Assembly: GCA_047284725.1 (NCBI GenBank)
Contig: JBJBEO010000001.1
Location: 856,203-920,202 of the forward strand
Direction of reading: 5' to 3'
DNA: 64,000 nucleotides
Origin: Synechococcus sp.
GTDB lineage: Bacteria; Cyanobacteriota; Cyanobacteriia; PCC-6307; Cyanobiaceae
The translations under genes and the position numbers were made by a program. Below, piece after piece: positions 1 through 64,000 of the stretch (its first letter is position 1; every line of letters starts with the position of its first letter). Under the pieces are notes generated by a model that saw only the letters and a list, made by a program, of their open reading frames with translations, was not told where the DNA came from and did not search any database.

Positions 1-874
1 TCGCTGAGACGCCGCTTTCCAGCAGGGCGCGGATCGTGGTGAAGTTGCCCAGGGATTTGCTCATTTTTTCTCCGCCCACATTCACCATGCCGTTGTGGAG
101 CCACACGCGGGCAAGATCGGTGCCGGTGGCGGCCTCCGACTGGGCGATTTCATTTTCGTGATGGGGGAACACCAGATCGGCGCCACCGAGGTGAATGTCG
201 ATGGTGTCGCCCAGTTCCTCGCGCACCATCGCTGAGCATTCGATGTGCCAGCCGGGGCGCCCTTCACCCCAGGGAGAGGCGAAGCTCGTTTCACCGGGTT
301 TGGCGCTTTTCCAGAGGGCGAAATCAAAGGGATGCTGTTTCCGCGCTTCCTCCGCATCGGCGACGCGGCCGTCCGCGTTGGTTTGCTGCTCGCTCAGGTC
401 GCGGCCGCTGAGCTTGCCGTAACCCGCATGTTTCATCACCGCGAAATAGACATCGCCATCGGCGGAATACGCCGCGCCTTTCGCTTCAAGTTCACTGATC
501 AGAGAGCGAATGCCATCGAGGCAGCGGGTCGCCCTGGGCATTCGATCCGGGCGCAGAATTCCCAGCGCATCCATGTCGGTATGGAAGGCCTCGATGTTGC
601 GCTCGCTCACCGCCTCCATCGAGCTGTTCTCCTCGGCAGCGCGTTTGAGGATCTTGTCGTCGATGTCGGTGAAGTTCTGCACGAAGGTCACCGCGTAGCC
701 ACGCCAGATCAGGTAACGGCGCAACACATCCCAGTTGATGTAACTGCGGGCGTGCCCGAGGTGGCACAGGTCGTAGACCGTGACGCCGCAGCAGTAGATG
801 CTCACCTGCCCCTCCTTCAGGGGCTGAAACGGTTCCGTGCGGCGGGTGAGCGTGTTGGTGAACCGCAGGGACAC
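1..874 (-). CDS. cysS: cysteinyl-tRNA synthetase (3' end outside window)
   Basis: Hand translation from GTG at 874: [12 protein letters not shown]...[17 protein letters not shown] (HIGH-type), [38 protein letters not shown]. Not in the ORF track because it runs off the edge. Confidence 0.97.
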
Positions 875-916
875 AGGGATTGATCAGGCGCTGCCGGCGA
901 GGTTACGGCGACGCCC

Positions 917-3900
917 CTACTTGGCTTCCATCCAGTTGTTGCCGCAGCCTGTTTCCACCACGAGGGGAACGCTCAGCTGAAGGGCATGCTCCATCGTCTG
1001 CACCACCAGTGTCCGAACCTCGTCGTGGGCAGCGGGGTCGACTTCGAGCACGAGTTCATCGTGTACCTGCAGCAGCAGCCGAGCCGGCAGCGCCTTTTGT
1101 TCAAGGGTCGTCTGGAGCTGCACCATCGCCAGCTTGATGATGTCGGCGCTGGAGCCCTGAATCGGTGCATTGGCGGCCGCCCGCAGTTGCTGCGCTTCCA
1201 TGCCACCGCGACGGGCCACATCGAGATCGATCTCCAGTGGGTCTTTGCCGAGCAGACGACCGAGACCATTGCGATCGAAATGGAAGGGCCGGCGGCGGCC
1301 AAGGATGGTTTCCACGTAGCCCTGGCTCAGTGCCAGGCGCTCCTGCAGTTCCAGGAAGGCAAACACGTTCGGGTAGCGCTGTTTGTATTTGGCGAGAAAC
1401 TCCTTGGCTTCCGCCTGACTGACGCCGGTTTCACGGGCGAAACGTTGGGCGCCCATCCCGTAGATCACACCGAAATTGATGGTTTTGCCCAGGCGCCGTT
1501 CATCGCTGCTCACGTCGTCTTTGTCGAGCAGTAAACGGGCTGTGAGGGCATGCACGTCCTCGCCGCTTTGATACGCCTGTTGGAGCACCTCTTCGCCGGA
1601 GAGATGGGTGAGGATGCGCAGCTCGATCTGGGAGTAATCGGCGCTCAGCAGTTGCCAGCCTTCCTGCGGCAGAAAAGCTTTGCGGATGCGGCGCGAAAAC
1701 TCCGTGCGCACGGGGATGTTCTGCAGGTTGGGGTTGCTGCTGCTGAGGCGGCCGGTGGCGGTCACCGCCTGGTTGAAATCGGTGTGCACCCGGCCCGTTT
1801 CGGCTTCCACCAGCTGGGGGAGGGCGTCCACGTACGTGCTCTTGAGCTTGCTCAGGACCCGATGCTCCAACAGCAAGGGCACCACGGGGTGGTCGCCCTC
1901 CAGTTTTTCCAGCACCGTGGCGTCGGTGCTCCAGCCGGTTTTGGTGCGCCGCGACTTCTTGCGATTGAGGCCGAGCGTGTCGAACAGCACCTCGCCCAAT
2001 TGTTTGGGCGAGGCGAGGTTGAAGCTGGTGCCTGCCACCTCCTGGGCTTCGGTTTCGAGACGCTCGAGCGTGGCACTCAGTTCTGCAGAGAGCGCGTTGA
2101 GATAGGGGACATCAATGCGGATCCCGGTTGCTTCCATCACGGCAAGCACCGGTTCCAGCGGCAGTTCCACCTGTTCCAGCAAGGCCGGTAGCCGCTCACC
2201 CATGCCATGGAGTTGGTGGTGCAGATCAAGAGCCAGGCGGCGGGTGAGATGCACATCCATGGCGCAGTAAAGCGCCGCTTGCGGGATCGGCACTTCAGCA
2301 AAATTGCTGGCTTTTCCGTCTTTGGCTTTGCCCACCAAATCGCTGAACAGGGTCGGCGTGATGCCGTACTCCCGCTCGGCCATCAGATCAAGGCTGTGTT
2401 TGGCCGCGGCATCCCGGAGGTAATCCGCCAGCAGGGTGTCCATCACCACCCCGGCGAGCATCAATCCATGACGGAGCAGGATCAGACGGTCGTACTTGGC
2501 GTTTTGAAGCGCCTTTGGGTGGTCTGCGCTGGCAAGCCAGGGGGCGAGCGCTTGCAGCACGGTCTCCAAGGCAAGCTGCTGACCTGGTGTCGGCGAGTCG
2601 TCGGATGCCGCTGCGTCGGAGGCGAGCGGTTCCTGGTCATCCCTGTGCCGGTGCCCGACGGGGAGGTATGCCAACTCAGTGCTCCCCGAACCCCAGCAGA
2701 CCCCCAGCCCCACCAGCTGAGCTCTGAATGGGTTGAGATCGGTGGTTTCGGTGTCGATGGCCACCGGTTGCTGGCGATCGCGGCATTGCTCCAACCGCTC
2801 CACCAGACCCTGAAGTTGATCGGTCGTCGTGATCACTTGCGGTTGCAACTGTGGCAGCGTCGGGCCTGATGGCGCGGCTGCATCGTCGACAACAGCGGCG
2901 TCGTTCTGGCTGGAGCTGGACTTGGATTGGTGCGTGGTGTCGCGCTCCAGCAGATGGCCATTGGCGTTCAGCCCACCCGGGGAGAAGGTGGCCACGAAGG
3001 CGGGAACCTGGCGCACCAGGCTGTTGAGCTCCAGGGCCTGGAGCCGTTCGGTGAGACCGTCGCCATCCACAGGCCCCAGTTCAAGCACGGGCTCCTGCGG
3101 CAGGGGGATATCCACGAGGATCTCGGCTAGCTGACGGGAGAGATAGGCGTTGTCGCGGTCATGGCTGAGCTTGCCCTTGAGCGCACCCTTGATCGCGCCG
3201 CGGCTGGCTTTGGGCCCTTCCTCCTCCACTTCGGCCAGCACCCGGTACACCGAATCCAGGTCTCCGTTCTCCTTCAGAAGGTTGATGGCGGTCTTGGGAC
3301 CGACCCCCTTCACACCAGGGATGTTGTCAGAGCTGTCACCGGTCAGGGCTTTGAGGTCGACGACCGAAGTCGGTGCGACGCCGAGCTTGGCGACGACGCC
3401 CTCTTCTTGAATCAGCGTCGGGCCGCTGCTCCTGGCATAGGGACCACCACCCATGTACATCACAGCGATGTCGCGGGCGTCATCCACGAGTTGAAACAGG
3501 TCGCGGTCGCCGCTGAGGATGCGGACACGCCAGCCTGCATCGGCGGCTCGATTGGCCAGGGTGCCCAGCACGTCATCCGCTTCAAAGCCGGGGGCGAGAC
3601 AGAGGGGCAGCTGCAGCTGTTCCCGCAGAATCTCCTGCAGTTGGTTGAGGTCCTGGAAGAAGACCTCAGGCGCCACATCTCGGTGCGCCTTGTAATTCGG
3701 GTCTGCTTTGTGCCGAAAGGTTGGCTCCGCCGTGTCGAAGGCGATGGCCACCCCTTGAGGGGTCAGGGTTTTGCAATTGTCGAGCAGGGCTTTGAGAAAG
3801 CCGTAGGTCACGCTCGTGGGAATGCCGTCCTTGGTGGCAAGCCCCCCTTCGCCCCCCTTGCTGAAGGCGTAGAAGCTGCGGAAGGCCAACGAGTGGCCGT

Positions 3901-3940
3901 CCACCAGCAGCAGCAGGGGTTTGTCGTTGGGGGTGCTCAT
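917..3940 (-). CDS. polA: DNA polymerase I
   Basis: LLLVDGHSLAFRSF 5'-3' exonuclease, DTETT, TGRLSSSNPNLQNIP, DYSQIELR, QVHDEL. ATG at 3940 preferred to the track start at 4003. Confidence 0.97.
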   Translation of the reverse strand: MSTPNDKPLLLLVDGHSLAFRSFYAFSKGGEGGLATKDGIPTSVTYGFLKALLDNCKTLTPQGVAIAFDTAEPTFRHKADPNYKAHRDVAPEVFFQDLNQLQEILREQLQLPLCLAPGFEADDVLGTLANRAADAGWRVRILSGDRDLFQLVDDARDIAVMYMGGGPYARSSGPTLIQEEGVVAKLGVAPTSVVDLKALTGDSSDNIPGVKGVGPKTAINLLKENGDLDSVYRVLAEVEEEGPKASRGAIKGALKGKLSHDRDNAYLSRQLAEILVDIPLPQEPVLELGPVDGDGLTERLQALELNSLVRQVPAFVATFSPGGLNANGHLLERDTTHQSKSSSSQNDAAVVDDAAAPSGPTLPQLQPQVITTTDQLQGLVERLEQCRDRQQPVAIDTETTDLNPFRAQLVGLGVCWGSGSTELAYLPVGHRHRDDQEPLASDAAASDDSPTPGQQLALETVLQALAPWLASADHPKALQNAKYDRLILLRHGLMLAGVVMDTLLADYLRDAAAKHSLDLMAEREYGITPTLFSDLVGKAKDGKASNFAEVPIPQAALYCAMDVHLTRRLALDLHHQLHGMGERLPALLEQVELPLEPVLAVMEATGIRIDVPYLNALSAELSATLERLETEAQEVAGTSFNLASPKQLGEVLFDTLGLNRKKSRRTKTGWSTDATVLEKLEGDHPVVPLLLEHRVLSKLKSTYVDALPQLVEAETGRVHTDFNQAVTATGRLSSSNPNLQNIPVRTEFSRRIRKAFLPQEGWQLLSADYSQIELRILTHLSGEEVLQQAYQSGEDVHALTARLLLDKDDVSSDERRLGKTINFGVIYGMGAQRFARETGVSQAEAKEFLAKYKQRYPNVFAFLELQERLALSQGYVETILGRRRPFHFDRNGLGRLLGKDPLEIDLDVARRGGMEAQQLRAAANAPIQGSSADIIKLAMVQLQTTLEQKALPARLLLQVHDELVLEVDPAAHDEVRTLVVQTMEHALQLSVPLVVETGCGNNWMEAK

Positions 3941-3981
3941 CGCTGAAGGGTGATGACGCAGCAGCCTCTCAGGCTGACAGC

Positions 3982-5157
3982 TCAGTCGCGTTGTTTCGCC
4001 CAAGGCGGCAGATCGATGAACACGGGCGTGCCGGATTGGAGGCCATTGACGATCGCCGTCTGACTGCCACTGCTGGAACCCAGTTCCACCGCCTGAAAGC
4101 TGGGTTGATTGTTGTCGCCCACCAGCAGAACACCTGGTTGGCCGTTCTCTGTGACGATCGCCACGGTGGGCACAAGCGTGCTTGCGGGCGTTCGTCCTGT
4201 CTGGAAGTCGACATCCACGGTCATGCCGATGCGAAGGTCAGAGGTGGCATTGACAAGGTCGAGTTCCACCTCAAAGGAGGTGACATTGTCAGTTTTGATC
4301 GCACGAGGGGCGATTTCCCGGACCTTGGCTTCGAAGCGTTGATCCGGGAACGCGTCGACGCGCACCATCGCTGTCTGGCCGACGCGGATGCGGCCGATGT
4401 CGCTCTCCGGCACCTTGGCCGCCACCTCAAGCCCCTCGGACAGTTCAACGATGGAAGAGCTGGTGGCGCCAGCGGTGGCAGAGGCGGTGGTGGTGGGCGT
4501 CACAAAAGCACCAGGCTCGGCAAAACGCTCGGTGACCAGTCCCGCAAAGGGCGCACGGATCAGGAGGTCGCTGCCTTCCACTCCCCGTTGCTCGATCCGT
4601 TCGTTCGCAGCGGTTAACGCGGCTTTGCTGGAGAGATAACGGGCTTTGTAGTCGTCGAGCTCGGCGGCGCTGATGGCGCCGCGGTCAAACAAGGTCTGGC
4701 GACGCTGGTAATCAGCCTGGCGGGCGTCGTAATCGGCCTGGGCCTGACGCCGCAGAGCTTCGAGTTCATCCAGCCGGTCGCGGAAATCTCCGGGGTCCAT
4801 GCGGGCCAGCAACTGCCCCTGAACCACCGCATCACCCTCATTCACCAGCAGGCTCTGCAGCAAGCCCTGCCGTTTGGGACTCACGTTGACACGCCTGACG
4901 GCCTCGAGCTCACCGCTCGCGGTGATCACCCCAGGAAGCGAGCCGTTTTCCGCCTTCACGGTGTAAGCGCTGACATCACGTGAGCCGTTGCGACCTGGCC
5001 CGAGCATCCAGATCGCTCCTCCGCCCACCACCAGGACAGCACCAGCGATCCACGCCCATGTGCGGCGGCGGCGGCGGCGTTGAAGACTGAGCTGGCGCAA
5101 AGCCGTCACGGTCCCGTCCGTGACTTGGGCAGGGCGCTGGCGGGTTGATGGGGCCAT
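3982..5157 (-). CDS. RND/ABC efflux periplasmic adaptor (membrane fusion protein)
   Basis: N-terminal TM helix, lipoyl-like halves (VNEGDAVVQGQLLA; IRAPFAGLV), coiled coil, VPESDIGRIRVGQ. Confidence 0.9.
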   Translation of the reverse strand: MAPSTRQRPAQVTDGTVTALRQLSLQRRRRRRTWAWIAGAVLVVGGGAIWMLGPGRNGSRDVSAYTVKAENGSLPGVITASGELEAVRRVNVSPKRQGLLQSLLVNEGDAVVQGQLLARMDPGDFRDRLDELEALRRQAQADYDARQADYQRRQTLFDRGAISAAELDDYKARYLSSKAALTAANERIEQRGVEGSDLLIRAPFAGLVTERFAEPGAFVTPTTTASATAGATSSSIVELSEGLEVAAKVPESDIGRIRVGQTAMVRVDAFPDQRFEAKVREIAPRAIKTDNVTSFEVELDLVNATSDLRIGMTVDVDFQTGRTPASTLVPTVAIVTENGQPGVLLVGDNNQPSFQAVELGSSSGSQTAIVNGLQSGTPVFIDLPPWAKQRD

Positions 5158-5260
5158 GGCCCTGGCTCCTTCATTGTTCTCAACAGTCTCGCGCGTCGAA
5201 GGCCCTGGTTGCGGTCAGGTGTGCAGATCCATCGAGTGCGACCCCAGGTAGATTCCCGCG

Positions 5261-6352
5261 ATGCTTAAAGCCGGAATCGTTGGCCTCCCCAACGTTGGGA
5301 AGTCGACCCTCTTCAACGCCCTGGTCGCCAACGCACAGGCCCAGGCCGCCAATTTTCCCTTCTGCACCATTGAGCCCAATGTCGGCACGGTGGCTGTGCC
5401 TGATGATCGCTTGCAGAAACTGTCGGATCTGAGCAACAGCCGGGAGCTCATCCCCACCCGGATGGAATTTGTTGATATCGCTGGCTTGGTGAAAGGTGCC
5501 AGTCAGGGCGAAGGTCTGGGCAACAAATTCCTGGCAAACATTCGCGAAGTCGACGCCATTGTGCATGTGGTGCGCTGTTTTGAAGACGACGATGTGATTC
5601 ATGTTTCAGGCGCTGTGGGCCCCGCCCGTGATGCCGAGGTGATCAACCTTGAGCTTGGTCTGGCGGATCTGGCCCAGATCGAAAAGCGCCGTGAGCGCCT
5701 CAAGAAACAGATGCGCACCAGCAAAGAGGCGCAGGTGGAGGATGCGGCCCTCGAGCGCATTCAAGAAGTGCTGGAGCAAGGTGGCGCGGCTCGCAGTGTG
5801 GAGCTGAGTGATGAAGAGATGGGACTGATCAAGCCCCTTGGATTGCTCACGGCGAAGCCGATCATTTATGCCACCAATGTCAGTGAAGACGATCTGGCCT
5901 CCGGCAATTCCTACTGCGAGGAAGTGCTGGCCCTGGCCGAGAAAGAGGGGGCTGAAACCGTCCGCATTTCCGCTCAGGTGGAAGCGGAGTTGATCGAGCT
6001 CGGCGATGACGAGCGTGCTGATTACCTGGAAGGTCTTGGCGTGAGCGAAGGAGGTCTGCAGAGTTTGATTCGGGCAACCTATCGGTTGTTAGGGCTTCGC
6101 ACATACTTCACCACTGGCGAGAAGGAAACCCGTGCCTGGACCTTCCGAGCGGGCATGACTGCTCCGCAGACGGCTGGAGTGATTCACACCGACTTCGAAC
6201 GTGGCTTCATTCGTGCTCAGACCATCGGCTGGGAGAAACTCCTGGAAGCAGGATCGTTGGCTGAAGCACGCAACAAAGGTTGGCTGCGCAGTGAAGGCAA
6301 GGAGTACGTCGTTGAAGAGGGCGACGTGATGGAGTTTCTGTTCAACGTCTGA
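5261..6352 (+). CDS. ychF: redox-regulated ATPase YchF
   Basis: [47 protein letters not shown]-terminal TGS domain. Confidence 0.98.
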
Positions 6353-6781
6353 ATCAGGGGCGTTGAGGGAAGCGATGGCTGGACTGCTGCTGTGGCGTAA
6401 GAGCTGCGGCGATCCCGATCAGATCAGGTCTTTGGCACTGCTTCCGATCTCAGCTGGCGGCTGCCGGGAGTCTTGCTCTGAGGTCCAATCGGCCCAGGGC
6501 TTCCAGGCTGGCTCTGTGGCTGGTACGGCCGCTTCCACCAAGGCATTGTCCGTCCAGTAGTCGGGGGACTCGAGGATGCCGAGATGCAAGAGACAGGCTG
6601 GTCCAGTCGACACGACTGAGGTCTACAGATTTTCTTCAGCATGGCCTGGCTCATCGCTCCGTGGCAACCTCTGGCGATCAGGTCGGACGAGCCTCTGATT
6701 CGGTCAAGCCGATTGTCTGATCCCATTACGGCTCACTGTCTGAACACACGCCGCAGCCCGTTGCTTGAGCGCTTGCTCTGT

Positions 6782-7021
6782 TTATTGGGGGGTGTTGTTG
6801 AGGTTGGCCCGATAGGTTTTGCAGTGATAGGACGAGTGTTTGACGCGCGTGTTGGCGTTGTTGGCACAGTTGAAACCTTCCCTGAATGAGGCACGCTTGG
6901 CCTCATCCAGTTGCGCAATGCCCAGCACTCCAAGCGCAATCAGCACCACTAACGCAATCCCCGCACCAGTGCCTTGGGGGTAAAGCCTCGGAAGTGTTGG
7001 CTGACGCACGTTCTTGGGCAT
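6782..7021 (-). CDS. small hypothetical membrane protein
   Basis: 79-aa ORF with ATG start and one hydrophobic helix (GIALVVLIALGVLGIA). Confidence 0.45.
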   Translation of the reverse strand: MPKNVRQPTLPRLYPQGTGAGIALVVLIALGVLGIAQLDEAKRASFREGFNCANNANTRVKHSSYHCKTYRANLNNTPQ

Positions 7022-7090
7022 GGGCAGAGTGGTTGTGACGTCTGGAGTGTGATGAACGTCTGAATTACTTCAACTGAACCGCAGGCTCCA

Positions 7091-7453
7091 TCACCATGTC
7101 GCCTTTTTGAGCGATTGATAGGTCTTCCATGTCAGGTCATTGTCGAGGCCTGCCACACCAAGAACGGTGACACCCATTTTTTGATCGCACTCAATTTCCA
7201 CGGATAAATACTCATTGGTGCTGTATCCGGACACCTTGCCGACTCGGTGCTTTGTTGAAAGGGTGTCGTCGTAGAACGAATCAATTCCCTCTTTCTGGAT
7301 TGCTTTTTTTGCTCCCGCAAGGCAATCCTCCACCTTGCCGCCGTGGGAGAAGGAGGTGACATACAGAAACGGTTTGGCGTTCACTGCGGGGGCGACTGCG
7401 AGCAGCACGGTGAACAGTGCACCCGTGGTGACGGTCAGTTTTGATTGGAACAT
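7091..7453 (-). CDS. hypothetical secreted protein
   Basis: ATG at 7453; signal-peptide-like MFQSKLTVTTGALFTVLLAVAPAVNA; two Cys in the mature part. Confidence 0.65.
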   Translation of the reverse strand: MFQSKLTVTTGALFTVLLAVAPAVNAKPFLYVTSFSHGGKVEDCLAGAKKAIQKEGIDSFYDDTLSTKHRVGKVSGYSTNEYLSVEIECDQKMGVTVLGVAGLDNDLTWKTYQSLKKATW

Positions 7454-7571
7454 CGCACCTGGGTGAAAACGCTTGAGCACCGTTGAGGGCATGGGATGGT
7501 CGTCGAGCTTGGGAATTGTCGCTCACCTTCAGACCACGGTCTTGGCGTCATCCCGCACGTTGAAGCCTGCA

Positions 7572-8948
7572 CTACCTCCTCCGCGGCTGTTGACGCGATC
7601 CCACAGGATCGCTCGATTCTTCAGGGATCCCCCCAGCCCCAAGGCTGGGTTCATCAAGCGAAGCTTGCAAAGGAAGAGCAGCGAGACCTGCCGTGTAGCG
7701 CGGTCGTACGCCATCGAGCAGAGGCAGGCTGAACAGGCAAAGGGCTGCCATCAGTAACCACAGCAAAAGACCGTGCCCTTGACTGTCAAGCAATGCGCCA
7801 GCCACCAGTGGTGCCCCGGTGGCACTGATGGCAAAGCATTGCGAGAACAACGCCATGGCGACCCCTCGATGCTCCAGAGGCGTTTCTTCAACCATGGCCT
7901 CTGCCGCTGTCGGTAGGAAGGCGGCTTTGCCGAAGGCCATTGGCAGCACTGCCAAAGCAATCAGGCTGACGCCACCACTCCAGAGGGCTGAGCACGCCAA
8001 AAGCACGCAGCCCGCAGCAAAGCTGCACAGGCCAATGCCCAATCCAAAGCGCAGGCTGCGTTGGGAGACCCAGTTCCCGACGGGCCACTGGAGCACCACC
8101 AGCCAGCCCAGTTCAAGGGCAAGAAGGGCGCCGCTCCAGGCTTCACTCAACGCGGGCCGTTCCAGGCCTCCGCGCACCAGATCGAGCGGCAGGGCACTTT
8201 GCAGCAGGGAGATCATTCCTGTCGCCACGATGCTCACCGCCAGGACGGGCACGAGTGGCACAAGCCACTGGAAACGTTGATGTGGTTCGGGCCGACGCGT
8301 CTGCTCTGCACCAACGGCATCCAGGTCTTGGTCGGTGATCAACGCCCGCCGTCCGTCGGGGAGCGGGCGCCAGGCCAGCACCACCAGCATGGTGAGGACG
8401 GCCATGGCCTCCACGACATACACCGCGCGAATCACGCCAAGAGCGGCCAGCAGTGCTCCACCCAGGGCACCGATGGCCACCCCGAAGGCATCGGCGCTGC
8501 GGGCCAGGGCATAGCCGCGGCTTGATGGACATCCGCCGCTGCTGAGGGGAACAGCCAATTCAATGGCTGGAAAATAGAGCCCTGCTGCAATGCCGATCAG
8601 CATCTGGCCGCAGAGGTAGCCGCTGAAGCTGGAGCTGGGCAGCAGCACCAGATCAGCCAGCAGTGCCAACACGGCCGCCGCGCGAACAGGCCAGGAGCAA
8701 CTCAGCCCTCGATCGAGCAGAACGCCGCAGAGCAGACGCACCACAGTGCCCACCAAGGCTGCCGCTGCCAGACCTTGTCCCACCTGGCTGGCGCTCAGGT
8801 CGACATGGTGAAAGATGATCGGGGTCATATAGATGACGCCACCCGCTCCGATCGAAGCGAGCAGACGGATCCACGCCACTTCCTGCAGCGCTGCGGGAAA
8901 CTGGTTCCACCAGTTCAAGGGCCTTGGCCTTGCGACGACGACGCTCAA
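7572..8948 (-). CDS. MFS transporter
   Basis: About 12 hydrophobic segments in two halves; ETPLEHRGVAMALFS MFS-type motif. Start uncertain (TTG at 8948 chosen). Confidence 0.85.
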   Translation of the reverse strand: MSVVVARPRPLNWWNQFPAALQEVAWIRLLASIGAGGVIYMTPIIFHHVDLSASQVGQGLAAAALVGTVVRLLCGVLLDRGLSCSWPVRAAAVLALLADLVLLPSSSFSGYLCGQMLIGIAAGLYFPAIELAVPLSSGGCPSSRGYALARSADAFGVAIGALGGALLAALGVIRAVYVVEAMAVLTMLVVLAWRPLPDGRRALITDQDLDAVGAEQTRRPEPHQRFQWLVPLVPVLAVSIVATGMISLLQSALPLDLVRGGLERPALSEAWSGALLALELGWLVVLQWPVGNWVSQRSLRFGLGIGLCSFAAGCVLLACSALWSGGVSLIALAVLPMAFGKAAFLPTAAEAMVEETPLEHRGVAMALFSQCFAISATGAPLVAGALLDSQGHGLLLWLLMAALCLFSLPLLDGVRPRYTAGLAALPLQASLDEPSLGAGGIPEESSDPVGSRQQPRRR

Positions 8949-10579
8949 CAGGACGACCCACGCGTTGGTGGGCGGAGAAGGGAGTGGTGTGCAGTCTGGT
9001 GGTTTCGTTGCTGACACCGCTGACGGCCCCCGCCTCCTTGCGGGCTGCTGAACAGCTGGAGGTGAGCATCGATGGGGTTGTGATCCCTGTTGAAATCAAC
9101 GATTTGCTCGCCTGGGCTCGTTCGGATGGGGAGTCCAACACTGAATTGGGAATCTGGCTGGATCTGATGGACCCAGCCAGCAGAAAGGGCATGCTTGAGC
9201 TGCTGCAGGCACCGTTGATCACGGATCGCAGCATGGCCCGTCAGATGCTGAAGAGTTGGGCCGGCCGGCGGCTGGTGGATGAAGTGGCCGACCTGGTGCA
9301 GGTCGATGACGACACGGTGGGCGTCACGGTGCTCAATACGCTCGAGCGCTTGCTCAACCGTCAGCCGCAGGTCAACAGCCTGGATCTGCTCGAAGCGTTG
9401 CCCGCCGAACGCGTGCGCCTCGATCTCGACGGCCTGGTGGATGCGGCCGATCAATGGCGCCAGCAACTCCAGCAGCAGCAGGCCCTGGTGCGGCGGCTCG
9501 ATCGGATCCCCATCAAGGTCGCCGATCCGGCCCTTGCAGTTGTTTCAGAGCAGGGGTCCGTCGCACAACCGGAGCAGCAGCTCTTGCCTGTGCTCCATCG
9601 CCGGCGACCGTTGCAGCTTCAGCTCTGGCAACCCACCCAGGGGATGCGTTCCCGTCTAGGCCATCAGCGACGCACCTGGATTGTGCTGATGCCCGGGTTG
9701 GGCGGAAGCCCCGACCATTTCCGCTGGCTTGGACGCCTCTTGCGTGCCAATGGCTGGCCCGTGGTGGTGCTCGAGCATCCCGGCAGCGATGCCGAAGCGG
9801 TGGATGCCTGGTTGCAGGGGAAAAGGCCTCCCCCGGGAGCAGAGGTGCTGCCCGATCGCCTCAAGGATCTCGACGCCGTTCTCGAGGCCAAGGCCTCTGG
9901 GGTGCTGCCTGTGGAGGGTGAGCGGTTGGTGCTGATCGGCCATTCCCTTGGTTCGCTCACCGCCTTGCTGGCCAGTGGACTGCGGCCTCGGTCGGGCCTG
10001 GATTGGCGATGTCAAAGGGCTCTTGATGACCTTCCCCTCAGCAATCTCTCCCGTTTGCTGCAGTGTCAGTTGACGGCCGTGAGCCTTCCCGAGAGCAAGG
10101 CCCCGGCTCAACTGGCGGGGGTGGTGGGCATGAACAGTTTCGGCAGCCTGCTCTGGCCGCGAAGGCGGCCTCAGCCCCTGCCCGTTCCGGCACTGTTCAC
10201 CGGAGGCACCCTCGATCTGATCACCCCGCCTCTGCAGGAGCAGCTGGAGCTCCTGCTGGCCACTGCGCCACAGCCCGGCAGTGCTGCGGTCCTGGTGGCA
10301 GGCGCGAGCCACTTCTCTCCGATCCGTGTGGAGGGGCAGGACGGCGACGGCCAGGGGGATGATCTCTTCCGGCTAGGGGAGGAGCTGGTGGGGGTGCAGC
10401 CGCTTGAGGTGCAGGCCTTGCTGGCCGACGAAATCGTGTCCTTTCTGGAAAGGATCGAGGCCAACAGCATGGCTTCAGAGCCTTTGGCTGCGGACGTTGG
10501 CCATCTCCATCGTCAGGTGGGCGAGCTGCATGTGCACCGCATCGATGCGAGCGCTGCGGCCGGGTTGATCAGTGAGTAG
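8924..10579 (+). CDS. alpha/beta hydrolase with DUF1400-like N-terminal domain
   Basis: MPGLGG oxyanion region, GHSLG nucleophile elbow, GASHFS. Start may lie further downstream. Confidence 0.85.
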   Translation: MALRRRRSTGRPTRWWAEKGVVCSLVVSLLTPLTAPASLRAAEQLEVSIDGVVIPVEINDLLAWARSDGESNTELGIWLDLMDPASRKGMLELLQAPLITDRSMARQMLKSWAGRRLVDEVADLVQVDDDTVGVTVLNTLERLLNRQPQVNSLDLLEALPAERVRLDLDGLVDAADQWRQQLQQQQALVRRLDRIPIKVADPALAVVSEQGSVAQPEQQLLPVLHRRRPLQLQLWQPTQGMRSRLGHQRRTWIVLMPGLGGSPDHFRWLGRLLRANGWPVVVLEHPGSDAEAVDAWLQGKRPPPGAEVLPDRLKDLDAVLEAKASGVLPVEGERLVLIGHSLGSLTALLASGLRPRSGLDWRCQRALDDLPLSNLSRLLQCQLTAVSLPESKAPAQLAGVVGMNSFGSLLWPRRRPQPLPVPALFTGGTLDLITPPLQEQLELLLATAPQPGSAAVLVAGASHFSPIRVEGQDGDGQGDDLFRLGEELVGVQPLEVQALLADEIVSFLERIEANSMASEPLAADVGHLHRQVGELHVHRIDASAAAGLISE

Positions 10580-10609
10580 GGCCTTGTCGACGACGTCCTT
10601 GTGAGGAGC

Positions 10610-11629
10610 TCAGTAGCGGACCCGGGGATCGAGCAGAGCCACCAGCAGATCGACCATCACACTCACCATCACCACCAGGGCAGCCACCACCACCACAATC
10701 CCCTGCACCACGGGGTAGTCGCGCTGGTTGATGCTCTCCTGAAGCCGAAGGGCGATGCCAGGCCAGGAGAAGGTTACCTCAATCAGAAGGGCGCCACCGA
10801 TCAGGGACGCCACAGTGATGCCGGCGATGGTGAGGACCGGCAACATGGCATTGGGCAGGGCATGGCGCAGCACCACCTGGGCTTCACTGAGGCCGCGGCT
10901 CCTGGCCGCTTCCACGTAATCCGATCGCAAGGCCCGGCGCAGATTGAGGCGCAGCGCATTGGTGAACACGCCGCTGAGGAGAAGCCCCAGGGTGCAGGCC
11001 GGCAACACCAGATGGCGCAGGGCGCCGTTGAGGGCAACCCAGTCACCACTGATCAGGCTGTCGAGCAGCAGGAAGCCACTGCCACTGGGAGGGAGGAGGC
11101 TGGGGGGAAACCGTCCCCCCACAGGCAACCATCCCAGAATCACGGCAAAGAGCAGCTGCACCAGCATCGCCACCCAGAAAGGAGGCAGGGCGTAGGTGCC
11201 GATTCCGTAGAAACGACCGGCCAGATCGAGCTTGCCTTCAGGGCGGGCAATGCCGCTGAAACCCACGGCGAGGCCACTCACAGCTGCCACCAGCAGGGCC
11301 GTGAGACTGAGCTCAAGGCTGGCCGGCAGGGCTTTGGCAATGATCTGGCCCACCGGTTCCTGGTTGATCAGGGCTGAACCCAGGTCGCCATGAAGCAAAC
11401 CGTTGATGAAATCACCGTATTGCTGGAGTAAGGGCTGATCGAGACCGAGCCGTTCCCGCAGCAGGGCCTTGGCGGCGGCCGGGGCGCGGCTGCCCAGCAC
11501 GGCATCCACTGGATCGCCCGGGGCCACCCGCAGCAGCAGAAACACCAGCGTGGCGATCAGCCACAGCATCACGGGTGCCAGCGCCAGCCTGGTGGCGCAA
11601 TACCGCAGCAATTCACGCCCCCGTGCCAT
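10610..11629 (-). CDS. peptide/nickel ABC transporter permease (DppB-like)
   Basis: APGDPV...LGLDQPL, EAA motif YVEAARSRGLSE, RHALPNAMLP, RDYPVVQG. Confidence 0.93.
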   Translation of the reverse strand: MARGRELLRYCATRLALAPVMLWLIATLVFLLLRVAPGDPVDAVLGSRAPAAAKALLRERLGLDQPLLQQYGDFINGLLHGDLGSALINQEPVGQIIAKALPASLELSLTALLVAAVSGLAVGFSGIARPEGKLDLAGRFYGIGTYALPPFWVAMLVQLLFAVILGWLPVGGRFPPSLLPPSGSGFLLLDSLISGDWVALNGALRHLVLPACTLGLLLSGVFTNALRLNLRRALRSDYVEAARSRGLSEAQVVLRHALPNAMLPVLTIAGITVASLIGGALLIEVTFSWPGIALRLQESINQRDYPVVQGIVVVVAALVVMVSVMVDLLVALLDPRVRY

Positions 11630-13218
11630 CAGTGCTTCTCCCTCAGACGGGCCAGCATCAATTGACCACTGCCATCGAATTCGAGGGGCGCCAACCGTGT
11701 CTGGGCCCAGGCTTTCGGCGTCACCAGCCAAACCGGCAGATACGCGGCACCCTCAGCCGCTTCCCGATCGATCTGCAACAGCAGGTTCAGGCGCTTCTCC
11801 CCCAGCAGTGAATCGCTGCGGCGAAGGCTCTGTTCCAGGCCCGGGCGGGTCCAGAAGCTGCCACTGATCACCGCTTCCCCTTCTTCGCAGATGTCGCCCG
11901 AGGATTGCGTGCAACTGAGCAGCGGCGTCAGATAGGCCTCTGGGTCGGGATAGGAGCCCCCCCAATCGAGCATCACGGCCTTGAAGGCCCCTTCGCCCAG
12001 TTGGCGATAGACGGTGGTGGATTCCACTCCCTCCAGCTGGAGCACGATGCAGTCGGCCAGATCCCGGTTGAGCTGCGCTTGCCATGTGAGCGCCATGAGG
12101 CGATCAGAGGGCACGTTGGAGCGGTAGGTGAATGGCACCGTCAGGCGCTTCCCCTGGCAGTAGCCAGCCTTGCTCAACAAGGTGCGGGCACGCTCAGGGT
12201 TGTAGACGGGCCAGGGTTCCGGCTGGCCGCCGCGCAGGCTGGGGGGAACAAGCGACCGCAACGGTGTGCGTTGCTGGTGACTCACCCTGGCGCTGATCAG
12301 ATCACGGTCGAGGCTGTGGGCGAGACCCTGCCTCACCAACGGTTGTTGCAGGGGGGGGTGATTGCTGAGCAGTGTGACGTAGCCGATCTGAAGCGCCGGC
12401 CCAGCACTGGCCTGAAGCAGTCCCTGCTCCGCGCGGCGATCGAGGGCCAGGCGTTGGTCTTCGTCGAGGGAATCGGACAGAAGCACATCCACTTCACCAC
12501 TGCGCAGTGCACCGAATAACGCGGTGGAGTTACTCAGATTGATCAGGTCAAGACCACCGTTCTCCGGGGGAGGGCCCCAGTAACGGCGGAAAGGCACCAG
12601 GCGTTGCTGCGTGGCGCTGTAATTGCTCAGGCGGTAGGGGCCCGTCCCTACGAAGTTGTCGTTGAGAAAGCTGTCTTGGTGGTTGACGTAGGCCTTGGGT
12701 GAGATCGGTGTGAGGTACTGGGACGTGAGCAGACTTTCCAGTGAACTGGAGGGGCGATTCAGTCGGAGGCGCAGCACATAGGGCTGTGGCGTTTCAATCG
12801 TGCGGATGCGATCCCCCACCACGTAACTCTGGGTGCCGATCCGAAGGAAGCGGCGCAGGCTGAAAGCCATGGCCTCGGCGTCGAAGCGGCTGCCGTCGTG
12901 GAACAGCACATCCCGCCGAAGTGGAATGGTGACCGTCAGTCCTCCGTCGCTGAGCTGGGGCGGCTGCGACGCCAACTGCGGGCGGAGCGTTCCATCGGTG
13001 TCGCGCTTGTAGAGCGTGTCGCCAAGGGCGTTGAGCAGCTGAAGGGTGCCGTAGGTGCTGGCTTGGGCCGGGTCGAGCGAGGCAATGCGGCCGGCGCTGG
13101 CCACGGTGATCCGATCACTGGGGGAGTGGTGCTGGCAGGCCAGTTGACTGAAGCCAAGCCCTATCACCATGGCAGTGACTGTGCCTGCTCCTGTCCAGTG
13201 ACGATGGTGCGGCTGCAC
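11629..13218 (-). CDS. peptide/nickel ABC transporter substrate-binding protein (family 5)
   Basis: Lipoprotein-like N-terminus (QLAC), SLDPA, LRRDVLFHDGSRFDAEAMAFSL, GTGPY. Confidence 0.92.
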   Translation of the reverse strand: MQPHHRHWTGAGTVTAMVIGLGFSQLACQHHSPSDRITVASAGRIASLDPAQASTYGTLQLLNALGDTLYKRDTDGTLRPQLASQPPQLSDGGLTVTIPLRRDVLFHDGSRFDAEAMAFSLRRFLRIGTQSYVVGDRIRTIETPQPYVLRLRLNRPSSSLESLLTSQYLTPISPKAYVNHQDSFLNDNFVGTGPYRLSNYSATQQRLVPFRRYWGPPPENGGLDLINLSNSTALFGALRSGEVDVLLSDSLDEDQRLALDRRAEQGLLQASAGPALQIGYVTLLSNHPPLQQPLVRQGLAHSLDRDLISARVSHQQRTPLRSLVPPSLRGGQPEPWPVYNPERARTLLSKAGYCQGKRLTVPFTYRSNVPSDRLMALTWQAQLNRDLADCIVLQLEGVESTTVYRQLGEGAFKAVMLDWGGSYPDPEAYLTPLLSCTQSSGDICEEGEAVISGSFWTRPGLEQSLRRSDSLLGEKRLNLLLQIDREAAEGAAYLPVWLVTPKAWAQTRLAPLEFDGSGQLMLARLREKH

Positions 13219-13245
13219 GTTGGAAGATGCCCTGTAGGCGTCTAT

Positions 13246-13464
13246 TCAAAGGCTGTTGATGGCTCCCTGGGCATCCTTGTGGTGATCTGAAGTGTCCGTC
13301 TGTTGGATGTCCCCTAAGGACACCTCAAACACATCGGATCCACCATGGGCCTGCAGCGGCCAGCGCCTCACCCAGCAGCGGTCGTGGCAATCATCAATGC
13401 CGATCACCTGGAACAGCTGTTGGCTGTCATCCAACTGAATGCAATCACCCTGATGCACATTCAT
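13246..13464 (-). CDS. small cyanobacterial hypothetical protein
   Basis: MNVHQGDCIQL...FQVIGIDD..DRCWVRRWPL; ATG at 13464. Confidence 0.7.
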   Translation of the reverse strand: MNVHQGDCIQLDDSQQLFQVIGIDDCHDRCWVRRWPLQAHGGSDVFEVSLGDIQQTDTSDHHKDAQGAINSL

Positions 13465-13639
13465 CGATGACGCTTCGCTCGGCTGCTCACAGCGTTGACC
13501 GTTGACGAGCATCAGTTCGTTCGACATGAACAGTGCAATGCACAGAACGGCGAATCCTGACCGTGTTAGGGCTGGATTGTTACCACTCTGCACGAAGGGG
13601 TGGTGGTGATGCGAGCTTTCGCTTCACGGGTGCGTTGCG

Positions 13640-14959
13640 TCAGAGGCAGCCCAGGTGAGCGGCAAGACCGCGCACGTCAGGCAAAGCCGTGATCGCATTC
13701 AGGGCAGTCCGCATGGAGCCGTTGTCGACTTCATGGGTGATGACAACGATCTCGGCGCCTGCATCGCTGGCATCGAATTGCACGATCGACTGGATCGAGA
13801 CGCCTTGCTCTCCGAAGCAGGAGCCGATGCGACCGATCACACCTGGGGTGTCATCGGTGGTGAAGCGCACGTAGTTGCGTTGATGGATCCGGTCGCTGTT
13901 CACCAGGCGGCAGGCTCGCCAGCTGCTGGCGGCGAGCAGAGGGTCGAGATTGCCGTCGCTGTCGTTGAGCTGACGGATGCCGGCGATGTTGAGGATGTCG
14001 GCGACCACGGCCGAGGCGGTGGGACCAGCCCCGGCCCCTGGGCCATAGAACATCACCTGGCCGATCGGATCGCCTTCCACCAGGATGGCGTTGTTCACAC
14101 CGTTCACTCCAGCGAGGGGATGGTCGCTGGGGACCAGGGTGGGTTGCACCCTGACCGCCAAGGGCTGGGATGTGGTGGCGCCTTCGCCAGCCTGATCGAC
14201 CCGTTCCGCCACCGCCAGCAACTTCACGCCGTAATCGAGTTGGGTGGCGTAATCCACGTCGCGGCTCTGCAGGTCGCTGATGCCAGCGGTGGGAATGCCA
14301 CTCCGATCGATCGGTCCGCCGAAGGCCAGGCCGGAGAGGATGGCGATCTTGTCGGCGGCATCCAGGCCGTCCACATCTGCTGCGGGATCGGCTTCGGCGT
14401 AGCCGAGATCCTGGGCGTCCTTTAGCACGGCGTTGTAATCGGCCCCCTCCTGGGCCATGCGCGTCAGGATGTAGTTGGTGGTGCCGTTGATGATGCCGCT
14501 GACCCGCTGAATCCGGTTGCCGCCCAGGGATTGTTTCAGCGGTTCGATGATCGGAATGCCTCCTCCGACAGCCGCTTCGATCAGCACGTAAACCCCGGCC
14601 GCCGCCGCTGCAGCGGCCATTTCCTCGCCATGGCGGGCAATCACCGCCTTGTTGGCTGTCACCACCGATTTGCCAGCGGCAATCGCGCGCATGATCAGGG
14701 TGCGGGCGGGCTCAATGCCGCCCATCACTTCCACCACAACCTGCACGTTGGGATCGTCAACCACGTCCTGGGGATCAGTGGTGAGCAAGCCAGGATCGAG
14801 CGCGACCGGTCGCGGCCGCTGCAGATCCCGCACGGCCACTCTGGCGATCTGCAGATCACCGATCAGGGGATGGCGTCCTTCCGGTGAGTTGAGGATGGCT
14901 GCCACCCCTGCGCCCACGGTGCCAAGTCCGAGTAGGCCGATGCCGATCCGTGTCGCCAT
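13640..14959 (-). CDS. hom: homoserine dehydrogenase with C-terminal ACT domain
   Basis: GLLGLGTVG, VVTANKA, EAAVGGGIP, GIINGTTNYIL, LGYAEADP, GPGAG. Confidence 0.96.
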   Translation of the reverse strand: MATRIGIGLLGLGTVGAGVAAILNSPEGRHPLIGDLQIARVAVRDLQRPRPVALDPGLLTTDPQDVVDDPNVQVVVEVMGGIEPARTLIMRAIAAGKSVVTANKAVIARHGEEMAAAAAAAGVYVLIEAAVGGGIPIIEPLKQSLGGNRIQRVSGIINGTTNYILTRMAQEGADYNAVLKDAQDLGYAEADPAADVDGLDAADKIAILSGLAFGGPIDRSGIPTAGISDLQSRDVDYATQLDYGVKLLAVAERVDQAGEGATTSQPLAVRVQPTLVPSDHPLAGVNGVNNAILVEGDPIGQVMFYGPGAGAGPTASAVVADILNIAGIRQLNDSDGNLDPLLAASSWRACRLVNSDRIHQRNYVRFTTDDTPGVIGRIGSCFGEQGVSIQSIVQFDASDAGAEIVVITHEVDNGSMRTALNAITALPDVRGLAAHLGCL

Positions 14960-14995
14960 GGGATGTGTCCGTTCACGTCGCTCAGTGCAACGACT

Positions 14996-15457
14996 TTATG
15001 CAGAGGGGGTTGTGGCGCTGGGGTCGAGTCGTGACGCCTGGGCCTGCATCATGCGGAGGATGTTGAGGAAGCCATTGGCGCGGGATGGGGTGAGGCTGGC
15101 CTGCAGGCCCGTCGCGGCAATGAAGCTGGGGTCCACTGCGGTCACCTGGGCCGGCGTGAGACCGTCGAGGCCCTGGATCAGGAGGGCTAAGAGTCCCTTG
15201 GTGATCAGGGCATCGGAGGCGCCCTGCCAATGCAGAACGTTGTTCTCAAGTTTTGCGTCCACGAACACCTGAGAGACGCAACCTTGCACCTTGCGCTCCT
15301 CGGTCTGCAGCTCTTCCGGCATCGGGGCTAATTTTTTGCCCAGCCAAAGAACGTACTCGTAACGTTTGCGTGCGTCAGAAGTGCTGTTCAGCTTCTCCGC
15401 CAGCCGGTCGAGGGCGGCACTGCCGAAGCGGCTGCGGGCGCTGGCGGATGGATCCAT
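14996..15457 (-). CDS. sufE: SufE family Fe-S metabolism protein
   Basis: KVQGCVSQV, SDALITKGL, LTPSRANGF. Confidence 0.93.
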   Translation of the reverse strand: MDPSASARSRFGSAALDRLAEKLNSTSDARKRYEYVLWLGKKLAPMPEELQTEERKVQGCVSQVFVDAKLENNVLHWQGASDALITKGLLALLIQGLDGLTPAQVTAVDPSFIAATGLQASLTPSRANGFLNILRMMQAQASRLDPSATTPSA

Positions 15458-15463
15458 GGCGGT

Positions 15464-15931
15464 TCAGCCCTGTCGCAAGCGTTGAACCCTACCGAGGAGA
15501 GCCAGAGAGATGCCGGCTCCAGCTCCGCCAAGCGCTGTGAGCAGGGGGCGGGCGCTGAAGGGGGCCTGGCTGACCGCATCAATCTGCACCTGGCCTTGAC
15601 GGATGGGCACGGTCAGATAGTCGCGGTGGCCCGGGCCGCCATCCACCTGCAGGTCCACCTCGCCATCGTCGAGAGCAGGGAGTTCAAGGGTGAGTTTGCC
15701 GTTTGCGTCCATGCGCCCCAGTTCCCGGCCAGGATTTCCATCGGCCTGCAGCAGTCGCACGATCGCTCCCTGGGCGGGTTCCCCGGTGGAAAAACCACTG
15801 CTCAACTCCAGTGAGCCGCTGAGGTACTGCAGGCTGGATTCGATCCCATGACTTTGCACCGCTGCAGGCCAGAGGCCACCCAGGGTGACTGCCGTGACTC
15901 CGAGCAGGAGATGGCGCAACGATCGGGGCAT
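15464..15931 (-). CDS. secreted/membrane-anchored protein resembling NikL/CbiL nickel-cobalt transport accessory proteins
   Basis: Signal peptide followed directly by His (AVQS/HGIE), FSTGEPAQGAIVRL, VDGGPGHR, C-terminal TM helix. Confidence 0.6.
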   Translation of the reverse strand: MPRSLRHLLLGVTAVTLGGLWPAAVQSHGIESSLQYLSGSLELSSGFSTGEPAQGAIVRLLQADGNPGRELGRMDANGKLTLELPALDDGEVDLQVDGGPGHRDYLTVPIRQGQVQIDAVSQAPFSARPLLTALGGAGAGISLALLGRVQRLRQG

Positions 15932-16029
15932 GGTGATGGGGCCAGCGGTGGTTCCATCCTGCGGCCGATCTTGAGCAATGGGAAGGGGACCCGGTCATGC
16001 CCTGGTCGCCCAGGATCACCAGCTCGACC

Positions 16030-16608
16030 TCAGCTGCACCAGGTCACGCCTTGCTCGCACACCCATCCATGGAAGGGTTGATCCCATGGCTCCCTCGGTA
16101 AGCCTTCATGGCTGATGCAGCTGGTGGGCAGGACCACCAGGGCCTGTCGCTGCCGCCACGACGCTTCGCCCCGCAGCCGGTCGTAGTAGCCCCCGCCATA
16201 GCCCAGTCGAATGCCGCTGTGATCCACCGCGAGGGCAGGAACGAGCAGCAGCTGAAGCTGATGGGATTGCAGGGGGGGGCTTCCGATCGGCGCAGGAATG
16301 CCGCAGCCGTCACAGTCATCCAGTGGCCCTCCATCCCAGGGGCGATAGCTCATGCCCCCCTGGCCATCGCTGCAGGGCAGTGCCAATGACCATCCCCACA
16401 GATTCGGCAGGAGTGGCATCAGATCGGGCTCGCCCGGGAGTGGCCAGTAGAGCCCCAGGTGGCCGGCGTTCCGGGTGAAGCGTGGCTGGCTGTTGGATGG
16501 CAGCAGCAACTTCAGCACCGAAGCGCGGATCGCCTGGTCATCCCGCTGCCTGCGGAGCCTGCGGAACTGCCTCCGCAGGCTCTGTTTGTCCTGATCGGCA
16601 GCGCTCAT
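16030..16608 (-). CDS. 5-formyltetrahydrofolate cyclo-ligase
   Basis: KQSLRRQF, LLLVPALAVD..GIRLGYGGGYYDR. Confidence 0.93.
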   Translation of the reverse strand: MSAADQDKQSLRRQFRRLRRQRDDQAIRASVLKLLLPSNSQPRFTRNAGHLGLYWPLPGEPDLMPLLPNLWGWSLALPCSDGQGGMSYRPWDGGPLDDCDGCGIPAPIGSPPLQSHQLQLLLVPALAVDHSGIRLGYGGGYYDRLRGEASWRQRQALVVLPTSCISHEGLPREPWDQPFHGWVCEQGVTWCS

Positions 16609-16776
16609 GGCAGCACGTCCCAGCGTCCCCTTGACGTCAGAGGGAGGACCAACGCGGTGGGGACGGGGTGACTGATGTGGGGGAAGGGGCGGTCGGCATC
16701 ACGCTGATCCACAGGGGCGTGCACGGGTGGCCATTTCTCTTTGAAGAAGATTCTCCTGTCAAAGCGCATTGAGCCA

Positions 16777-17073
16777 CTACGCAGCGTCCAGGCCGTCCAT
16801 TCCCCAGAGGACGTGACTGACTTGGTCAGCGTTGACCCAGCGGATCACGCCGTCATCGACATCGGCCACTTGAAACAGGCTGTTCATGGCCGGATCCCTG
16901 GCTCCGCCCTCGCACCAGACCACTTGGCCCATCCACCAGCCTGGATCATCCGTCTGTCCCATGGCCTTCAGGTTCTGAACCACGACGTAGTGACCAGGCC
17001 TGACACTCAAGAACGCTGGCGGTGGCTGCCCTTCGAGCGGATGGCCCTGACCTGCGCTGCGATCAATCGACAT
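16777..17073 (-). CDS. DUF3104-like protein
   Basis: FLSVRPGHYVVV...WWMGQV..CEGGARDP...FQVADVDDG.IRWVNAD pattern of this picocyanobacterial family. Confidence 0.85.
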   Translation of the reverse strand: MSIDRSAGQGHPLEGQPPPAFLSVRPGHYVVVQNLKAMGQTDDPGWWMGQVVWCEGGARDPAMNSLFQVADVDDGVIRWVNADQVSHVLWGMDGLDAA

Positions 17074-17207
17074 TGATACACCTGTTCTGTCTTCCGTTCT
17101 AGGCACGGTCTCCGTTTCAGGAATCAGCGAACCTGCTCACACGTGTAAGGGGATGCGACTGTCCACAGAGCTTGTGACTCTCCCGTGACTTTCCACAGAC
17201 CCGTTGG

Positions 17208-17693
17208 CTAGCGCCAGCGGCCATCGATGTGGCGGCACCCCTTCTCGGGAATCCAAAAGCCCTCCGCTGCCCGGATCAGCTCCAGCTTGTTGCGGTGGTG
17301 CCCGTAGTAGAGGCTGCTCCCCAGTCCGACGGTGAGGAGTTTGGTGTCGGCGTCGTTTGGAGCACGATCGCTGAAGCTTCTCAAAGGCACTCCGTTCTTG
17401 AAGACGATGACGGTGCCACCGCCTGGCTTGTCTTGCCCCGCGGTGGCTGCCGACCACCAGTTGCTGCCGTAGCCCTGATAGTTGCCCTCACGGAAGTGGA
17501 TGATCCAGTTGCCGTTGAGATAGACGGCGCCTTGGTATCCACCAATCCCATTGGTGGACGTGAACTGGATGCTGGCCTCTGGAATCACCTGACTGGTCCA
17601 GGTGCAGGAATAGGGGTAATGCTGCTGCGCGAAGGCCAGTGCTGGTGATAGAAGCAGGGCTCCGGCAACCAGAGGAGCAACTCCGTTGTTCAT
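17208..17693 (-). CDS. hypothetical secreted protein
   Basis: ATG at 17693, signal peptide ending ALAFA, Cys near each end of the mature chain. Confidence 0.7.
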   Translation of the reverse strand: MNNGVAPLVAGALLLSPALAFAQQHYPYSCTWTSQVIPEASIQFTSTNGIGGYQGAVYLNGNWIIHFREGNYQGYGSNWWSAATAGQDKPGGGTVIVFKNGVPLRSFSDRAPNDADTKLLTVGLGSSLYYGHHRNKLELIRAAEGFWIPEKGCRHIDGRWR

Positions 17694-17836
17694 CTGAGCT
17701 TTGACTGCACCAGGGGTTTGTCTATCAGGCCCCGTCCGAAAGGTGCCTGCCACGAGGGGTGGCAAGTTCTGCAGGGGTTGGCCCCTGATAAGAGTTCGAG
17801 ATGAGGGGACCTTATGGCTGAAGCCAGGTCAGAAAA

Positions 17837-17980
17837 TCATGTGCTTTTGATGATTTTAAATTCGAGGAACAAGGCCTCTGCCTCTGCGTAATCCTTGCTT
17901 GAGCGCAGTTCAAACACTTGCTGTTTCCACCAGTCCCAGGTGTCGATCTGAATCAGCGCAGCCAACATTTTTTCGCCCAT
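17837..17980 (-). CDS. small hypothetical protein
   Basis: MGEKMLAALIQIDTWDWWKQQVFELRSSKDYAEAEALFLEF; the 3' portion of a longer track ORF. Confidence 0.4.
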   Translation of the reverse strand: MGEKMLAALIQIDTWDWWKQQVFELRSSKDYAEAEALFLEFKIIKST

Positions 17981-18140
17981 CGCAGGCCTTGACGACTGAT
18001 TTGACGCTAGAGACAGAACCGTGGGCTGGAGGTGTTGTCCACTACAGATCGTAATCGTGCGGGTGCAGAAAGCTTCGAGTGACGAGGAGGCCAGGGTTGG
18101 GACTGGCCGCAATCGGAATCTGTCGTGACCAAGCCGTAGG

Positions 18141-18590
18141 TTGTGGTTTCGTGGATTGGTTGTTGTGCTGGCCAACAAGCTGGATTTGCAGTCCTGGAAA
18201 GTCAAGGGTCTCGTTGCGATTCTCTTTCTTGCTGCCTTGGTTCCTGTTGTCGGCAAAACACTTGTGGACAGCAGGTATCCCTCCTTGGAAAAAGCAGAGG
18301 AGGCGTGTATCGCTTGGCAGCAGTCTGGGAATGTCCATGAATCGCTCACAGACCGAGAGGCGTGGGATCTCTACGGCCGCGAAGTCGGGCAAGGCAGCTG
18401 TGACTATGTCACTCCATCGCTGACGCGAAGATTCTTTGCGCAGATGAATGGGAAAGAGCTCGTTAAATCTCGTTATTGCCTTAATAACAAGGCGACAAAC
18501 ACAATCGAAGGAAGAAGAAATGAAGCCATGGAAGTCGGATTGAACGGGGATAACGGAACCTATCAAGCTGAACAAACGTTCAGGTATTGA
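18141..18590 (+). CDS. hypothetical protein
   Basis: 149-aa ORF with N-terminal hydrophobic stretch and YPSLEKAEEACIAW. Start uncertain. Confidence 0.5.
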   Translation: MWFRGLVVVLANKLDLQSWKVKGLVAILFLAALVPVVGKTLVDSRYPSLEKAEEACIAWQQSGNVHESLTDREAWDLYGREVGQGSCDYVTPSLTRRFFAQMNGKELVKSRYCLNNKATNTIEGRRNEAMEVGLNGDNGTYQAEQTFRY

Positions 18591-18695
18591 TCGCTATTGC
18601 CGACCGGGCACGATCAAACACAAGCTGTGGGGTGGCTGTCGTTGTGATCAAGGCGCTGAGCCTCAACAGCGTTGAGCCCTGGCGCGTCTTGGACT

Positions 18696-18890
18696 TCAGT
18701 TGAAGCTTGCGGTGAAGCGGTTCACCCGCAGGCTTCGATCTTTCTCTCTTTGGATCTCGCTCAGAATGAGGCTGAGGTAGCGATCGTCAGCACCGGTCTG
18801 CTGCTTGAGATCATTCAGGACATCATCGATCGCTCTCACCGCAGCCGGTATCTCATTCCTGAGGTGCTCCTTGGTCGGCTTGTAGGCCAC
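18696..18890 (-). CDS. small hypothetical protein
   Basis: 64-aa helical-looking ORF with GTG start. Confidence 0.5.
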   Translation of the reverse strand: MAYKPTKEHLRNEIPAAVRAIDDVLNDLKQQTGADDRYLSLILSEIQREKDRSLRVNRFTASFN

Positions 18891-19001
18891 GGGTTTGGAG
18901 CGAAAGAGTGATGAAGTTAACCAGCGTTTCCTTGCGCTGGCTTGATTGTGGGCGTTTGCAAAAGAACCAGACCGCCGGAGTGCGCATTGTCGTGTTGGCC
19001 T

Positions 19002-19484
19002 CTAGCGCTGAAACCAGCCCGTCAGCGCGACCGCCAAGGCATCGGCGGCATCATCCGGCCGCGGAGGCTCGCTCAGGTTCAGCTCCCGCATCACTGACTC
19101 CAGCACCTCGTCTTTGTCGGCGTGGCCGTTGCCGGTGAGGGCCTGTTTGATCTGCATCGGCGGGAATTCAAGGATCGGCAAGCCAAATCGGGTGAGGGTC
19201 ATGATCACCACACCCCTGGCCTGCACCACAGCGATGGTGTTGCTGGATCGATAGAAGAAGAACTTTTCGACTGCCGCCAGATCCGGCGTCCAGATCCGGA
19301 TCAACTGCCGCAGATCCCTGGCAATCTCCACCATCCGCTCGCCTTCGCTGCGACCGGGATCAGTCCGGATGATGCCGCAATCCACCATGCGCTGGCCTTC
19401 AACGCCTCTACCCGCATCGGGGTCGACATCGATCACGCCGTAGCCGACACGGGCAAGGCCTGGATCGATGCCGAGAATGCGCAT
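19002..19484 (-). CDS. ruvC: Holliday junction resolvase RuvC
   Basis: MRILGIDPGLARVGYG, AVEKFFF, QARGV, DDAADALAVA. Confidence 0.97.
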   Translation of the reverse strand: MRILGIDPGLARVGYGVIDVDPDAGRGVEGQRMVDCGIIRTDPGRSEGERMVEIARDLRQLIRIWTPDLAAVEKFFFYRSSNTIAVVQARGVVIMTLTRFGLPILEFPPMQIKQALTGNGHADKDEVLESVMRELNLSEPPRPDDAADALAVALTGWFQR

Positions 19485-19500
19485 GGAGTGGCGCTCTGCC

Positions 19501-20589
19501 TCAGGCGGCTAAAGCCAGCTCGAAGTCGGCCGTGTCGGTGCTTTCGCTGCGCTCGAACACCTTGCAGAACACCTTCACCACCCGGTCGCCGGAGTCGACC
19601 TGCTCCAGGGGGTCTTTGCGCAGACGGTGACGCAGGCAGCAACAGGCCACCCGGGCCACATCGTCTTCACTGACCTCGGTGCGGCCCTCGAAGGCAGCCA
19701 GGGCACGGGCGGCACGGTTCGTGACGATGTCGCCACGGAGGCCATCCACATCCAGGTCTCCGCAGACGGCGGAGATGCGTAGACGCAGGTCATCGTCGAT
19801 GCGCACCTGATCGAGGCGCTGCTGAGCGTCCACCACCCGTTGCTGCAAAGCTTGCTGTCCGGCATCAACGCTGGCGCTGAAGGCCTCGGGGTCGGAGTCG
19901 AAGGCTGTGCGTTGATCCACCACCTGCACGCGCAGTTCCGGCTCGCGGACGGTACGCACCTCCACGCTCATGCCGAAGCGGTCGAGCAACTGGGGACGCA
20001 GCTCGCCTTCCTCGGGGTTGCCGGAGCCGATCAGCACAAACCGGGCGGGGTGACGCACCGACACGCCTTCCCGCTCCACGGTGTTCCAGCCGGAGGCGGC
20101 GGAATCGAGCAGCACGTCCACGAGGTGATCGTCGAGCAGGTTGACCTCGTCGACATAGAGCAGGCCGCGGTTGGCCTTCGCCAGCAGGCCGGGTTCGAAG
20201 GCCCGCACACCCTCACTAAGGGCTTTTTCGATATCGATCGTGCCGCACAGGCGATCTTCAGTGGCTCCCAGGGGCAGGTCGACCATCGGCACCTGGCGTT
20301 CCTCGGTCCCCAACGTTTCGCCATGTTCCATCCGTTCCCGAACATCACTGCTCTGCAGATCAGGATCGGTGGGTGAGCTGTTGTAGGGGTCGCCGGCGAC
20401 CACCTCGATGCCGGGCAGAAGATCAGCCAGAGCACGAATGGTGGTGGATTTGCCCGTGCCTCGGTCTCCCATGATCATCACGCCGCCGATCCGTGGATCG
20501 ATCACGTTGAGCAGCAGGGCGAGCTTCATCTCCTCCTGACCGATCACGGCGGTGAAGGGGAAAACCCTGCGCTTACGGGGTGCACTCAC
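19501..20589 (-). CDS. chlI: magnesium chelatase ATPase subunit I
   Basis: FPFTAVIGQEEMKLAL, GDRGTGKST, LYVDEVNLLDDHLVD. Confidence 0.98.
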   Translation of the reverse strand: MSAPRKRRVFPFTAVIGQEEMKLALLLNVIDPRIGGVMIMGDRGTGKSTTIRALADLLPGIEVVAGDPYNSSPTDPDLQSSDVRERMEHGETLGTEERQVPMVDLPLGATEDRLCGTIDIEKALSEGVRAFEPGLLAKANRGLLYVDEVNLLDDHLVDVLLDSAASGWNTVEREGVSVRHPARFVLIGSGNPEEGELRPQLLDRFGMSVEVRTVREPELRVQVVDQRTAFDSDPEAFSASVDAGQQALQQRVVDAQQRLDQVRIDDDLRLRISAVCGDLDVDGLRGDIVTNRAARALAAFEGRTEVSEDDVARVACCCLRHRLRKDPLEQVDSGDRVVKVFCKVFERSESTDTADFELALAA

Positions 20590-22055
20590 GGGCTGACGCT
20601 CAATGATGGAATGGATTGTTTCACAGGCAGGATGGTCAGGACCTGAGGCGGCGTGGCATCGGCGGGATAAATCAAGCGAACACGCACAGCCCGTCGCTCG
20701 CCGGGCCCGAGGCTGACACGACCGAGTTCCGTTCCCGCCAGCCCCTGACGCAGCACCACGTGCAGCAAGCGCCTTCCGCCTGCGCTGCCTGAACTGCTGT
20801 CCATTCCCCTGACTTCCACAGGCCCGCGGAACATCACGGAACTGCGGGGAGGGTCTTGAAACTGCAGGCTGGTGGCTGTGCTCCCACTCTTGATGGGTGA
20901 TTCCAGGCTGATCGCCACCGTGCGGGCTTCAGCGCTGGAATTGAGCAGCGGCAGATGAAGGTCGTATTCCACCCCGTAGTTGCCATGGGCAGCCCAGGCG
21001 GTGCCTGGGCTGAACCGCTGCAATTCGGCGGTTTGCACCTGACCGGTGCCGAGATCGCCCCGCTCGAGGCTGCTGATCGGCCAAGAGATGGGGTGGTTCG
21101 GCAGGGCCAGGGTTGAGCGTTCAGGGTCGGTGACGGTCGCGCTCCAGCGCGTTCCCACCTGGATACCGCTGACGCGGGAGTACACCATCTTTCCGCGGCT
21201 TCCCCGTGGGGTGGGCTTGTGTTCCTTCGGGCTGAGCTGTCCAGACTGCAGCAGCGATTGCCATCGGTTCAGGGGCGGCGGGTTTGATGGGTCTCCCTGC
21301 GCCGCGACTGTGGCGAGGTGCACTGCCCCAGAGCTGCGCAGTCGCAACTGCAGATTGCGCCCATTGAGCAGCGGATCAAGACCCGCCACAGGGATGGGCA
21401 GCACCAGCAGGGTGCTGGCGGCGCCAGGTTGCAGTGTCCAGCGACCGGGGAGTTCCTGGGCGCGATCACCCCGCAGAAGATCACCCGCGACGCGACTGCC
21501 GGGGCCGGAGGCGATCGCTGCGCTGGTCTCAGGCATCACGGCCGGCAGGGGCAGAAACGGGGCTGCTGTCTGCTTGGGCTCCGTCGCCTGTGACAGGGAG
21601 GTGCTGCCTCCCACCAGCTCCAGGGTCACGGGCGATGGACCCACCGGTTGCGCCATCACCGCCAGCCACAGGGTGGAGTCGAGTTGCTCGACGCTGCCGG
21701 CATAGACGTGATGACTGAATAGATCGAAGCGGCCATTGAGGGCCTGATTGAGCCCCGGGCTTTGGGGAAATGTGGACAGCAGGATCCCATCGCCGGTGAT
21801 CAACTCGGGGTTGTTGTCGTTGACAACGAGCACCTGATCAAGGCCGCCAGGCAACGCTCGTACCTCCTGGGGTCGCTGGATCAGGCGTTTGGCAGGCGCT
21901 GTGGCGGCTGCTGAATTCGCCGCGTTGGCGCCCTGTTCAGCAGCAATCACGTTGAGGTCGAGGCCAAACCAGCTGAGGCTCAGGAGGCTGAGACTGAGTG
22001 GCAGCAAGGCCTGGCTGCGGGGTCTCGCGGTCATGGTGCTGCTGCCGTTCGCCAC
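20586..22055 (-). CDS. DUF3370-like protein
   Basis: VRALPGGLD...NDNNPE, FDLFSHH, AHGNYGVEY, YPADATPPQVLT. Confidence 0.8.
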   Translation of the reverse strand: MANGSSTMTARPRSQALLPLSLSLLSLSWFGLDLNVIAAEQGANAANSAAATAPAKRLIQRPQEVRALPGGLDQVLVVNDNNPELITGDGILLSTFPQSPGLNQALNGRFDLFSHHVYAGSVEQLDSTLWLAVMAQPVGPSPVTLELVGGSTSLSQATEPKQTAAPFLPLPAVMPETSAAIASGPGSRVAGDLLRGDRAQELPGRWTLQPGAASTLLVLPIPVAGLDPLLNGRNLQLRLRSSGAVHLATVAAQGDPSNPPPLNRWQSLLQSGQLSPKEHKPTPRGSRGKMVYSRVSGIQVGTRWSATVTDPERSTLALPNHPISWPISSLERGDLGTGQVQTAELQRFSPGTAWAAHGNYGVEYDLHLPLLNSSAEARTVAISLESPIKSGSTATSLQFQDPPRSSVMFRGPVEVRGMDSSSGSAGGRRLLHVVLRQGLAGTELGRVSLGPGERRAVRVRLIYPADATPPQVLTILPVKQSIPSLSVSP

Positions 22056-22072
22056 AGTTCTAGGGGGCCTGC

Positions 22073-23200
22073 TCAGTTCTGGCGGGGAGGTGCCGGTTTT
22101 GGCTTGAGCACGGGTGCCATGGCGGCGGCCATGGCGCGAATCAGCTCCGTGGAGCGGGGATCATTGAACGGACCCTTCACGAGGAAAGCGGCGACGGCCC
22201 GGCTGCCGTCGGGGAGTTCGATCAAGCCGGCGTCGGCGTAGGCGATGCCGATATCACCGGTTTTGTTGAAAACGCGATACCCCTTCACCATCAGGCTCTC
22301 ATCAGGTCGACCCTGTTCTCCCCCCAGGCCTTTGAGCAGTCCGCCGGGGAGAAGTCGGTTGGTCACCGAGGTGCCCATCACCTCGCGGAACAGGTCGCGG
22401 CTGCGGGTGCTGAGGGTTTGGCCTGTGTCGACCAGGGCGATGGTGCGCGCCAGATCGCGGGCGCTGGTGGTGTTGGTCCCCTCCAGGTCAGGCAGCCAGT
22501 TGTTCACCGCCGTGGCGCTGAGGCCGAGGGCATTGAACCGTTCGTTGATCACCTCCTTGCCGCCGACACGCTCGATCAGCAGGTTCGTGGCGGTGTTGTC
22601 GCTGATGCGAATCATTTCGGTGGCCACTTCATGGGTGGGGAAGCGGCTCCCCACAGGCCGGGTGGCCATCCAGCCAGCGCCGCCGCCCACCACCGTCTTG
22701 GTCATGGTGAGGGGCTCGTTCCAGCGCAACCGTCCCTCATCCAGCAGCTCCAGAGTGGCCAGCAGAATCGGTGTTTTGATCGAACTCGCAGCCGGAAGCG
22801 CGGTGTCGGGGCCGAGTTGGGCGTAGCGACCATCGTCGAGGACGAGCATGAAGGCGCTGACCTTGAGGTCCTTCTGCTGCGCAGCCAGCTGGGCCCAGCG
22901 CTTGCTCAGGGTGGTCATTTCCTGGCGCGTTTCGAAGCGGCCCAGGTCATTGCCCCAGGGCTGACTGGTCACCTTGCTGGCAAGGCTGGGTTCAGGGTTG
23001 TTCTTGGCTTGGTCGTCGTTGCTGGGCAGGCTCAACCACTCCGGCAGCTGCAGTTGGCCGGTTTCCACCTGCGGCGCCAGCATCTTGAGGGCGGATCCGG
23101 TGATCACGCCGAGGCCGATGCCCATCAGCATCAAGCGGAGCATCAGGCGCAGGGGTTTGCCCCATCCAGGTTGGTTGCGCTTTGAACGGCCGGTGCTCAC
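22073..23200 (-). CDS. class A beta-lactamase-like serine hydrolase (PBP-A type)
   Basis: SxxK (AASSIK), SDN and KTG motifs; N-terminal TM helix. Confidence 0.9.
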   Translation of the reverse strand: MSTGRSKRNQPGWGKPLRLMLRLMLMGIGLGVITGSALKMLAPQVETGQLQLPEWLSLPSNDDQAKNNPEPSLASKVTSQPWGNDLGRFETRQEMTTLSKRWAQLAAQQKDLKVSAFMLVLDDGRYAQLGPDTALPAASSIKTPILLATLELLDEGRLRWNEPLTMTKTVVGGGAGWMATRPVGSRFPTHEVATEMIRISDNTATNLLIERVGGKEVINERFNALGLSATAVNNWLPDLEGTNTTSARDLARTIALVDTGQTLSTRSRDLFREVMGTSVTNRLLPGGLLKGLGGEQGRPDESLMVKGYRVFNKTGDIGIAYADAGLIELPDGSRAVAAFLVKGPFNDPRSTELIRAMAAAMAPVLKPKPAPPRQN

Positions 23201-23227
23201 CAGGGTTTGCGGAAGTGTGGCCAGAGA

Positions 23228-24004
23228 TTAGGGGCGGTGTTGCCGAACCGCCCAACGCAGCTGACGCACCATCCCCCTGAGCAGAGCCACTTCGTCGGCG
23301 CGGATCAGTCCTCGCTGCAGAAGCCCGCGCACCTTGGCCATGCGGGCCCTTGCGGTGTGATCCAGCAGGAAGCCCACCTCCAGCAGCAACTCCTGGGCGT
23401 CGATGAGACAGGCTTCGAGAACTTTTGGGCCGGCTGGCTCGCCGTCCGGCTCGGGACTGCCTTCAGGTCCGGTGGAGGCTGATGGCTGGATTTGTTCGGG
23501 GTTCAGGGCCGCTGCTCGAAGTCGTGCCACTTCATGCAGCATCACGGCAACGGCATGGGAGAGATTGAGAGATGGATATTTGTCATCGCTGTGCAGGCAG
23601 ATCACCCGCTGGCTGAGCAGCAATTCCTCGTTGGTGAGGCCGTGGTCTTCTCGTCCGAACACCAGGGCCTGGGGCTTCGCTGAGCGACCGCTGATCATCC
23701 ACGGCAGCACCGCCTCGGGCGGGCCAAGGGGAATGCTGCCGTGGTCGAGCCGGCCGGCGGTGGTCACCACCCGGCTGCAGTCGCTCACGGCCTCCAGCAG
23801 CGTGGGATAAAGGCGAGCTGCGTCGAGCACCGGCCGTCCATGCACGGCCATGCGTTGCGCTTCCGGGGCCTTGGGATCACAGCGCGGTGCCACCAGGCGC
23901 AGGTCATCGACCCCGAAGTTGGCGCAGAGTCGGGCGACACTCCCCACATTCAGCGGGCCTGCGGGCTCGACCAGCACCACGCAAAGAGGTGCCATTGCCA
24001 TCAC
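23228..24004 (-). CDS. SPOUT RNA methyltransferase, TrmJ/LasT family
   Basis: VVLVEPAGPLNVGSVAR, VFGREDHGLTNEEL, YPSLNLSHAV. Confidence 0.92.
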   Translation of the reverse strand: MMAMAPLCVVLVEPAGPLNVGSVARLCANFGVDDLRLVAPRCDPKAPEAQRMAVHGRPVLDAARLYPTLLEAVSDCSRVVTTAGRLDHGSIPLGPPEAVLPWMISGRSAKPQALVFGREDHGLTNEELLLSQRVICLHSDDKYPSLNLSHAVAVMLHEVARLRAAALNPEQIQPSASTGPEGSPEPDGEPAGPKVLEACLIDAQELLLEVGFLLDHTARARMAKVRGLLQRGLIRADEVALLRGMVRQLRWAVRQHRP

Positions 24005-24399
24005 TCGTCAGCCGTGAACGACTCAAGGTGGGCGAGCAGATCGGCCATCTCCTGAGGGACCACTTCAAAGCGAGGCATCGGCGGGGTTGCTCCACTCACC
24101 ACCTGATGGATGATCTGTGGATCACTGAGCCGGTTACTCACGCCCCGGAGGCTGGGGCCGACCAGTCCCTGGCCGGCGATGCCATGGCAGCCAGCGCAGT
24201 TGATTCGGAACAACAAGCCGCCGTGTTCGGCATCACCATCGAGGGAACGGGTGGCGATCACATAGGGATTGCGAGCGGAGCTGCCCATCACCCAGAGCAT
24301 CAGCACCACACAGGCGAGGGCCGCCAAGGTGATCAAGCCAGCGATCAGTCCTCGCCGCCGTGGCTCCGTTGCTGCAGCAGTTGATGACGGAGCGGTCAC
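24001..24399 (-). CDS. cytM: cytochrome cM
   Basis: TM helix, NCAGCHG heme motif, GPSL, PPMP; divergent from petG. Confidence 0.88.
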
Positions 24400-24455
24400 G
24401 ATTGCGTCGAAGCCATGGAACAATTGTGATCAAGTTTTCCATTGGGCGCGACACC

Positions 24456-24569
24456 ATGATCGAACCCCTGCTCTGCGGCATCGTGCTGGGTCTGATCCCT
24501 GTCACCCTTTTGGGCCTGTTTGTGGCAGCTTGGAACCAATACCGACGTGGCAGTGCTCTGGGGGGCTGA
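24456..24569 (+). CDS. petG: cytochrome b6f subunit V
   Basis: [32 protein letters not shown]. Confidence 0.97.
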
Positions 24570-25131
24570 GAAACAGCACGCCACTGCTGCCATAGCGGCG
24601 TTGATCCAGATCCCGCCATCCTTCTGGGATGGCGGGTTTTTGTTTGTCGGCGTGCTCGCACAGCACGAGTGCATCAGGCCTTAGCCACTGGCCACTCACC
24701 AGGGCAGCAAGGCCGCGGCTGTAGAGGTTCGAGGCGTAGGGGGGGTCGAAATAGACCAGATCGAAGCCCGGATCGTCGTCAGGACGGCCATGCTCCAGCC
24801 ATGGGACGAGATCCCGCTGGACTACTACGATCTGAGCTGGTTCAGGCTGGCCTGTTGCTGTTGCGTTCAGATTGCTACGGCAGATGGCAGCTGCGCCGCT
24901 CTGCCGTTCAACGGCCACAACCCGCAGGGCGCCGCGCTGAAGGGCTTCGCACCCCATCACGCCGCTACCGCTGCAGAGATCGAGCCAATGGGACCCTCGC
25001 AGACGCTGCCCCAGAATGTTCATTACAGCCTCGCGGACCCTGGCGGTGGTGGGCCTGGTGTCGTCCCCTTTGGGGCTGCGTAGTTTGCGCCCCCCCGTCA
25101 GTCGTAACTGCGCCTGGCCTGGTTTGCTCAC
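24502..25131 (-). CDS. rsmD: 16S rRNA (guanine966-N2) methyltransferase
   Basis: [27 protein letters not shown]. Confidence 0.93.
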
Positions 25132-25763
25132 CGAGGTAAAGGGGCACCGTTGTCGAGCCAGGCGAGCCAGCGTTGCAGCAGGCGTTGACCGGCTTCACCT
25201 GATTTCTCTGGGTGAAACTGGCATGCACCCAGCCTGCGGCTCCAGACGGCTGCTGTCGCTGGAGACTGGCCGAATGGGGCCGTGGCGGTGAGGACGGACG
25301 CGTCGGTGGGATGGGCGGCGTAGGAGTGCACGAAGTACATCCATTCCTGATCGTGCTCAGAGCTCAACAGGGGTGAAGGAGTACAGGGCTGCAGGCGGGC
25401 CCAGCCCATGTGAGGAATGCGCTCGCCTTGATCATCCGGCAGTTTCTCCACCCGGCCAGGCAGGAGACCAAGACCGGGGCTGCTGCCTTCTGCGCTGCTG
25501 TCGAACAACAACTGCAAGCCAAGACAAATGCCGAGCAGGGGCCTGTCGTCGGTATGCCAACGCTGCAGATCGGGGACAAGGCCGGTGGCCGTGAGACGGG
25601 CCATTGCAGGGTCAAAGGACCCAACGCCAGGCAGGATCAGGGCATCGCAATGATCGAGGTCGCTGGGGTGGTGGACTGCAAGAAGGTCCACGCCAAAACG
25701 ACGAAAGGCAACCTGCACCGAGTGCAGATTGCCCATTCCGTAATCGATGAGACCGATCGTCAA
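25128..25763 (-). CDS. hisH: imidazole glycerol phosphate synthase glutaminase subunit
   Basis: IDYGMGNLHSV, LPGVG, GICLG, PHMGW, YFVHSY, QFHPEKS. Confidence 0.97.
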   Translation of the reverse strand: MTIGLIDYGMGNLHSVQVAFRRFGVDLLAVHHPSDLDHCDALILPGVGSFDPAMARLTATGLVPDLQRWHTDDRPLLGICLGLQLLFDSSAEGSSPGLGLLPGRVEKLPDDQGERIPHMGWARLQPCTPSPLLSSEHDQEWMYFVHSYAAHPTDASVLTATAPFGQSPATAAVWSRRLGACQFHPEKSGEAGQRLLQRWLAWLDNGAPLPR

Positions 25764-25777
25764 GTTGACGACTGCAA

Positions 25778-26101
25778 TCAGAGGTACTTAGAGATCGTGC
25801 CAGAGAGGGTTGCCTTGGGCACGGCACCGACAACGGTGTCGACCTTCTGACCACCTTTGAACACCATCAGGGTGGGAATGCTGCGGATGCCGTATTGGCT
25901 GGCGACGTTGGGGTTCTCGTCGGTGTTCAGTTTGAAGACCTTGATCTTGCCTTCGAACTCCTTGGAGATTTCGTCCACGATCGGAGCCACCATGCGGCAA
26001 GGGCCGCACCATGGTGCCCAGAAATCCACCAGAACAGGAACATCGCTCTGAAGCACGTCCTGTTCGAAGGAAGCGTCGGTAACGGCAGCAGCGCTAGACA
26101 T
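25778..26101 (-). CDS. trxA: thioredoxin
   Basis: WAPWCGPC active site. Confidence 0.98.
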
Positions 26102-26209
26102 TCACGTGTCTGAATTGATGGGTTGAAACTTAGCAACGGTTTCGCCGCAATCCCAGGGATCCCGCTCGTTTTGAGGGGAACTGTGATCTGCTGGGCCTGC
26201 CTTGAAGAC

Positions 26210-26271
26210 AAAAAGCCCGAACGCGTCGGGCCGGGGGGTGTGAGGAGTGTGCAGGCCGAAGAGGCCTCCAC
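26210..26271 (-). ncRNA. yfr1: Yfr1 small RNA
   Basis: Minus strand reads hairpin (AGGCCTCTTCGGCCT), then ACTCCTCACAC (26248-26238), then terminator GCCCGACGCGTTCGGGC-TTTTT. It lies between guaB and trxA. TAATGT -10-like box at 26283-26278. Ends approximate. Confidence 0.9.
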
Positions 26272-26331
26272 CCTCGAACATTACCGCCTGTCTCAGGTGG
26301 TCTCGGCCTCCGTAGACAGGCGTCGGTCTGC

Positions 26332-27495
26332 TTACTTGCCCATGCCCAGTTGCTGGGCTTTTTGATACACCTTGCCTTCCGTGAGTAGGGAGGGAGCGAC
26401 CACCACCTCCACCTGCTGCATCTCTTTGATCGTGCGAGCACCAAGGGTGCCCATGGAAGTTTTGAGGCAACCCAGGAGATTGTGCGTGCCGTCGTCGAGC
26501 TTGGCGGGGCCTCTGAGAATGCGCTCAAGGCTGCCGGTACTTCCCACGTTGATCCGGGTGCCACGGGGAAGCACAGGGCTTGGCGTGGCCATTCCCCAGT
26601 GGAAGCCGCGTCCAGGAGCCTCTTCGGCACGGGCAATGGGTGAACCGATCATCACGGCGTCGGCACCGCAGGCGATGCATTTGCAGATGTCTCCACCGGT
26701 GACGATGCCGCCATCAGCCACGATCGGAACATAACGACCACTTTCTTTCTGATAGTCGTCCCGTGCTGCGGCGCAGTCGGCTACCGCGGTGGCTTGCGGG
26801 ATTCCAACACCCAGAACACCACGGGATGTGCAAGCGGCACCTGGACCAATCCCCACCATCACACCGGCAGCACCAGCACGCATCAATTCAAGGGCGACGT
26901 CGTAGGTGACGCAATTGCCGATCACCACCGGCATGCCCATGTCACGGCAGAGGGCGGCAAGGTCGAGGGTTTCCTGACCAGCTGGCCCGATGTGGTTTGT
27001 TGACACCACAGTCGCTTGAACGAAGAAGAGATCGGCGCCGGCTTCAGCAATGGCTTTGCCAAAGCGAAGGGCGGCCACAGGGGTACCGCTCACAGCCGCG
27101 ATGCCGCCCTGGGCCTTGATGTCTTGGATCCGCTTGCGGATCAAGCTCTCCTGCACTGGCTGGCTGTAGATCTCCTGCATCAGGGGGACGAATTCGTCCT
27201 TGCCCACAGAGGCGATGCGGTCGAGAACAGCATTCGGATCGTCGTAGCGAGTCTGAACGCCCTCCAGGTTGATCACACCAAGGGCGCCAAGCTGGGACAG
27301 TTTCACGGCCATGCCCACATCGACAACGCCGTCCATGGCGCTGGCGATGATCGGGATCTCCCGTTCGATACCGCCGAGGCTCCAGCCGGTATCGGTGACC
27401 TCAGGATCAACAGTGCGTCCGCCTGGCACCAGGGCGATCTCGTCGATGCCATAGGCCCGGCGGACAACTTTGGAGCGACCAAGCTGAATGTTCAC
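26332..27495 (-). CDS. guaB: IMP dehydrogenase family protein (GuaB3 type, no CBS domains)
   Basis: [30 protein letters not shown]. Confidence 0.95.
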
Positions 27496-27590
27496 CGCAA
27501 GCCAATGAAAGATCCGGTCAAGCTAACAAGCGGCCACGGCCGACCTGGTGAGCCGGAACCCTCTAGGCAGTCGCGATCTGGCGTTGATGT

Positions 27591-28316
27591 TCAGCTCTTG
27601 CCACCGGTGAAGGCACGCCAGCCCTGGCGCAGGCCTTCGATCACTTGACGGCGCTCGTCACTGCGCACCAAGCGTGTGGCTGAAAACGAGATGGCTGAGC
27701 AGAGACCCACCAGCTCCAGCAGCCGTGGCGCTAAGGGAATGGCGCCGATGGCACTCAAAAGACCGGAATACACCTTCAGGATCAGGAGTAGGCCAATGAA
27801 GATGGCCAGCAGTCGCAGAGGTTGACGAGCCCGATTGATCTGCTCGCCGATGTCGTTGGCGTCAAACCAGTCTTTGATCTTCGCGGTGAGCAGATCCCAT
27901 TCACCGCCCTGACTGGTGGCGTTGCTGTTGGGTTGGCCTCCAGGGATCGTGATGCGCTCTGCAATCGCCGGATCAGCGGGAGGGGACGCCGGCGCGGGAG
28001 GGCTTGGTGGAATGGAGGCCGTTGAGGCCGCCTGGGTCGTGACTGCGGCGGCGTTGACCTCCGCAGCGGATGCCAGATGAGGTTCAGCCTCGATGCTTGC
28101 GGTGGTCGGTGCCGGCGTTGTGGTTTCGCTCAAGGCCTCGATCGCTGAAGGACTCGAGGCTGTTTCCTGCTGAAGGGCATCCTCGCCATCGGCAGGAGAG
28201 TCGGCTTGAACGGTTTGATGAGACGACGCGTCTTGATTGGCGCTGTCATTGGCCGTTGAAGAGCTTGCCGATGAGGGCGCCGTCTCTTGGTTGGAGAGAT
28301 TGAAGTCGGAGCTCAT
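27591..28316 (-). CDS. CAAD/CurT-like thylakoid membrane protein with long low-complexity N-terminus
   Basis: ATG at 28316; C-terminal GGEWDLL, TM helix, AIGAIPLAPRLLELVG, LVRSDERR. Confidence 0.8.
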   Translation of the reverse strand: MSSDFNLSNQETAPSSASSSTANDSANQDASSHQTVQADSPADGEDALQQETASSPSAIEALSETTTPAPTTASIEAEPHLASAAEVNAAAVTTQAASTASIPPSPPAPASPPADPAIAERITIPGGQPNSNATSQGGEWDLLTAKIKDWFDANDIGEQINRARQPLRLLAIFIGLLLILKVYSGLLSAIGAIPLAPRLLELVGLCSAISFSATRLVRSDERRQVIEGLRQGWRAFTGGKS

Positions 28317-28385
28317 CGCAGCACGCTTTTTCCGCGGCGAGCTTAAGGGCACCAGGCCAGGACGACCTTGCCCTTTCCATGAATC

Positions 28386-28403
28386 GGTATTGATTGCAAT
28401 ACC
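28386..28403. promoter_or_regulatory. palindrome GGTATTG-N4-CAATACC in a divergent promoter region
   Basis: Perfect 7-bp inverted repeat between the CAAD gene and gyrA starts. Confidence 0.35.
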
Positions 28404-28454
28404 TGGTAAGTCGAGACCTGCCGCGATAAAGTTGCTGAGGCTTTTAGGTCTTGT

Positions 28455-31058
28455 ATGGCGGATCCAGTGGGGCCCGGCAACGGCGGTCCCGGCGAGTCCG
28501 ACGACCGGATCATCCAGACGGATTTGCGCAACGAGATGTCGCGCTCCTATCTGGAGTACGCGATGAGCGTGATCGTCGGGCGAGCCCTGCCCGATGCGCG
28601 AGACGGTTTGAAGCCTGTGCATCGCCGCATCCTTTATGCGATGTACGAGCTGGGTCTCACCAGCGATCGTCCCTACAGAAAGTGTGCCCGTGTGGTGGGT
28701 GAGGTGCTGGGTAAGTACCACCCCCACGGCGATACGGCTGTCTACGACGCCCTGGTCCGGATGGCCCAGGACTTTTCCATGTCGATGCCCCTGATCGACG
28801 GGCACGGCAACTTCGGCTCGGTCGACAACGACCCGCCGGCCGCCATGCGATACACCGAATCGCGACTGAAGGCGCTCACTACGGACAGCCTTCTCGAAGA
28901 CATCGAGGCCGAAACCGTTGATTTCGCCGACAACTTTGATGGCTCCCAGCAGGAGCCCACGGTGCTGCCCGCCAGGATTCCACAGCTGCTGCTGAATGGC
29001 TCAGCGGGTATTGCGGTGGGCATGGCCACCAACATCCCTCCCCACAATCTTGGGGAACTCATTAATGGTCTGCTGGCCCTCATCGAGAACCCGGAGCTCG
29101 AGGACGAAGAGCTCATGCGCATCATCCCCGGGCCCGACTTCCCCACCGGCGGCCAGATTCTTGGCCGTACCGGCATCCGTGAGACGTATCTCAGCGGCCG
29201 CGGTTCGGTCACCATGCGCGGCGTGGCGGCGATTGAAACGATCGAAGCTCCTGGTCGCCCTGATCGGGATGCGGTGATCATCACCGAACTGCCCTACCAA
29301 ACCAACAAGGCGGCGTTGATCGAGCGCATTGCCGAGATGGTCAATGACAAAAAACTCGAGGGCATCTCCGATATTCGCGATGAAAGCGATCGGGATGGTA
29401 TGCGCATCGTGGTGGAGCTGCGCCGGGATGCCTACCCCCAGGTGGTGCTCAACAACCTGTTCAAGCTCACGCCACTGCAGAGCAATTTCAGCGCCCACAT
29501 GCTGGCGTTGGTGAACGGGGAGCCGATCCTGCTCACCCTGCGCAGGATGTTGCAGGTGTTCCTCGACTTCCGGGTCGAGACGATCGAGCGCCGTACCCGT
29601 TATCTGCTGCGCAAAGCGGAAGAGCGCGACCACATCCTCCTCGGTCTGTTGCTGGCCCTGGATCAGCTCGATCCGATCATTGCCCTGATCCGCGCCGCTC
29701 CCGATACCGCCACCGCCAAACAGCAGCTGCAAGATCGTCACGGTCTCAGTGACATTCAAGCCGACGCCATCCTCCAGATGCAGCTGCGCCGGCTGACGGC
29801 CCTTGAGGCCGACAAGATCCGCCTTGAGCACGAAGATCTTGTCACCAAGATCGCTGACTACAAAGACATCCTTGGCCGGCGTGAGCGGGTCTTCGGCATC
29901 ATCCAGGACGAGCTCACTCAGCTGCGCGACCGCTATCCGATCGAGCGGCGCACGGAAATTCTCAATATCGCCGCTGGCCTGGAAGACATCGATCTGATCG
30001 CCAACGAGCGTTCGGTGGTTCTGCTGACCGAAACCGGTTATCTCAAACGCATGCCGGTGAGTGAGTTTGAAGCCACCAGCCGCGGCACCCGCGGCAAGGC
30101 CGGGACCCGCAGCCAGGGTGAAGAAGCCGTGAAGCTGTTCATCAGCTGCAACGACCACGACACCCTGTTGCTGTTCAGTGATCGGGGCGTGTCCTACGCC
30201 CTGCCTGCCTATCGCGTGCCCCAGTGCAGCCGTACTGCCAAGGGCACCCCGGTGGTGCAGCTCTTGCCGATTCCCCGGGAGGAAGCGATCACCACGTTGC
30301 TGGCGGTGTCGGAGTTCAGTGACGACAGCGATCTGCTGATGCTCACCAGCGGTGGTTTCATCAAGCGCACCCGTCTCTCGGCGTTCAGCAACATTCGCTC
30401 CAATGGTCTGATCGCCATCAACCTGGAAGAGGGCGATGCCCTCACCTGGGTGCGGCAGGCGGTGCCCGGCGACAGCGTGCTGATCGGCACCAAAGCCGGC
30501 ATGACCATTCACTTCCGCCTGAGCGATGAGGAGCTCCGCCCTCTTGGACGCACTGCCCGTGGTGTGCGTTCAATGAATCTCCGTGACGGCGATGCCCTTG
30601 TGAGCATGGATGTGCTGCCGGTGGAGCTGGCCGACAAGGTGGCCCAGAGCAGTGAGGATGCTGCAGACGAGGACGAGGGGGCGACAGCTGAAGGCCCCTG
30701 GGTGTTGGTGGCCTCGGCCAGTGGCCTGGGCAAACGGGTGCCTGTGACCCAGTTCCGCCTGCAGAAACGCGCCGGCATGGGTCTCCGTGGCATGAAGTTC
30801 CGCAAAGAGGGCGACGAGCTGGTGGCGTTGAGGGTCCTCGGCGCAGGGGAGGAGCTGTTGTTGGTGAGCGAAAAGGGTGTGATTGTGCGCACCAGCGCCG
30901 ATGCCATTCCGCAGCAATCCCGTGCTGCTACTGGTGTGCGACTGCAGAAGCTCGACAAAGGCGACAGCCTGCTCAAGGTGGTGCTGGTGCCGCCGGAACC
31001 GGAATCCGACGAGGAGGATGCCGACGCCCCAGAGGCCAGCGCAGAGCAGGACAACTGA
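28455..31058 (+). CDS. gyrA: DNA gyrase subunit A
   Basis: YHPHGD, AAMRYTE, GyrA box-like TSRGTRG, C-terminal pinwheel repeats. Confidence 0.97.
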
Positions 31059-31060
31059 CC

Positions 31061-32329
31061 TTGCCGGACAACTGGGCTGGCCTCGATGTGTTGGTGCTGG
31101 GGGGCGGACCTGCTGCCCTCTGCATCGCCTCGGAACTGAACCAACGGGGTGTTGCGGTGGGGGGCATCGCCCCAGATCCGGTTGATGCTCCGTGGCCGAA
31201 CACCTACGGCATCTGGGCTGACGAACTGAGGGCGGTGGGTCTCGAGCACCTCCTGGAGCACCGCTGGAGCGACACCGTCAGTTACTTCGGAGAAGGCGGA
31301 TCAACGGCTCAGGATCAGGCCACAGCCCATGGGATTGACTATGGCCTGTTTGATCGCGCGGCCCTGCAGCGGCATTGGCTTGAGCGTGGCAAAGGGGTGG
31401 TGTGGCATCAGGACACCGCTGAACGGGTGGAGGTGCGTGGATCAATGACCACCGTCACCTGCACATCCGGCGACACGTTGACGGCGCGCCTGGTGATCGA
31501 TGCCTCCGGCTCGCGCACGCCCCACATTTCTCGCCCGGATCAGGGTCCGGTGGCGGGTCAGGCGGCCTACGGCGTGGTAGGGCGTTTCTCCCAACCGCCG
31601 ATTGAGGCAGGTCGGTTTGTGTTGATGGACTATCGCTGCGATCACCTCAGCGCAGCGCAGCGCCAGGAACCCCCCACGTTCCTGTATGCGATGGATCTGG
31701 GCGATGGGGTGTTCTTCGTGGAAGAAACCTCACTCGCTTTGGCACCAGGTGTTCCCTACGAGGTGCTCAAGCAACGGCTGCAGCAGCGCTTGCATCAGCG
31801 CGGCGTGGAGATCACCGAGGTGATCCACGAGGAGTTCTGCCTCTTCCCGATGAACCTGCCGCTGCCGGATCGCCGTCAGCCCGTGCTGGCTTTCGGGAGT
31901 GCGGCGAGCATGGTGCATCCCGCCTCCGGTTACATGGTGGGGGCATTGCTGCGGCGCGGTCCTGCCCTGGCCGCAGCTGTCGCCGATGCTCTCGCGAATC
32001 CGGTTCTGAGTTCAGCAGCGTTGGCCCGTTGTGGTTGGCAGGCTCTGTGGCCCCTGGAGCTGGTGTTGCGTCATCAGCTCTATCAGTTCGGCCTGGGCCG
32101 GTTGATGGACTTCAACGCAACGCTTCTACGCACCCACTTCGCCACCTTTTTCTCCTTGCCGCGTGAAGAGTGGTTTGGCTTCCTGACCAACACCTTGCCT
32201 CTGCCACGGCTGATGGCGGTGATGCTCAGGTTGTTCGCGCTCTCTCCCTGGGAGTTGCGTAGGGGCCTAGTGCTGGGGGCAGCGTCGCAGCAGAGGCCTC
32301 GGTGGGGTGAGCTGACCGCTGACCGTTGA
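31061..32329 (+). CDS. crtL: lycopene beta-cyclase (CrtL type)
   Basis: DVLVLGGGPA, WPNTYGIW, FLYAM, FFVEETSL, VHPASGY. Confidence 0.92.
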   Translation: MPDNWAGLDVLVLGGGPAALCIASELNQRGVAVGGIAPDPVDAPWPNTYGIWADELRAVGLEHLLEHRWSDTVSYFGEGGSTAQDQATAHGIDYGLFDRAALQRHWLERGKGVVWHQDTAERVEVRGSMTTVTCTSGDTLTARLVIDASGSRTPHISRPDQGPVAGQAAYGVVGRFSQPPIEAGRFVLMDYRCDHLSAAQRQEPPTFLYAMDLGDGVFFVEETSLALAPGVPYEVLKQRLQQRLHQRGVEITEVIHEEFCLFPMNLPLPDRRQPVLAFGSAASMVHPASGYMVGALLRRGPALAAAVADALANPVLSSAALARCGWQALWPLELVLRHQLYQFGLGRLMDFNATLLRTHFATFFSLPREEWFGFLTNTLPLPRLMAVMLRLFALSPWELRRGLVLGAASQQRPRWGELTADR

Positions 32330-32335
32330 CCGCGC

Positions 32336-33910
32336 TCAGGCCTTTACCCTCACCCAATCCGCTGGCTGAATCAGCGGGAACAGGGCGTCCTCCTGCTCCA
32401 CGGCGTTGAGCCATCCCTCAGGCAGATCCTTGTCACCAGTGATGGCGCCCATCAGTTGCCAGAAGCGGTCGAGGTGGCGCTGCACCCGTTCTTTGGCCAG
32501 TTCGGTGGTGGTTCCCGATCGCAGAATGAAACTCCAATCACTTGATTGGGCGAGGAGGAGTTCGCGACCGGCTTGATGAAGAAGCCTCAGCCCCAGTTCA
32601 CTCCCCACCCCGCGGCTGCAGCGATCCACCATGGCCTCGCAGGCTTTGCTCCATTCGGGAATGATCCAGGCATTGGTGTCGTTCAGCCAGTAATCGTGAA
32701 ACCCGCCGCGGCCCCAGCTGGAGGGGCAGGGGTCACACACCTGAAGGTTGGGGGTTCCGGAGAGGGCACTGCGCAGGCTGGAGAACTGCACTCCTTCCGT
32801 TGGGCCTTGGCGGAACAGTTCTGCCAGGAACCTGGGCCCCTCGAACCACCAGTGGCCGAAGAGTTCAGCATCAAAGGGCGCCACCAGAAGTGGCTCGATG
32901 CTCATGCTGGATTGGAGATGGTCGAGCTGGAGCCGACGTCCCTGCAGGAAGTGCTGGGCATGGTGCCTGGTGCGCTCGAACGCCAGCTCCGGCTGGTAAG
33001 GCTGTTTGGCGTCCAGAGGGGCGCTCTGGTCGCTGACGCGGTGCAGCTTCAGACCGAGCGGGCGTTGCCCGGGTAAACCGTGGGCGGCAACCCGTTCAGG
33101 GGGCAAGTCCCAGCCCAGGTCACGGTGGAATTCGCGGTAAAGGGGATCACCGGGATAGCCATCTTTGGCTGACCACACCGGCAGGGTGGCATCGCTGTCA
33201 CGGCCAAAAAAAGCAACGCCGTTGCTGCTCACGATCGGGGCATAAACCCCATAGCGCGGTCTGGGTTTGGCGTGCAGCAGGCCATGGCCATCCAGGATTG
33301 CGTAGCGCAGGCCGGCATCACGCATCCAGAGATCAAGCCCTTCGTAGTAAGCGCATTCCGGTAGCCAGATGCCGAGCGGACGTTCGCCGATCAGGCGGTG
33401 GTGTTCACGCACTGCCGTGCGGAGCTGAGCGCGGACGGCTTCAGGGTGCTCCCGCAGCAGAGGTAAGTAACCGTGGGTGGCTCCGCAGGTGAGCAGATCC
33501 ACGACGCCCCTGCGCTGCAGGGCGGCGAAGCGGCCGATCAGGTCGCCTTCACAGGCCTGCCAGTTGGCGAGATGTCGCCGAATCGTCTGATCCAGATGCT
33601 CGGCGGCTTCGCGACGATCGCTGGGGGCTTCCTGGAGAAGGCCAAGCCGAGCTTCGAGCCAAGCGGGAAAGCGTTGCTGAAGCGTGGAGTCGGCGAGCAG
33701 GGACAACAGGGTGGGCGATGTGCCCATGGTCAGCTGGGGCTGCTGGCGTGGATCGGCCGCTGCTGCCTCAAGGGTCTCCAGGAGCGGCAGGTAACACTCG
33801 ATCAGGGCCTGAAAGAACCAGTCTTCCTCGAGGGAATTCGGCTCGCTGCCACGGACGTAGGGCAAATGGGCATGGAGAACAAGAGCCAGTGCTCCGTGAC
33901 TCACATCCAC
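32336..33910 (-). CDS. glycoside hydrolase family 57 (branching enzyme-like)
   Basis: [46 protein letters not shown]. Confidence 0.93.
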
Positions 33911-34031
33911 TCCCCATCCATCGCACGAATGTACTGGTATTTCCGGTCCTGATCGCAGGATTGGCGGCGGCCTCTCGCTTAGACTGGGCTATCTCATAGT
34001 CAATCCGACTAGCGCCCCTCTCGAGGTTGCC

Positions 34032-35657
34032 ATGGCCAAGGACCCCGGCCGCGTCTTGATCTTCGACACCACCCTCAGGGATGGTGAGCAGTCTCCTGGA
34101 GCCAGCCTCAATCTGGAGGAGAAGCTGGCGATTGCCCAGCAGCTGGCGCGCCTTGGGGTGGACGTGATCGAAGCGGGTTTCCCTTTTGCAAGCCCCGGAG
34201 ACTTTGCTGCCGTGCAGCGCATTGCCCAGCAGGTGGGCGGTGAGACCGGTCCGATCATTTGTGGCCTGGCCAGAGCATCACGCGCTGATATCAAGGCCTG
34301 TGCTGATGCGGTGGCTCCGGCTCCCCGTCGTCGTATCCACACCTTCATCGCCACCAGTGACATTCACCTCAAGCACAAGCTGCGCAAAAGCAGGCAGGAG
34401 GTGCTGGCGATCGTGCCTGACATGGTTGCCTATGCCCGCTCCCTCGTTGATGACGTGGAGTTCTCCTGTGAAGACGCTGGTCGTAGTGATCCCGAGTTCC
34501 TCTACGACGTGATCGAGGCGGCGATCGCCGCCGGAGCAAGCACCATCAACATCCCCGACACCGTTGGCTACACCACCCCCTCGGAGTTCGGCGGCCTGAT
34601 CACCGGGATCGACCAGCATGTGCCCAACATCGATGAAGCTGTGCTGTCGGTGCATGGTCATAACGACCTGGGCCTGGCGGTGGCCAACTTCCTTGAAGCC
34701 GTCAAAGGTGGCGCTCGCCAGTTGGAATGCACGATCAACGGCATCGGCGAGAGGGCGGGGAACGCGGCTCTCGAAGAGCTGGTGATGGCGTTGCATGTGC
34801 GCCGTCGCTATTTCAATCCCTTTTTCGGGCGTGAGGACGACTCCCCCACGCCCCTCACCGCTGTGCGCACCGAGGAAATCACCAAGACCTCGCGTCTGGT
34901 GTCAAATCTCACCGGCATGGTGGTGCAGCCCAACAAGGCGATTGTGGGAGCGAATGCGTTTGCCCACGAGTCGGGGATTCATCAGGACGGTGTCCTCAAA
35001 AACCGCCTGACTTATGAAATCGTCGATGCCCAGACGGTGGGCCTCAGCGACAACCGGATCTCTCTGGGCAAGCTCAGTGGCCGTAGCGCGGTGCGGGCAC
35101 GGCTTGAAGAACTCGGCTACGACCTCAGTCGCGATGATCTGGATGAGGCCTTTGCCCGTTTCAAGGATCTGGCCGACCGAAAGAGAGAAATCACCGATCG
35201 GGATCTCGAAGCGATCGTGAGTGAACAGGTGCAGCAGCCGGAAGCCCGCTACCAGCTCAAGCTGGTGCAGGTGAGCTGTGGCAGCAGCCTCCAGCCCACG
35301 GCCACGGTCACCCTTGCTGATGAGGATGGTCAGGAGCAAACAACCGCTGCGATTGGCACCGGCCCTGTCGATGCCGTCTGCCAGGCGTTGAATGCCCTCG
35401 CCGGTGAGCCCAATGAACTGGTGGAATTCTCTGTGAAGTCAGTGACCGAAGGCATCGATGCCATCGGAGAAGTGACGATTCGCCTGCGTCGTGATGGACA
35501 GCTGTTCTCCGGCCATGCCGCTGACACCGATGTGGTGGTGGCTGCGGCCCAGGCGTTCGTGAATGCCCTCAACCGCTTGGTGGCAGTCCAGCACCAGCAG
35601 CCCATTCATCCCCAGCGCGATGCTGCCGATGTCGCGGCAGCCCGCCCCAGCCTCTGA
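34032..35657 (+). CDS. leuA: 2-isopropylmalate synthase
   Basis: [37 protein letters not shown]. Confidence 0.97.
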
Positions 35658-35660
35658 GTG

Positions 35661-36497
35661 ATGTCAGCTTCTGTGCGTGCCAGGGCCAGCGCGATCCTGC
35701 AGCTTCTGCTCTTGATCCTCTTGGCTCTGGTGGTGCTGGTGCCGTTGCTCTGGTTGGTGAGCACGTCCCTCAAGGGTCCGGCTGAAGACATCTTCAGTTC
35801 ACCGCCAGCACTGTTGCCTTCGCAGCCAAGTCTGAATGCCTACGTTCAGGTGTTTGGCTCCAATCCGCTTGGGACTTATCTCCTCAACAGCACGATCGTG
35901 AGTGGATTGGCCGTGACGGCCAATCTGTTGTTCTGTTCTCTGGCTGCCTACCCGCTGGCGCGGATGCGCTTCAAGGGGCGCGGCTTCGTGCTGGCGCTGG
36001 TGGTGGCCACGATCCTCATCCCTTTCCAGGTGGTGATGATCCCCCTCTACCTGTTGATGGTGCAGCTGGGTTTACGCAATACCCTGATGGCTCTGGTGAT
36101 CCCTCAGGCTGCCACGGCCTTTGGCTTGTATTTATTGCGCCAGAGCTTTCTGGCCGTGCCGGTGGAGTTGGAGGAGGCAGCACGAATCGATGGCTGCAGC
36201 AAGCTCGGTGAATGGTGGAACGTGATGATTCCTGCCGCCCGGGCCGATCTGATCACCCTGGGAATGTTTGTGTTTATCGGCACCTGGAGTGACTTCCTCT
36301 GGCCTCTTGTCATCGTTGACGACCCAGCGCTCTACACCCTGCCCATCGGCTTGCAGCAGCTGGCCAGCAGTTTTTCGCTGGATTGGCGCCTTGTGGCAGC
36401 AGGTTCGGTGGTGTCGATCCTGCCGGTGTTGGTGTTGTTTGTGGTTTTGCAGCGTTTCATCCTCCCCAGCGCCAGCAGTGATGCGGTGAAGGGTTGA
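35661..36497 (+). CDS. carbohydrate ABC transporter permease
   Basis: Six TM segments, ELEEAARIDG EAA motif. Confidence 0.92.
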   Translation: MSASVRARASAILQLLLLILLALVVLVPLLWLVSTSLKGPAEDIFSSPPALLPSQPSLNAYVQVFGSNPLGTYLLNSTIVSGLAVTANLLFCSLAAYPLARMRFKGRGFVLALVVATILIPFQVVMIPLYLLMVQLGLRNTLMALVIPQAATAFGLYLLRQSFLAVPVELEEAARIDGCSKLGEWWNVMIPAARADLITLGMFVFIGTWSDFLWPLVIVDDPALYTLPIGLQQLASSFSLDWRLVAAGSVVSILPVLVLFVVLQRFILPSASSDAVKG

Positions 36498-36498
36498 T

Positions 36499-36858
36499 TC
36501 AGGGACTCTGCGTCAGCGGTGTTGTTGGTGTGATCTCGAAGGGATCTGGTTCAGGGGTGGGCTGAAGAAGGTTCTGTTCCAGCCGGAGCTGATCGCTGTG
36601 TTGCTGAGCGGTGCGGCTGATCCGATCCTCCAGCTCCCGTTGGTTGTTCTGCACCTGCTTGAGCTGTTGCGCCAGGAGTTCAGTGCTGACGGATGGATTG
36701 TCCTGGAGGGTTTGTTCGACATCGCTGAGCCGTTGCTGCAACTTGTTGATGCTGGTGGTCTGTTCGCCAATCGCTTGCCAAAAAACAACGAACAGAACGC
36801 TGAGCATGCTCATGCCCGTCACGGGGATCAACATCAAGGCCGCCTGTCTCCACTGCAT
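36499..36858 (-). CDS. hypothetical membrane-anchored coiled-coil protein
   Basis: TM helix followed by Gln-rich heptads. Confidence 0.65.
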   Translation of the reverse strand: MQWRQAALMLIPVTGMSMLSVLFVVFWQAIGEQTTSINKLQQRLSDVEQTLQDNPSVSTELLAQQLKQVQNNQRELEDRISRTAQQHSDQLRLEQNLLQPTPEPDPFEITPTTPLTQSP

Positions 36859-36929
36859 GGGCCTCAGCCGATCTCCGCCAGTGGTAGCAGGCACCGCGTC
36901 AGGATGGAACCCATCGCATAAATGGGTTG

Positions 36930-37175
36930 ATGGCGCTTGCCGATTTGGATCAGTTGCTGGCGTTGCGCAACAGCGATCAGGCCCTGGCGGAACGCATGGA
37001 GGGCCCCCTTGATCTGGAGGAGCTGATCGCGCTTGCCGCGGAGCGGGGTCTCGAGGTGTCGGAGTCCGATGTTTTTGAGGCTCAGCGGCGCGAACAGCAG
37101 AGGCGCTCGGCCACTGAGCTGCAACAGGATGCGGCTCAAGAGTCGCGCCGGTTGCGCCATTTCATTCAGGGCTGA
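36930..37175 (+). CDS. Nif11-like domain small protein
   Basis: LDQLL...DQALAERM...LEELIALAAERGLEVSESDV Nif11-type pattern. Confidence 0.7.
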   Translation: MALADLDQLLALRNSDQALAERMEGPLDLEELIALAAERGLEVSESDVFEAQRREQQRRSATELQQDAAQESRRLRHFIQG

Positions 37176-37388
37176 TCAGCGCAGCATCACCACATCCGGT
37201 GTGACGCCAAGAATCTGACCGATCCAGATGGCGTGGGTCACGGCACCTTCATGGGTGTGAAAGGTCCAGGCCTGTTGCGGTGATGTGACGGTTTCGATGC
37301 GTTCATCGTCGCCCGTCACTCTCAGATAGGCCCCAGCCCGGGGACAGCGGAGCACGAAACGCTCGAAGGCAAAGGTGGAAATCCCCAT
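37176..37388 (-). CDS. small hypothetical protein
   Basis: 70-aa ORF abutting its neighbour; AWTFHTHEGAVTHA. Confidence 0.65.
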   Translation of the reverse strand: MGISTFAFERFVLRCPRAGAYLRVTGDDERIETVTSPQQAWTFHTHEGAVTHAIWIGQILGVTPDVVMLR

Positions 37389-37485
37389 GATCGTTCTCGC
37401 TGAGACTCACTCCTGCCATAGCGGTCTACTGGCAGGGTCCCTGGGTCATGACCGGATTTTCTCCAGGTCTGTGATGCGGCTGGTC

Positions 37486-37929
37486 TCAGCCCGAGGCTGT
37501 CTCGCTGGTTGGCATCGGTGAGCTTCGGATCCACTGCAGTCCGTTCGGTGCCACAAGGGTGCTCTGGTGGCCGCCCTCACGAAACCAGCTCCCTTCACGA
37601 GGTTGAAGCGCCGGAAGGTCCATGTCCCACTGTTGGCGGAAGTAGGCCCGTTCGGCGTCTTGGCTGGCGGGGGAAGAGTGACGCCAGTGCACCAGCGTGA
37701 GTTCAATCGCTTGGATTGACACCACGGCCAGGCGTTCTCCCTCGCTGCTACCGGCAACGATCTGCTCGTCCACGTTTTCCTGGCTGATGAACAGCCTGAG
37801 CCTGCTGCTGGTGTCGCGGCCGTCGAGTGGATACTTGCTGAGGTACAGCGAACGTGCCCGTTTGAACAAGGCAGATGGCGCTCGTTGCATCAGGCTTTCA
37901 AAGGCCTGTTGAAGCCTGGTGCTTGGCAT
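37486..37929 (-). CDS. hypothetical protein
   Basis: ATG at 37929: MPSTRLQQAFESLMQRAP..FKRARSLYLSKYPLDG; the 3' part of a longer track ORF. Confidence 0.7.
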   Translation of the reverse strand: MPSTRLQQAFESLMQRAPSALFKRARSLYLSKYPLDGRDTSSRLRLFISQENVDEQIVAGSSEGERLAVVSIQAIELTLVHWRHSSPASQDAERAYFRQQWDMDLPALQPREGSWFREGGHQSTLVAPNGLQWIRSSPMPTSETASG

Positions 37930-37977
37930 CGGCACGGTGACCTGAGTGATACTGGTGACAGTTTGCCGTCTGGACCA

Positions 37978-38214
37978 GTGGGAGAGCGTCGTCGGCTTCG
38001 CTATCGACTCGTTGCACTGGATGGCAGCCCCCATCCTGTGCTCGACGCTCCCTATGAGTCGATGGAAGCGGCGGCGGCGGCGGCGCAGCGTTGGTGTACG
38101 GGGCAGGGGCGCCAGTTGGCGATGGGGGACAACGGAATTGGCGTGGAGGTGCAGACCAGCTGTGGTGCATGGCGTACGGTCGACTACCCCCTCAGTTGCC
38201 TGCGATCCCGCTAG
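37978..38214 (+). CDS. small hypothetical protein
   Basis: RYRLVALDGSPHPVLDAPYES...IGVEVQTSCGAWRT. Start uncertain. Confidence 0.65.
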   Translation: MGERRRLRYRLVALDGSPHPVLDAPYESMEAAAAAAQRWCTGQGRQLAMGDNGIGVEVQTSCGAWRTVDYPLSCLRSR

Positions 38215-38240
38215 ACCAGGGCTGCGAGTGGCTGGCTGTG

Positions 38241-38549
38241 ATGTGGGTGAGCGTGGATCTGTGTGTGGTGCCCCTGGGGGTGGGCGTGTCGTTGGCTCCC
38301 TATGTGGCGGCCTGTCAGCGCGAGATTGAGCGGGCTGGCCTGGAGCATGAGCTCGGCCCCAACGGCACGGCGATTGAGGGTGACTGGGATGCGGTGTTCG
38401 CCTGTGTGCAGGCCTGTCACGCCGCGGTGCATGCCCTAGGAGCCCCTCGGGTCTACACCACGCTGAAGCTGAACACCCGCACCGATCGGCAGCAGAGCTT
38501 CCGCGACAAGGTGGCCAGTGTCCAGGCCGCATCGGACGCTCGTCCCTAA
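38241..38549 (+). CDS. MTH1187/YkoF thiamine-binding family protein
   Basis: VDLCVVPLG..SLAPYV, GPNGTAIEGDWD, RTDR..KV. Confidence 0.9.
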   Translation: MWVSVDLCVVPLGVGVSLAPYVAACQREIERAGLEHELGPNGTAIEGDWDAVFACVQACHAAVHALGAPRVYTTLKLNTRTDRQQSFRDKVASVQAASDARP

Positions 38550-38653
38550 GGAGGGGTTGGCGTTCTCGAGGCTTGAAAACCGGAGAACTTCCAACGAAAT
38601 GAGGCCCAATCCCCTGACAACGGGTCCAATGAGACCAGGAATGGGATCAATGA

Positions 38654-39172
38654 ATGGTGAGGTTTCGTTCCTTTGGACTGCCCTTGGCGCTGGGGTTGAT
38701 TCTTGGTGTGGGGGCTGGTCCTGAGGTCAGGGCTGAAACCTGGGATCGCATCGGCAGCTTTGCGGCCACGCTCCGTCGGGCGGGCACGTCCACGCTCGTG
38801 GCTCGCGATTGCCCAAGCAGTCTTCTTGGTGCTTTCCACTCCCAACGCAATGCTCTGCTGATCTGTGCCAACAATCTCCCCAATGATCCGGTGGAGATTT
38901 GGGGGGTGTTGGCCCATGAGGCCGCCCATGTGATGCAGCACTGTCGGGGCGGGCCGCTGCTCGTTGATGGCCAGCTTGAACGCGCGATCGCCCGGGTGCA
39001 GGCCAGATCGCCACAGATTTTGAAGGAGCTGAAGCTTTATCACCGCAGCCAGTATCGCGATGAAGTGGAGGCACGCCTGGTTCAGACGCTGCCTGCCGAC
39101 CAGGTGGAGGCTCTCTTCGCACGGTTCTGCGCTGATCGCCTTGCTTCCCCCTTGGAGGACCCAGCTCTCTAG
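38654..39172 (+). CDS. secreted hypothetical protein with HExxH motif
   Basis: Signal peptide, VLAHEAAHVMQ, downstream EVEA. Confidence 0.75.
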   Translation: MVRFRSFGLPLALGLILGVGAGPEVRAETWDRIGSFAATLRRAGTSTLVARDCPSSLLGAFHSQRNALLICANNLPNDPVEIWGVLAHEAAHVMQHCRGGPLLVDGQLERAIARVQARSPQILKELKLYHRSQYRDEVEARLVQTLPADQVEALFARFCADRLASPLEDPAL

Positions 39173-39247
39173 GGGAGCGACGCCTCCGTCGTCAGGCGAC
39201 TGAAGCCGCGCTTCTACCGTGTGGTGGCGAAGATCGGGCCGGCAGCC

Positions 39248-39652
39248 ATGAACACCAGTGTGCGCGGTTATTGGACCATGACCTGGTTGGGGTTGGTGGG
39301 CAATGTGCTCGCCCTGCCTCTGATCGCCTGGTTTGCCTTTTTCACCCCTGAGGCCTTCAGGGTCGCCAATGTCAGCCTGGCGTTTGCATTGGCCTGGCCC
39401 GCTGCGGTGGTGGGGATCGTGGCGTCGGCCGGGTTGTTGGCGGCGCGCCGCTGGGGCTCCGTCGTGGCGCTCGTGGCCTTGTCGATGGCCCTGGCGGCCT
39501 CTCTTCCCTACGGCATCGTGCGTTTTGCGCTGTATTGGATCGGCGGTGATGCCTGGTCGATGGGTGCCATCGCCGTCCTGTTGGCGCTCTTGAATCTGCT
39601 GGCGTTGCTGTACTGGTGCCAGCCCTCGTTGCGTCGGGGTGGGCCGCTCTAA
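39248..39652 (+). CDS. hypothetical membrane protein
   Basis: Four hydrophobic helices; ATG at 39248. Confidence 0.75.
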   Translation: MNTSVRGYWTMTWLGLVGNVLALPLIAWFAFFTPEAFRVANVSLAFALAWPAAVVGIVASAGLLAARRWGSVVALVALSMALAASLPYGIVRFALYWIGGDAWSMGAIAVLLALLNLLALLYWCQPSLRRGGPL

Positions 39653-40300
39653 ATGCCCAGTCTTGGCGGCTGTCCTTTGCTGTACAGCGATCCATGGCTG
39701 CTGGTGGTGGACAAACCGGCGGGTTTGCTCTGTCAGCCGGGTCTTGGCCCTGCACTGGCCGATTCCTTGATCAGTCGTCTGCAGCTTGAGGAGCCGGGCT
39801 TGCGCTTGATTCATCGCCTCGATCGCGACACGTCAGGTCTGCTGCTGGTGGCTCGCTGTGCTGAGGCCTTGTCGACCTTCAGCACAGCCTTCGCTCACCG
39901 CCGCATTCACAAGTTGTATGTGGCTGATGTTTGTGCTGATCCGCCTGCCCTCTCTGGTGTTGTGGATGCTCCCTTGGCGCGGTTGCAGCGCTCACCGCCC
40001 CGCTATGGGCCCCATCCCCAGGGGCGTCCCAGTCGGACGCGCTGGCGTTCCTGGGCTTGGTCCAATGGTGGCCGGCGGCTGTGGCTTCAACCCCTCACAG
40101 GTCGGTCTCATCAGTTGCGGGCCCACCTTGCTGACCTGGCTTGCCCGATTCAGGGGGATCCGATCTATGGCTGCACTGGCGAGCCCTGCGCATCGGGGCG
40201 CATGCATCTGCACGCCACAGCCCTGAGTCTGCGCCATCCCTTCAGTGGTGAACGGTTGCGATGCCGCAGTGAAGTGCCGTTTCGGCGCTTACCGGTGTGA
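39653..40300 (+). CDS. RluA family pseudouridine synthase
   Basis: DKPAGL, HRLDRDTSG, TGRSHQLRAH, GDPIYG, LHA. Confidence 0.95.
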   Translation: MPSLGGCPLLYSDPWLLVVDKPAGLLCQPGLGPALADSLISRLQLEEPGLRLIHRLDRDTSGLLLVARCAEALSTFSTAFAHRRIHKLYVADVCADPPALSGVVDAPLARLQRSPPRYGPHPQGRPSRTRWRSWAWSNGGRRLWLQPLTGRSHQLRAHLADLACPIQGDPIYGCTGEPCASGRMHLHATALSLRHPFSGERLRCRSEVPFRRLPV

Positions 40301-40328
40301 TGAGTGAGTCAGCGTTGTGTCTGATCCT

Positions 40329-42458
40329 TCAGGCCGGGAAGCCCCGTTTGTAACTGGGGATTGGATAGGGGATGCGGCGATGACGCATGCGCCGCCACAC
40401 CCTCACAAAGGCGCGAATCACGAGCTCCAGTTCAGCGCGACTGAGGCTGCTCAACTGCAGCTGTCCATCCCACTGCCGGGCCTCCACAATGCGACGCACT
40501 GTGCGTTTGGCATCGGCATCACTGGTGTCGGGGGGCAGGGACCGGAGGGCGGCTTCGCAGCCATCGGCCAGCATCAGGATCCCCGTTTCCCGTGACCGTG
40601 GGCGTGGTCCCTTGTAGCGGAAGCGGGCTTCAGGGATGGCGGGGTCGGCTTCCCGTGCCTTATGCAGGAAATAGCCCATCTTCAGTGTGCCCTGGTGCTC
40701 TGGAATGAAGTCGGCCAGGGGGCGGGGCAGGCGATGGCGGCGCGCCAGTTTCAGTCCTTCATCCACATGGGCCTGGAGAACCCCGGCACTGGCCAAGGGG
40801 TCGTTCAACCGATCGTGGGGGTTGACCGCATCACCCACCTGATTCTCGATAAACCATTCCGGCGCATGCAGCTTGCCCACATCGTGATAGAGGGAACCGG
40901 TTCGGATCAAGTCAATATCGGCGCCGATGGCCCTGGCCCCTTCCTCCGCCAGGCCACAGATCATCAAGGTGTGTTCGAAGGTGCCTGGCGCTTCTGAGGA
41001 CAGGCGGCGGAGCAGCGGGCGCTCTTGGTCGGCCAGTTCCATCAGCCGGGCCCTGGTGAGCAGGCCGAAGGAGCTTTCCAGGATGGGCAGCAACAGGATG
41101 GCCACCATCAACAGAATGCCCAGCAGCAAGGCTTCTGAAGCGAGCTCGCCGGCGTCAGGTGCTAATCGTGTCCAGGCGCTGACGCCGGCATTGATCTGGC
41201 TGCGCAGCAACAACCACTTCACCGCGAGGGCTGCCAAGGGCAGCACCACGGTCAGTTGGAGCAGCTGGGCACGACTGCGCACGCGGCCGGCTTGAAGGGC
41301 CGCTACCACGGCAATCGCCGCTGCGATCATCAGCCGACCTTCCCCCAGACCATTCACCGGTTGCGGCCACAGCAGGCTGGCAATGGCCAGCCAGGCCAGG
41401 CCACAGCTGGTGCCCAGCCCCTGGGCCAGCAGCAGCGTGGGGGGCACCAGCAGCGCAAGAGGACTCACCGCCGCGCCGAACCAGATCTTGCTGCCCTGCA
41501 CTAGCAACAGCAGCCCCAGGGCCAGCAGGCCGTGGGACTGCTCCAGGCAGGGACGCTCACGCCGCATGATCAGCAGCATCACGGCGCAACCCGCCAATGC
41601 TTCCGTGAAGCGAGCCAGCCAGATCTCCAGCCTGGGGCTGCGGCTCACAAACCCGAAGTAATCGAGCACGTCGTAGGCCTGGGGGCTGATCGGCTCTCCT
41701 TTGCTGGTGATCAGGCTGCCCTTGGTCACCTTGATGGGGGGAACGCCTTGCTGCGTAATCAAGGTTTCGATCTTGCGCTGGCTCAGCAGAGCGTCGGTGC
41801 GCAGATTGCTCGAGCCCTGAAAGGCCGTGGCGAGGAGCTTGCTGCCGATGGTGCGGGCGGGGGTGCTGGCGTCCCCGAGTTCCTCCAGTTGGAGCGACGC
41901 CGCATCGCGTAGTTCGCTCACCGCCAGGCTGTTGACCAGGCCTTGGCTCAGCATGCGTTTCGCCGCCTTGCGCACTGCTTGATGCCACTGTTCTGTGGTT
42001 TGCGGCGTCTGGTTGGTGAGCCAGAGCTGTTCCACAGGGGTGAGATTCACGGGCCCGACGCGATCAGCTTCGTCGCTGCGGGCCACCCGCTCCAGTTCGC
42101 TCAACTGACGTTCGAGACGCTCACGCAGGCGTTGGCTTTCCTGTTGGTCAATGACCTGGACAAAGGTGTGAGGGACCAGGCTGGAGCGGCGTTGCTCCAG
42201 GGCCTCGCTGTCGGGAACCAGGGCGTCTTTGGGGGCGACTTCATCAAAGGGAGCGGGCATGCCTGGGCGCAGATTCGGCTCCACCAGCCATGGCCAGCTC
42301 GACACCATGGCCACCAGCAGACAAACCAGAAGAAGACCGGCTTTTTGCGATCGCTTCCACCGCAGCACGGGCCGTCGGGGGGATTCATTGCGCAACCAGC
42401 TTTGCCAGAGCCGATGCAGGCGATGAAGGCGTGCCACAGCAGGGTGCGTTGAATTCAA
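40329..42458 (-). CDS. 7TM-HD (HDIG) membrane phosphohydrolase, PgpH-like
   Basis: Extracellular domain, multiple TM helices, APGTFEH, YHDVGK, EHQGT, MLADGCEAA. Confidence 0.9.
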   Translation of the reverse strand: MNSTHPAVARLHRLHRLWQSWLRNESPRRPVLRWKRSQKAGLLLVCLLVAMVSSWPWLVEPNLRPGMPAPFDEVAPKDALVPDSEALEQRRSSLVPHTFVQVIDQQESQRLRERLERQLSELERVARSDEADRVGPVNLTPVEQLWLTNQTPQTTEQWHQAVRKAAKRMLSQGLVNSLAVSELRDAASLQLEELGDASTPARTIGSKLLATAFQGSSNLRTDALLSQRKIETLITQQGVPPIKVTKGSLITSKGEPISPQAYDVLDYFGFVSRSPRLEIWLARFTEALAGCAVMLLIMRRERPCLEQSHGLLALGLLLLVQGSKIWFGAAVSPLALLVPPTLLLAQGLGTSCGLAWLAIASLLWPQPVNGLGEGRLMIAAAIAVVAALQAGRVRSRAQLLQLTVVLPLAALAVKWLLLRSQINAGVSAWTRLAPDAGELASEALLLGILLMVAILLLPILESSFGLLTRARLMELADQERPLLRRLSSEAPGTFEHTLMICGLAEEGARAIGADIDLIRTGSLYHDVGKLHAPEWFIENQVGDAVNPHDRLNDPLASAGVLQAHVDEGLKLARRHRLPRPLADFIPEHQGTLKMGYFLHKAREADPAIPEARFRYKGPRPRSRETGILMLADGCEAALRSLPPDTSDADAKRTVRRIVEARQWDGQLQLSSLSRAELELVIRAFVRVWRRMRHRRIPYPIPSYKRGFPA

Positions 42459-42507
42459 ACGCTAGCTCCAACGAGCGGGCATGCTGGAAGCAGTGATGAC
42501 CTCGCCC

Positions 42508-43416
42508 ATGGCCCTGAGGTTGGATGGCAAACAACTCGCCTCAGAGTTGGAAATCCGTCTTCGGCGGGAGATCGAGGTCGCAACCGTGCACGCGGGGCGA
42601 CCTCCAGGGCTGGCGGTGCTTCGGGTGGGTGATGACCCCGCCAGCGGGGTCTACGTGGCCAACAAAGAAAAAGCCTGCGCGCGCATCGGCGTGGCGAGCT
42701 ACGGCTCCCACCTGCCTGGCTCCAGTTCCCAGCACGACGTGCTGGCCGCCATCGCTTCCCTCAACACTGATGAGCGCGTTGACGGCATTCTGCTGCAGCT
42801 TCCCTTGCCTTCAGGCCTTGACGAGGGGCCTCTGCTGGCGGCGATTGACCCCGACAAAGACGCCGATGGCTTGCACACCCTCAACCTTGGTCGCCTCCTC
42901 AAAGGTGAACCGGGGCCGCGCAGCTGCACCCCGGCCGGAGTGATGGCGCTTCTGGCCCGTCAGCAGGTGCCGCTTGAGGGAAAACGGGCTGTCGTGGTTG
43001 GCCGCAGCATTCTGGTGGGACAGCCGATGGCCCTGATGTTGCAGGCGGCCAATGCCACGGTGACGGTGGCCCATTCCCGTACCACCAATTTGGCGGAGAT
43101 CACCCGGCAAGCGGATGTGCTGGTGGTGGCGGCCGGTCGGCCACGGATGATCGGTGCCGACCACGTGCGTCCCGGTGCCGTTGTGGTGGATGTGGGCATT
43201 CACCGGTTACCTCCACCCGCCGATGCTCCTGAAGGCACCAGAGCGAAGCTCTGCGGCGATGTGCGCGCTGAGGAGCTCGAGTCGATCGCCTCGGCTCTTT
43301 CGCCAGTGCCCGGCGGCGTTGGCCCGATGACCGTGACGATGCTGCTGGTCAATACCGTGGTGGCCTGGGCGAAGCGCCATGGCATCAGCCATGGTCTCGG
43401 GGATCTGGTGGTTTGA
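42508..43416 (+). CDS. folD: methylenetetrahydrofolate dehydrogenase/cyclohydrolase
   Basis: [41 protein letters not shown]. Confidence 0.97.
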
Positions 43417-43474
43417 GTTGGCGCCAACGCAACTCGTTCTGTGTCCAGCCCCCCACGCTTGTCCCTTGGCCTGA

Positions 43475-44969
<1,495 letters not shown>

Positions 44970-44973
<4 letters not shown>

Positions 44974-46469
44974 CCGATCCAAACGATCACGGAACCAGCA
45001 GCATCAATGCTGCCGACCTCACGGCAGATCAGCGGGAGGCAGCTGCTGCCTTCAGCCAATGGCTGGCCAGTGCCGAGCATGGTGTTCCCTTTGTGCTCAG
45101 CGGTTTTGCCGGCAGCGGTAAGACGTTTCTGTCGATGCGACTGCTACGCATGGTGGAGGCCACCGGCCTCTGCTGGACGGTGGTGGCTCCTACCCACAAG
45201 GCGGTGGGGGTGCTGCGTCAGGCGCTGGCCTTGGAGGGTCTGCAGCCCACCTGGTACCCCTCCACCATCCACCGGCTCCTTCGTCTCAAGCTCAAGCGCC
45301 AGGGTGATCGCGAAGTGTGCGAGCCCACCGAACAGACCGCCATGGCCCTTGAACATCTCGGGCTGGTGCTGATCGATGAGGCGTCCATGGTCGACAGCAG
45401 CTTGCTGTCGATCGCCCTGCAATGTGCCCATCCCTTCCGGACGCGGCTGGTGTTTGTGGGGGATCCGGCCCAGTTGCCGCCTGTCGGGGAAGCCGATAGC
45501 CCCGTGTTTTCCATGGATCGGGTCAGTGCTTCCTGCCTCACGGAGGTGGTGCGCCATCAGGGTCCGGTGCTGCAGCTTGCCAGCTGTCTGCGGGATGGAC
45601 GCTTGGCCTGTGAACGTCCGCCCCTGTTGCCAGCCGTCTCCACCGCGATGGGCAGCGTCGCCAGCCTTGACCGTGCCGCTTGGCTGGTGCGGGCCAAGGA
45701 GGCGTTGAAGCAGGCCTCTGTGAGCGATAACCCTGATGCCGCTCGGATTCTCTGCTGGACCAACCGCAGCCTTGAGGAGCTCGTGCCCCATGCCCGCCGG
45801 GCCATCCATGGCGTGATGGCGGATCAAATGCCGGTCCTGCCGGGGGAGGTGTTGATCACCCGCACGGCGGTGATGGCTCCGGCCTCCCGGGATGGCGGTG
45901 AAACCGGGGAGGAACCCGATCTGGTGCTGGGCTCCAACCGTGAGCTCGTGGTGGAGGATGTGAGCCCGGAACGTTGTGATCTGGCGGATTTCGGCCTCAG
46001 TGATGCGGAACTCCATGGCGGTCAACTGACCCTCGACGGCCTTGGGTCTCCGGTGATTGACACCCTCAATGCCCGTGTGCGTTGCGGAGACTTGGAACTA
46101 ACCTTGCGGATGCTTCCAGCCGTTGGCAGCGAGGCACGCCAGCAGTTGGATCGGGTGATGCAGCGGCTGCGCACCCAGGCCCGGGACGCCGGCAAGCGCA
46201 ACGGCCGTTCGCTTTGGCGGCGATTCTTTCTGCTGCGTGATGCTTTTGCCTCGCTCGGTCCAGCCGCAGTCCTTACCGTGCATCGCAGTCAGGGCAGCAG
46301 TTTCGGTGAGGTCTTTGTCGCTGATGACGTGTTCTGGCCCCAAGACCGGGCCTTGCGCCGACAACTCGTGTACGTGGCGGTGAGCCGGGCTCGCCATGGG
46401 GTTTATCTGGTGGGACGCCCATCCAACGATCCAGAAACCTGGAAGCAGGCTCTTGCTGAGACCCCCTAG
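44970..46469 (+). CDS. RecD/Dda-like SF1B helicase
   Basis: GFAGSGKT, APTHKA, IDEASMV, GDPAQLPPV, TVHRSQGS, YVAVSRA. Confidence 0.92.
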
Positions 46470-46566
46470 TCCGTCCTCAGTTGTTCGTTTCGATTCACTG
46501 TTTTGGTCAAGGGCTCGCTTGTTGTCACGTTGACTGATTGATCAGGTCTGAAGTCGCAATCGACTT

Positions 46567-46596
46567 GCCTCCTCGCTTCCTACGAGGCGAAGAGGC
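46567..46596. terminator. GC-rich hairpin between convergent genes at the island edge
   Basis: GCCTCCTCGCTTC-CTAC-GAGGCGAAGAGGC: 13-position stem with two imperfect pairs; no U-tract. Confidence 0.4.
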
Positions 46597-46651
46597 GGTC
46601 AGAGTGAAGAACGAGCCTGACGACTGAGGTGAAGAGCGTTTCTGATTCAAC

Positions 46652-47480
46652 CTACGAACGGTTGCGGTACCAATTGAAAAGCCAGTCGCTCAAACGTTTG
46701 CGTTGACCGGAGGGCAAAGATTCATTGGAGATGGCTCTTTGCTCTGGATCCTGTTCGTTGACAACTGTTGAGGGAGTGAAGGAGTTGTCGAAAAGGAGGG
46801 CTGTGTCAGGCTCGTCGTTGTTCTGTTGCTCAAAACTCAGTCCAGTTTCGAGTGTCTCATTGTGCATGGCGACCAGGTAATCATCATGGGTGTAATCGCT
46901 TTCGTCGTGATGATCAGAATCGATTTGAATTCTTGTGCCTGGGGATAATGTTTCGCTCATAACACTTGATTCATGATCGGACGTGTCATGGTCCAACCCA
47001 AGTGCATGTCCGATTTCGTGCATGAAGACAGACAGAAGATCAATTTGTTGTGCTGCTTCGCTGCCGCCGAGAGCGAGTCGTGTGCCATCTGGCTGAACCT
47101 GGTATTCACTGGAATCCAAGGGAGTGGAATCGATAAACCAGCCATGTCCTGATGCATCACGATCCATGGGGATTCGGGAGTAGGAGTAACTCGCCAAAGC
47201 CATCCCATCCCATCTAAATCGTCAACTCTGATGTCCATTGATTGGAGATCGTTGAGTTGTTGAGTGGTCATTGAATGGGATGTGGACCAGTGACGCACTG
47301 CAGCGTCGTAAACCGCTCGAATCAGATCAGGCTCTATTTCGGAGAGATCATGAACAAGGGGGGTGGTGAGGTGATGCCCCTTGTTGCCGTGCTGCCGTCA
47401 CCGTCAACCAAAGCTGAGAGTTGGCTGAATAGAAATCCTTTGTCATTGGTTCTGACTTCAAGTCGTCAAGCTTGCTACGG
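46652..47480 (-). pseudogene. frameshifted remnant of a giant-protein C-terminus (paralog of the 52804-64000 gene end)
   Basis: Pieces in different frames (DD/EVRTND; DLSEIEPDLIRAVYDAAVRHW...MDIRVDDLDG; DASGHGWFIDSTP...DLLSVFMHEIGHALGLDH) are collinear with the giant's FDNFRIRTN; GLYEVDRKLLYSTFSTAIDLW...VDLRVDDLEG; DAAGHGWFIDATP...DLLTVQLHEIGHLIGISH. Confidence 0.85.
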
Positions 47481-47550
47481 TTCCAGGCATAGAAAGAGTG
47501 CCAAATCTGTAAAACTCGTAAAAGGGGCATGCCAGTCTGGTCAACAAAGT

Positions 47551-47556
47551 TACAAT
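47551..47556 (+). promoter_or_regulatory. possible -10 element (TACAAT) for the island operon
   Basis: TACAAT about 40 nt upstream of the first ATG (47596) in an AT-rich intergenic stretch. Confidence 0.3.
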
Positions 47557-47595
47557 TGAACGGTAAAGTGTCGTTTTTGGCCTGCGAATGAAGCA

Positions 47596-48753
47596 ATGCT
47601 TGCGCAAGAGTTTTATTTTGCGACGCACTTCTCATCTCGTTACGGTTTGCAAGATCATCCTCAGCTACGAAACTCATCCTTGATGACATCACTGCCGAGT
47701 CGCAACATAGATCTCTTTTCAGCACGCGAGACGTTTTCCGATTATTTAGTTGTTGATAGGTTTTTGCGTGACTTGGTGGGCATGCGTGGCCTGAAAACGG
47801 CCTTCGACCGACAAGTTGTCGATGCACTCGTCGATGGGCCGAAATCCATGACTGAGTTGACCAATCGCTTGGGTGCTGATCAAGCAGGAGCCCAACTCCT
47901 CTTAGGCATCCTTGCCGTAAGCGACGTGGTTGAACGAATCGGCGATAAGTTCATGTTGACGTCTAGCTTCAGGCAGGCACTCCAGTTTCGCGATCTTCTG
48001 GAAGCGAAGTTGGACTTCGCCGGTTTTGTCCTTCTTGACTTCATCGATAAGTTTGACTATTTGGTGAATGATTCTTCAAGGTTCCAGGGTGAGGCTCAAC
48101 TCTTTAGATTATTTGATTACCAGAAGGCAAAGAATCCCACAGTTCAGAGCTACGCCTGGACAAAGGTTTGGATAAGGCTCACGACTTCATTGACTCGCTA
48201 CGAAGCTAAAGCTGCACTCAATATCTATGATTTTGGTAAGCACAAAAATCTGCTTGATATCGGCGGCAATAGCGGTGAGTTTGTACTTCGTATCTGCAAG
48301 GCACACGATGATATGCGTGCCACCGTGATGGATCTTCCAGTCGTCTGCGAGTTCGGTCATGATCACATCCTGGTCGAGCCAGAGCGGGAAAGAATCGGAT
48401 TTTTGGCTGGTAGTGCTCTGATCGACCCGATTCCTCAGGGTTATGACCTTATCTGTTTCAAATCCATGTTGCACGATTGGCCTGATGGAGATGTTTGCCT
48501 GTTTTTGCAGCGCGCCGCTGAGGCCTTGGATCCTGGAGGGACGCTTTTGATCTACGAACGAGCCCCTCTCGAATTCACCAAACGTTCATTGTCAATAGGG
48601 CAACTTCCCGTCTTACTTTTTTCACGCTGGTATCGCACAGAGCAATTGTACTGTGTACAACTTGAAAACCTTGGTTTTAAAGACATCAAAGTGCACTATT
48701 TGCAGCTCGACAGCCCCTTCTTCATCGTGGCAGCACAAAAACCAGAGATTTGA
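47596..48753 (+). CDS. SAM-dependent methyltransferase, Methyltransf_2 (CrtF/BchU/COMT-like) family
   Basis: N-terminal wHTH-like dimerisation region, LLDIGGNSGEF, DLPVV, FKSMLHDWPD, LDPGGTLLIYE. Alternative start ATG at 47683. Confidence 0.9.
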   Translation: MLAQEFYFATHFSSRYGLQDHPQLRNSSLMTSLPSRNIDLFSARETFSDYLVVDRFLRDLVGMRGLKTAFDRQVVDALVDGPKSMTELTNRLGADQAGAQLLLGILAVSDVVERIGDKFMLTSSFRQALQFRDLLEAKLDFAGFVLLDFIDKFDYLVNDSSRFQGEAQLFRLFDYQKAKNPTVQSYAWTKVWIRLTTSLTRYEAKAALNIYDFGKHKNLLDIGGNSGEFVLRICKAHDDMRATVMDLPVVCEFGHDHILVEPERERIGFLAGSALIDPIPQGYDLICFKSMLHDWPDGDVCLFLQRAAEALDPGGTLLIYERAPLEFTKRSLSIGQLPVLLFSRWYRTEQLYCVQLENLGFKDIKVHYLQLDSPFFIVAAQKPEI

Positions 48754-48756
48754 ATC

Positions 48757-49737
48757 ATGCATTCTTTCATAGGTCCTGAATCCTCAGTTGGTCCGAGATT
48801 TAATCCAACACGTCTGAAACATTTATTTCACTACGACGATTATGTTGAAGTGACTATGCACTTCAAGTGCAATCTGAAGTGCGTTCATTGCATGATAGAA
48901 AATACTATGGATTGGCTAGAGCCTGAAGGCCTGACTCGTCTCGAAGAAGTATGTGCCTATAACGACCAATATCGACGCTGGAGGGGAATTATCTTTACTG
49001 GTTCAGAAGTCACTCTTAATGCAGACTTGCCAAAGTGGGTAAATATGGCACGTCATCATGGTTTCGAGCGAGTGCGGATCCAGACCAACGGTATTCGATT
49101 GTCTGACTACGCATATTGCCGAGAGTTAATTGATGGCGGTGTCAATGAATTCTTCATAAGTGTCACAGCGGCCGATGCCGAAACCCATGATTCGATTACG
49201 AAAGTCAAGGGGTCGTTTGAAAAGACAATTCGTGGTTTGCATAATCTCGATTCATTCAATGATGTTGTCTCGATCACAAATACTGTCGTTACCACTCTCT
49301 CCTTCACACACTTGCCAATACTTGTGCGAGAACTTGGACACCTGAAGAACCTGGCTCGTATGGACTTCTGGAATTTCTGGCCGATGAATGAAAATGACGA
49401 CAAGGATCTGATTGCTTCTCATCTGGATGTCTTGCCATGCCTTCGAGACGCCATCGCAGAGGCACACAAGCTCGGTCGAGCCGTCGAAGTTAAGAACTTT
49501 CCCGAATGTTTGCTTGCTGATGATGGTCAATCATTAGATAATGGACAGCCAAAGCTTGTGATTGATCCAGCCTTCTGGCCTGAGTTTATGCGTAATGGAT
49601 TCAATCAGTGTGTCTTTCGTGACCAGTGTGGTTCTGTTAAATGTCTAGGTTTGAATACCGCTTATGTGAAGAAGTACGGATGGCACGAAGATGTTTTGGT
49701 GCCATTGCCTGTTCTGGAGTCCTTCGACAATGCATGA
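48757..49737 (+). CDS. radical SAM enzyme with Cys-containing C-terminal extension
   Basis: CNLKCVHC (CX3CX2C), FTGSEVT, IQTNG, FPECL, C-x5-C-x4-C-LG...YG. Confidence 0.92.
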   Translation: MHSFIGPESSVGPRFNPTRLKHLFHYDDYVEVTMHFKCNLKCVHCMIENTMDWLEPEGLTRLEEVCAYNDQYRRWRGIIFTGSEVTLNADLPKWVNMARHHGFERVRIQTNGIRLSDYAYCRELIDGGVNEFFISVTAADAETHDSITKVKGSFEKTIRGLHNLDSFNDVVSITNTVVTTLSFTHLPILVRELGHLKNLARMDFWNFWPMNENDDKDLIASHLDVLPCLRDAIAEAHKLGRAVEVKNFPECLLADDGQSLDNGQPKLVIDPAFWPEFMRNGFNQCVFRDQCGSVKCLGLNTAYVKKYGWHEDVLVPLPVLESFDNA

Positions 49738-50923
49738 ATCCTCTTCGATAAATGCTGATGCCGTTCGGATCTTTATTGAAGCAGACGGCATTGTGCTTGA
49801 GCTCGGGCACAAAGTAACCCCAGATGGAAGTGAATCTGATGTGATTAAAGGCCTATCTCGTATAAAGCTCACTCCACAGACCTTTCGTCGTTTTGGACTG
49901 GCATTGCATGATGCAATAAGTCTGTTGCCCAAAGAGTCTGTTCTTCGTTCTGGATCGATTCCGACTCCAACGCCACAACGCTCTTCCGCTGCAAAAGCCT
50001 CGCTGGAAGAGTTGCTTGATCCCACCATCAACCTTTCCTCATCCTCAGCGCCGACACCGATTTCAAGCCAGGATGCACAGCGGGTGTTCAAGCTGATTGC
50101 CAGTCTCGGTGCACCTTATGTCCATGAGCGCTCTTTTCGGTTCCGTGAAGGAGAGTTATTGCCCAATCGATTCCTGCTGACTGTTGGACGCTCAGGCAAC
50201 GGCAGCACTTCCGATGATGCTTTGATGGACCTATTCACTAACCTTTCCCTTCCTGCACCATTCCTCGAAGCTGCCCGCCAGCACATTTCGGCGGCCCGCT
50301 GTATACATGTTGGCTTTGAGGGAGACGGCGACAGTCCGCTGCTGAAGGTCTATTTGGAGATTGGAGGTCCTGACCAAATTAATCAGTCAACGCCTGATGC
50401 CGCAGTCCTTGAGCACATTGCGTACAAGTGGGACGTAAGAAACAGGGAACGACGAACCGTTGCTCGTTACTGGTGGTATCCATACCTAAATGCCAGTGAA
50501 TTGAAGAAACGAGTTGTTGAATTGTATGCAGATCATGATTTAGAGGCTCAGGATATTGCCCTTGGTGCCATTGAAATGGCAGCGCAAAAGATGCCTGAAC
50601 GTGACATTCACTACCTTGAGGTCGAAGAAGAGGGCAACCCAAGGCGTTCTTACTCGATCAATTTTTATGATGCGGGACTTCAGGTCCGGGATTTGCATAC
50701 ATTGCTGGCACGCATGAGAAACTATTTTGATGTATCGCCAGGGAAGTTTCAGATGCTCTATGACCAGATTAAGACAAGGCGTTTGGGACACATCGCTGGA
50801 GGAATTCACCGCAATGGAAAAGGCTTTTTTAATGTCTACTATGGTCCTCAGTTCATGGATTACGATTGTCAGGGCCATTGGCGCAGTGCTGTGTTTAGGG
50901 GCAAAGACAACTGCGATTTCTGA
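49730..50923 (+). CDS. DUF3467-like domain fused to a predicted ABBA-fold (LynF/PagF-like) prenyltransferase-like domain
   Basis: ATG at 49730 overlaps the radical SAM stop. The N-terminal domain aligns without gaps to the 52488-52781 protein. A Pro/Ser/Thr linker is followed by ERSFRFREGELLPNRFLL and five predicted beta-hairpins. The ORF is solid; the function is inferred. Confidence 0.65.
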   Translation: MHESSSINADAVRIFIEADGIVLELGHKVTPDGSESDVIKGLSRIKLTPQTFRRFGLALHDAISLLPKESVLRSGSIPTPTPQRSSAAKASLEELLDPTINLSSSSAPTPISSQDAQRVFKLIASLGAPYVHERSFRFREGELLPNRFLLTVGRSGNGSTSDDALMDLFTNLSLPAPFLEAARQHISAARCIHVGFEGDGDSPLLKVYLEIGGPDQINQSTPDAAVLEHIAYKWDVRNRERRTVARYWWYPYLNASELKKRVVELYADHDLEAQDIALGAIEMAAQKMPERDIHYLEVEEEGNPRRSYSINFYDAGLQVRDLHTLLARMRNYFDVSPGKFQMLYDQIKTRRLGHIAGGIHRNGKGFFNVYYGPQFMDYDCQGHWRSAVFRGKDNCDF

Positions 50924-50925
50924 CT

Positions 50926-51795
50926 ATGCATATCAACGACCGCTTCGAATATATCACTGAGAAAGATTTATATCATAATTATTGCCTCTGGCCCTACCTG
51001 CCAGTTACTGCTTCCATCGACAAGTTTCGCTCTATCAATCTTCTCTATCACGCTTTTGACGTTGCAGAAATCGATCACCGTATTTTTGATTTTGTCGAGG
51101 CGATACGTGATGGCATTGGCAGCTTCCGCACGGTGTGGGGAACTAAACTCATTAACAATAATTTGGCATGGGAATTTTACTTCTATGACTATGGGAGGCG
51201 TGTACGCGAGCTTTCGATCAGCAGGTTGATCAAGATTTTGGCGCCATTCACGCACTGCTCCGTTTCAGTCAACGAAAATATCAATTATTTTATGTTTTCG
51301 TTTGATGTCGATCAAGAGCTGATTACAGGTGCTCGTCAGCTTGATATTGTTCACATGTATCTCGGTAATGCTGGAAGCACTGTCTCCTCAGGAATTTCCT
51401 ACGCCCTGAGCCAGCAGTCATCCCGCCTCGAGAATCTGTATTACTTCTTCGAAGTGCCGTCCATGTTGCAACAGGTGATGGACAAGGTTGGTGACTCGGC
51501 CTACGTCGATGAAGCAGCGATTCCTATGGATTTTTTGGTGTGGCCGGAGCTTCGATCATGCACCACTATCTGTGTGGCCAACAAACAGAGCAATGACACA
51601 ATTTACTTTTCTGGGTGCACTGTAGATCAGCTTTTGTACTTTCTGATTCGGATTGGGTATCCAAGTAAGATCATTGACTTTGTGCAGTCTAATCGCAATA
51701 ATCTTGACCATCTTCTTTACGACGTGGGTTATGATTACCGCACGAAGGGTGATAAGGTTGAGATCGTCAAGAGTGGCTATTACGGGATATTTTGA
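50926..51795 (+). CDS. aromatic-rich hypothetical protein, possible second PT-barrel (ABBA) fold
   Basis: 289 aa, 2-nt gap to the previous gene; five helix/beta-hairpin units ending YDVGYDY...KSGYYGIF. The ORF is solid; the fold is inferred. Confidence 0.6.
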   Translation: MHINDRFEYITEKDLYHNYCLWPYLPVTASIDKFRSINLLYHAFDVAEIDHRIFDFVEAIRDGIGSFRTVWGTKLINNNLAWEFYFYDYGRRVRELSISRLIKILAPFTHCSVSVNENINYFMFSFDVDQELITGARQLDIVHMYLGNAGSTVSSGISYALSQQSSRLENLYYFFEVPSMLQQVMDKVGDSAYVDEAAIPMDFLVWPELRSCTTICVANKQSNDTIYFSGCTVDQLLYFLIRIGYPSKIIDFVQSNRNNLDHLLYDVGYDYRTKGDKVEIVKSGYYGIF

Positions 51796-52418
51796 ATCAA
51801 TCCTATTCGACAAGAATAGTCGTGGCTGTTTCTGCACCGGTTGGTGGTGGTAAAACCTCTCTGGTGCGTGGTCTGGCGCAGGCTATGGATGGTGTTCCTT
51901 TTCATTTCGATCACTACGAAGACCTGACTCAATTGCCGCTTGAAGAAGTGAAGGCATGGCTCCATTTCGGTGCCGAGATTGCAGACCTTTCGATTCCCGC
52001 ACTGACGGATGACCTGATGGATCTGAAGCATGCCAGCTCACCGGCCGTACCCGCCAGTGGAGTGGCCATTCAAACCGCTCAATTTGTCTTTTTTGAGACC
52101 CCGTTTGCCCGGTGCCACCTTGAGTTAGATAATCTCATTGACTTAGCGATCTGGATTGACACACCTCTCGACGTCGCTTTGGCCCGCAACATACGGGAGT
52201 TCATGCGGCAACCTGAGTTGAGATCGAAATTGTCTGCGTGGCTTCCTGACTACCTTGATGGCTATCTCGACGCAGTGCGTGACATGCTGTTGATGCAGCA
52301 GGAGACTGTTGGTCGTGCAGCAGATATCACCCTTGATGGGACAGCCGATCTAGCGACAAACTTATCCATCGCAGAAAGAGAGATACGCAGGCTTCTGAAA
52401 AACAGATCATGCGACTGA
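51792..52418 (+). CDS. P-loop kinase, uridine/nucleoside kinase-like
   Basis: TTGA start-stop overlap; VAVSAPVGGGKTS Walker A, FDHY, FFETPF, IWIDTPLDVALAR. Confidence 0.85.
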   Translation: MNQSYSTRIVVAVSAPVGGGKTSLVRGLAQAMDGVPFHFDHYEDLTQLPLEEVKAWLHFGAEIADLSIPALTDDLMDLKHASSPAVPASGVAIQTAQFVFFETPFARCHLELDNLIDLAIWIDTPLDVALARNIREFMRQPELRSKLSAWLPDYLDGYLDAVRDMLLMQQETVGRAADITLDGTADLATNLSIAEREIRRLLKNRSCD

Positions 52419-52487
52419 TATTTGACTCCTATTGGACAGTGTCTTCTTTCTGAATCAATGTGGGCAAAGCCTATGGCTCCGGTTCCT

Positions 52488-52781
52488 TTAACCTTTGAAT
52501 GCGCCGTAACGCTTGACATGCTCTGACAATACGGTTTGGCTGACCTTGGCTAGTTCCTTGGCGACAGATGGGGTTAGGTGAATTCGATCGGTGAGCTTAG
52601 CTTGCCACTCACCCTCAGTTAATCCGGGCTCAGTGCGTCCAAATAGCAAGGTTATATCCTCACCAGAGCACGACACATTGCAGACATCTGCGAAGGACGT
52701 TGACAGGTTCTTGTCGTCCCAGGGGGCTTTACGGCTCTGGCTAGAAAGTTGCATGCTCGCAGAGGAATTAGGGGGGGTCAT
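52488..52781 (-). CDS. DUF3467-like small protein
   Basis: WDDKNLSTSFADVCNV...ITLLFG...LTDRIHLTPSVAKEL...KRYG; starts 22 nt after the giant gene's stop on the same strand. Confidence 0.8.
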   Translation of the reverse strand: MTPPNSSASMQLSSQSRKAPWDDKNLSTSFADVCNVSCSGEDITLLFGRTEPGLTEGEWQAKLTDRIHLTPSVAKELAKVSQTVLSEHVKRYGAFKG

Positions 52782-52803
52782 GAGAAGTTAATGGTAGTAA
52801 TAA

Positions 52804-55800
52804 TCACTTCCGGCGAAAGAGGCCTAACAATGGATCCAAGAGCTCCTGCCCCCAGCCGAGAACGTGAAGCCTCCTTCTTGCCTCTGGGGCCGTAGGAATG
52901 TGATTTTTAATTCTCGCCTCTTTTAACGTGTTATCTGGACTCCTCCTGTCAGAGGTGACCTCGGCAGTAGTCAGTGTTGAAGTTTCCAGCTCAACATCTT
53001 GAACATCGATCGTGTCAAGGAGTCTGCGCTGCTCTGCGCTGAGTCGACGCTTCTGCTCCCAAATTGCAATCGCAGCAGCGCGTGTGTTCTCCAGAATCTG
53101 TGGCTGGATGTTTGGCAGCGATTTGCTCCCGTCCCCAGATTCAGTTAGCCTGTCTGCATCAGGATTCACGCTGGCGATGAGGTTTTCCTCATGCATCTCA
53201 GGCAGATGGCGCACACCAGCTTCCAGCATCTGTTCCATGAGCCCCTTCTCCTCATGGGATATACCGATAAGGTGTCCGATCTCGTGGAGCTGCACAGTTA
53301 AGAGATCCATTTGGTCGTAGGCGGACGATTCACTTGCCGCAACATAGAAGCCTTCGTCAATTTCTTCGAACTCCTCATTGACATTAGGAGTTGCATCAAT
53401 GAACCAGCCATGACCGGCCGCATCGAAATCGAGCGTGATGGTGTTGCCCTCAGCTGTTGCAAGGATGGAACCTTCAAGATCGTCCACACGTAGATCCACC
53501 GAATCAAGGAAGGTGAGTTGGGATTCAGATAGCTGGGCGGACTGATCCCAAAGATCGATGGCTGTTGAGAAGGTGCTGTAAAGCAGCTTGCGGTCCACCT
53601 CATATAGTCCTTCGCTGTTGGTTTCTGCTCCGGTAACTCCTGCTCTCGAGTCGGGGGTACCACCGGCAAGAATGTTTTCGGAGTCTTGATGGGCCAAGTT
53701 GGGAGTATTCGTTCTAATGCGGAAGTTATCGAAAATACTGCTCCCGCCCAGGGTCATAAGGCCTACCTCACCGTCTACGACTATGCCGTTGTAGTTGTAG
53801 CCGATGACCGCATTGCCGTTTACGTTGACACTCACGGATCGGCCTTTGAGCGACACTTCGAGGTCATACTCGGTCAGCTCGTTTAGAGTCCATGCCGCCG
53901 AGGCGTCGTGGATTATTCCGGAATCCCTGTAGTGACCAATGACCACCTGGTCGGCGTCTTCATCCAGGATGGCGAACTTGAAGTCATCTTCCTTGTAGTA
54001 GTCGAATACCACTCCACCGAAGGATTTGACTTTGAGATCAGTCCAGATGTTGAGGTACGAATCGTAGGCAATGTTCAAGCCGATGGTCGACAGTGCCACG
54101 TTGTCGCCAATTGCTGTGGCTTCGTACTTCTCGGTTTGCGAGTTGACCGTCCACGTGTCTTTTTGGACCACGAAGTCATCGGCGATGCCGTCGGAAAAGT
54201 CTTCGGTCTCATCGTAGGTGTAATCCGGAGGCAAAACCTTGACGAAGACATCGTCAATGCGGGCCTTGGAGTCATAAGAGCCGATACCTATTAGTCCGTT
54301 ATTGAGGTTGTACTGGAAACCATCATCATCGATACGTGGCTCGTAAACGTGGGTGAAGATATCCTTGCCATCAATTACTAACGATGCCGTTAAGCCGTTG
54401 ATTGACAGAAGCACGCTGTAGTCCTTGTTGGGCCTGAGCTTGGCATTCGTCTGTTTGATCTCGTGCCAGCCGCTCGCATCGCGATAGCCCATTTCCAACT
54501 TGTCGTTGGAAATGTTGACCCCGGCCCACTTGAAGTCTGTTGGGTTCTGGTAGTCGAAGACGATGTAGCTGTTCGCTTTCGAGCCGCCGATGGGCTTGGC
54601 GGCGTTGATCGTCGCCTCGATTTCGTAGTAGATCGGCAGGTACTCGTCGAGGTAGTAAACAGCAACGGCATCCCCGCCGGGCGTAGCTGGTGCCACCTCG
54701 AGACGGCCCTGATTGACGTTGAAGACTCCGCTGTCGACCAGGAATCGCTCATTGGTGCCATTGTTGAAGTCGGCACCTCGCAGCACGTCGCGGCTGCCGC
54801 CAGGGATGTTGCCTGGCTGCGGATCCTGAGGAGCACCTGTCTGTTCTTGCCATAGAGCATTGTCTTTCTGGGTGGTCAGCCCCAGTTCTCCGTTGGGCTC
54901 CCCATTGCGATCGGGGTTGTTGAACGTGTCTGCCGCGCGCGTCTGATCGGCGCCTTGGCTCTCCGAAAGGTCATAGAGGAAGTCGAACAGCGCTGGCGTG
55001 ACTTGACGACTCACAGTACCAAGGCCGAATGCCGCGAACGGCACCAAATAGCTGTTGTACTCGCCGACCCAGTCAATCAGACGGTCGCCACCTGTATTGG
55101 CGATGAGCACATCCATCCCCGCGCCACCGAAGGCTCGATCCTCCCAGAAAGGATGGGTCTCCGGCTGGTCGTTGAGCTCACCGTTGGTGCCCAAGACATC
55201 GTCGGCGTTGAGCACGTCATTGCCCCAGCCACCGTAGATGCTGTCAGTTCCCGTACCTCCGACCAGCCAATCGTTGCCAAGGTCACCAAAAAGTACGTCA
55301 GCGCCATCGTCGAATGCGGTTCCGTACTCCAGATGTTGCTGTAATTTCGCACCTGTGTCTTTGTCGTCGAAGTTCAGGAACCACTCGAAGCCGTCGGTGG
55401 TTTTGTTGAGCGAGCCGTCAACGTTAAGCTCGATCTTGCGCAGTGGATCGAACTCGTCGTAAACCGCGAACTCTCCGTCGCGCTCACTTGAAAAGCGCAG
55501 TGCGTCCCCTGGGTTGAACGGTCTTGCCCAGTCGCTGCGCTGGATGGTGATGATGCCGTTGCCATCGTCGACCTGCGTGTAAGCCAGGGTCAGCGCCTCG
55601 GCTCCCGACATCGCGTCATCACCCGAGCCGCCGTGCAGGAAGTCGGCCTGAAGGCCGCCGAAGATGATGTCGTTGTAATTGTCCGAGGCGTCCCAGAGCT
55701 GATTGTCGAAGCCTTGGGTGATCGGGTTCACGTTGAACGGCGTCAGGTTGACGCTCTTCTTCAGCGCACCGGACACGTTGATCGTAGCCTGTTGCGCCTG

Positions 55801-58800
55801 GCCCGGCGTAGAAATTTCGAGGTCGAGGTTGCCCGCATCGATGGCGTCGATGCCGAAGAACGACTCGCCCGTCGAGGCATTGCGGCTGGTGTAGATACGT
55901 CCGTCATCACCGATCACGCCGTCCTGGCCAGTGCCACCGGAGATCCAGTCGTTGCCGTAGCCACCGATCAGGTCGTCGTCGTCGGCATCACCGAAAAGCA
56001 CGTCGTTGCCGACCATGCCGTAGATGAAGTCGTCACCCGACTCACCGTGGATCTCGTCGCCGGCGCCGATGTCGCTCTCCTGGCTGGCAGGGTCGTGATC
56101 GATGCCGCCCTGGGTGTAGTCGACCAGGTCGACGGCGCGAACGACGATGCGCTCGCTGCCGCGATTCTCGGAACTCGAGGACTGGTCGTAGGTAAACGCG
56201 AGCATCGCACCGCTGGAGTCGACCAGGCGGTAGATATTGGCGTTGTCACCGGCGATGGCATCGGAGTCGCGCCCGTGGCGTTCCTCGAACACCAGGTCGA
56301 CCGCCTGATCCTCGACGGTGTACTCGTTGCGATTGATGCGCGTCGCCGCGCCGCCGAAGATCAGGTCCGCCGCGTCCGGACGATCCGTCGGATCGACCAA
56401 GCCGAACAGAATCGAGCTGCCGCCGATGATGTCGTCCTGGCCAAGGTTGCCGAAGATGACATCGGAGCCGCCGTTGCCCTCGATGTAGTCGTCACCGTCG
56501 TCGACGCCCTCTATCGAGGCGTTGACTACCAGCAGACCGTCACTGTCGCGGTACGCACCGACCGTCGTCTGGGCGACGTTGCCGGCGTCGAGTTCGATGA
56601 ACGAGTCACCCTGTATGGTGTCGTCACCGAGCTGACCGAAGATTTCGTCATCGTCAGCGCCACCCGCGATGTAGTCGTCACCGAAGCTGCCGGCGAACGG
56701 AGTATCGGAGTGGTCGAGCAGGACGATGTCGCGTGCCGTATCTCCGCTCGGGTCGAGCTCCGCCGCACCGGCGATCAGCGCCTTTCCGTCGGTGCCACCG
56801 ACGATGTCCTCGCCGTAGATGGTGCTGCCCTGCAGCTGGCGGAAGCGTTTGCGCAACGAATCGCCGCGACGAACGATGGTCGCGTTGTCACCGGCGATGG
56901 CGTCGTTTCCGGCGCCGCCGTCGATGAAGTCGCCCGCGTCCTGGCCATTGGCGACGTTGTGCCCCCCGATGATGTCATCATCGCCGTTGTTGCCGAAGAT
57001 TGTGTCGCTACCCTGCTGACCAAGGATAATGTCGTCGCCGGCATCGCCGGTGATGAAGTCCGCGTCGCCGAGCAGGTCGTCGAGAGGGAACCACACGCTG
57101 CTTCCGAGAGTTTCGGTCTCGATGGCGGTGAAGGTGAATGGCGGAGTCATCGTCGCTTGCGGCAGGGACGCCGGATCCAGCACACCTCCGAGCGTCTGCT
57201 CGATGCGGCCGTTGTCGCCGAAGATGAGGTCCTCACCGTCGTTACCCGAGATGGTGTCGCGACCGGCGCCACCGAGGACGATGTCATTGCCCTCGTCACC
57301 GGCAATTCTGTCGTCGTCGGGACGTGTGATGAACGTCTGAATACGATCGACCGCGGCGTCGGCGTCAAGAGCTAGGTCCATGGTGCCGTGATCGCCGAAG
57401 ATCAGGTCGTTGCCGGTGTTGCCGTGGATGTCATCACCGCCGGTCCCACCAAAGATCAGGTCGTCGCCGGCATCACCGAAGATGAAGTCGCCCGCGCCGT
57501 TGTCGGGGATGGTGCTGGTGATGAAAGTCACCTGCTCCGTTGTGCGGATGCGCTCCGTACCCGGCTGCAGGTCGATACGACCGTGGTCGCCGAAGATGAT
57601 GTCGCCATCATCTCCGCCGTGGATGGTGTCCGAACCGGTCGCCATGTCGTCGCGGCTACGCGAGTCGGCTGTGTCGACGTCGACTACGCTCAGCCACAGC
57701 GTGGTGCCGTCGCGGTGCGGCAGGTCAACGTTGAAGCCGGAGTCGCCGTAAATGTGGTCGGTGCCTTTCTGGCCGAAGATCTCGTCGTTACCGGAACCGC
57801 CGGCGATGTGGTCACCGTCCATGCTGCCGAAGATGGTGTCGTCGCCACCACCACCGAAGATGGTGATGCCGCCGGTGAACTCAAAGGTGCCGTCTTGCTC
57901 GTCGGTGTCGACGCTGGAGATACCGCTCCAGGCCGACGCATCGATGATGTCGTTGCCGGTGCGATCGAAGGCGATGGCGTTGCTGGTGATGCCGGTGACC
58001 ATCGTGATGGTGGCGTCGACGCCGAGTTCTTCGACCGTCAGGCCGCCTGTCAGCGTTAATGTTGTCGCGGTGACGTCTGCGATCTCGTAAGCGCCGTCGT
58101 TGGCGATGCTGCCCTCGATCTCCACCGGGCGACCGACAACGTAGCCGTCGTCAAGCCAGCTGCCGCCGTCGTTGCGGCTGATGGAGCCCGCAGCACCCAG
58201 ATCGACGTTGGCCTCCACTTTGATCGGCGCCGAAGGCACCGAGTCGTAGCGGCTTCCATCTTGCGAAGTGTCGCCGTAGACCACCAGCACGCCGGTGGCC
58301 TTATTAATTACAATTGAATCGCCGCCGACGATGGCTTCGCCTGTATCTGAGACGACCTTGGTCAAGGTCCCGCGGATGGTCTCGGTGGTAAGTGCTCCAA
58401 CTACAGTGATAACGTCGCCATTGATGTCCGCGATCTCATAGGTCGCATTGTTGTCGTCGGTGTCGGTGACCTTGATTGTGTCGCCGACCTCGAAGCCCTC
58501 ATCGATCCAAGAGGTGCCGTCAACGCGGGTGATATCGCTGCCGTCGAAACCGAGGTCGTTGTTGACCTCGAAGATGCTATTACCACCACCGTGAATTACG
58601 GTGACGAGTCGTTCCGCCGCGCCCACCGTGCCGTGGCTGGTGTCGTCGACCTGGAAGTTGTCGTTGCCGACACCCAGCATGATCTCTGTCACCTCGATGT
58701 CGTCGAAGGTGATACCACCCTCGAAGGTCACCAGCTCGCTGCCATCCTGCGCGATGCTGATGTCGAAGGTAGTGGTCGGCCCCATGCCCAACCCCTCGAG

Positions 58801-61800
58801 ATTGGTCGGGTTGTCGAGAACGATGATCGGGTTGTTGTCCAGCGTCGTCGAGTGCAGGCGACCCGAATCGTCGGCGAAACTGTTGTCGTTGTAGACATTT
58901 AGCGTGTCAGTCTTGGTGGTCTCGTCGGTGTCATCGACGAAGACGTTGGGCTCGGTGGTCGACTCGGTCGGCAAGACGACAGCCTTCGACAGCGACCGGT
59001 CGCGACCCAGCGCGACACCACCCTCGATGACCACCGGACCTTCGATGGTGTTGAGGCGGTGCTGACCGAGGGTCGGGGCGCGCTCGACATCCTGTCCTGC
59101 CGTGGCCTTGAAATCGGGGTTCTGATCGATCACGACAGTCTGTTCTTGGAACCAGTCGGTGTCGGTGAACACCATTTCCGTGGTCAGTTCACCCGTCGCG
59201 ATATTGCCGAGCAACGAGAGGATCGACTGGCCGTCGGAGAACGCGCTCACCGTGACATCGGTGTCCGGCTGGCTCAGTAGGCGCACCGTGTAGGTGTCGG
59301 TGCCGGCGCCCACGACATTGTCCTCGATGACCAGCGTGCTGCCGTTGGACTGCTGTACCAGAATCCCTGGGGTGTCGTCGTCGAGTACGCGGATGCGCAG
59401 CTCGTTGGCATCGGCGTCGACATACACGCTGTCGCCCTCGTTAGCCGTGCCCTCGAACGAGCTGGTCAACAAGTGGTCGATACGGACTGATTCCGGGTTC
59501 TCCTCGGTAGCGTCGTCGCTGGCCTTCACGAACACCGTCTGCTTCACGTCGAAGGTGCTGGCGTCGAAGGTGAGTGCACTGAGCGTCGTGGTGAAGGTCG
59601 CGTCGGTGTAGAACTCCACCTCAGCGTTGCTTTCGATGTTCACTGTGACGATCTCACCGGCCTCAGGCGCCACCGCAAGGCGCACGTCGTAGGTATCGGT
59701 GATCGCACCGGCGCCGACTACCCCTTCGAGAACAAGTGTGCCGCCGTCGGTCTCGTCGATAATGACGCTGCCGAGATCGTCGTCGCGTACCAGCACGACG
59801 GCATTCTTGATTTTGGCGCCGTTGTACGGCTCGTCGGCGCTGTGAATCATGTGGCTGACCATGACGTTGCGGTCGCCCTCGATGACGTCGTCACCGATGG
59901 CGCGGACGAAGACTTCTTGGTCGCTGTCCCAGTCGACGCCCGCGGTAAAGGTCAGAACCACGGCTTCGAAGAAGTTGACGCCATCGGTCGAGACCAGCAC
60001 GGTGCCGGCGTCGCGGCTGCCACCGTCGCGTTTCGGCAGTCGCCTGTCGTGCGAGGACGAGGACGCCGCCGACACCGTGATGTAGACCTCGGTGCCGTCA
60101 GTCACGTCGGCGTCGGCGACCGACAGACCAACCATGTAGGAGTCCTCGTTGTCGACGCTGTCCTCGGTGACGACAATTTCGCCGTCAATGTTGTCGATAA
60201 CCACCAGGCCGAGCGTCGGGGTGGCGACGTTGAACGGCACGCCCTCGATCAGCAGGCCGTCGTAGTCGGCGTCGCCGCTCATCGAGGCGTGGTTGATGGC
60301 CGCGCTGCGACCCTCGAGGTCCTGGCTCACCACGCGCTCGGTGACGTCGCCGCTGATGTTGAACGTATCCGAACCCAGACCGCCGATGATGGTGGTGACC
60401 GCGTTGGCGCGCGTGCCGAGTACGAAGAAGGTGTCGTCGCCCTCGAGTCCATCGACCTCGACTGCTTCCTCGACGCCATCAAGGCGAATGTTCAGGCCAG
60501 CTCCGAAGATGCCGTCCGGTGTGATGATGAAGGCATCGTCGGCCTCCGTTCCTATTGCCACCACCGTATCGAAGCCGTCACCACCGTTGATGCTCACTGG
60601 CGCGTTGACGTTGTACTCGATCTGGTCTTCGCCGTCGCCGGAGTTGACCTCGATCTCGCCATCGGCCACGAAGGCGCGTACCACGAACAGGTCGTTGCCC
60701 GACTCACCCTCCATGCGCAGCTCGGCCTTATTGGAAAAGACGTTGAACTCGTCCTGGCCCTCGCCACCCTGCAGCACCGCCGCTTCACTGATGCCGAAGC
60801 TCAGCCAGTTGTCGTTGGTGATGCCAGTTAAGCGGATCTCGTCGGAGTCCGAGGTCAGGTCGATGCCTTCCTCCCACGGAGCCGTTCCCGGCACCGCGAT
60901 CGGCACCGAACCGAACACCTGGCCGACCTGGAACATGTCGTCGCCCTCGCCGGCGTCGATAGTCATAACTGTGCTGGTGTCGTCGATGTAGAACTCGTCG
61001 TCCGCGTTGCCGGAGAGGATCTCCAGACGGCCGTTCGTGGTGCCGTCGTAGTTAATACGCTCGACTTCCGGATTTAGCACCGTGGCATCGTCGCTGACCG
61101 GGTTGAGCCACGCCACGAAGTGCTCGCGAATGAGGAAGTAGTCCTTGCCGTCAGCATTGTTGGCGTCTCCGATTTCTGTACCGACGATGGTGAGCTTGTC
61201 GGCACCGTCGTTCTCGGCGCCCGTATCGTGAACGTTGATCAGGTACTCGGTGCGGCCACCCGTGACGTTGATAACGACGCGGTCGGTCTCGGCACCGCCG
61301 TCGATGTCTAAAGTGTCACGAACTTGTTTGTTGCCCACGGGCACACCGTTGACCAGCTTGTCATCATCGAACTGCCGATCGTGGCGCGTGGTCATCCTCG
61401 TCATGTGATCGACGGTGATGAGGTCTTCACCCTCCTGGCCGAATACCTGGGTATGTCCGATGATGCCGGCTTCGGTGGTACCACCTTCCGGACGAATCTC
61501 GATCTCGTCGTCGTCGGCCTCCCCGAGGATGTCGATACGCTGGGCATACGTCTTGCCCTCAAGTATTATTAGTGCCCCGACGCCTGTGTCGTCGTCAAGA
61601 TAATCACCTTCGATCCGTATATAATCGGTCGCATTGATCAGGCTAGTGGCGGCTAGGTGCAGGTTGTCGCCGGCGCGCAGGAAAATGCCGTTTGAGTCGA
61701 TCGGCAACTGGGTCGCCAGCTGCGTCGGGATGACGTCGGCCGCCAGGACGGTACTGTTGGTCGAGACCAGTAAGTCGTCCCCCGCGGTGAGCGTGACGTC

Positions 61801-64000
61801 AGCGGTGGTCGCGTGAACCAAGCTGAACTGTCGCAACGTGATGTCGGTGCCGGCGTCGCCAGTAATGTTGATGAAACCGGTGATGGCAGCGTTGTTCTCG
61901 ATGATCAACGCTGCCGCGGTCGCATCGATATCTACCGAACCCGTCGTAGCCGTGACGTCAGAGTCGTCGATGGTGACGCTCTGCGCGGCGGTCAGAGAAA
62001 CATCGGTCCCGGCGATCAGCACTGAGTTGTCAAGGCCCTGAGCCGGTGCATCAACGTCGTCGTTGGTGTCATCAGCGATGGTGAGGTTCATGCCAGCCAT
62101 CGCCACAATCGCGTCGGAGGCACTGACTGTTGATCGGTTCACGACCAGTACGTCATTACCGGCGGTGAGCGTTACAGCGCCACCTTGCGCCGTCACATCC
62201 GAGTCGTCAATGGTGACGTCATCGTTGGCGGTCAACACCACGAAGGTGCCTGCCGTGATGATCGAGTTGTCTTCGCGATCGACGGTTTCGCCTATGTCGT
62301 CAGCATTGTCATCCTGGATTGTGAAATTAGTGCCTGCATTAGCCGTCAACGATATTGCAGCAGTCGCGGTTGAAGTGTTGGTGATGTTGATGTTGCCGCT
62401 AGTGGCCTCTAGATCCACATCGCCCTGTGTCGCCACCACTTCGGAATTGTCGATTGTGAGGTCGGCACCCGCTGTCATAAAGACGTGAGTCGCGGCGTTC
62501 ATCACCGATGCCCGCGCGATCACGACATCGCGCCCGGCATCGATCAGAACCGAGGTGCCCGTGGTGATGTCGGTAGTGTTGTCGAATAGGACATCCTGCG
62601 TGGCTTCCGCAATAAGTGAGGAACCGGCATTGATGGTTGCGTCGATTGCCCTGATTGAACCGCTGGATCCGTCGGCGCTGTTGTAGTCGGCTTCCAGGAC
62701 GATGGCTTTTGCTGCGGTGACCTGTGTGTTGGTCTCGAGGAATAGGTCGTCGCCGGCGAACAGCGAAACATCACCGCCAGTGGACTGAATCTTGATCAAC
62801 GTCTTGACGGTGAGGTCATCACCAATCGAAGCGGATTCGTACGCGTGTACGACTATGTTGCCGCCGGCGGTAATGTTTTCGGCCACCGTGATCGGGCTCT
62901 GCGCCTCGAACAGAACGTCGCCGAATGCCTCGATACCGGTGGCGGACTGGTCGTTGTGTGAGATGGTCACCCCACCGACGTCGACCGCACCGCTGTTGTC
63001 GATGTAAACGTCGCCGCCGGTGGACTTGGCCTCAATGCGCTGCGCCTGCGTGTTGATCGACGCGCCGTTGGAGCCGATGCTGCCGACCGCGAACAGCCAT
63101 AAGTGGCCCGACAGCACGTTGGTCGACGACAGGTCGGCGTCGAAGATGCCACCCTCGGGCGAGGTGATGAAGGCGTTGTTTCCGTTAGAGTCGATCTGGT
63201 CGAGGTAGAGATGCTGTGTGCCCGAACCGGTGGCCGAACGCTCGGTGATGTAGATGTTGCCGAGCACGCCATTGCTGGTGGCTTTGAGGCTTCCGGTGCC
63301 GGAGTACGAGCTATCGATGTCGAGATCGTTGCCTAGCTGACCGATCGCTCCTGGAAGACCGGTGCCGGCGACCAGGGTGATGTGGTTACCGATGACATCG
63401 GCCTTGGTCTGTGCATCGATGCCGGTGGCGTCTGTGGAGTCCGGATCGAGCGGATTAACGAGGTCAACCGCGTCGAGGATCGACGCGTCCGCTTCGAGCC
63501 AAACGTCTCCGCCAGTCGAAAGAATGTTGCGGACGTTCATCGCCCCCGACGTTTCCGCCAGGAAGATGTCACCGCTTGCCGTGGCCGTGATGGTTCCGGA
63601 AACAGTGTCGAAGTCGAGCAGGTTGCCGGATGCGCCGATGCCATCGAGCGCCCAGAGAATGATGTTCTGGGCCTGGATGTTGGTGAAGTTGTTCTCCAGT
63701 CCATCGAGGATCGAGCCGTCGGCGGCGATCAACACCGCGTCGCCGCCTCCAGCGAACACTGTGCCCACATTCAGATCACTGGCGTCTTCGATGATGAATA
63801 CATCTGCCGCGGCACGTGCGGTGAGGATTCCGCCGCCTACCAGGTCAACGTGGATTTCCTCGCCGTCCTCTCCGATGGTGCCGCTGCCGGCCTCAAGGAT
63901 CAGGTTGTTGGCACGGAAGTTTGTATCTGTATCGCCGATATCCGCCGTCAGGATGCTGGTCCCGACCTTGACACGGACCTCATCGCCAGTGACGGTGTCG
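52804..64000 (-). CDS. giant RTX/beta-helix repeat surface protein (5' end outside window, >3,700 aa)
   Basis: The frame stays open from 63768 to the window edge (DTVTGDEVRVKVGTSIL...). It contains filamentous hemagglutinin-like repeats, many GGxGxDxI RTX nonamers, Calx-beta/Ig-like units, two lectin-like beta-sandwich units and HEIGHLIGISH. Confidence 0.95.
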   Translation of the reverse strand, partial: DTVTGDEVRVKVGTSILTADIGDTDTNFRANNLILEAGSGTIGEDGEEIHVDLVGGGILTARAAADVFIIEDASDLNVGTVFAGGGDAVLIAADGSILDGLENNFTNIQAQNIILWALDGIGASGNLLDFDTVSGTITATASGDIFLAETSGAMNVRNILSTGGDVWLEADASILDAVDLVNPLDPDSTDATGIDAQTKADVIGNHITLVAGTGLPGAIGQLGNDLDIDSSYSGTGSLKATSNGVLGNIYITERSATGSGTQHLYLDQIDSNGNNAFITSPEGGIFDADLSSTNVLSGHLWLFAVGSIGSNGASINTQAQRIEAKSTGGDVYIDNSGAVDVGGVTISHNDQSATGIEAFGDVLFEAQSPITVAENITAGGNIVVHAYESASIGDDLTVKTLIKIQSTGGDVSLFAGDDLFLETNTQVTAAKAIVLEADYNSADGSSGSIRAIDATINAGSSLIAEATQDVLFDNTTDITTGTSVLIDAGRDVVIARASVMNAATHVFMTAGADLTIDNSEVVATQGDVDLEATSGNINITNTSTATAAISLTANAGTNFTIQDDNADDIGETVDREDNSIITAGTFVVLTANDDVTIDDSDVTAQGGAVTLTAGNDVLVVNRSTVSASDAIVAMAGMNLTIADDTNDDVDAPAQGLDNSVLIAGTDVSLTAAQSVTIDDSDVTATTGSVDIDATAAALIIENNAAITGFINITGDAGTDITLRQFSLVHATTADVTLTAGDDLLVSTNSTVLAADVIPTQLATQLPIDSNGIFLRAGDNLHLAATSLINATDYIRIEGDYLDDDTGVGALIILEGKTYAQRIDILGEADDDEIEIRPEGGTTEAGIIGHTQVFGQEGEDLITVDHMTRMTTRHDRQFDDDKLVNGVPVGNKQVRDTLDIDGGAETDRVVINVTGGRTEYLINVHDTGAENDGADKLTIVGTEIGDANNADGKDYFLIREHFVAWLNPVSDDATVLNPEVERINYDGTTNGRLEILSGNADDEFYIDDTSTVMTIDAGEGDDMFQVGQVFGSVPIAVPGTAPWEEGIDLTSDSDEIRLTGITNDNWLSFGISEAAVLQGGEGQDEFNVFSNKAELRMEGESGNDLFVVRAFVADGEIEVNSGDGEDQIEYNVNAPVSINGGDGFDTVVAIGTEADDAFIITPDGIFGAGLNIRLDGVEEAVEVDGLEGDDTFFVLGTRANAVTTIIGGLGSDTFNISGDVTERVVSQDLEGRSAAINHASMSGDADYDGLLIEGVPFNVATPTLGLVVIDNIDGEIVVTEDSVDNEDSYMVGLSVADADVTDGTEVYITVSAASSSSHDRRLPKRDGGSRDAGTVLVSTDGVNFFEAVVLTFTAGVDWDSDQEVFVRAIGDDVIEGDRNVMVSHMIHSADEPYNGAKIKNAVVLVRDDDLGSVIIDETDGGTLVLEGVVGAGAITDTYDVRLAVAPEAGEIVTVNIESNAEVEFYTDATFTTTLSALTFDASTFDVKQTVFVKASDDATEENPESVRIDHLLTSSFEGTANEGDSVYVDADANELRIRVLDDDTPGILVQQSNGSTLVIEDNVVGAGTDTYTVRLLSQPDTDVTVSAFSDGQSILSLLGNIATGELTTEMVFTDTDWFQEQTVVIDQNPDFKATAGQDVERAPTLGQHRLNTIEGPVVIEGGVALGRDRSLSKAVVLPTESTTEPNVFVDDTDETTKTDTLNVYNDNSFADDSGRLHSTTLDNNPIIVLDNPTNLEGLGMGPTTTFDISIAQDGSELVTFEGGITFDDIEVTEIMLGVGNDNFQVDDTSHGTVGAAERLVTVIHGGGNSIFEVNNDLGFDGSDITRVDGTSWIDEGFEVGDTIKVTDTDDNNATYEIADINGDVITVVGALTTETIRGTLTKVVSDTGEAIVGGDSIVINKATGVLVVYGDTSQDGSRYDSVPSAPIKVEANVDLGAAGSISRNDGGSWLDDGYVVGRPVEIEGSIANDGAYEIADVTATTLTLTGGLTVEELGVDATITMVTGITSNAIAFDRTGNDIIDASAWSGISSVDTDEQDGTFEFTGGITIFGGGGDDTIFGSMDGDHIAGGSGNDEIFGQKGTDHIYGDSGFNVDLPHRDGTTLWLSVVDVDTADSRSRDDMATGSDTIHGGDDGDIIFGDHGRIDLQPGTERIRTTEQVTFITSTIPDNGAGDFIFGDAGDDLIFGGTGGDDIHGNTGNDLIFGDHGTMDLALDADAAVDRIQTFITRPDDDRIAGDEGNDIVLGGAGRDTISGNDGEDLIFGDNGRIEQTLGGVLDPASLPQATMTPPFTFTAIETETLGSSVWFPLDDLLGDADFITGDAGDDIILGQQGSDTIFGNNGDDDIIGGHNVANGQDAGDFIDGGAGNDAIAGDNATIVRRGDSLRKRFRQLQGSTIYGEDIVGGTDGKALIAGAAELDPSGDTARDIVLLDHSDTPFAGSFGDDYIAGGADDDEIFGQLGDDTIQGDSFIELDAGNVAQTTVGAYRDSDGLLVVNASIEGVDDGDDYIEGNGGSDVIFGNLGQDDIIGGSSILFGLVDPTDRPDAADLIFGGAATRINRNEYTVEDQAVDLVFEERHGRDSDAIAGDNANIYRLVDSSGAMLAFTYDQSSSSENRGSERIVVRAVDLVDYTQGGIDHDPASQESDIGAGDEIHGESGDDFIYGMVGNDVLFGDADDDDLIGGYGNDWISGGTGQDGVIGDDGRIYTSRNASTGESFFGIDAIDAGNLDLEISTPGQAQQATINVSGALKKSVNLTPFNVNPITQGFDNQLWDASDNYNDIIFGGLQADFLHGGSGDDAMSGAEALTLAYTQVDDGNGIITIQRSDWARPFNPGDALRFSSERDGEFAVYDEFDPLRKIELNVDGSLNKTTDGFEWFLNFDDKDTGAKLQQHLEYGTAFDDGADVLFGDLGNDWLVGGTGTDSIYGGWGNDVLNADDVLGTNGELNDQPETHPFWEDRAFGGAGMDVLIANTGGDRLIDWVGEYNSYLVPFAAFGLGTVSRQVTPALFDFLYDLSESQGADQTRAADTFNNPDRNGEPNGELGLTTQKDNALWQEQTGAPQDPQPGNIPGGSRDVLRGADFNNGTNERFLVDSGVFNVNQGRLEVAPATPGGDAVAVYYLDEYLPIYYEIEATINAAKPIGGSKANSYIVFDYQNPTDFKWAGVNISNDKLEMGYRDASGWHEIKQTNAKLRPNKDYSVLLSINGLTASLVIDGKDIFTHVYEPRIDDDGFQYNLNNGLIGIGSYDSKARIDDVFVKVLPPDYTYDETEDFSDGIADDFVVQKDTWTVNSQTEKYEATAIGDNVALSTIGLNIAYDSYLNIWTDLKVKSFGGVVFDYYKEDDFKFAILDEDADQVVIGHYRDSGIIHDASAAWTLNELTEYDLEVSLKGRSVSVNVNGNAVIGYNYNGIVVDGEVGLMTLGGSSIFDNFRIRTNTPNLAHQDSENILAGGTPDSRAGVTGAETNSEGLYEVDRKLLYSTFSTAIDLWDQSAQLSESQLTFLDSVDLRVDDLEGSILATAEGNTITLDFDAAGHGWFIDATPNVNEEFEEIDEGFYVAASESSAYDQMDLLTVQLHEIGHLIGISHEEKGLMEQMLEAGVRHLPEMHEENLIASVNPDADRLTESGDGSKSLPNIQPQILENTRAAAIAIWEQKRRLSAEQRRLLDTIDVQDVELETSTLTTAEVTSDRRSPDNTLKEARIKNHIPTAPEARRRLHVLGWGQELLDPLLGLFRRK

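Follow-up and report, generated by a model that had tools for sequence, protein, structure and literature searches.

A recurrent radical SAM and ABBA-barrel gene module beside giant secreted proteins of bacteria: a candidate tailoring system

A set of closely spaced genes in Synechococcus sp., centred on a radical SAM enzyme and a protein of predicted prenyltransferase-type (ABBA) fold, represents a module that recurs across bacterial phyla, often next to genes for giant secreted proteins. We see an about even chance that it is an undescribed tailoring module for these proteins, with a prenyl-type ABBA and radical SAM core; if so, a widespread module whose chemistry is not yet described is bound to giant secreted proteins of many unrelated bacteria. 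The original prediction had offered two readings, one in which the giant protein or its partners are tailored and one in which a co-inherited small metabolite is made; the former is favoured here. All coordinates are positions in the window, i.e. the whole 64,000-nt stretch of contig JBJBEO010000001.1 that was analysed. Its five-gene operon (47596-52418, all genes on the plus strand) has the order methyltransferase (MT), radical SAM enzyme (rSAM), P3, P4 and P-loop kinase-like protein (KIN), and the ORF list gives the spacings of +3, -8, +2 and -4 nt that had been predicted, from which we infer translational coupling. Coordinates and Pfam matches likewise confirm that the operon converges with a DUF3467 gene lying directly behind a giant RTX gene. 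As first noticed, no transporter, NRPS/PKS or precursor gene is present among the ORFs and Pfam matches between 46.5 and 52.8 kb. Because it recurs across phyla, the arrangement in the window is far from chance.

The identities first given to the methyltransferase, the radical SAM enzyme and the kinase hold in Pfam and NCBIfam searches, the kinase scoring below cut-off. MT (47596..48753, plus strand) is a class I SAM methyltransferase of the Methyltransf_2 type (COMT/ASMT-like; Pfam E 6e-23) with an N-terminal dimerisation/wHTH region, for which the dimerisation-domain Pfam match is sub-threshold; homologs align only from residue ~49, and an internal Met may be the true start. Its closest solved relatives are all small-molecule O- or S-methyltransferases, which counts against the tailoring reading. 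All 64 locus homologs of rSAM (48757..49737, plus strand; Pfam Radical_SAM E 1.4e-17, also NCBIfam) share a CxxxCxxC motif (C38, C42, C45) and four C-terminal cysteines (C251, C285, C291, C296), of which the latter four likely bind an auxiliary Fe-S cluster. The best NCBIfam similarity of rSAM is to the peptide maturase HxsC4 (E 2e-29, 102.6 bits against a cut-off of 500), and the peptide maturase HxsC is matched at E 3e-16, again below cut-off; there is no SPASM match in Pfam, and in the PDB the closest sequences, those of lipid and nucleoside enzymes, correspond to the rSAM core only. KIN (51792..52418, plus strand, TTG start) resembles uridine kinase and PRK08233 (NCBIfam E 4e-25, under cut-off; PDB uridine kinase E 8e-4), and this likeness to nucleoside kinases also counts against tailoring.

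P4 (50926..51795, plus strand, 289 aa) represents a family without a Pfam or NCBIfam model; it matches nothing in these two collections, and a PDB profile search with it returned nothing. The protein is strongly conserved, as the best 120 of 1289 relatives are 53-100% identical to it and an alignment of 24 sequences has 76 invariant columns, with invariant Lys, Arg and Tyr residues placed on strands. The AlphaFold2 model (pLDDT 89.8, pTM 0.89) predicts a ten-stranded ABBA (PT) barrel, and a Foldseek search of this model against the PDB gave 82 matches at E<=1e-3. All the matches listed are ABBA prenyltransferases, headed by the peptide enzyme KgpF and with AmbP1, LimF, PirF, DciF and PagF also at the top, at a moderate structural similarity (TM 0.39-0.53). 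The model and these matches bear out the earlier description of P4 as PT-barrel-like. None of 24 members of the P4 family matches a prenyltransferase family, which counts against the tailoring reading. The longer P4 relatives (n=43) are without exception fusions, namely 31 P3~P4, 11 rSAM~P4 and one DUF3467~P3~P4.

P3 (49730..50923, plus strand) begins with a DUF3467-like N-domain (aa ~1-75), which a linker rich in Pro and Ser joins to a conserved C-domain (aa ~112-397); the start of P3 was set at 49730 because homologs begin there. A longer ORF from 49691 is also present. P3 has no match in Pfam or NCBIfam, and hhalign relates its N-domain to DUF3467 (96%, E 3e-9); 9 of 23 P3 homologs match PF11950. 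The predicted fusion of a DUF3467-like with a PT-barrel-like domain is thus sustained in its N-terminal half, and its C-terminal half is a lead from Atlas language-model features only. For the C-domain these features score 0.96 against a 289-aa cluster, 11% of whose members carry PTase_Orf2, and 0.90 against an aromatic-prenyltransferase cluster, so that the domain is possibly an ABBA barrel. Profile comparison found no similarity between this domain and P4, which counts against tailoring.

The stand-alone DUF3467 protein (52488..52781, minus strand, 97 aa; PF11950 47.1 bits against a cut-off of 25) is encoded by a gene that begins 22 nt past the stop of the giant ORF, and the same order of giant and DUF3467 genes is seen in loci L047, L060 and L070. 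Its AlphaFold2 model (pLDDT 77.5) contains three strands and one long helix. DUF3467 domains accompany the module in 56 of 80 loci; they stand alone in 32 of 81 loci, are fused to P3 in 52 of 81 and once to a methyltransferase (the MT~DUF3467 ORF of locus L043). The 24 of 81 loci without any such domain count against the tailoring reading.

For the wider survey, contigs of one genome per species yielded 397 pattern matches, of which 115 encode a P4 relative and 80 were kept as loci, from Proteobacteria, Planctomycetota, Cyanobacteria, Acidobacteriota, Rokubacteria and others. The core was counted in the 42 loci whose flanks reach 4 kb or more on each side of P4: 41 have rSAM, 41 the P3 C-domain, 35 MT and 13 KIN. 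MT, rSAM, P3 and P4 occur together in 35 of these 42 loci, so the expected mutual co-occurrence is real. The obligate core is rSAM, P3 and P4, while MT is frequent and the kinase, found in 22 of all 80 loci and absent from 29 of the 42, is optional; the proposed five-gene unit therefore survives in its core and loses the kinase as a regular member. Of all 80 loci, 39 contain giant or LEPR-type ORFs, and of the 33 with flanks of at least 8 kb on both sides, 22 do; together with the DUF3467 counts this upholds the predicted association with both gene types. In the other 11 of these 33, no giant gene lies within 10 kb, which counts against tailoring. DUF3467, P3, rSAM or MT genes often follow 40-170 nt past the 3' end of a giant gene on the same strand, and the giant proteins beside the module have at least three unrelated architectures (RTX/M10, LEPR-start without Pfam match, autotransporter-like). 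On a plasmid of a cultured Pontibrevibacter isolate, genes for HlyD, an M50 protease, a 3926-aa protein, a P4-like protein and a radical SAM enzyme are consecutive. No described pathway matching this combination was found in Pfam, NCBIfam, PADLOC, PDB sequences or full-text searches of the literature, as the original prediction had supposed.

In the giant secreted-type protein of the window (52804..63999, minus strand; more than 3731 aa, the N-terminus lying beyond the window edge), Pfam shows 7 RTX stretches and, towards the C-terminus, a metzincin domain that is Peptidase_M10-like with an intact HEIGHLIGISH motif (53221..53592, minus strand; aa 3470-3593). The final ~870 aa of this protein are 37-50% identical to module-adjacent giant proteins in 9 loci. 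Within its C-terminal tail (52807..52881, minus strand), a Trp (codon 52852-52854) is invariant across 11 aligned giant tails and is, speculatively, a candidate recognition or modification site. The Pontibrevibacter giant protein lacks both the LEPR N-terminus and the Trp tail, so this candidate site is not universal.

Composition profiles delimit a low-GC block (46500..54500; GC 0.44-0.53 against 0.60-0.66 on either side) with sharp edges at ~46.5 kb and ~54.5 kb, the latter within the giant ORF. The block contains the five-gene module, the DUF3467 gene and the final ~570 codons of the giant gene. At 46652..47346 (minus strand), blastx in two frames (41% and 30% identity) reveals what is left of a frameshifted metzincin (M10-like) C-terminal domain, whose homologous stretch in the giant protein is aa 3465-3597; its 183-aa ORF matches Peptidase_M10 at E 2.9e-9 in Pfam and its HExxHxxGxxH motif is still legible. 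A degenerate copy of the C-terminal domain thus marks one edge of the block and the 3' part of the giant gene the other, and by the composition profile the module of the window was transferred together with no more than the C-terminal part of the giant gene.

Under the tailoring reading, rSAM with its auxiliary cluster would form a catalytic core in one complex with the barrel proteins P3 and P4, at least P4 being of the ABBA prenyltransferase fold; the COMT-like methyltransferase would usually join this core and the P-loop kinase sometimes. DUF3467, whether on its own or as part of P3 or, occasionally, of the methyltransferase, would act as a docking or recognition domain, as RiPP recognition elements do for RiPP enzymes. 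The giant protein, or a protein partner, would be covalently tailored in the cytoplasm prior to export: P4 and P3 would transfer a prenyl-type alkyl group onto an aromatic or nucleophilic side chain, and radical SAM chemistry and methylation would follow. In favour of this reading are the conservation of the module, the natural fusions, the predicted P4 fold, the domain matches of P3, the cysteines of rSAM, the linkage to giant-protein genes, the co-transfer in the window, the RiPP-like processing and export genes of 20 of 80 loci (detailed below) and the lack of a recurrent small ORF. We infer that the barrels are transferases with a prenyl diphosphate donor, the giant protein their substrate and DUF3467 the adaptor.

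Alternatively, the product of the module could be an aromatic or indole-type metabolite that is prenylated, methylated and in some cases halogenated, or else a modified isoprenoid lipid; the giant protein or its export would need this product, or it would merely be co-inherited, with DUF3467 as scaffold. We regard this as unlikely, albeit a serious competitor, given the small-molecule affinities of MT, a nucleoside-kinase-like KIN, the fully flanked loci without a giant gene, and the presence among the Foldseek matches of P4 of AmbP1/3, FamD1, EpzP and FgaPT2, which act on free aromatics. Flavin Trp-halogenase genes in 4 of 80 loci and WelO5-family genes with the module in 11 of 80 also favour a metabolite; characterised WelO5-family members act on free alkaloids, and the WelO5-family genes count against tailoring. 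The small-ORF survey of the loci, with known genes masked, detected no precursor peptide and no small ORF recurring in more than two loci, although BLAST would miss very short hypervariable peptides. A metabolite pathway is hard to reconcile with DUF3467 fused to P3 and once to a methyltransferase, which is unusual for small-molecule enzymes, with the operon-like position directly behind giant genes across phyla, with recurrent neighbour families that include no scaffold-forming enzyme (no PKS, NRPS, terpene synthase or isonitrile synthase), and with co-transfer in the window of just the C-terminal part of the giant gene. A RiPP-like pathway, in which the DUF3467 protein or an unrecognised short peptide is the precursor, cut by an M50-PqqD protease and exported by HlyD, OEP and SecA-like gene products with the giant protein co-exported or an unrelated neighbour, appears improbable. 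Protease and export genes of this kind do exist, as the module in 20 of 80 loci is joined by OEP, a SecA paralog, a GAF-HlyD protein and an M50 protease that carries PqqD and HlyD domains in fusion; the loci differ in their tailoring enzymes (B12-rSAM, TRAM-less methylthiotransferases, halogenases), and stand-alone DUF3467 genes are frequent, are doubled in 4 loci and head the operon in alpha- and beta-proteobacterial loci. DUF3467 is, however, conserved as a folded unit with short, aromatic-poor, variable tails, it is missing from the 24 loci mentioned, and the survey offers no other conserved small ORF within the reach of BLAST. Moreover, the Trp of its 'RWD' motif is kept in enzyme-fused copies too, which argues against a substrate role, though it does not prove an adaptor role.

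Still less probable, in our view, is the absence of any functional tie, the module and giant genes simply sharing variable genomic islands. Both lie in or at the low-GC island of the window and no giant gene is seen in 41 of 80 loci, many of them on short contigs; against this, the compositional boundary cuts through the giant gene and not beside it, and the same-strand, short-gap order of giant gene and module returns in distant phyla with unrelated giant architectures. We give least credence to a nucleotide or nucleic-acid chemistry (viperin-like, tRNA-type modification or anti-phage) of rSAM and a nucleoside kinase, in which DUF3467 would bind nucleic acids in the manner of PC4. In PADLOC the rSAM core is similar to pVip models (E 9e-11), but its viperin score of 35 bits is far from the cut-off of 180 and weaker than its similarity to HxsC4 and MoaA, and PADLOC gave no other significant match. 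Similarly, the best fold matches of DUF3467 are PC4/Sub1 ssDNA binders at E 0.18, below significance, and the MiaB/RimO-family genes that adjoin P4 in 5 loci encode proteins without a TRAM region that score under all family cut-offs. The uridine-kinase-like KIN would fit such a chemistry, but it is missing from most well-flanked loci, and the linkage to giant genes would be left unexplained.

Among known systems, tailoring by the module would come close to the cyanobactin-type F-family of peptide prenyltransferases (PagF, KgpF, LimF, PirF, DciF), which provides the first Foldseek matches of P4 (E 3.5e-6 to 2e-4) and whose members, according to PMC13290415, modify ribosomal peptides by alkylation of Tyr, Trp, His or Arg. 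Sequence identity to P4 is 9-13%, P4 matches no family model, and unlike the F-family it is paired with P3 and naturally fused to a radical SAM enzyme; the module has no cyanobactin protease or precursor, and its neighbours are giant proteins instead of short precursors. Bacterial post-translational Trp prenylation of a ribosomal product is also described, in PMC5331326 and PMC13290415, for ComQ/ComX. ComQ-type (trans-IDS-like) enzymes have an isoprenoid-synthase fold as opposed to the predicted ABBA barrel of P4, and their substrates are short pheromone peptides, unlike the giant proteins here. The aromatic ABBA enzymes of indole-alkaloid pathways (AmbP1/AmbP3/FamD1) share the fold of P4 according to Foldseek, and the WelO5-family genes and methyltransferases of the loci add to this likeness; we take the set of WelO5, methyltransferase and ABBA enzyme to resemble hapalindole/welwitindolinone enzyme logic. 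Unlike these pathways, the module loci show no isonitrile synthase or cyclase genes and feature DUF3467 fusions, a radical SAM partner and giant-protein linkage. RTX toxins are acylated by HlyC/CyaC, encoded in hlyCABD-like operons, before type 1 secretion, HlyC being a Lys acyltransferase that uses acyl-ACP. An RTX-repeat secreted protein encoded beside enzymes that, in the module, may be dedicated to it is the common element; the module enzymes are of predicted ABBA fold, radical SAM and methyltransferase type, and the window encodes no ABC exporter. With HxsC/HxsC4 and SPASM/twitch maturases, rSAM shares the CxxxCxxC motif and four invariant C-terminal cysteines, yet it scores far under their cut-offs and has no SPASM Pfam match. 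RiPP recognition elements (PqqD-like RRE) occur free or fused to maturases. DUF3467 differs from them in its predicted three strands and one helix, with no significant PDB match, and true PqqD domains are found elsewhere, as part of the M50 fusion protein that related loci encode; in being found stand-alone, fused to P3 and once fused to a methyltransferase, it is nevertheless deployed in the same way.

Five genes on the + strand of the window follow each other with spacings of +3, -8, +2 and -4 nt, and our ORF listing gives the same values as the original prediction. They encode a methyltransferase (MT, 47596-48753; Methyltransf_2, E 6e-23), a radical SAM enzyme (rSAM, 48757-49737; Radical_SAM, E 1.4e-17), two proteins without a Pfam or NCBIfam match (P3, 49730-50923, and P4, 50926-51795) and a P-loop kinase (KIN, 51792-52418, with a TTG start), whose weak likeness to uridine kinase/PRK08233 lies below the cut-off. 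A stand-alone DUF3467 ORF of 97 aa (52488-52781; PF11950, 47.1 bits against a cut-off of 25) and a giant ORF with seven RTX stretches and a Peptidase_M10-like (metzincin) domain at aa 3470-3593 face this module from the - strand; the giant ORF occupies 52804-63999 and continues past the window edge, and the DUF3467 ORF starts 22 nt past its stop. A terminator and promoter scan yielded signals no higher than those in shuffles. The remainder of the window consists of housekeeping genes and cyanobacterial-type families (CAAD, DUF3370, DUF1400, lycopene cyclase and GH57), a content that suggests a cyanobacterium of high GC. At 36000-40000 the AT skew takes strongly negative values (-0.18 to -0.25), and two adjacent - strand ORFs at 37486-38532 and 38546-39814 are without a Pfam match.

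According to the composition profile, the GC content drops from 0.60-0.66 to 0.44-0.53 at ~46.5-54.5 kb, and this low-GC block takes in the module, the DUF3467 gene and, from the giant gene, just its last ~570 codons, which encode the metzincin domain and the tail. The step from ~0.50 to ~0.60 GC falls inside the giant ORF, at 54000-55000, so that its C-terminal ~570 codons seem to be of other origin than the rest of the gene: has this domain been replaced by recombination? The left edge of the island (46652-47346, - strand) carries a frameshifted remnant homologous to giant aa 3465-3597. This second copy of the metzincin C-terminal domain is degenerate and spread over two frames, and its ORF terminates in a Trp-rich tail similar to the tail motif of the giant protein. 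A bordering region of normal GC (43502-46469) holds genes for a polyprenyl synthetase, a DUF212 (PAP2-like) protein and a RecD-like SF1 helicase; the synthetase could conceivably supply a prenyl donor, though it is core-genome in appearance. The closest relative of P4 (82% identity) is located on a short public contig, while the best match among species-representative loci is from Acidobacteriota (67%) and Nostocales copies reach 54-55%. This pattern of relatedness and the composition of the island point to a cassette acquired horizontally, and we infer that the C-terminal domain of the giant, the DUF3467 gene and the module arrived as one.

Relatives of P4 numbered 1289 at E<=1e-3 among 1706 candidates, and the 120 best listed (53-100% identity) are all named 'hypothetical protein' only. 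Of 397 pattern matches in contigs from one genome per species, 115 encode a P4 relative, and 80 loci were kept, whose hosts include alpha-, beta-, gamma- and deltaproteobacterial lineages, Planctomycetota, Nostocales, Acidobacteriota, Rokubacteria, Methylomirabilia, Verrucomicrobia and others. Using local tblastn and HMMs, we counted the core genes both in these 80 loci and in the 42 of them with at least 4 kb on both sides: rSAM and the C-terminal domain of P3 were each present in 68/80 (41/42 of the well-flanked loci), MT in 59/80 (35/42) and KIN in 22/80 (13/42). These counts define a core of rSAM, P3 and P4, which MT frequently joins and to which KIN is optional. The combination had been put forward as an undescribed system; MT, rSAM, P3 and P4 indeed occur together in 51/80 loci (35/42 when well-flanked), and no match to a characterised pathway emerged from Pfam, NCBIfam, PADLOC, PDB sequences or the full-text literature. 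Two gene orders recur, namely MT-rSAM-P3-P4(-KIN), with rSAM proteins ~59-71% identical to that of the window, and P3-rSAM-P4-MT, with ~33-41% identity. Furthermore, all 43 of the longer P4 relatives are fusions (31 with P3, 11 with rSAM and one DUF3467-P3-P4), some P3 proteins possess two C-domains, and one locus (L043) has MT fused to DUF3467. Given these natural fusions, the core proteins are expected to act together.

The AlphaFold2 model of the 289-aa P4 (pLDDT 89.8, pTM 0.89) contains ten strands, and in a Foldseek search of the PDB all listed structures among the 82 matches at E<=1e-3 are ABBA prenyltransferases, led by KgpF (3.5e-6), AmbP1, LimF, PirF and DciF, with PagF further down (TM 0.39-0.53, identity 6-13%). 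P4 is thus predicted to be a ten-stranded antiparallel barrel of alpha-beta-beta-alpha units and a member of the ABBA superfamily. Neither sequence nor profile searches of the PDB gave more than chance-level matches for P4, and none of 24 family members matched the PTase_Orf2, Trp_DMAT or cyanobactin prenyltransferase models at E<=1. ABBA prenyltransferases bind the prenyl diphosphate by basic and Tyr residues that line the barrel. In an alignment of 24 P4 sequences, 76 columns are invariant, including K33, R35, K74, R91, R94, K187, K220, R257 and K282 together with many Tyr. The N-terminal ~75 residues of P3 resemble the DUF3467 profile (hhalign 96%, E 3e-9), and PF11950 is matched by 9/23 P3 homologs. 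The barrel of P4, as a predicted fold, and the DUF3467-like N-terminus of P3 had both been recognised in the original prediction. As to the P3 C-domain, its language-model features in the Atlas resemble those of a 289-aa cluster (0.96; 11% PTase_Orf2), an aromatic-prenyltransferase cluster (0.90; 41% PTase_Orf2) and a cluster with 14% Trp_DMAT (0.87); such feature scores provide a lead towards a PT barrel, not a fold. An hhalign comparison of this domain with P4 gave no relation (0.3%), and P3, C-domain included, obtained at most chance-level matches in the PDB sequence and profile searches. Many P3 homologs of ~370 aa (e.g. P0163, P0166 and P0175) carry the JGI name 'tryptophan halogenase', yet no halogenase domain is detectable in P3, and the name is probably an annotation artefact carried over from neighbouring or fused genes.

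The radical SAM assignment of rSAM is clear (PF04055, 64.8 bits against a cut-off of 29.5). The three cysteines of its CxxxCxxC motif for the SAM-binding 4Fe-4S cluster (C38, C42 and C45) are invariant in 64/64 homologs, and so are C251, C285, C291 and C296, which is consistent with one auxiliary cluster, for which four further cysteines would be enough. The best NCBIfam match is HxsC4 (E 2e-29), but it reaches only 102.6 bits against a cut-off of 500; every NCBIfam score is below its cut-off, and the SPASM model gave no match.

In many bacteria, marine picocyanobacteria among them, giant secreted proteins influence adhesion and motility as well as grazing resistance and predation, and to our knowledge little has been described of how they mature. 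Crude ORF clustering and a motif scan placed giant ORFs near the module in 39/80 loci, and in 22 of the 33 loci that have flanks of at least 8 kb in both directions. Two classes can be distinguished: window-like proteins with RTX repeats and an M10 domain (23 loci), which in nine loci share 37-50% identity with the window giant over its last ~870 aa, and proteins without a Pfam match (12 loci). Wherever the N-terminus is visible, both classes begin with a LEPRLLLSAD-type motif; in 17 loci a pattern search found LEPRxLL ahead of ORFs of at least 150 aa, in L058 the motif is readable by eye, and NF012209 (LEPR-XLL) matches L029. The N-terminus of the window giant lies beyond the window, and the motif was accordingly seen in related loci only. 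In 14 loci (L003, L012, L016, L019-L021, L024, L027-L029, L031, L037, L058 and L080) a basic stretch precedes the motif, and in alpha- and betaproteobacterial giants a conserved S-Y usually follows it. The giant gene often ends 40-170 nt ahead of DUF3467, P3, rSAM or MT on the same strand (e.g. in L007, L017, L025, L043, L046, L047 and L063), and it is followed by DUF3467 in L047, L060, L070 and the window. From this conserved arrangement, the module appears to be genetically 'welded' to giant proteins. Marine picocyanobacterial islands are described as carrying giant-protein genes (PMC2441476, PMC9387257). That module and giant gene are mere island hitch-hikers is very unlikely in our estimate.

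A minimal version is found on a plasmid of the cultured Pontibrevibacter nitratireducens (L081, NZ_CP049813.1 6928-20572), where genes for an HlyD-like protein, an M50 protease, a 3926-aa protein, a P4-like protein (38% identity) and rSAM (53%) stand in a row, without P3, MT or DUF3467. Its giant combines a signal peptide with a C-terminus of the outer-membrane type and is devoid of the LEPR motif and of a Trp tail; the plasmid offers a convenient experimental system. The single invariant residue in an alignment of 11 giant tails, the window's included, is a Trp in the context W-x-x-[DE]-[FL]-[LV], usually followed by P-N-x-x-I-x-[ILV]. Because the plasmid giant is without such a tail, we regard this Trp as a candidate modification site only.

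Additional gene families accompany the module in the related loci, and since antisense ORFs displaced real genes in the crude ORF calling of high-GC loci, the following neighbour counts are lower bounds: an M50 protease fused to PqqD and HlyD domains in 15/80 loci, a SecA paralog in 15 and a GAF-HlyD protein in 15 (at least one of these three in 20/80, none in the window), HlyD in nine and OEP in five (neither in the module's region of the window) and B12-radical SAM enzymes in 11. The M50 fusion is best matched by the NCBIfam daptide intramembrane protease (E 1e-45) and its PqqD part at E 7e-4, both below cut-off. DUF3467, GAF-HlyD, M50-PqqD-HlyD fusion, SecA paralog, HlyD and OEP genes are set beside the module and the giant gene, for example, in L046 (12567-20846), L054 (6053-14426), L076 (12697-20000) and L049 (2105-8598); this recurrent set resembles a route devoted to processing giant proteins and exporting them. 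L002, a record titled uncultured Bifidobacterium sp., combines the module with a giant RTX/M10 protein, HlyD, the M50 fusion and the SecA paralog, a Gram-negative-style gene set that makes the taxonomic label of this MAG contig doubtful. Halogenase genes likewise occur near the module in several phyla, with WelO5-family Fe/2OG halogenase-like genes in 11 loci (L004, L005, L013, L014, L017, L018, L020, L037, L038, L039 and L045) and flavin tryptophan halogenases in four (L018, L036, L038 and L051); taken with the fold matches to indole prenyltransferases, they are a loose hint that the substrate is an indole or Trp. Genes of the MiaB/RimO family (370-417 aa) lie directly 3' of P4 in L035, L043, L065, L066 and L075; in five proteins scanned from the first four of these loci, the matches stop at ~360 of 429, without the TRAM region, and are below all cut-offs. 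The window itself carries no B12-radical SAM, halogenase or MiaB/RimO-family gene of these kinds.

The reading best supported by these observations, to which we give an even chance, is that the module tailors giant secreted proteins and is a system not described before. Its core would consist of the ABBA-fold and radical SAM proteins, accompanied by the methyltransferase and at times the kinase, with DUF3467 as a docking domain. A small-molecule product, the other possibility named in the original prediction, is the most serious competitor, if an unlikely one: MT has its nearest solved relatives among methyltransferases that act on small molecules (Plu4895, DsyB, MmcR, DnrK and hydroxyindole O-methyltransferase), WelO5-type genes and the kinase likewise have small-molecule relatives, and one third of the well-flanked loci are without a giant gene, whereas the tie to giant genes in the other loci favours tailoring. 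Nucleotide or defence chemistry is the least probable explanation and hardly to be expected. PADLOC pVip matches the rSAM core only, P3, P4, KIN and DUF3467 gave no PADLOC match, and rSAM reaches 35 bits for viperin_w_prok, a model whose cut-off is 180; the defence reading was dropped because this likeness to viperins is that of a generic radical SAM core.

It is decidedly doubtful, too, that the module makes a ribosomally synthesized peptide (RiPP) with DUF3467 as its precursor. HMM scans of the 81 loci found P3-fused DUF3467 in 52 and free copies in 32; the 24 loci that have none are mainly Planctomycetota, Nostocales and short contigs. The Trp of its 'RWD' motif is conserved whether the copy is free or, in the deltaproteobacterial type, fused to an enzyme, and the tails are short, variable and aromatic-poor, which fits an adaptor better than a precursor; DUF3467 would accordingly behave like a docking domain. 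No short gene for a leader-core precursor peptide, no RRE (PqqD-like) domain and no leader protease occurs in the window, and after masking of known genes no small ORF family occurs in more than two of the 81 loci, a search that very short or hypervariable peptides would escape. The DUF3467 model (pLDDT 77.5) combines three strands with one long helix, without a significant Foldseek match in the PDB (best PC4/Sub1, E 0.18) and with chance-level sequence and profile matches only; a SecB-like fold had been considered, but SecB is absent among the listed matches. Complex prediction for the DUF3467 alignment (L047 first) with giant-tail residues 26-70 gave a score of 0.00 (mark 0.32), which speaks neither for nor against binding.

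If the tailoring of giant proteins is followed to its full extent, giant surface proteins might mature like oversized RiPPs, a joint reading that is speculative and, as a whole, improbable. DUF3467 would recruit the ABBA/rSAM complex, which would install a prenyl-derived mark, further methylated and in some lineages halogenated or methylthiolated, with the conserved C-terminal tail Trp as one candidate site; the product would then exit via a previously unrecognised route made up of the M50-PqqD-HlyD fusion, the SecA paralog plus an outer-membrane factor. No full-size bacterial protein would have been known before to undergo ABBA-type prenylation, and giant adhesins would be anchored or activated by a new principle. 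Even the more modest proposition that the module acts on giants would assign a function to P4 (at least 1289 sequence clusters), P3 and DUF3467 and introduce a new pairing, ABBA barrel and radical SAM, into post-translational chemistry; it could also yield new biocatalysts and a pointer to an unrecognised export route.

In the full-text literature we found no account of the combination of DUF3467, LEPR-XLL, giant protein, ABBA, radical SAM and SecA/PqqD/HlyD, with LEPR-XLL appearing in passing mentions only and DUF3467 in an unrelated context. The enzyme superfamilies are already known; new are the P3 and P4 families, the fusion of rSAM to a barrel protein, the way in which DUF3467 is used and the link with giant proteins. 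A 2026 review (PMC13290415) arranges peptide and protein prenyltransferases in three classes, eukaryotic, cyanobactin and trans-IDS-like, and names the peptide prenyltransferase NctPC as a further ABBA enzyme of low similarity. With regard to secretion, a comparison can be made with HlyC-type type 1 systems, where exporter and acyltransferase genes adjoin; no ABC exporter or HlyC-like gene is present at 46-64 kb, and the sole HlyD-like gene of the window lies at 3982-5157. What the window giant has in common with these systems is its RTX repeats.
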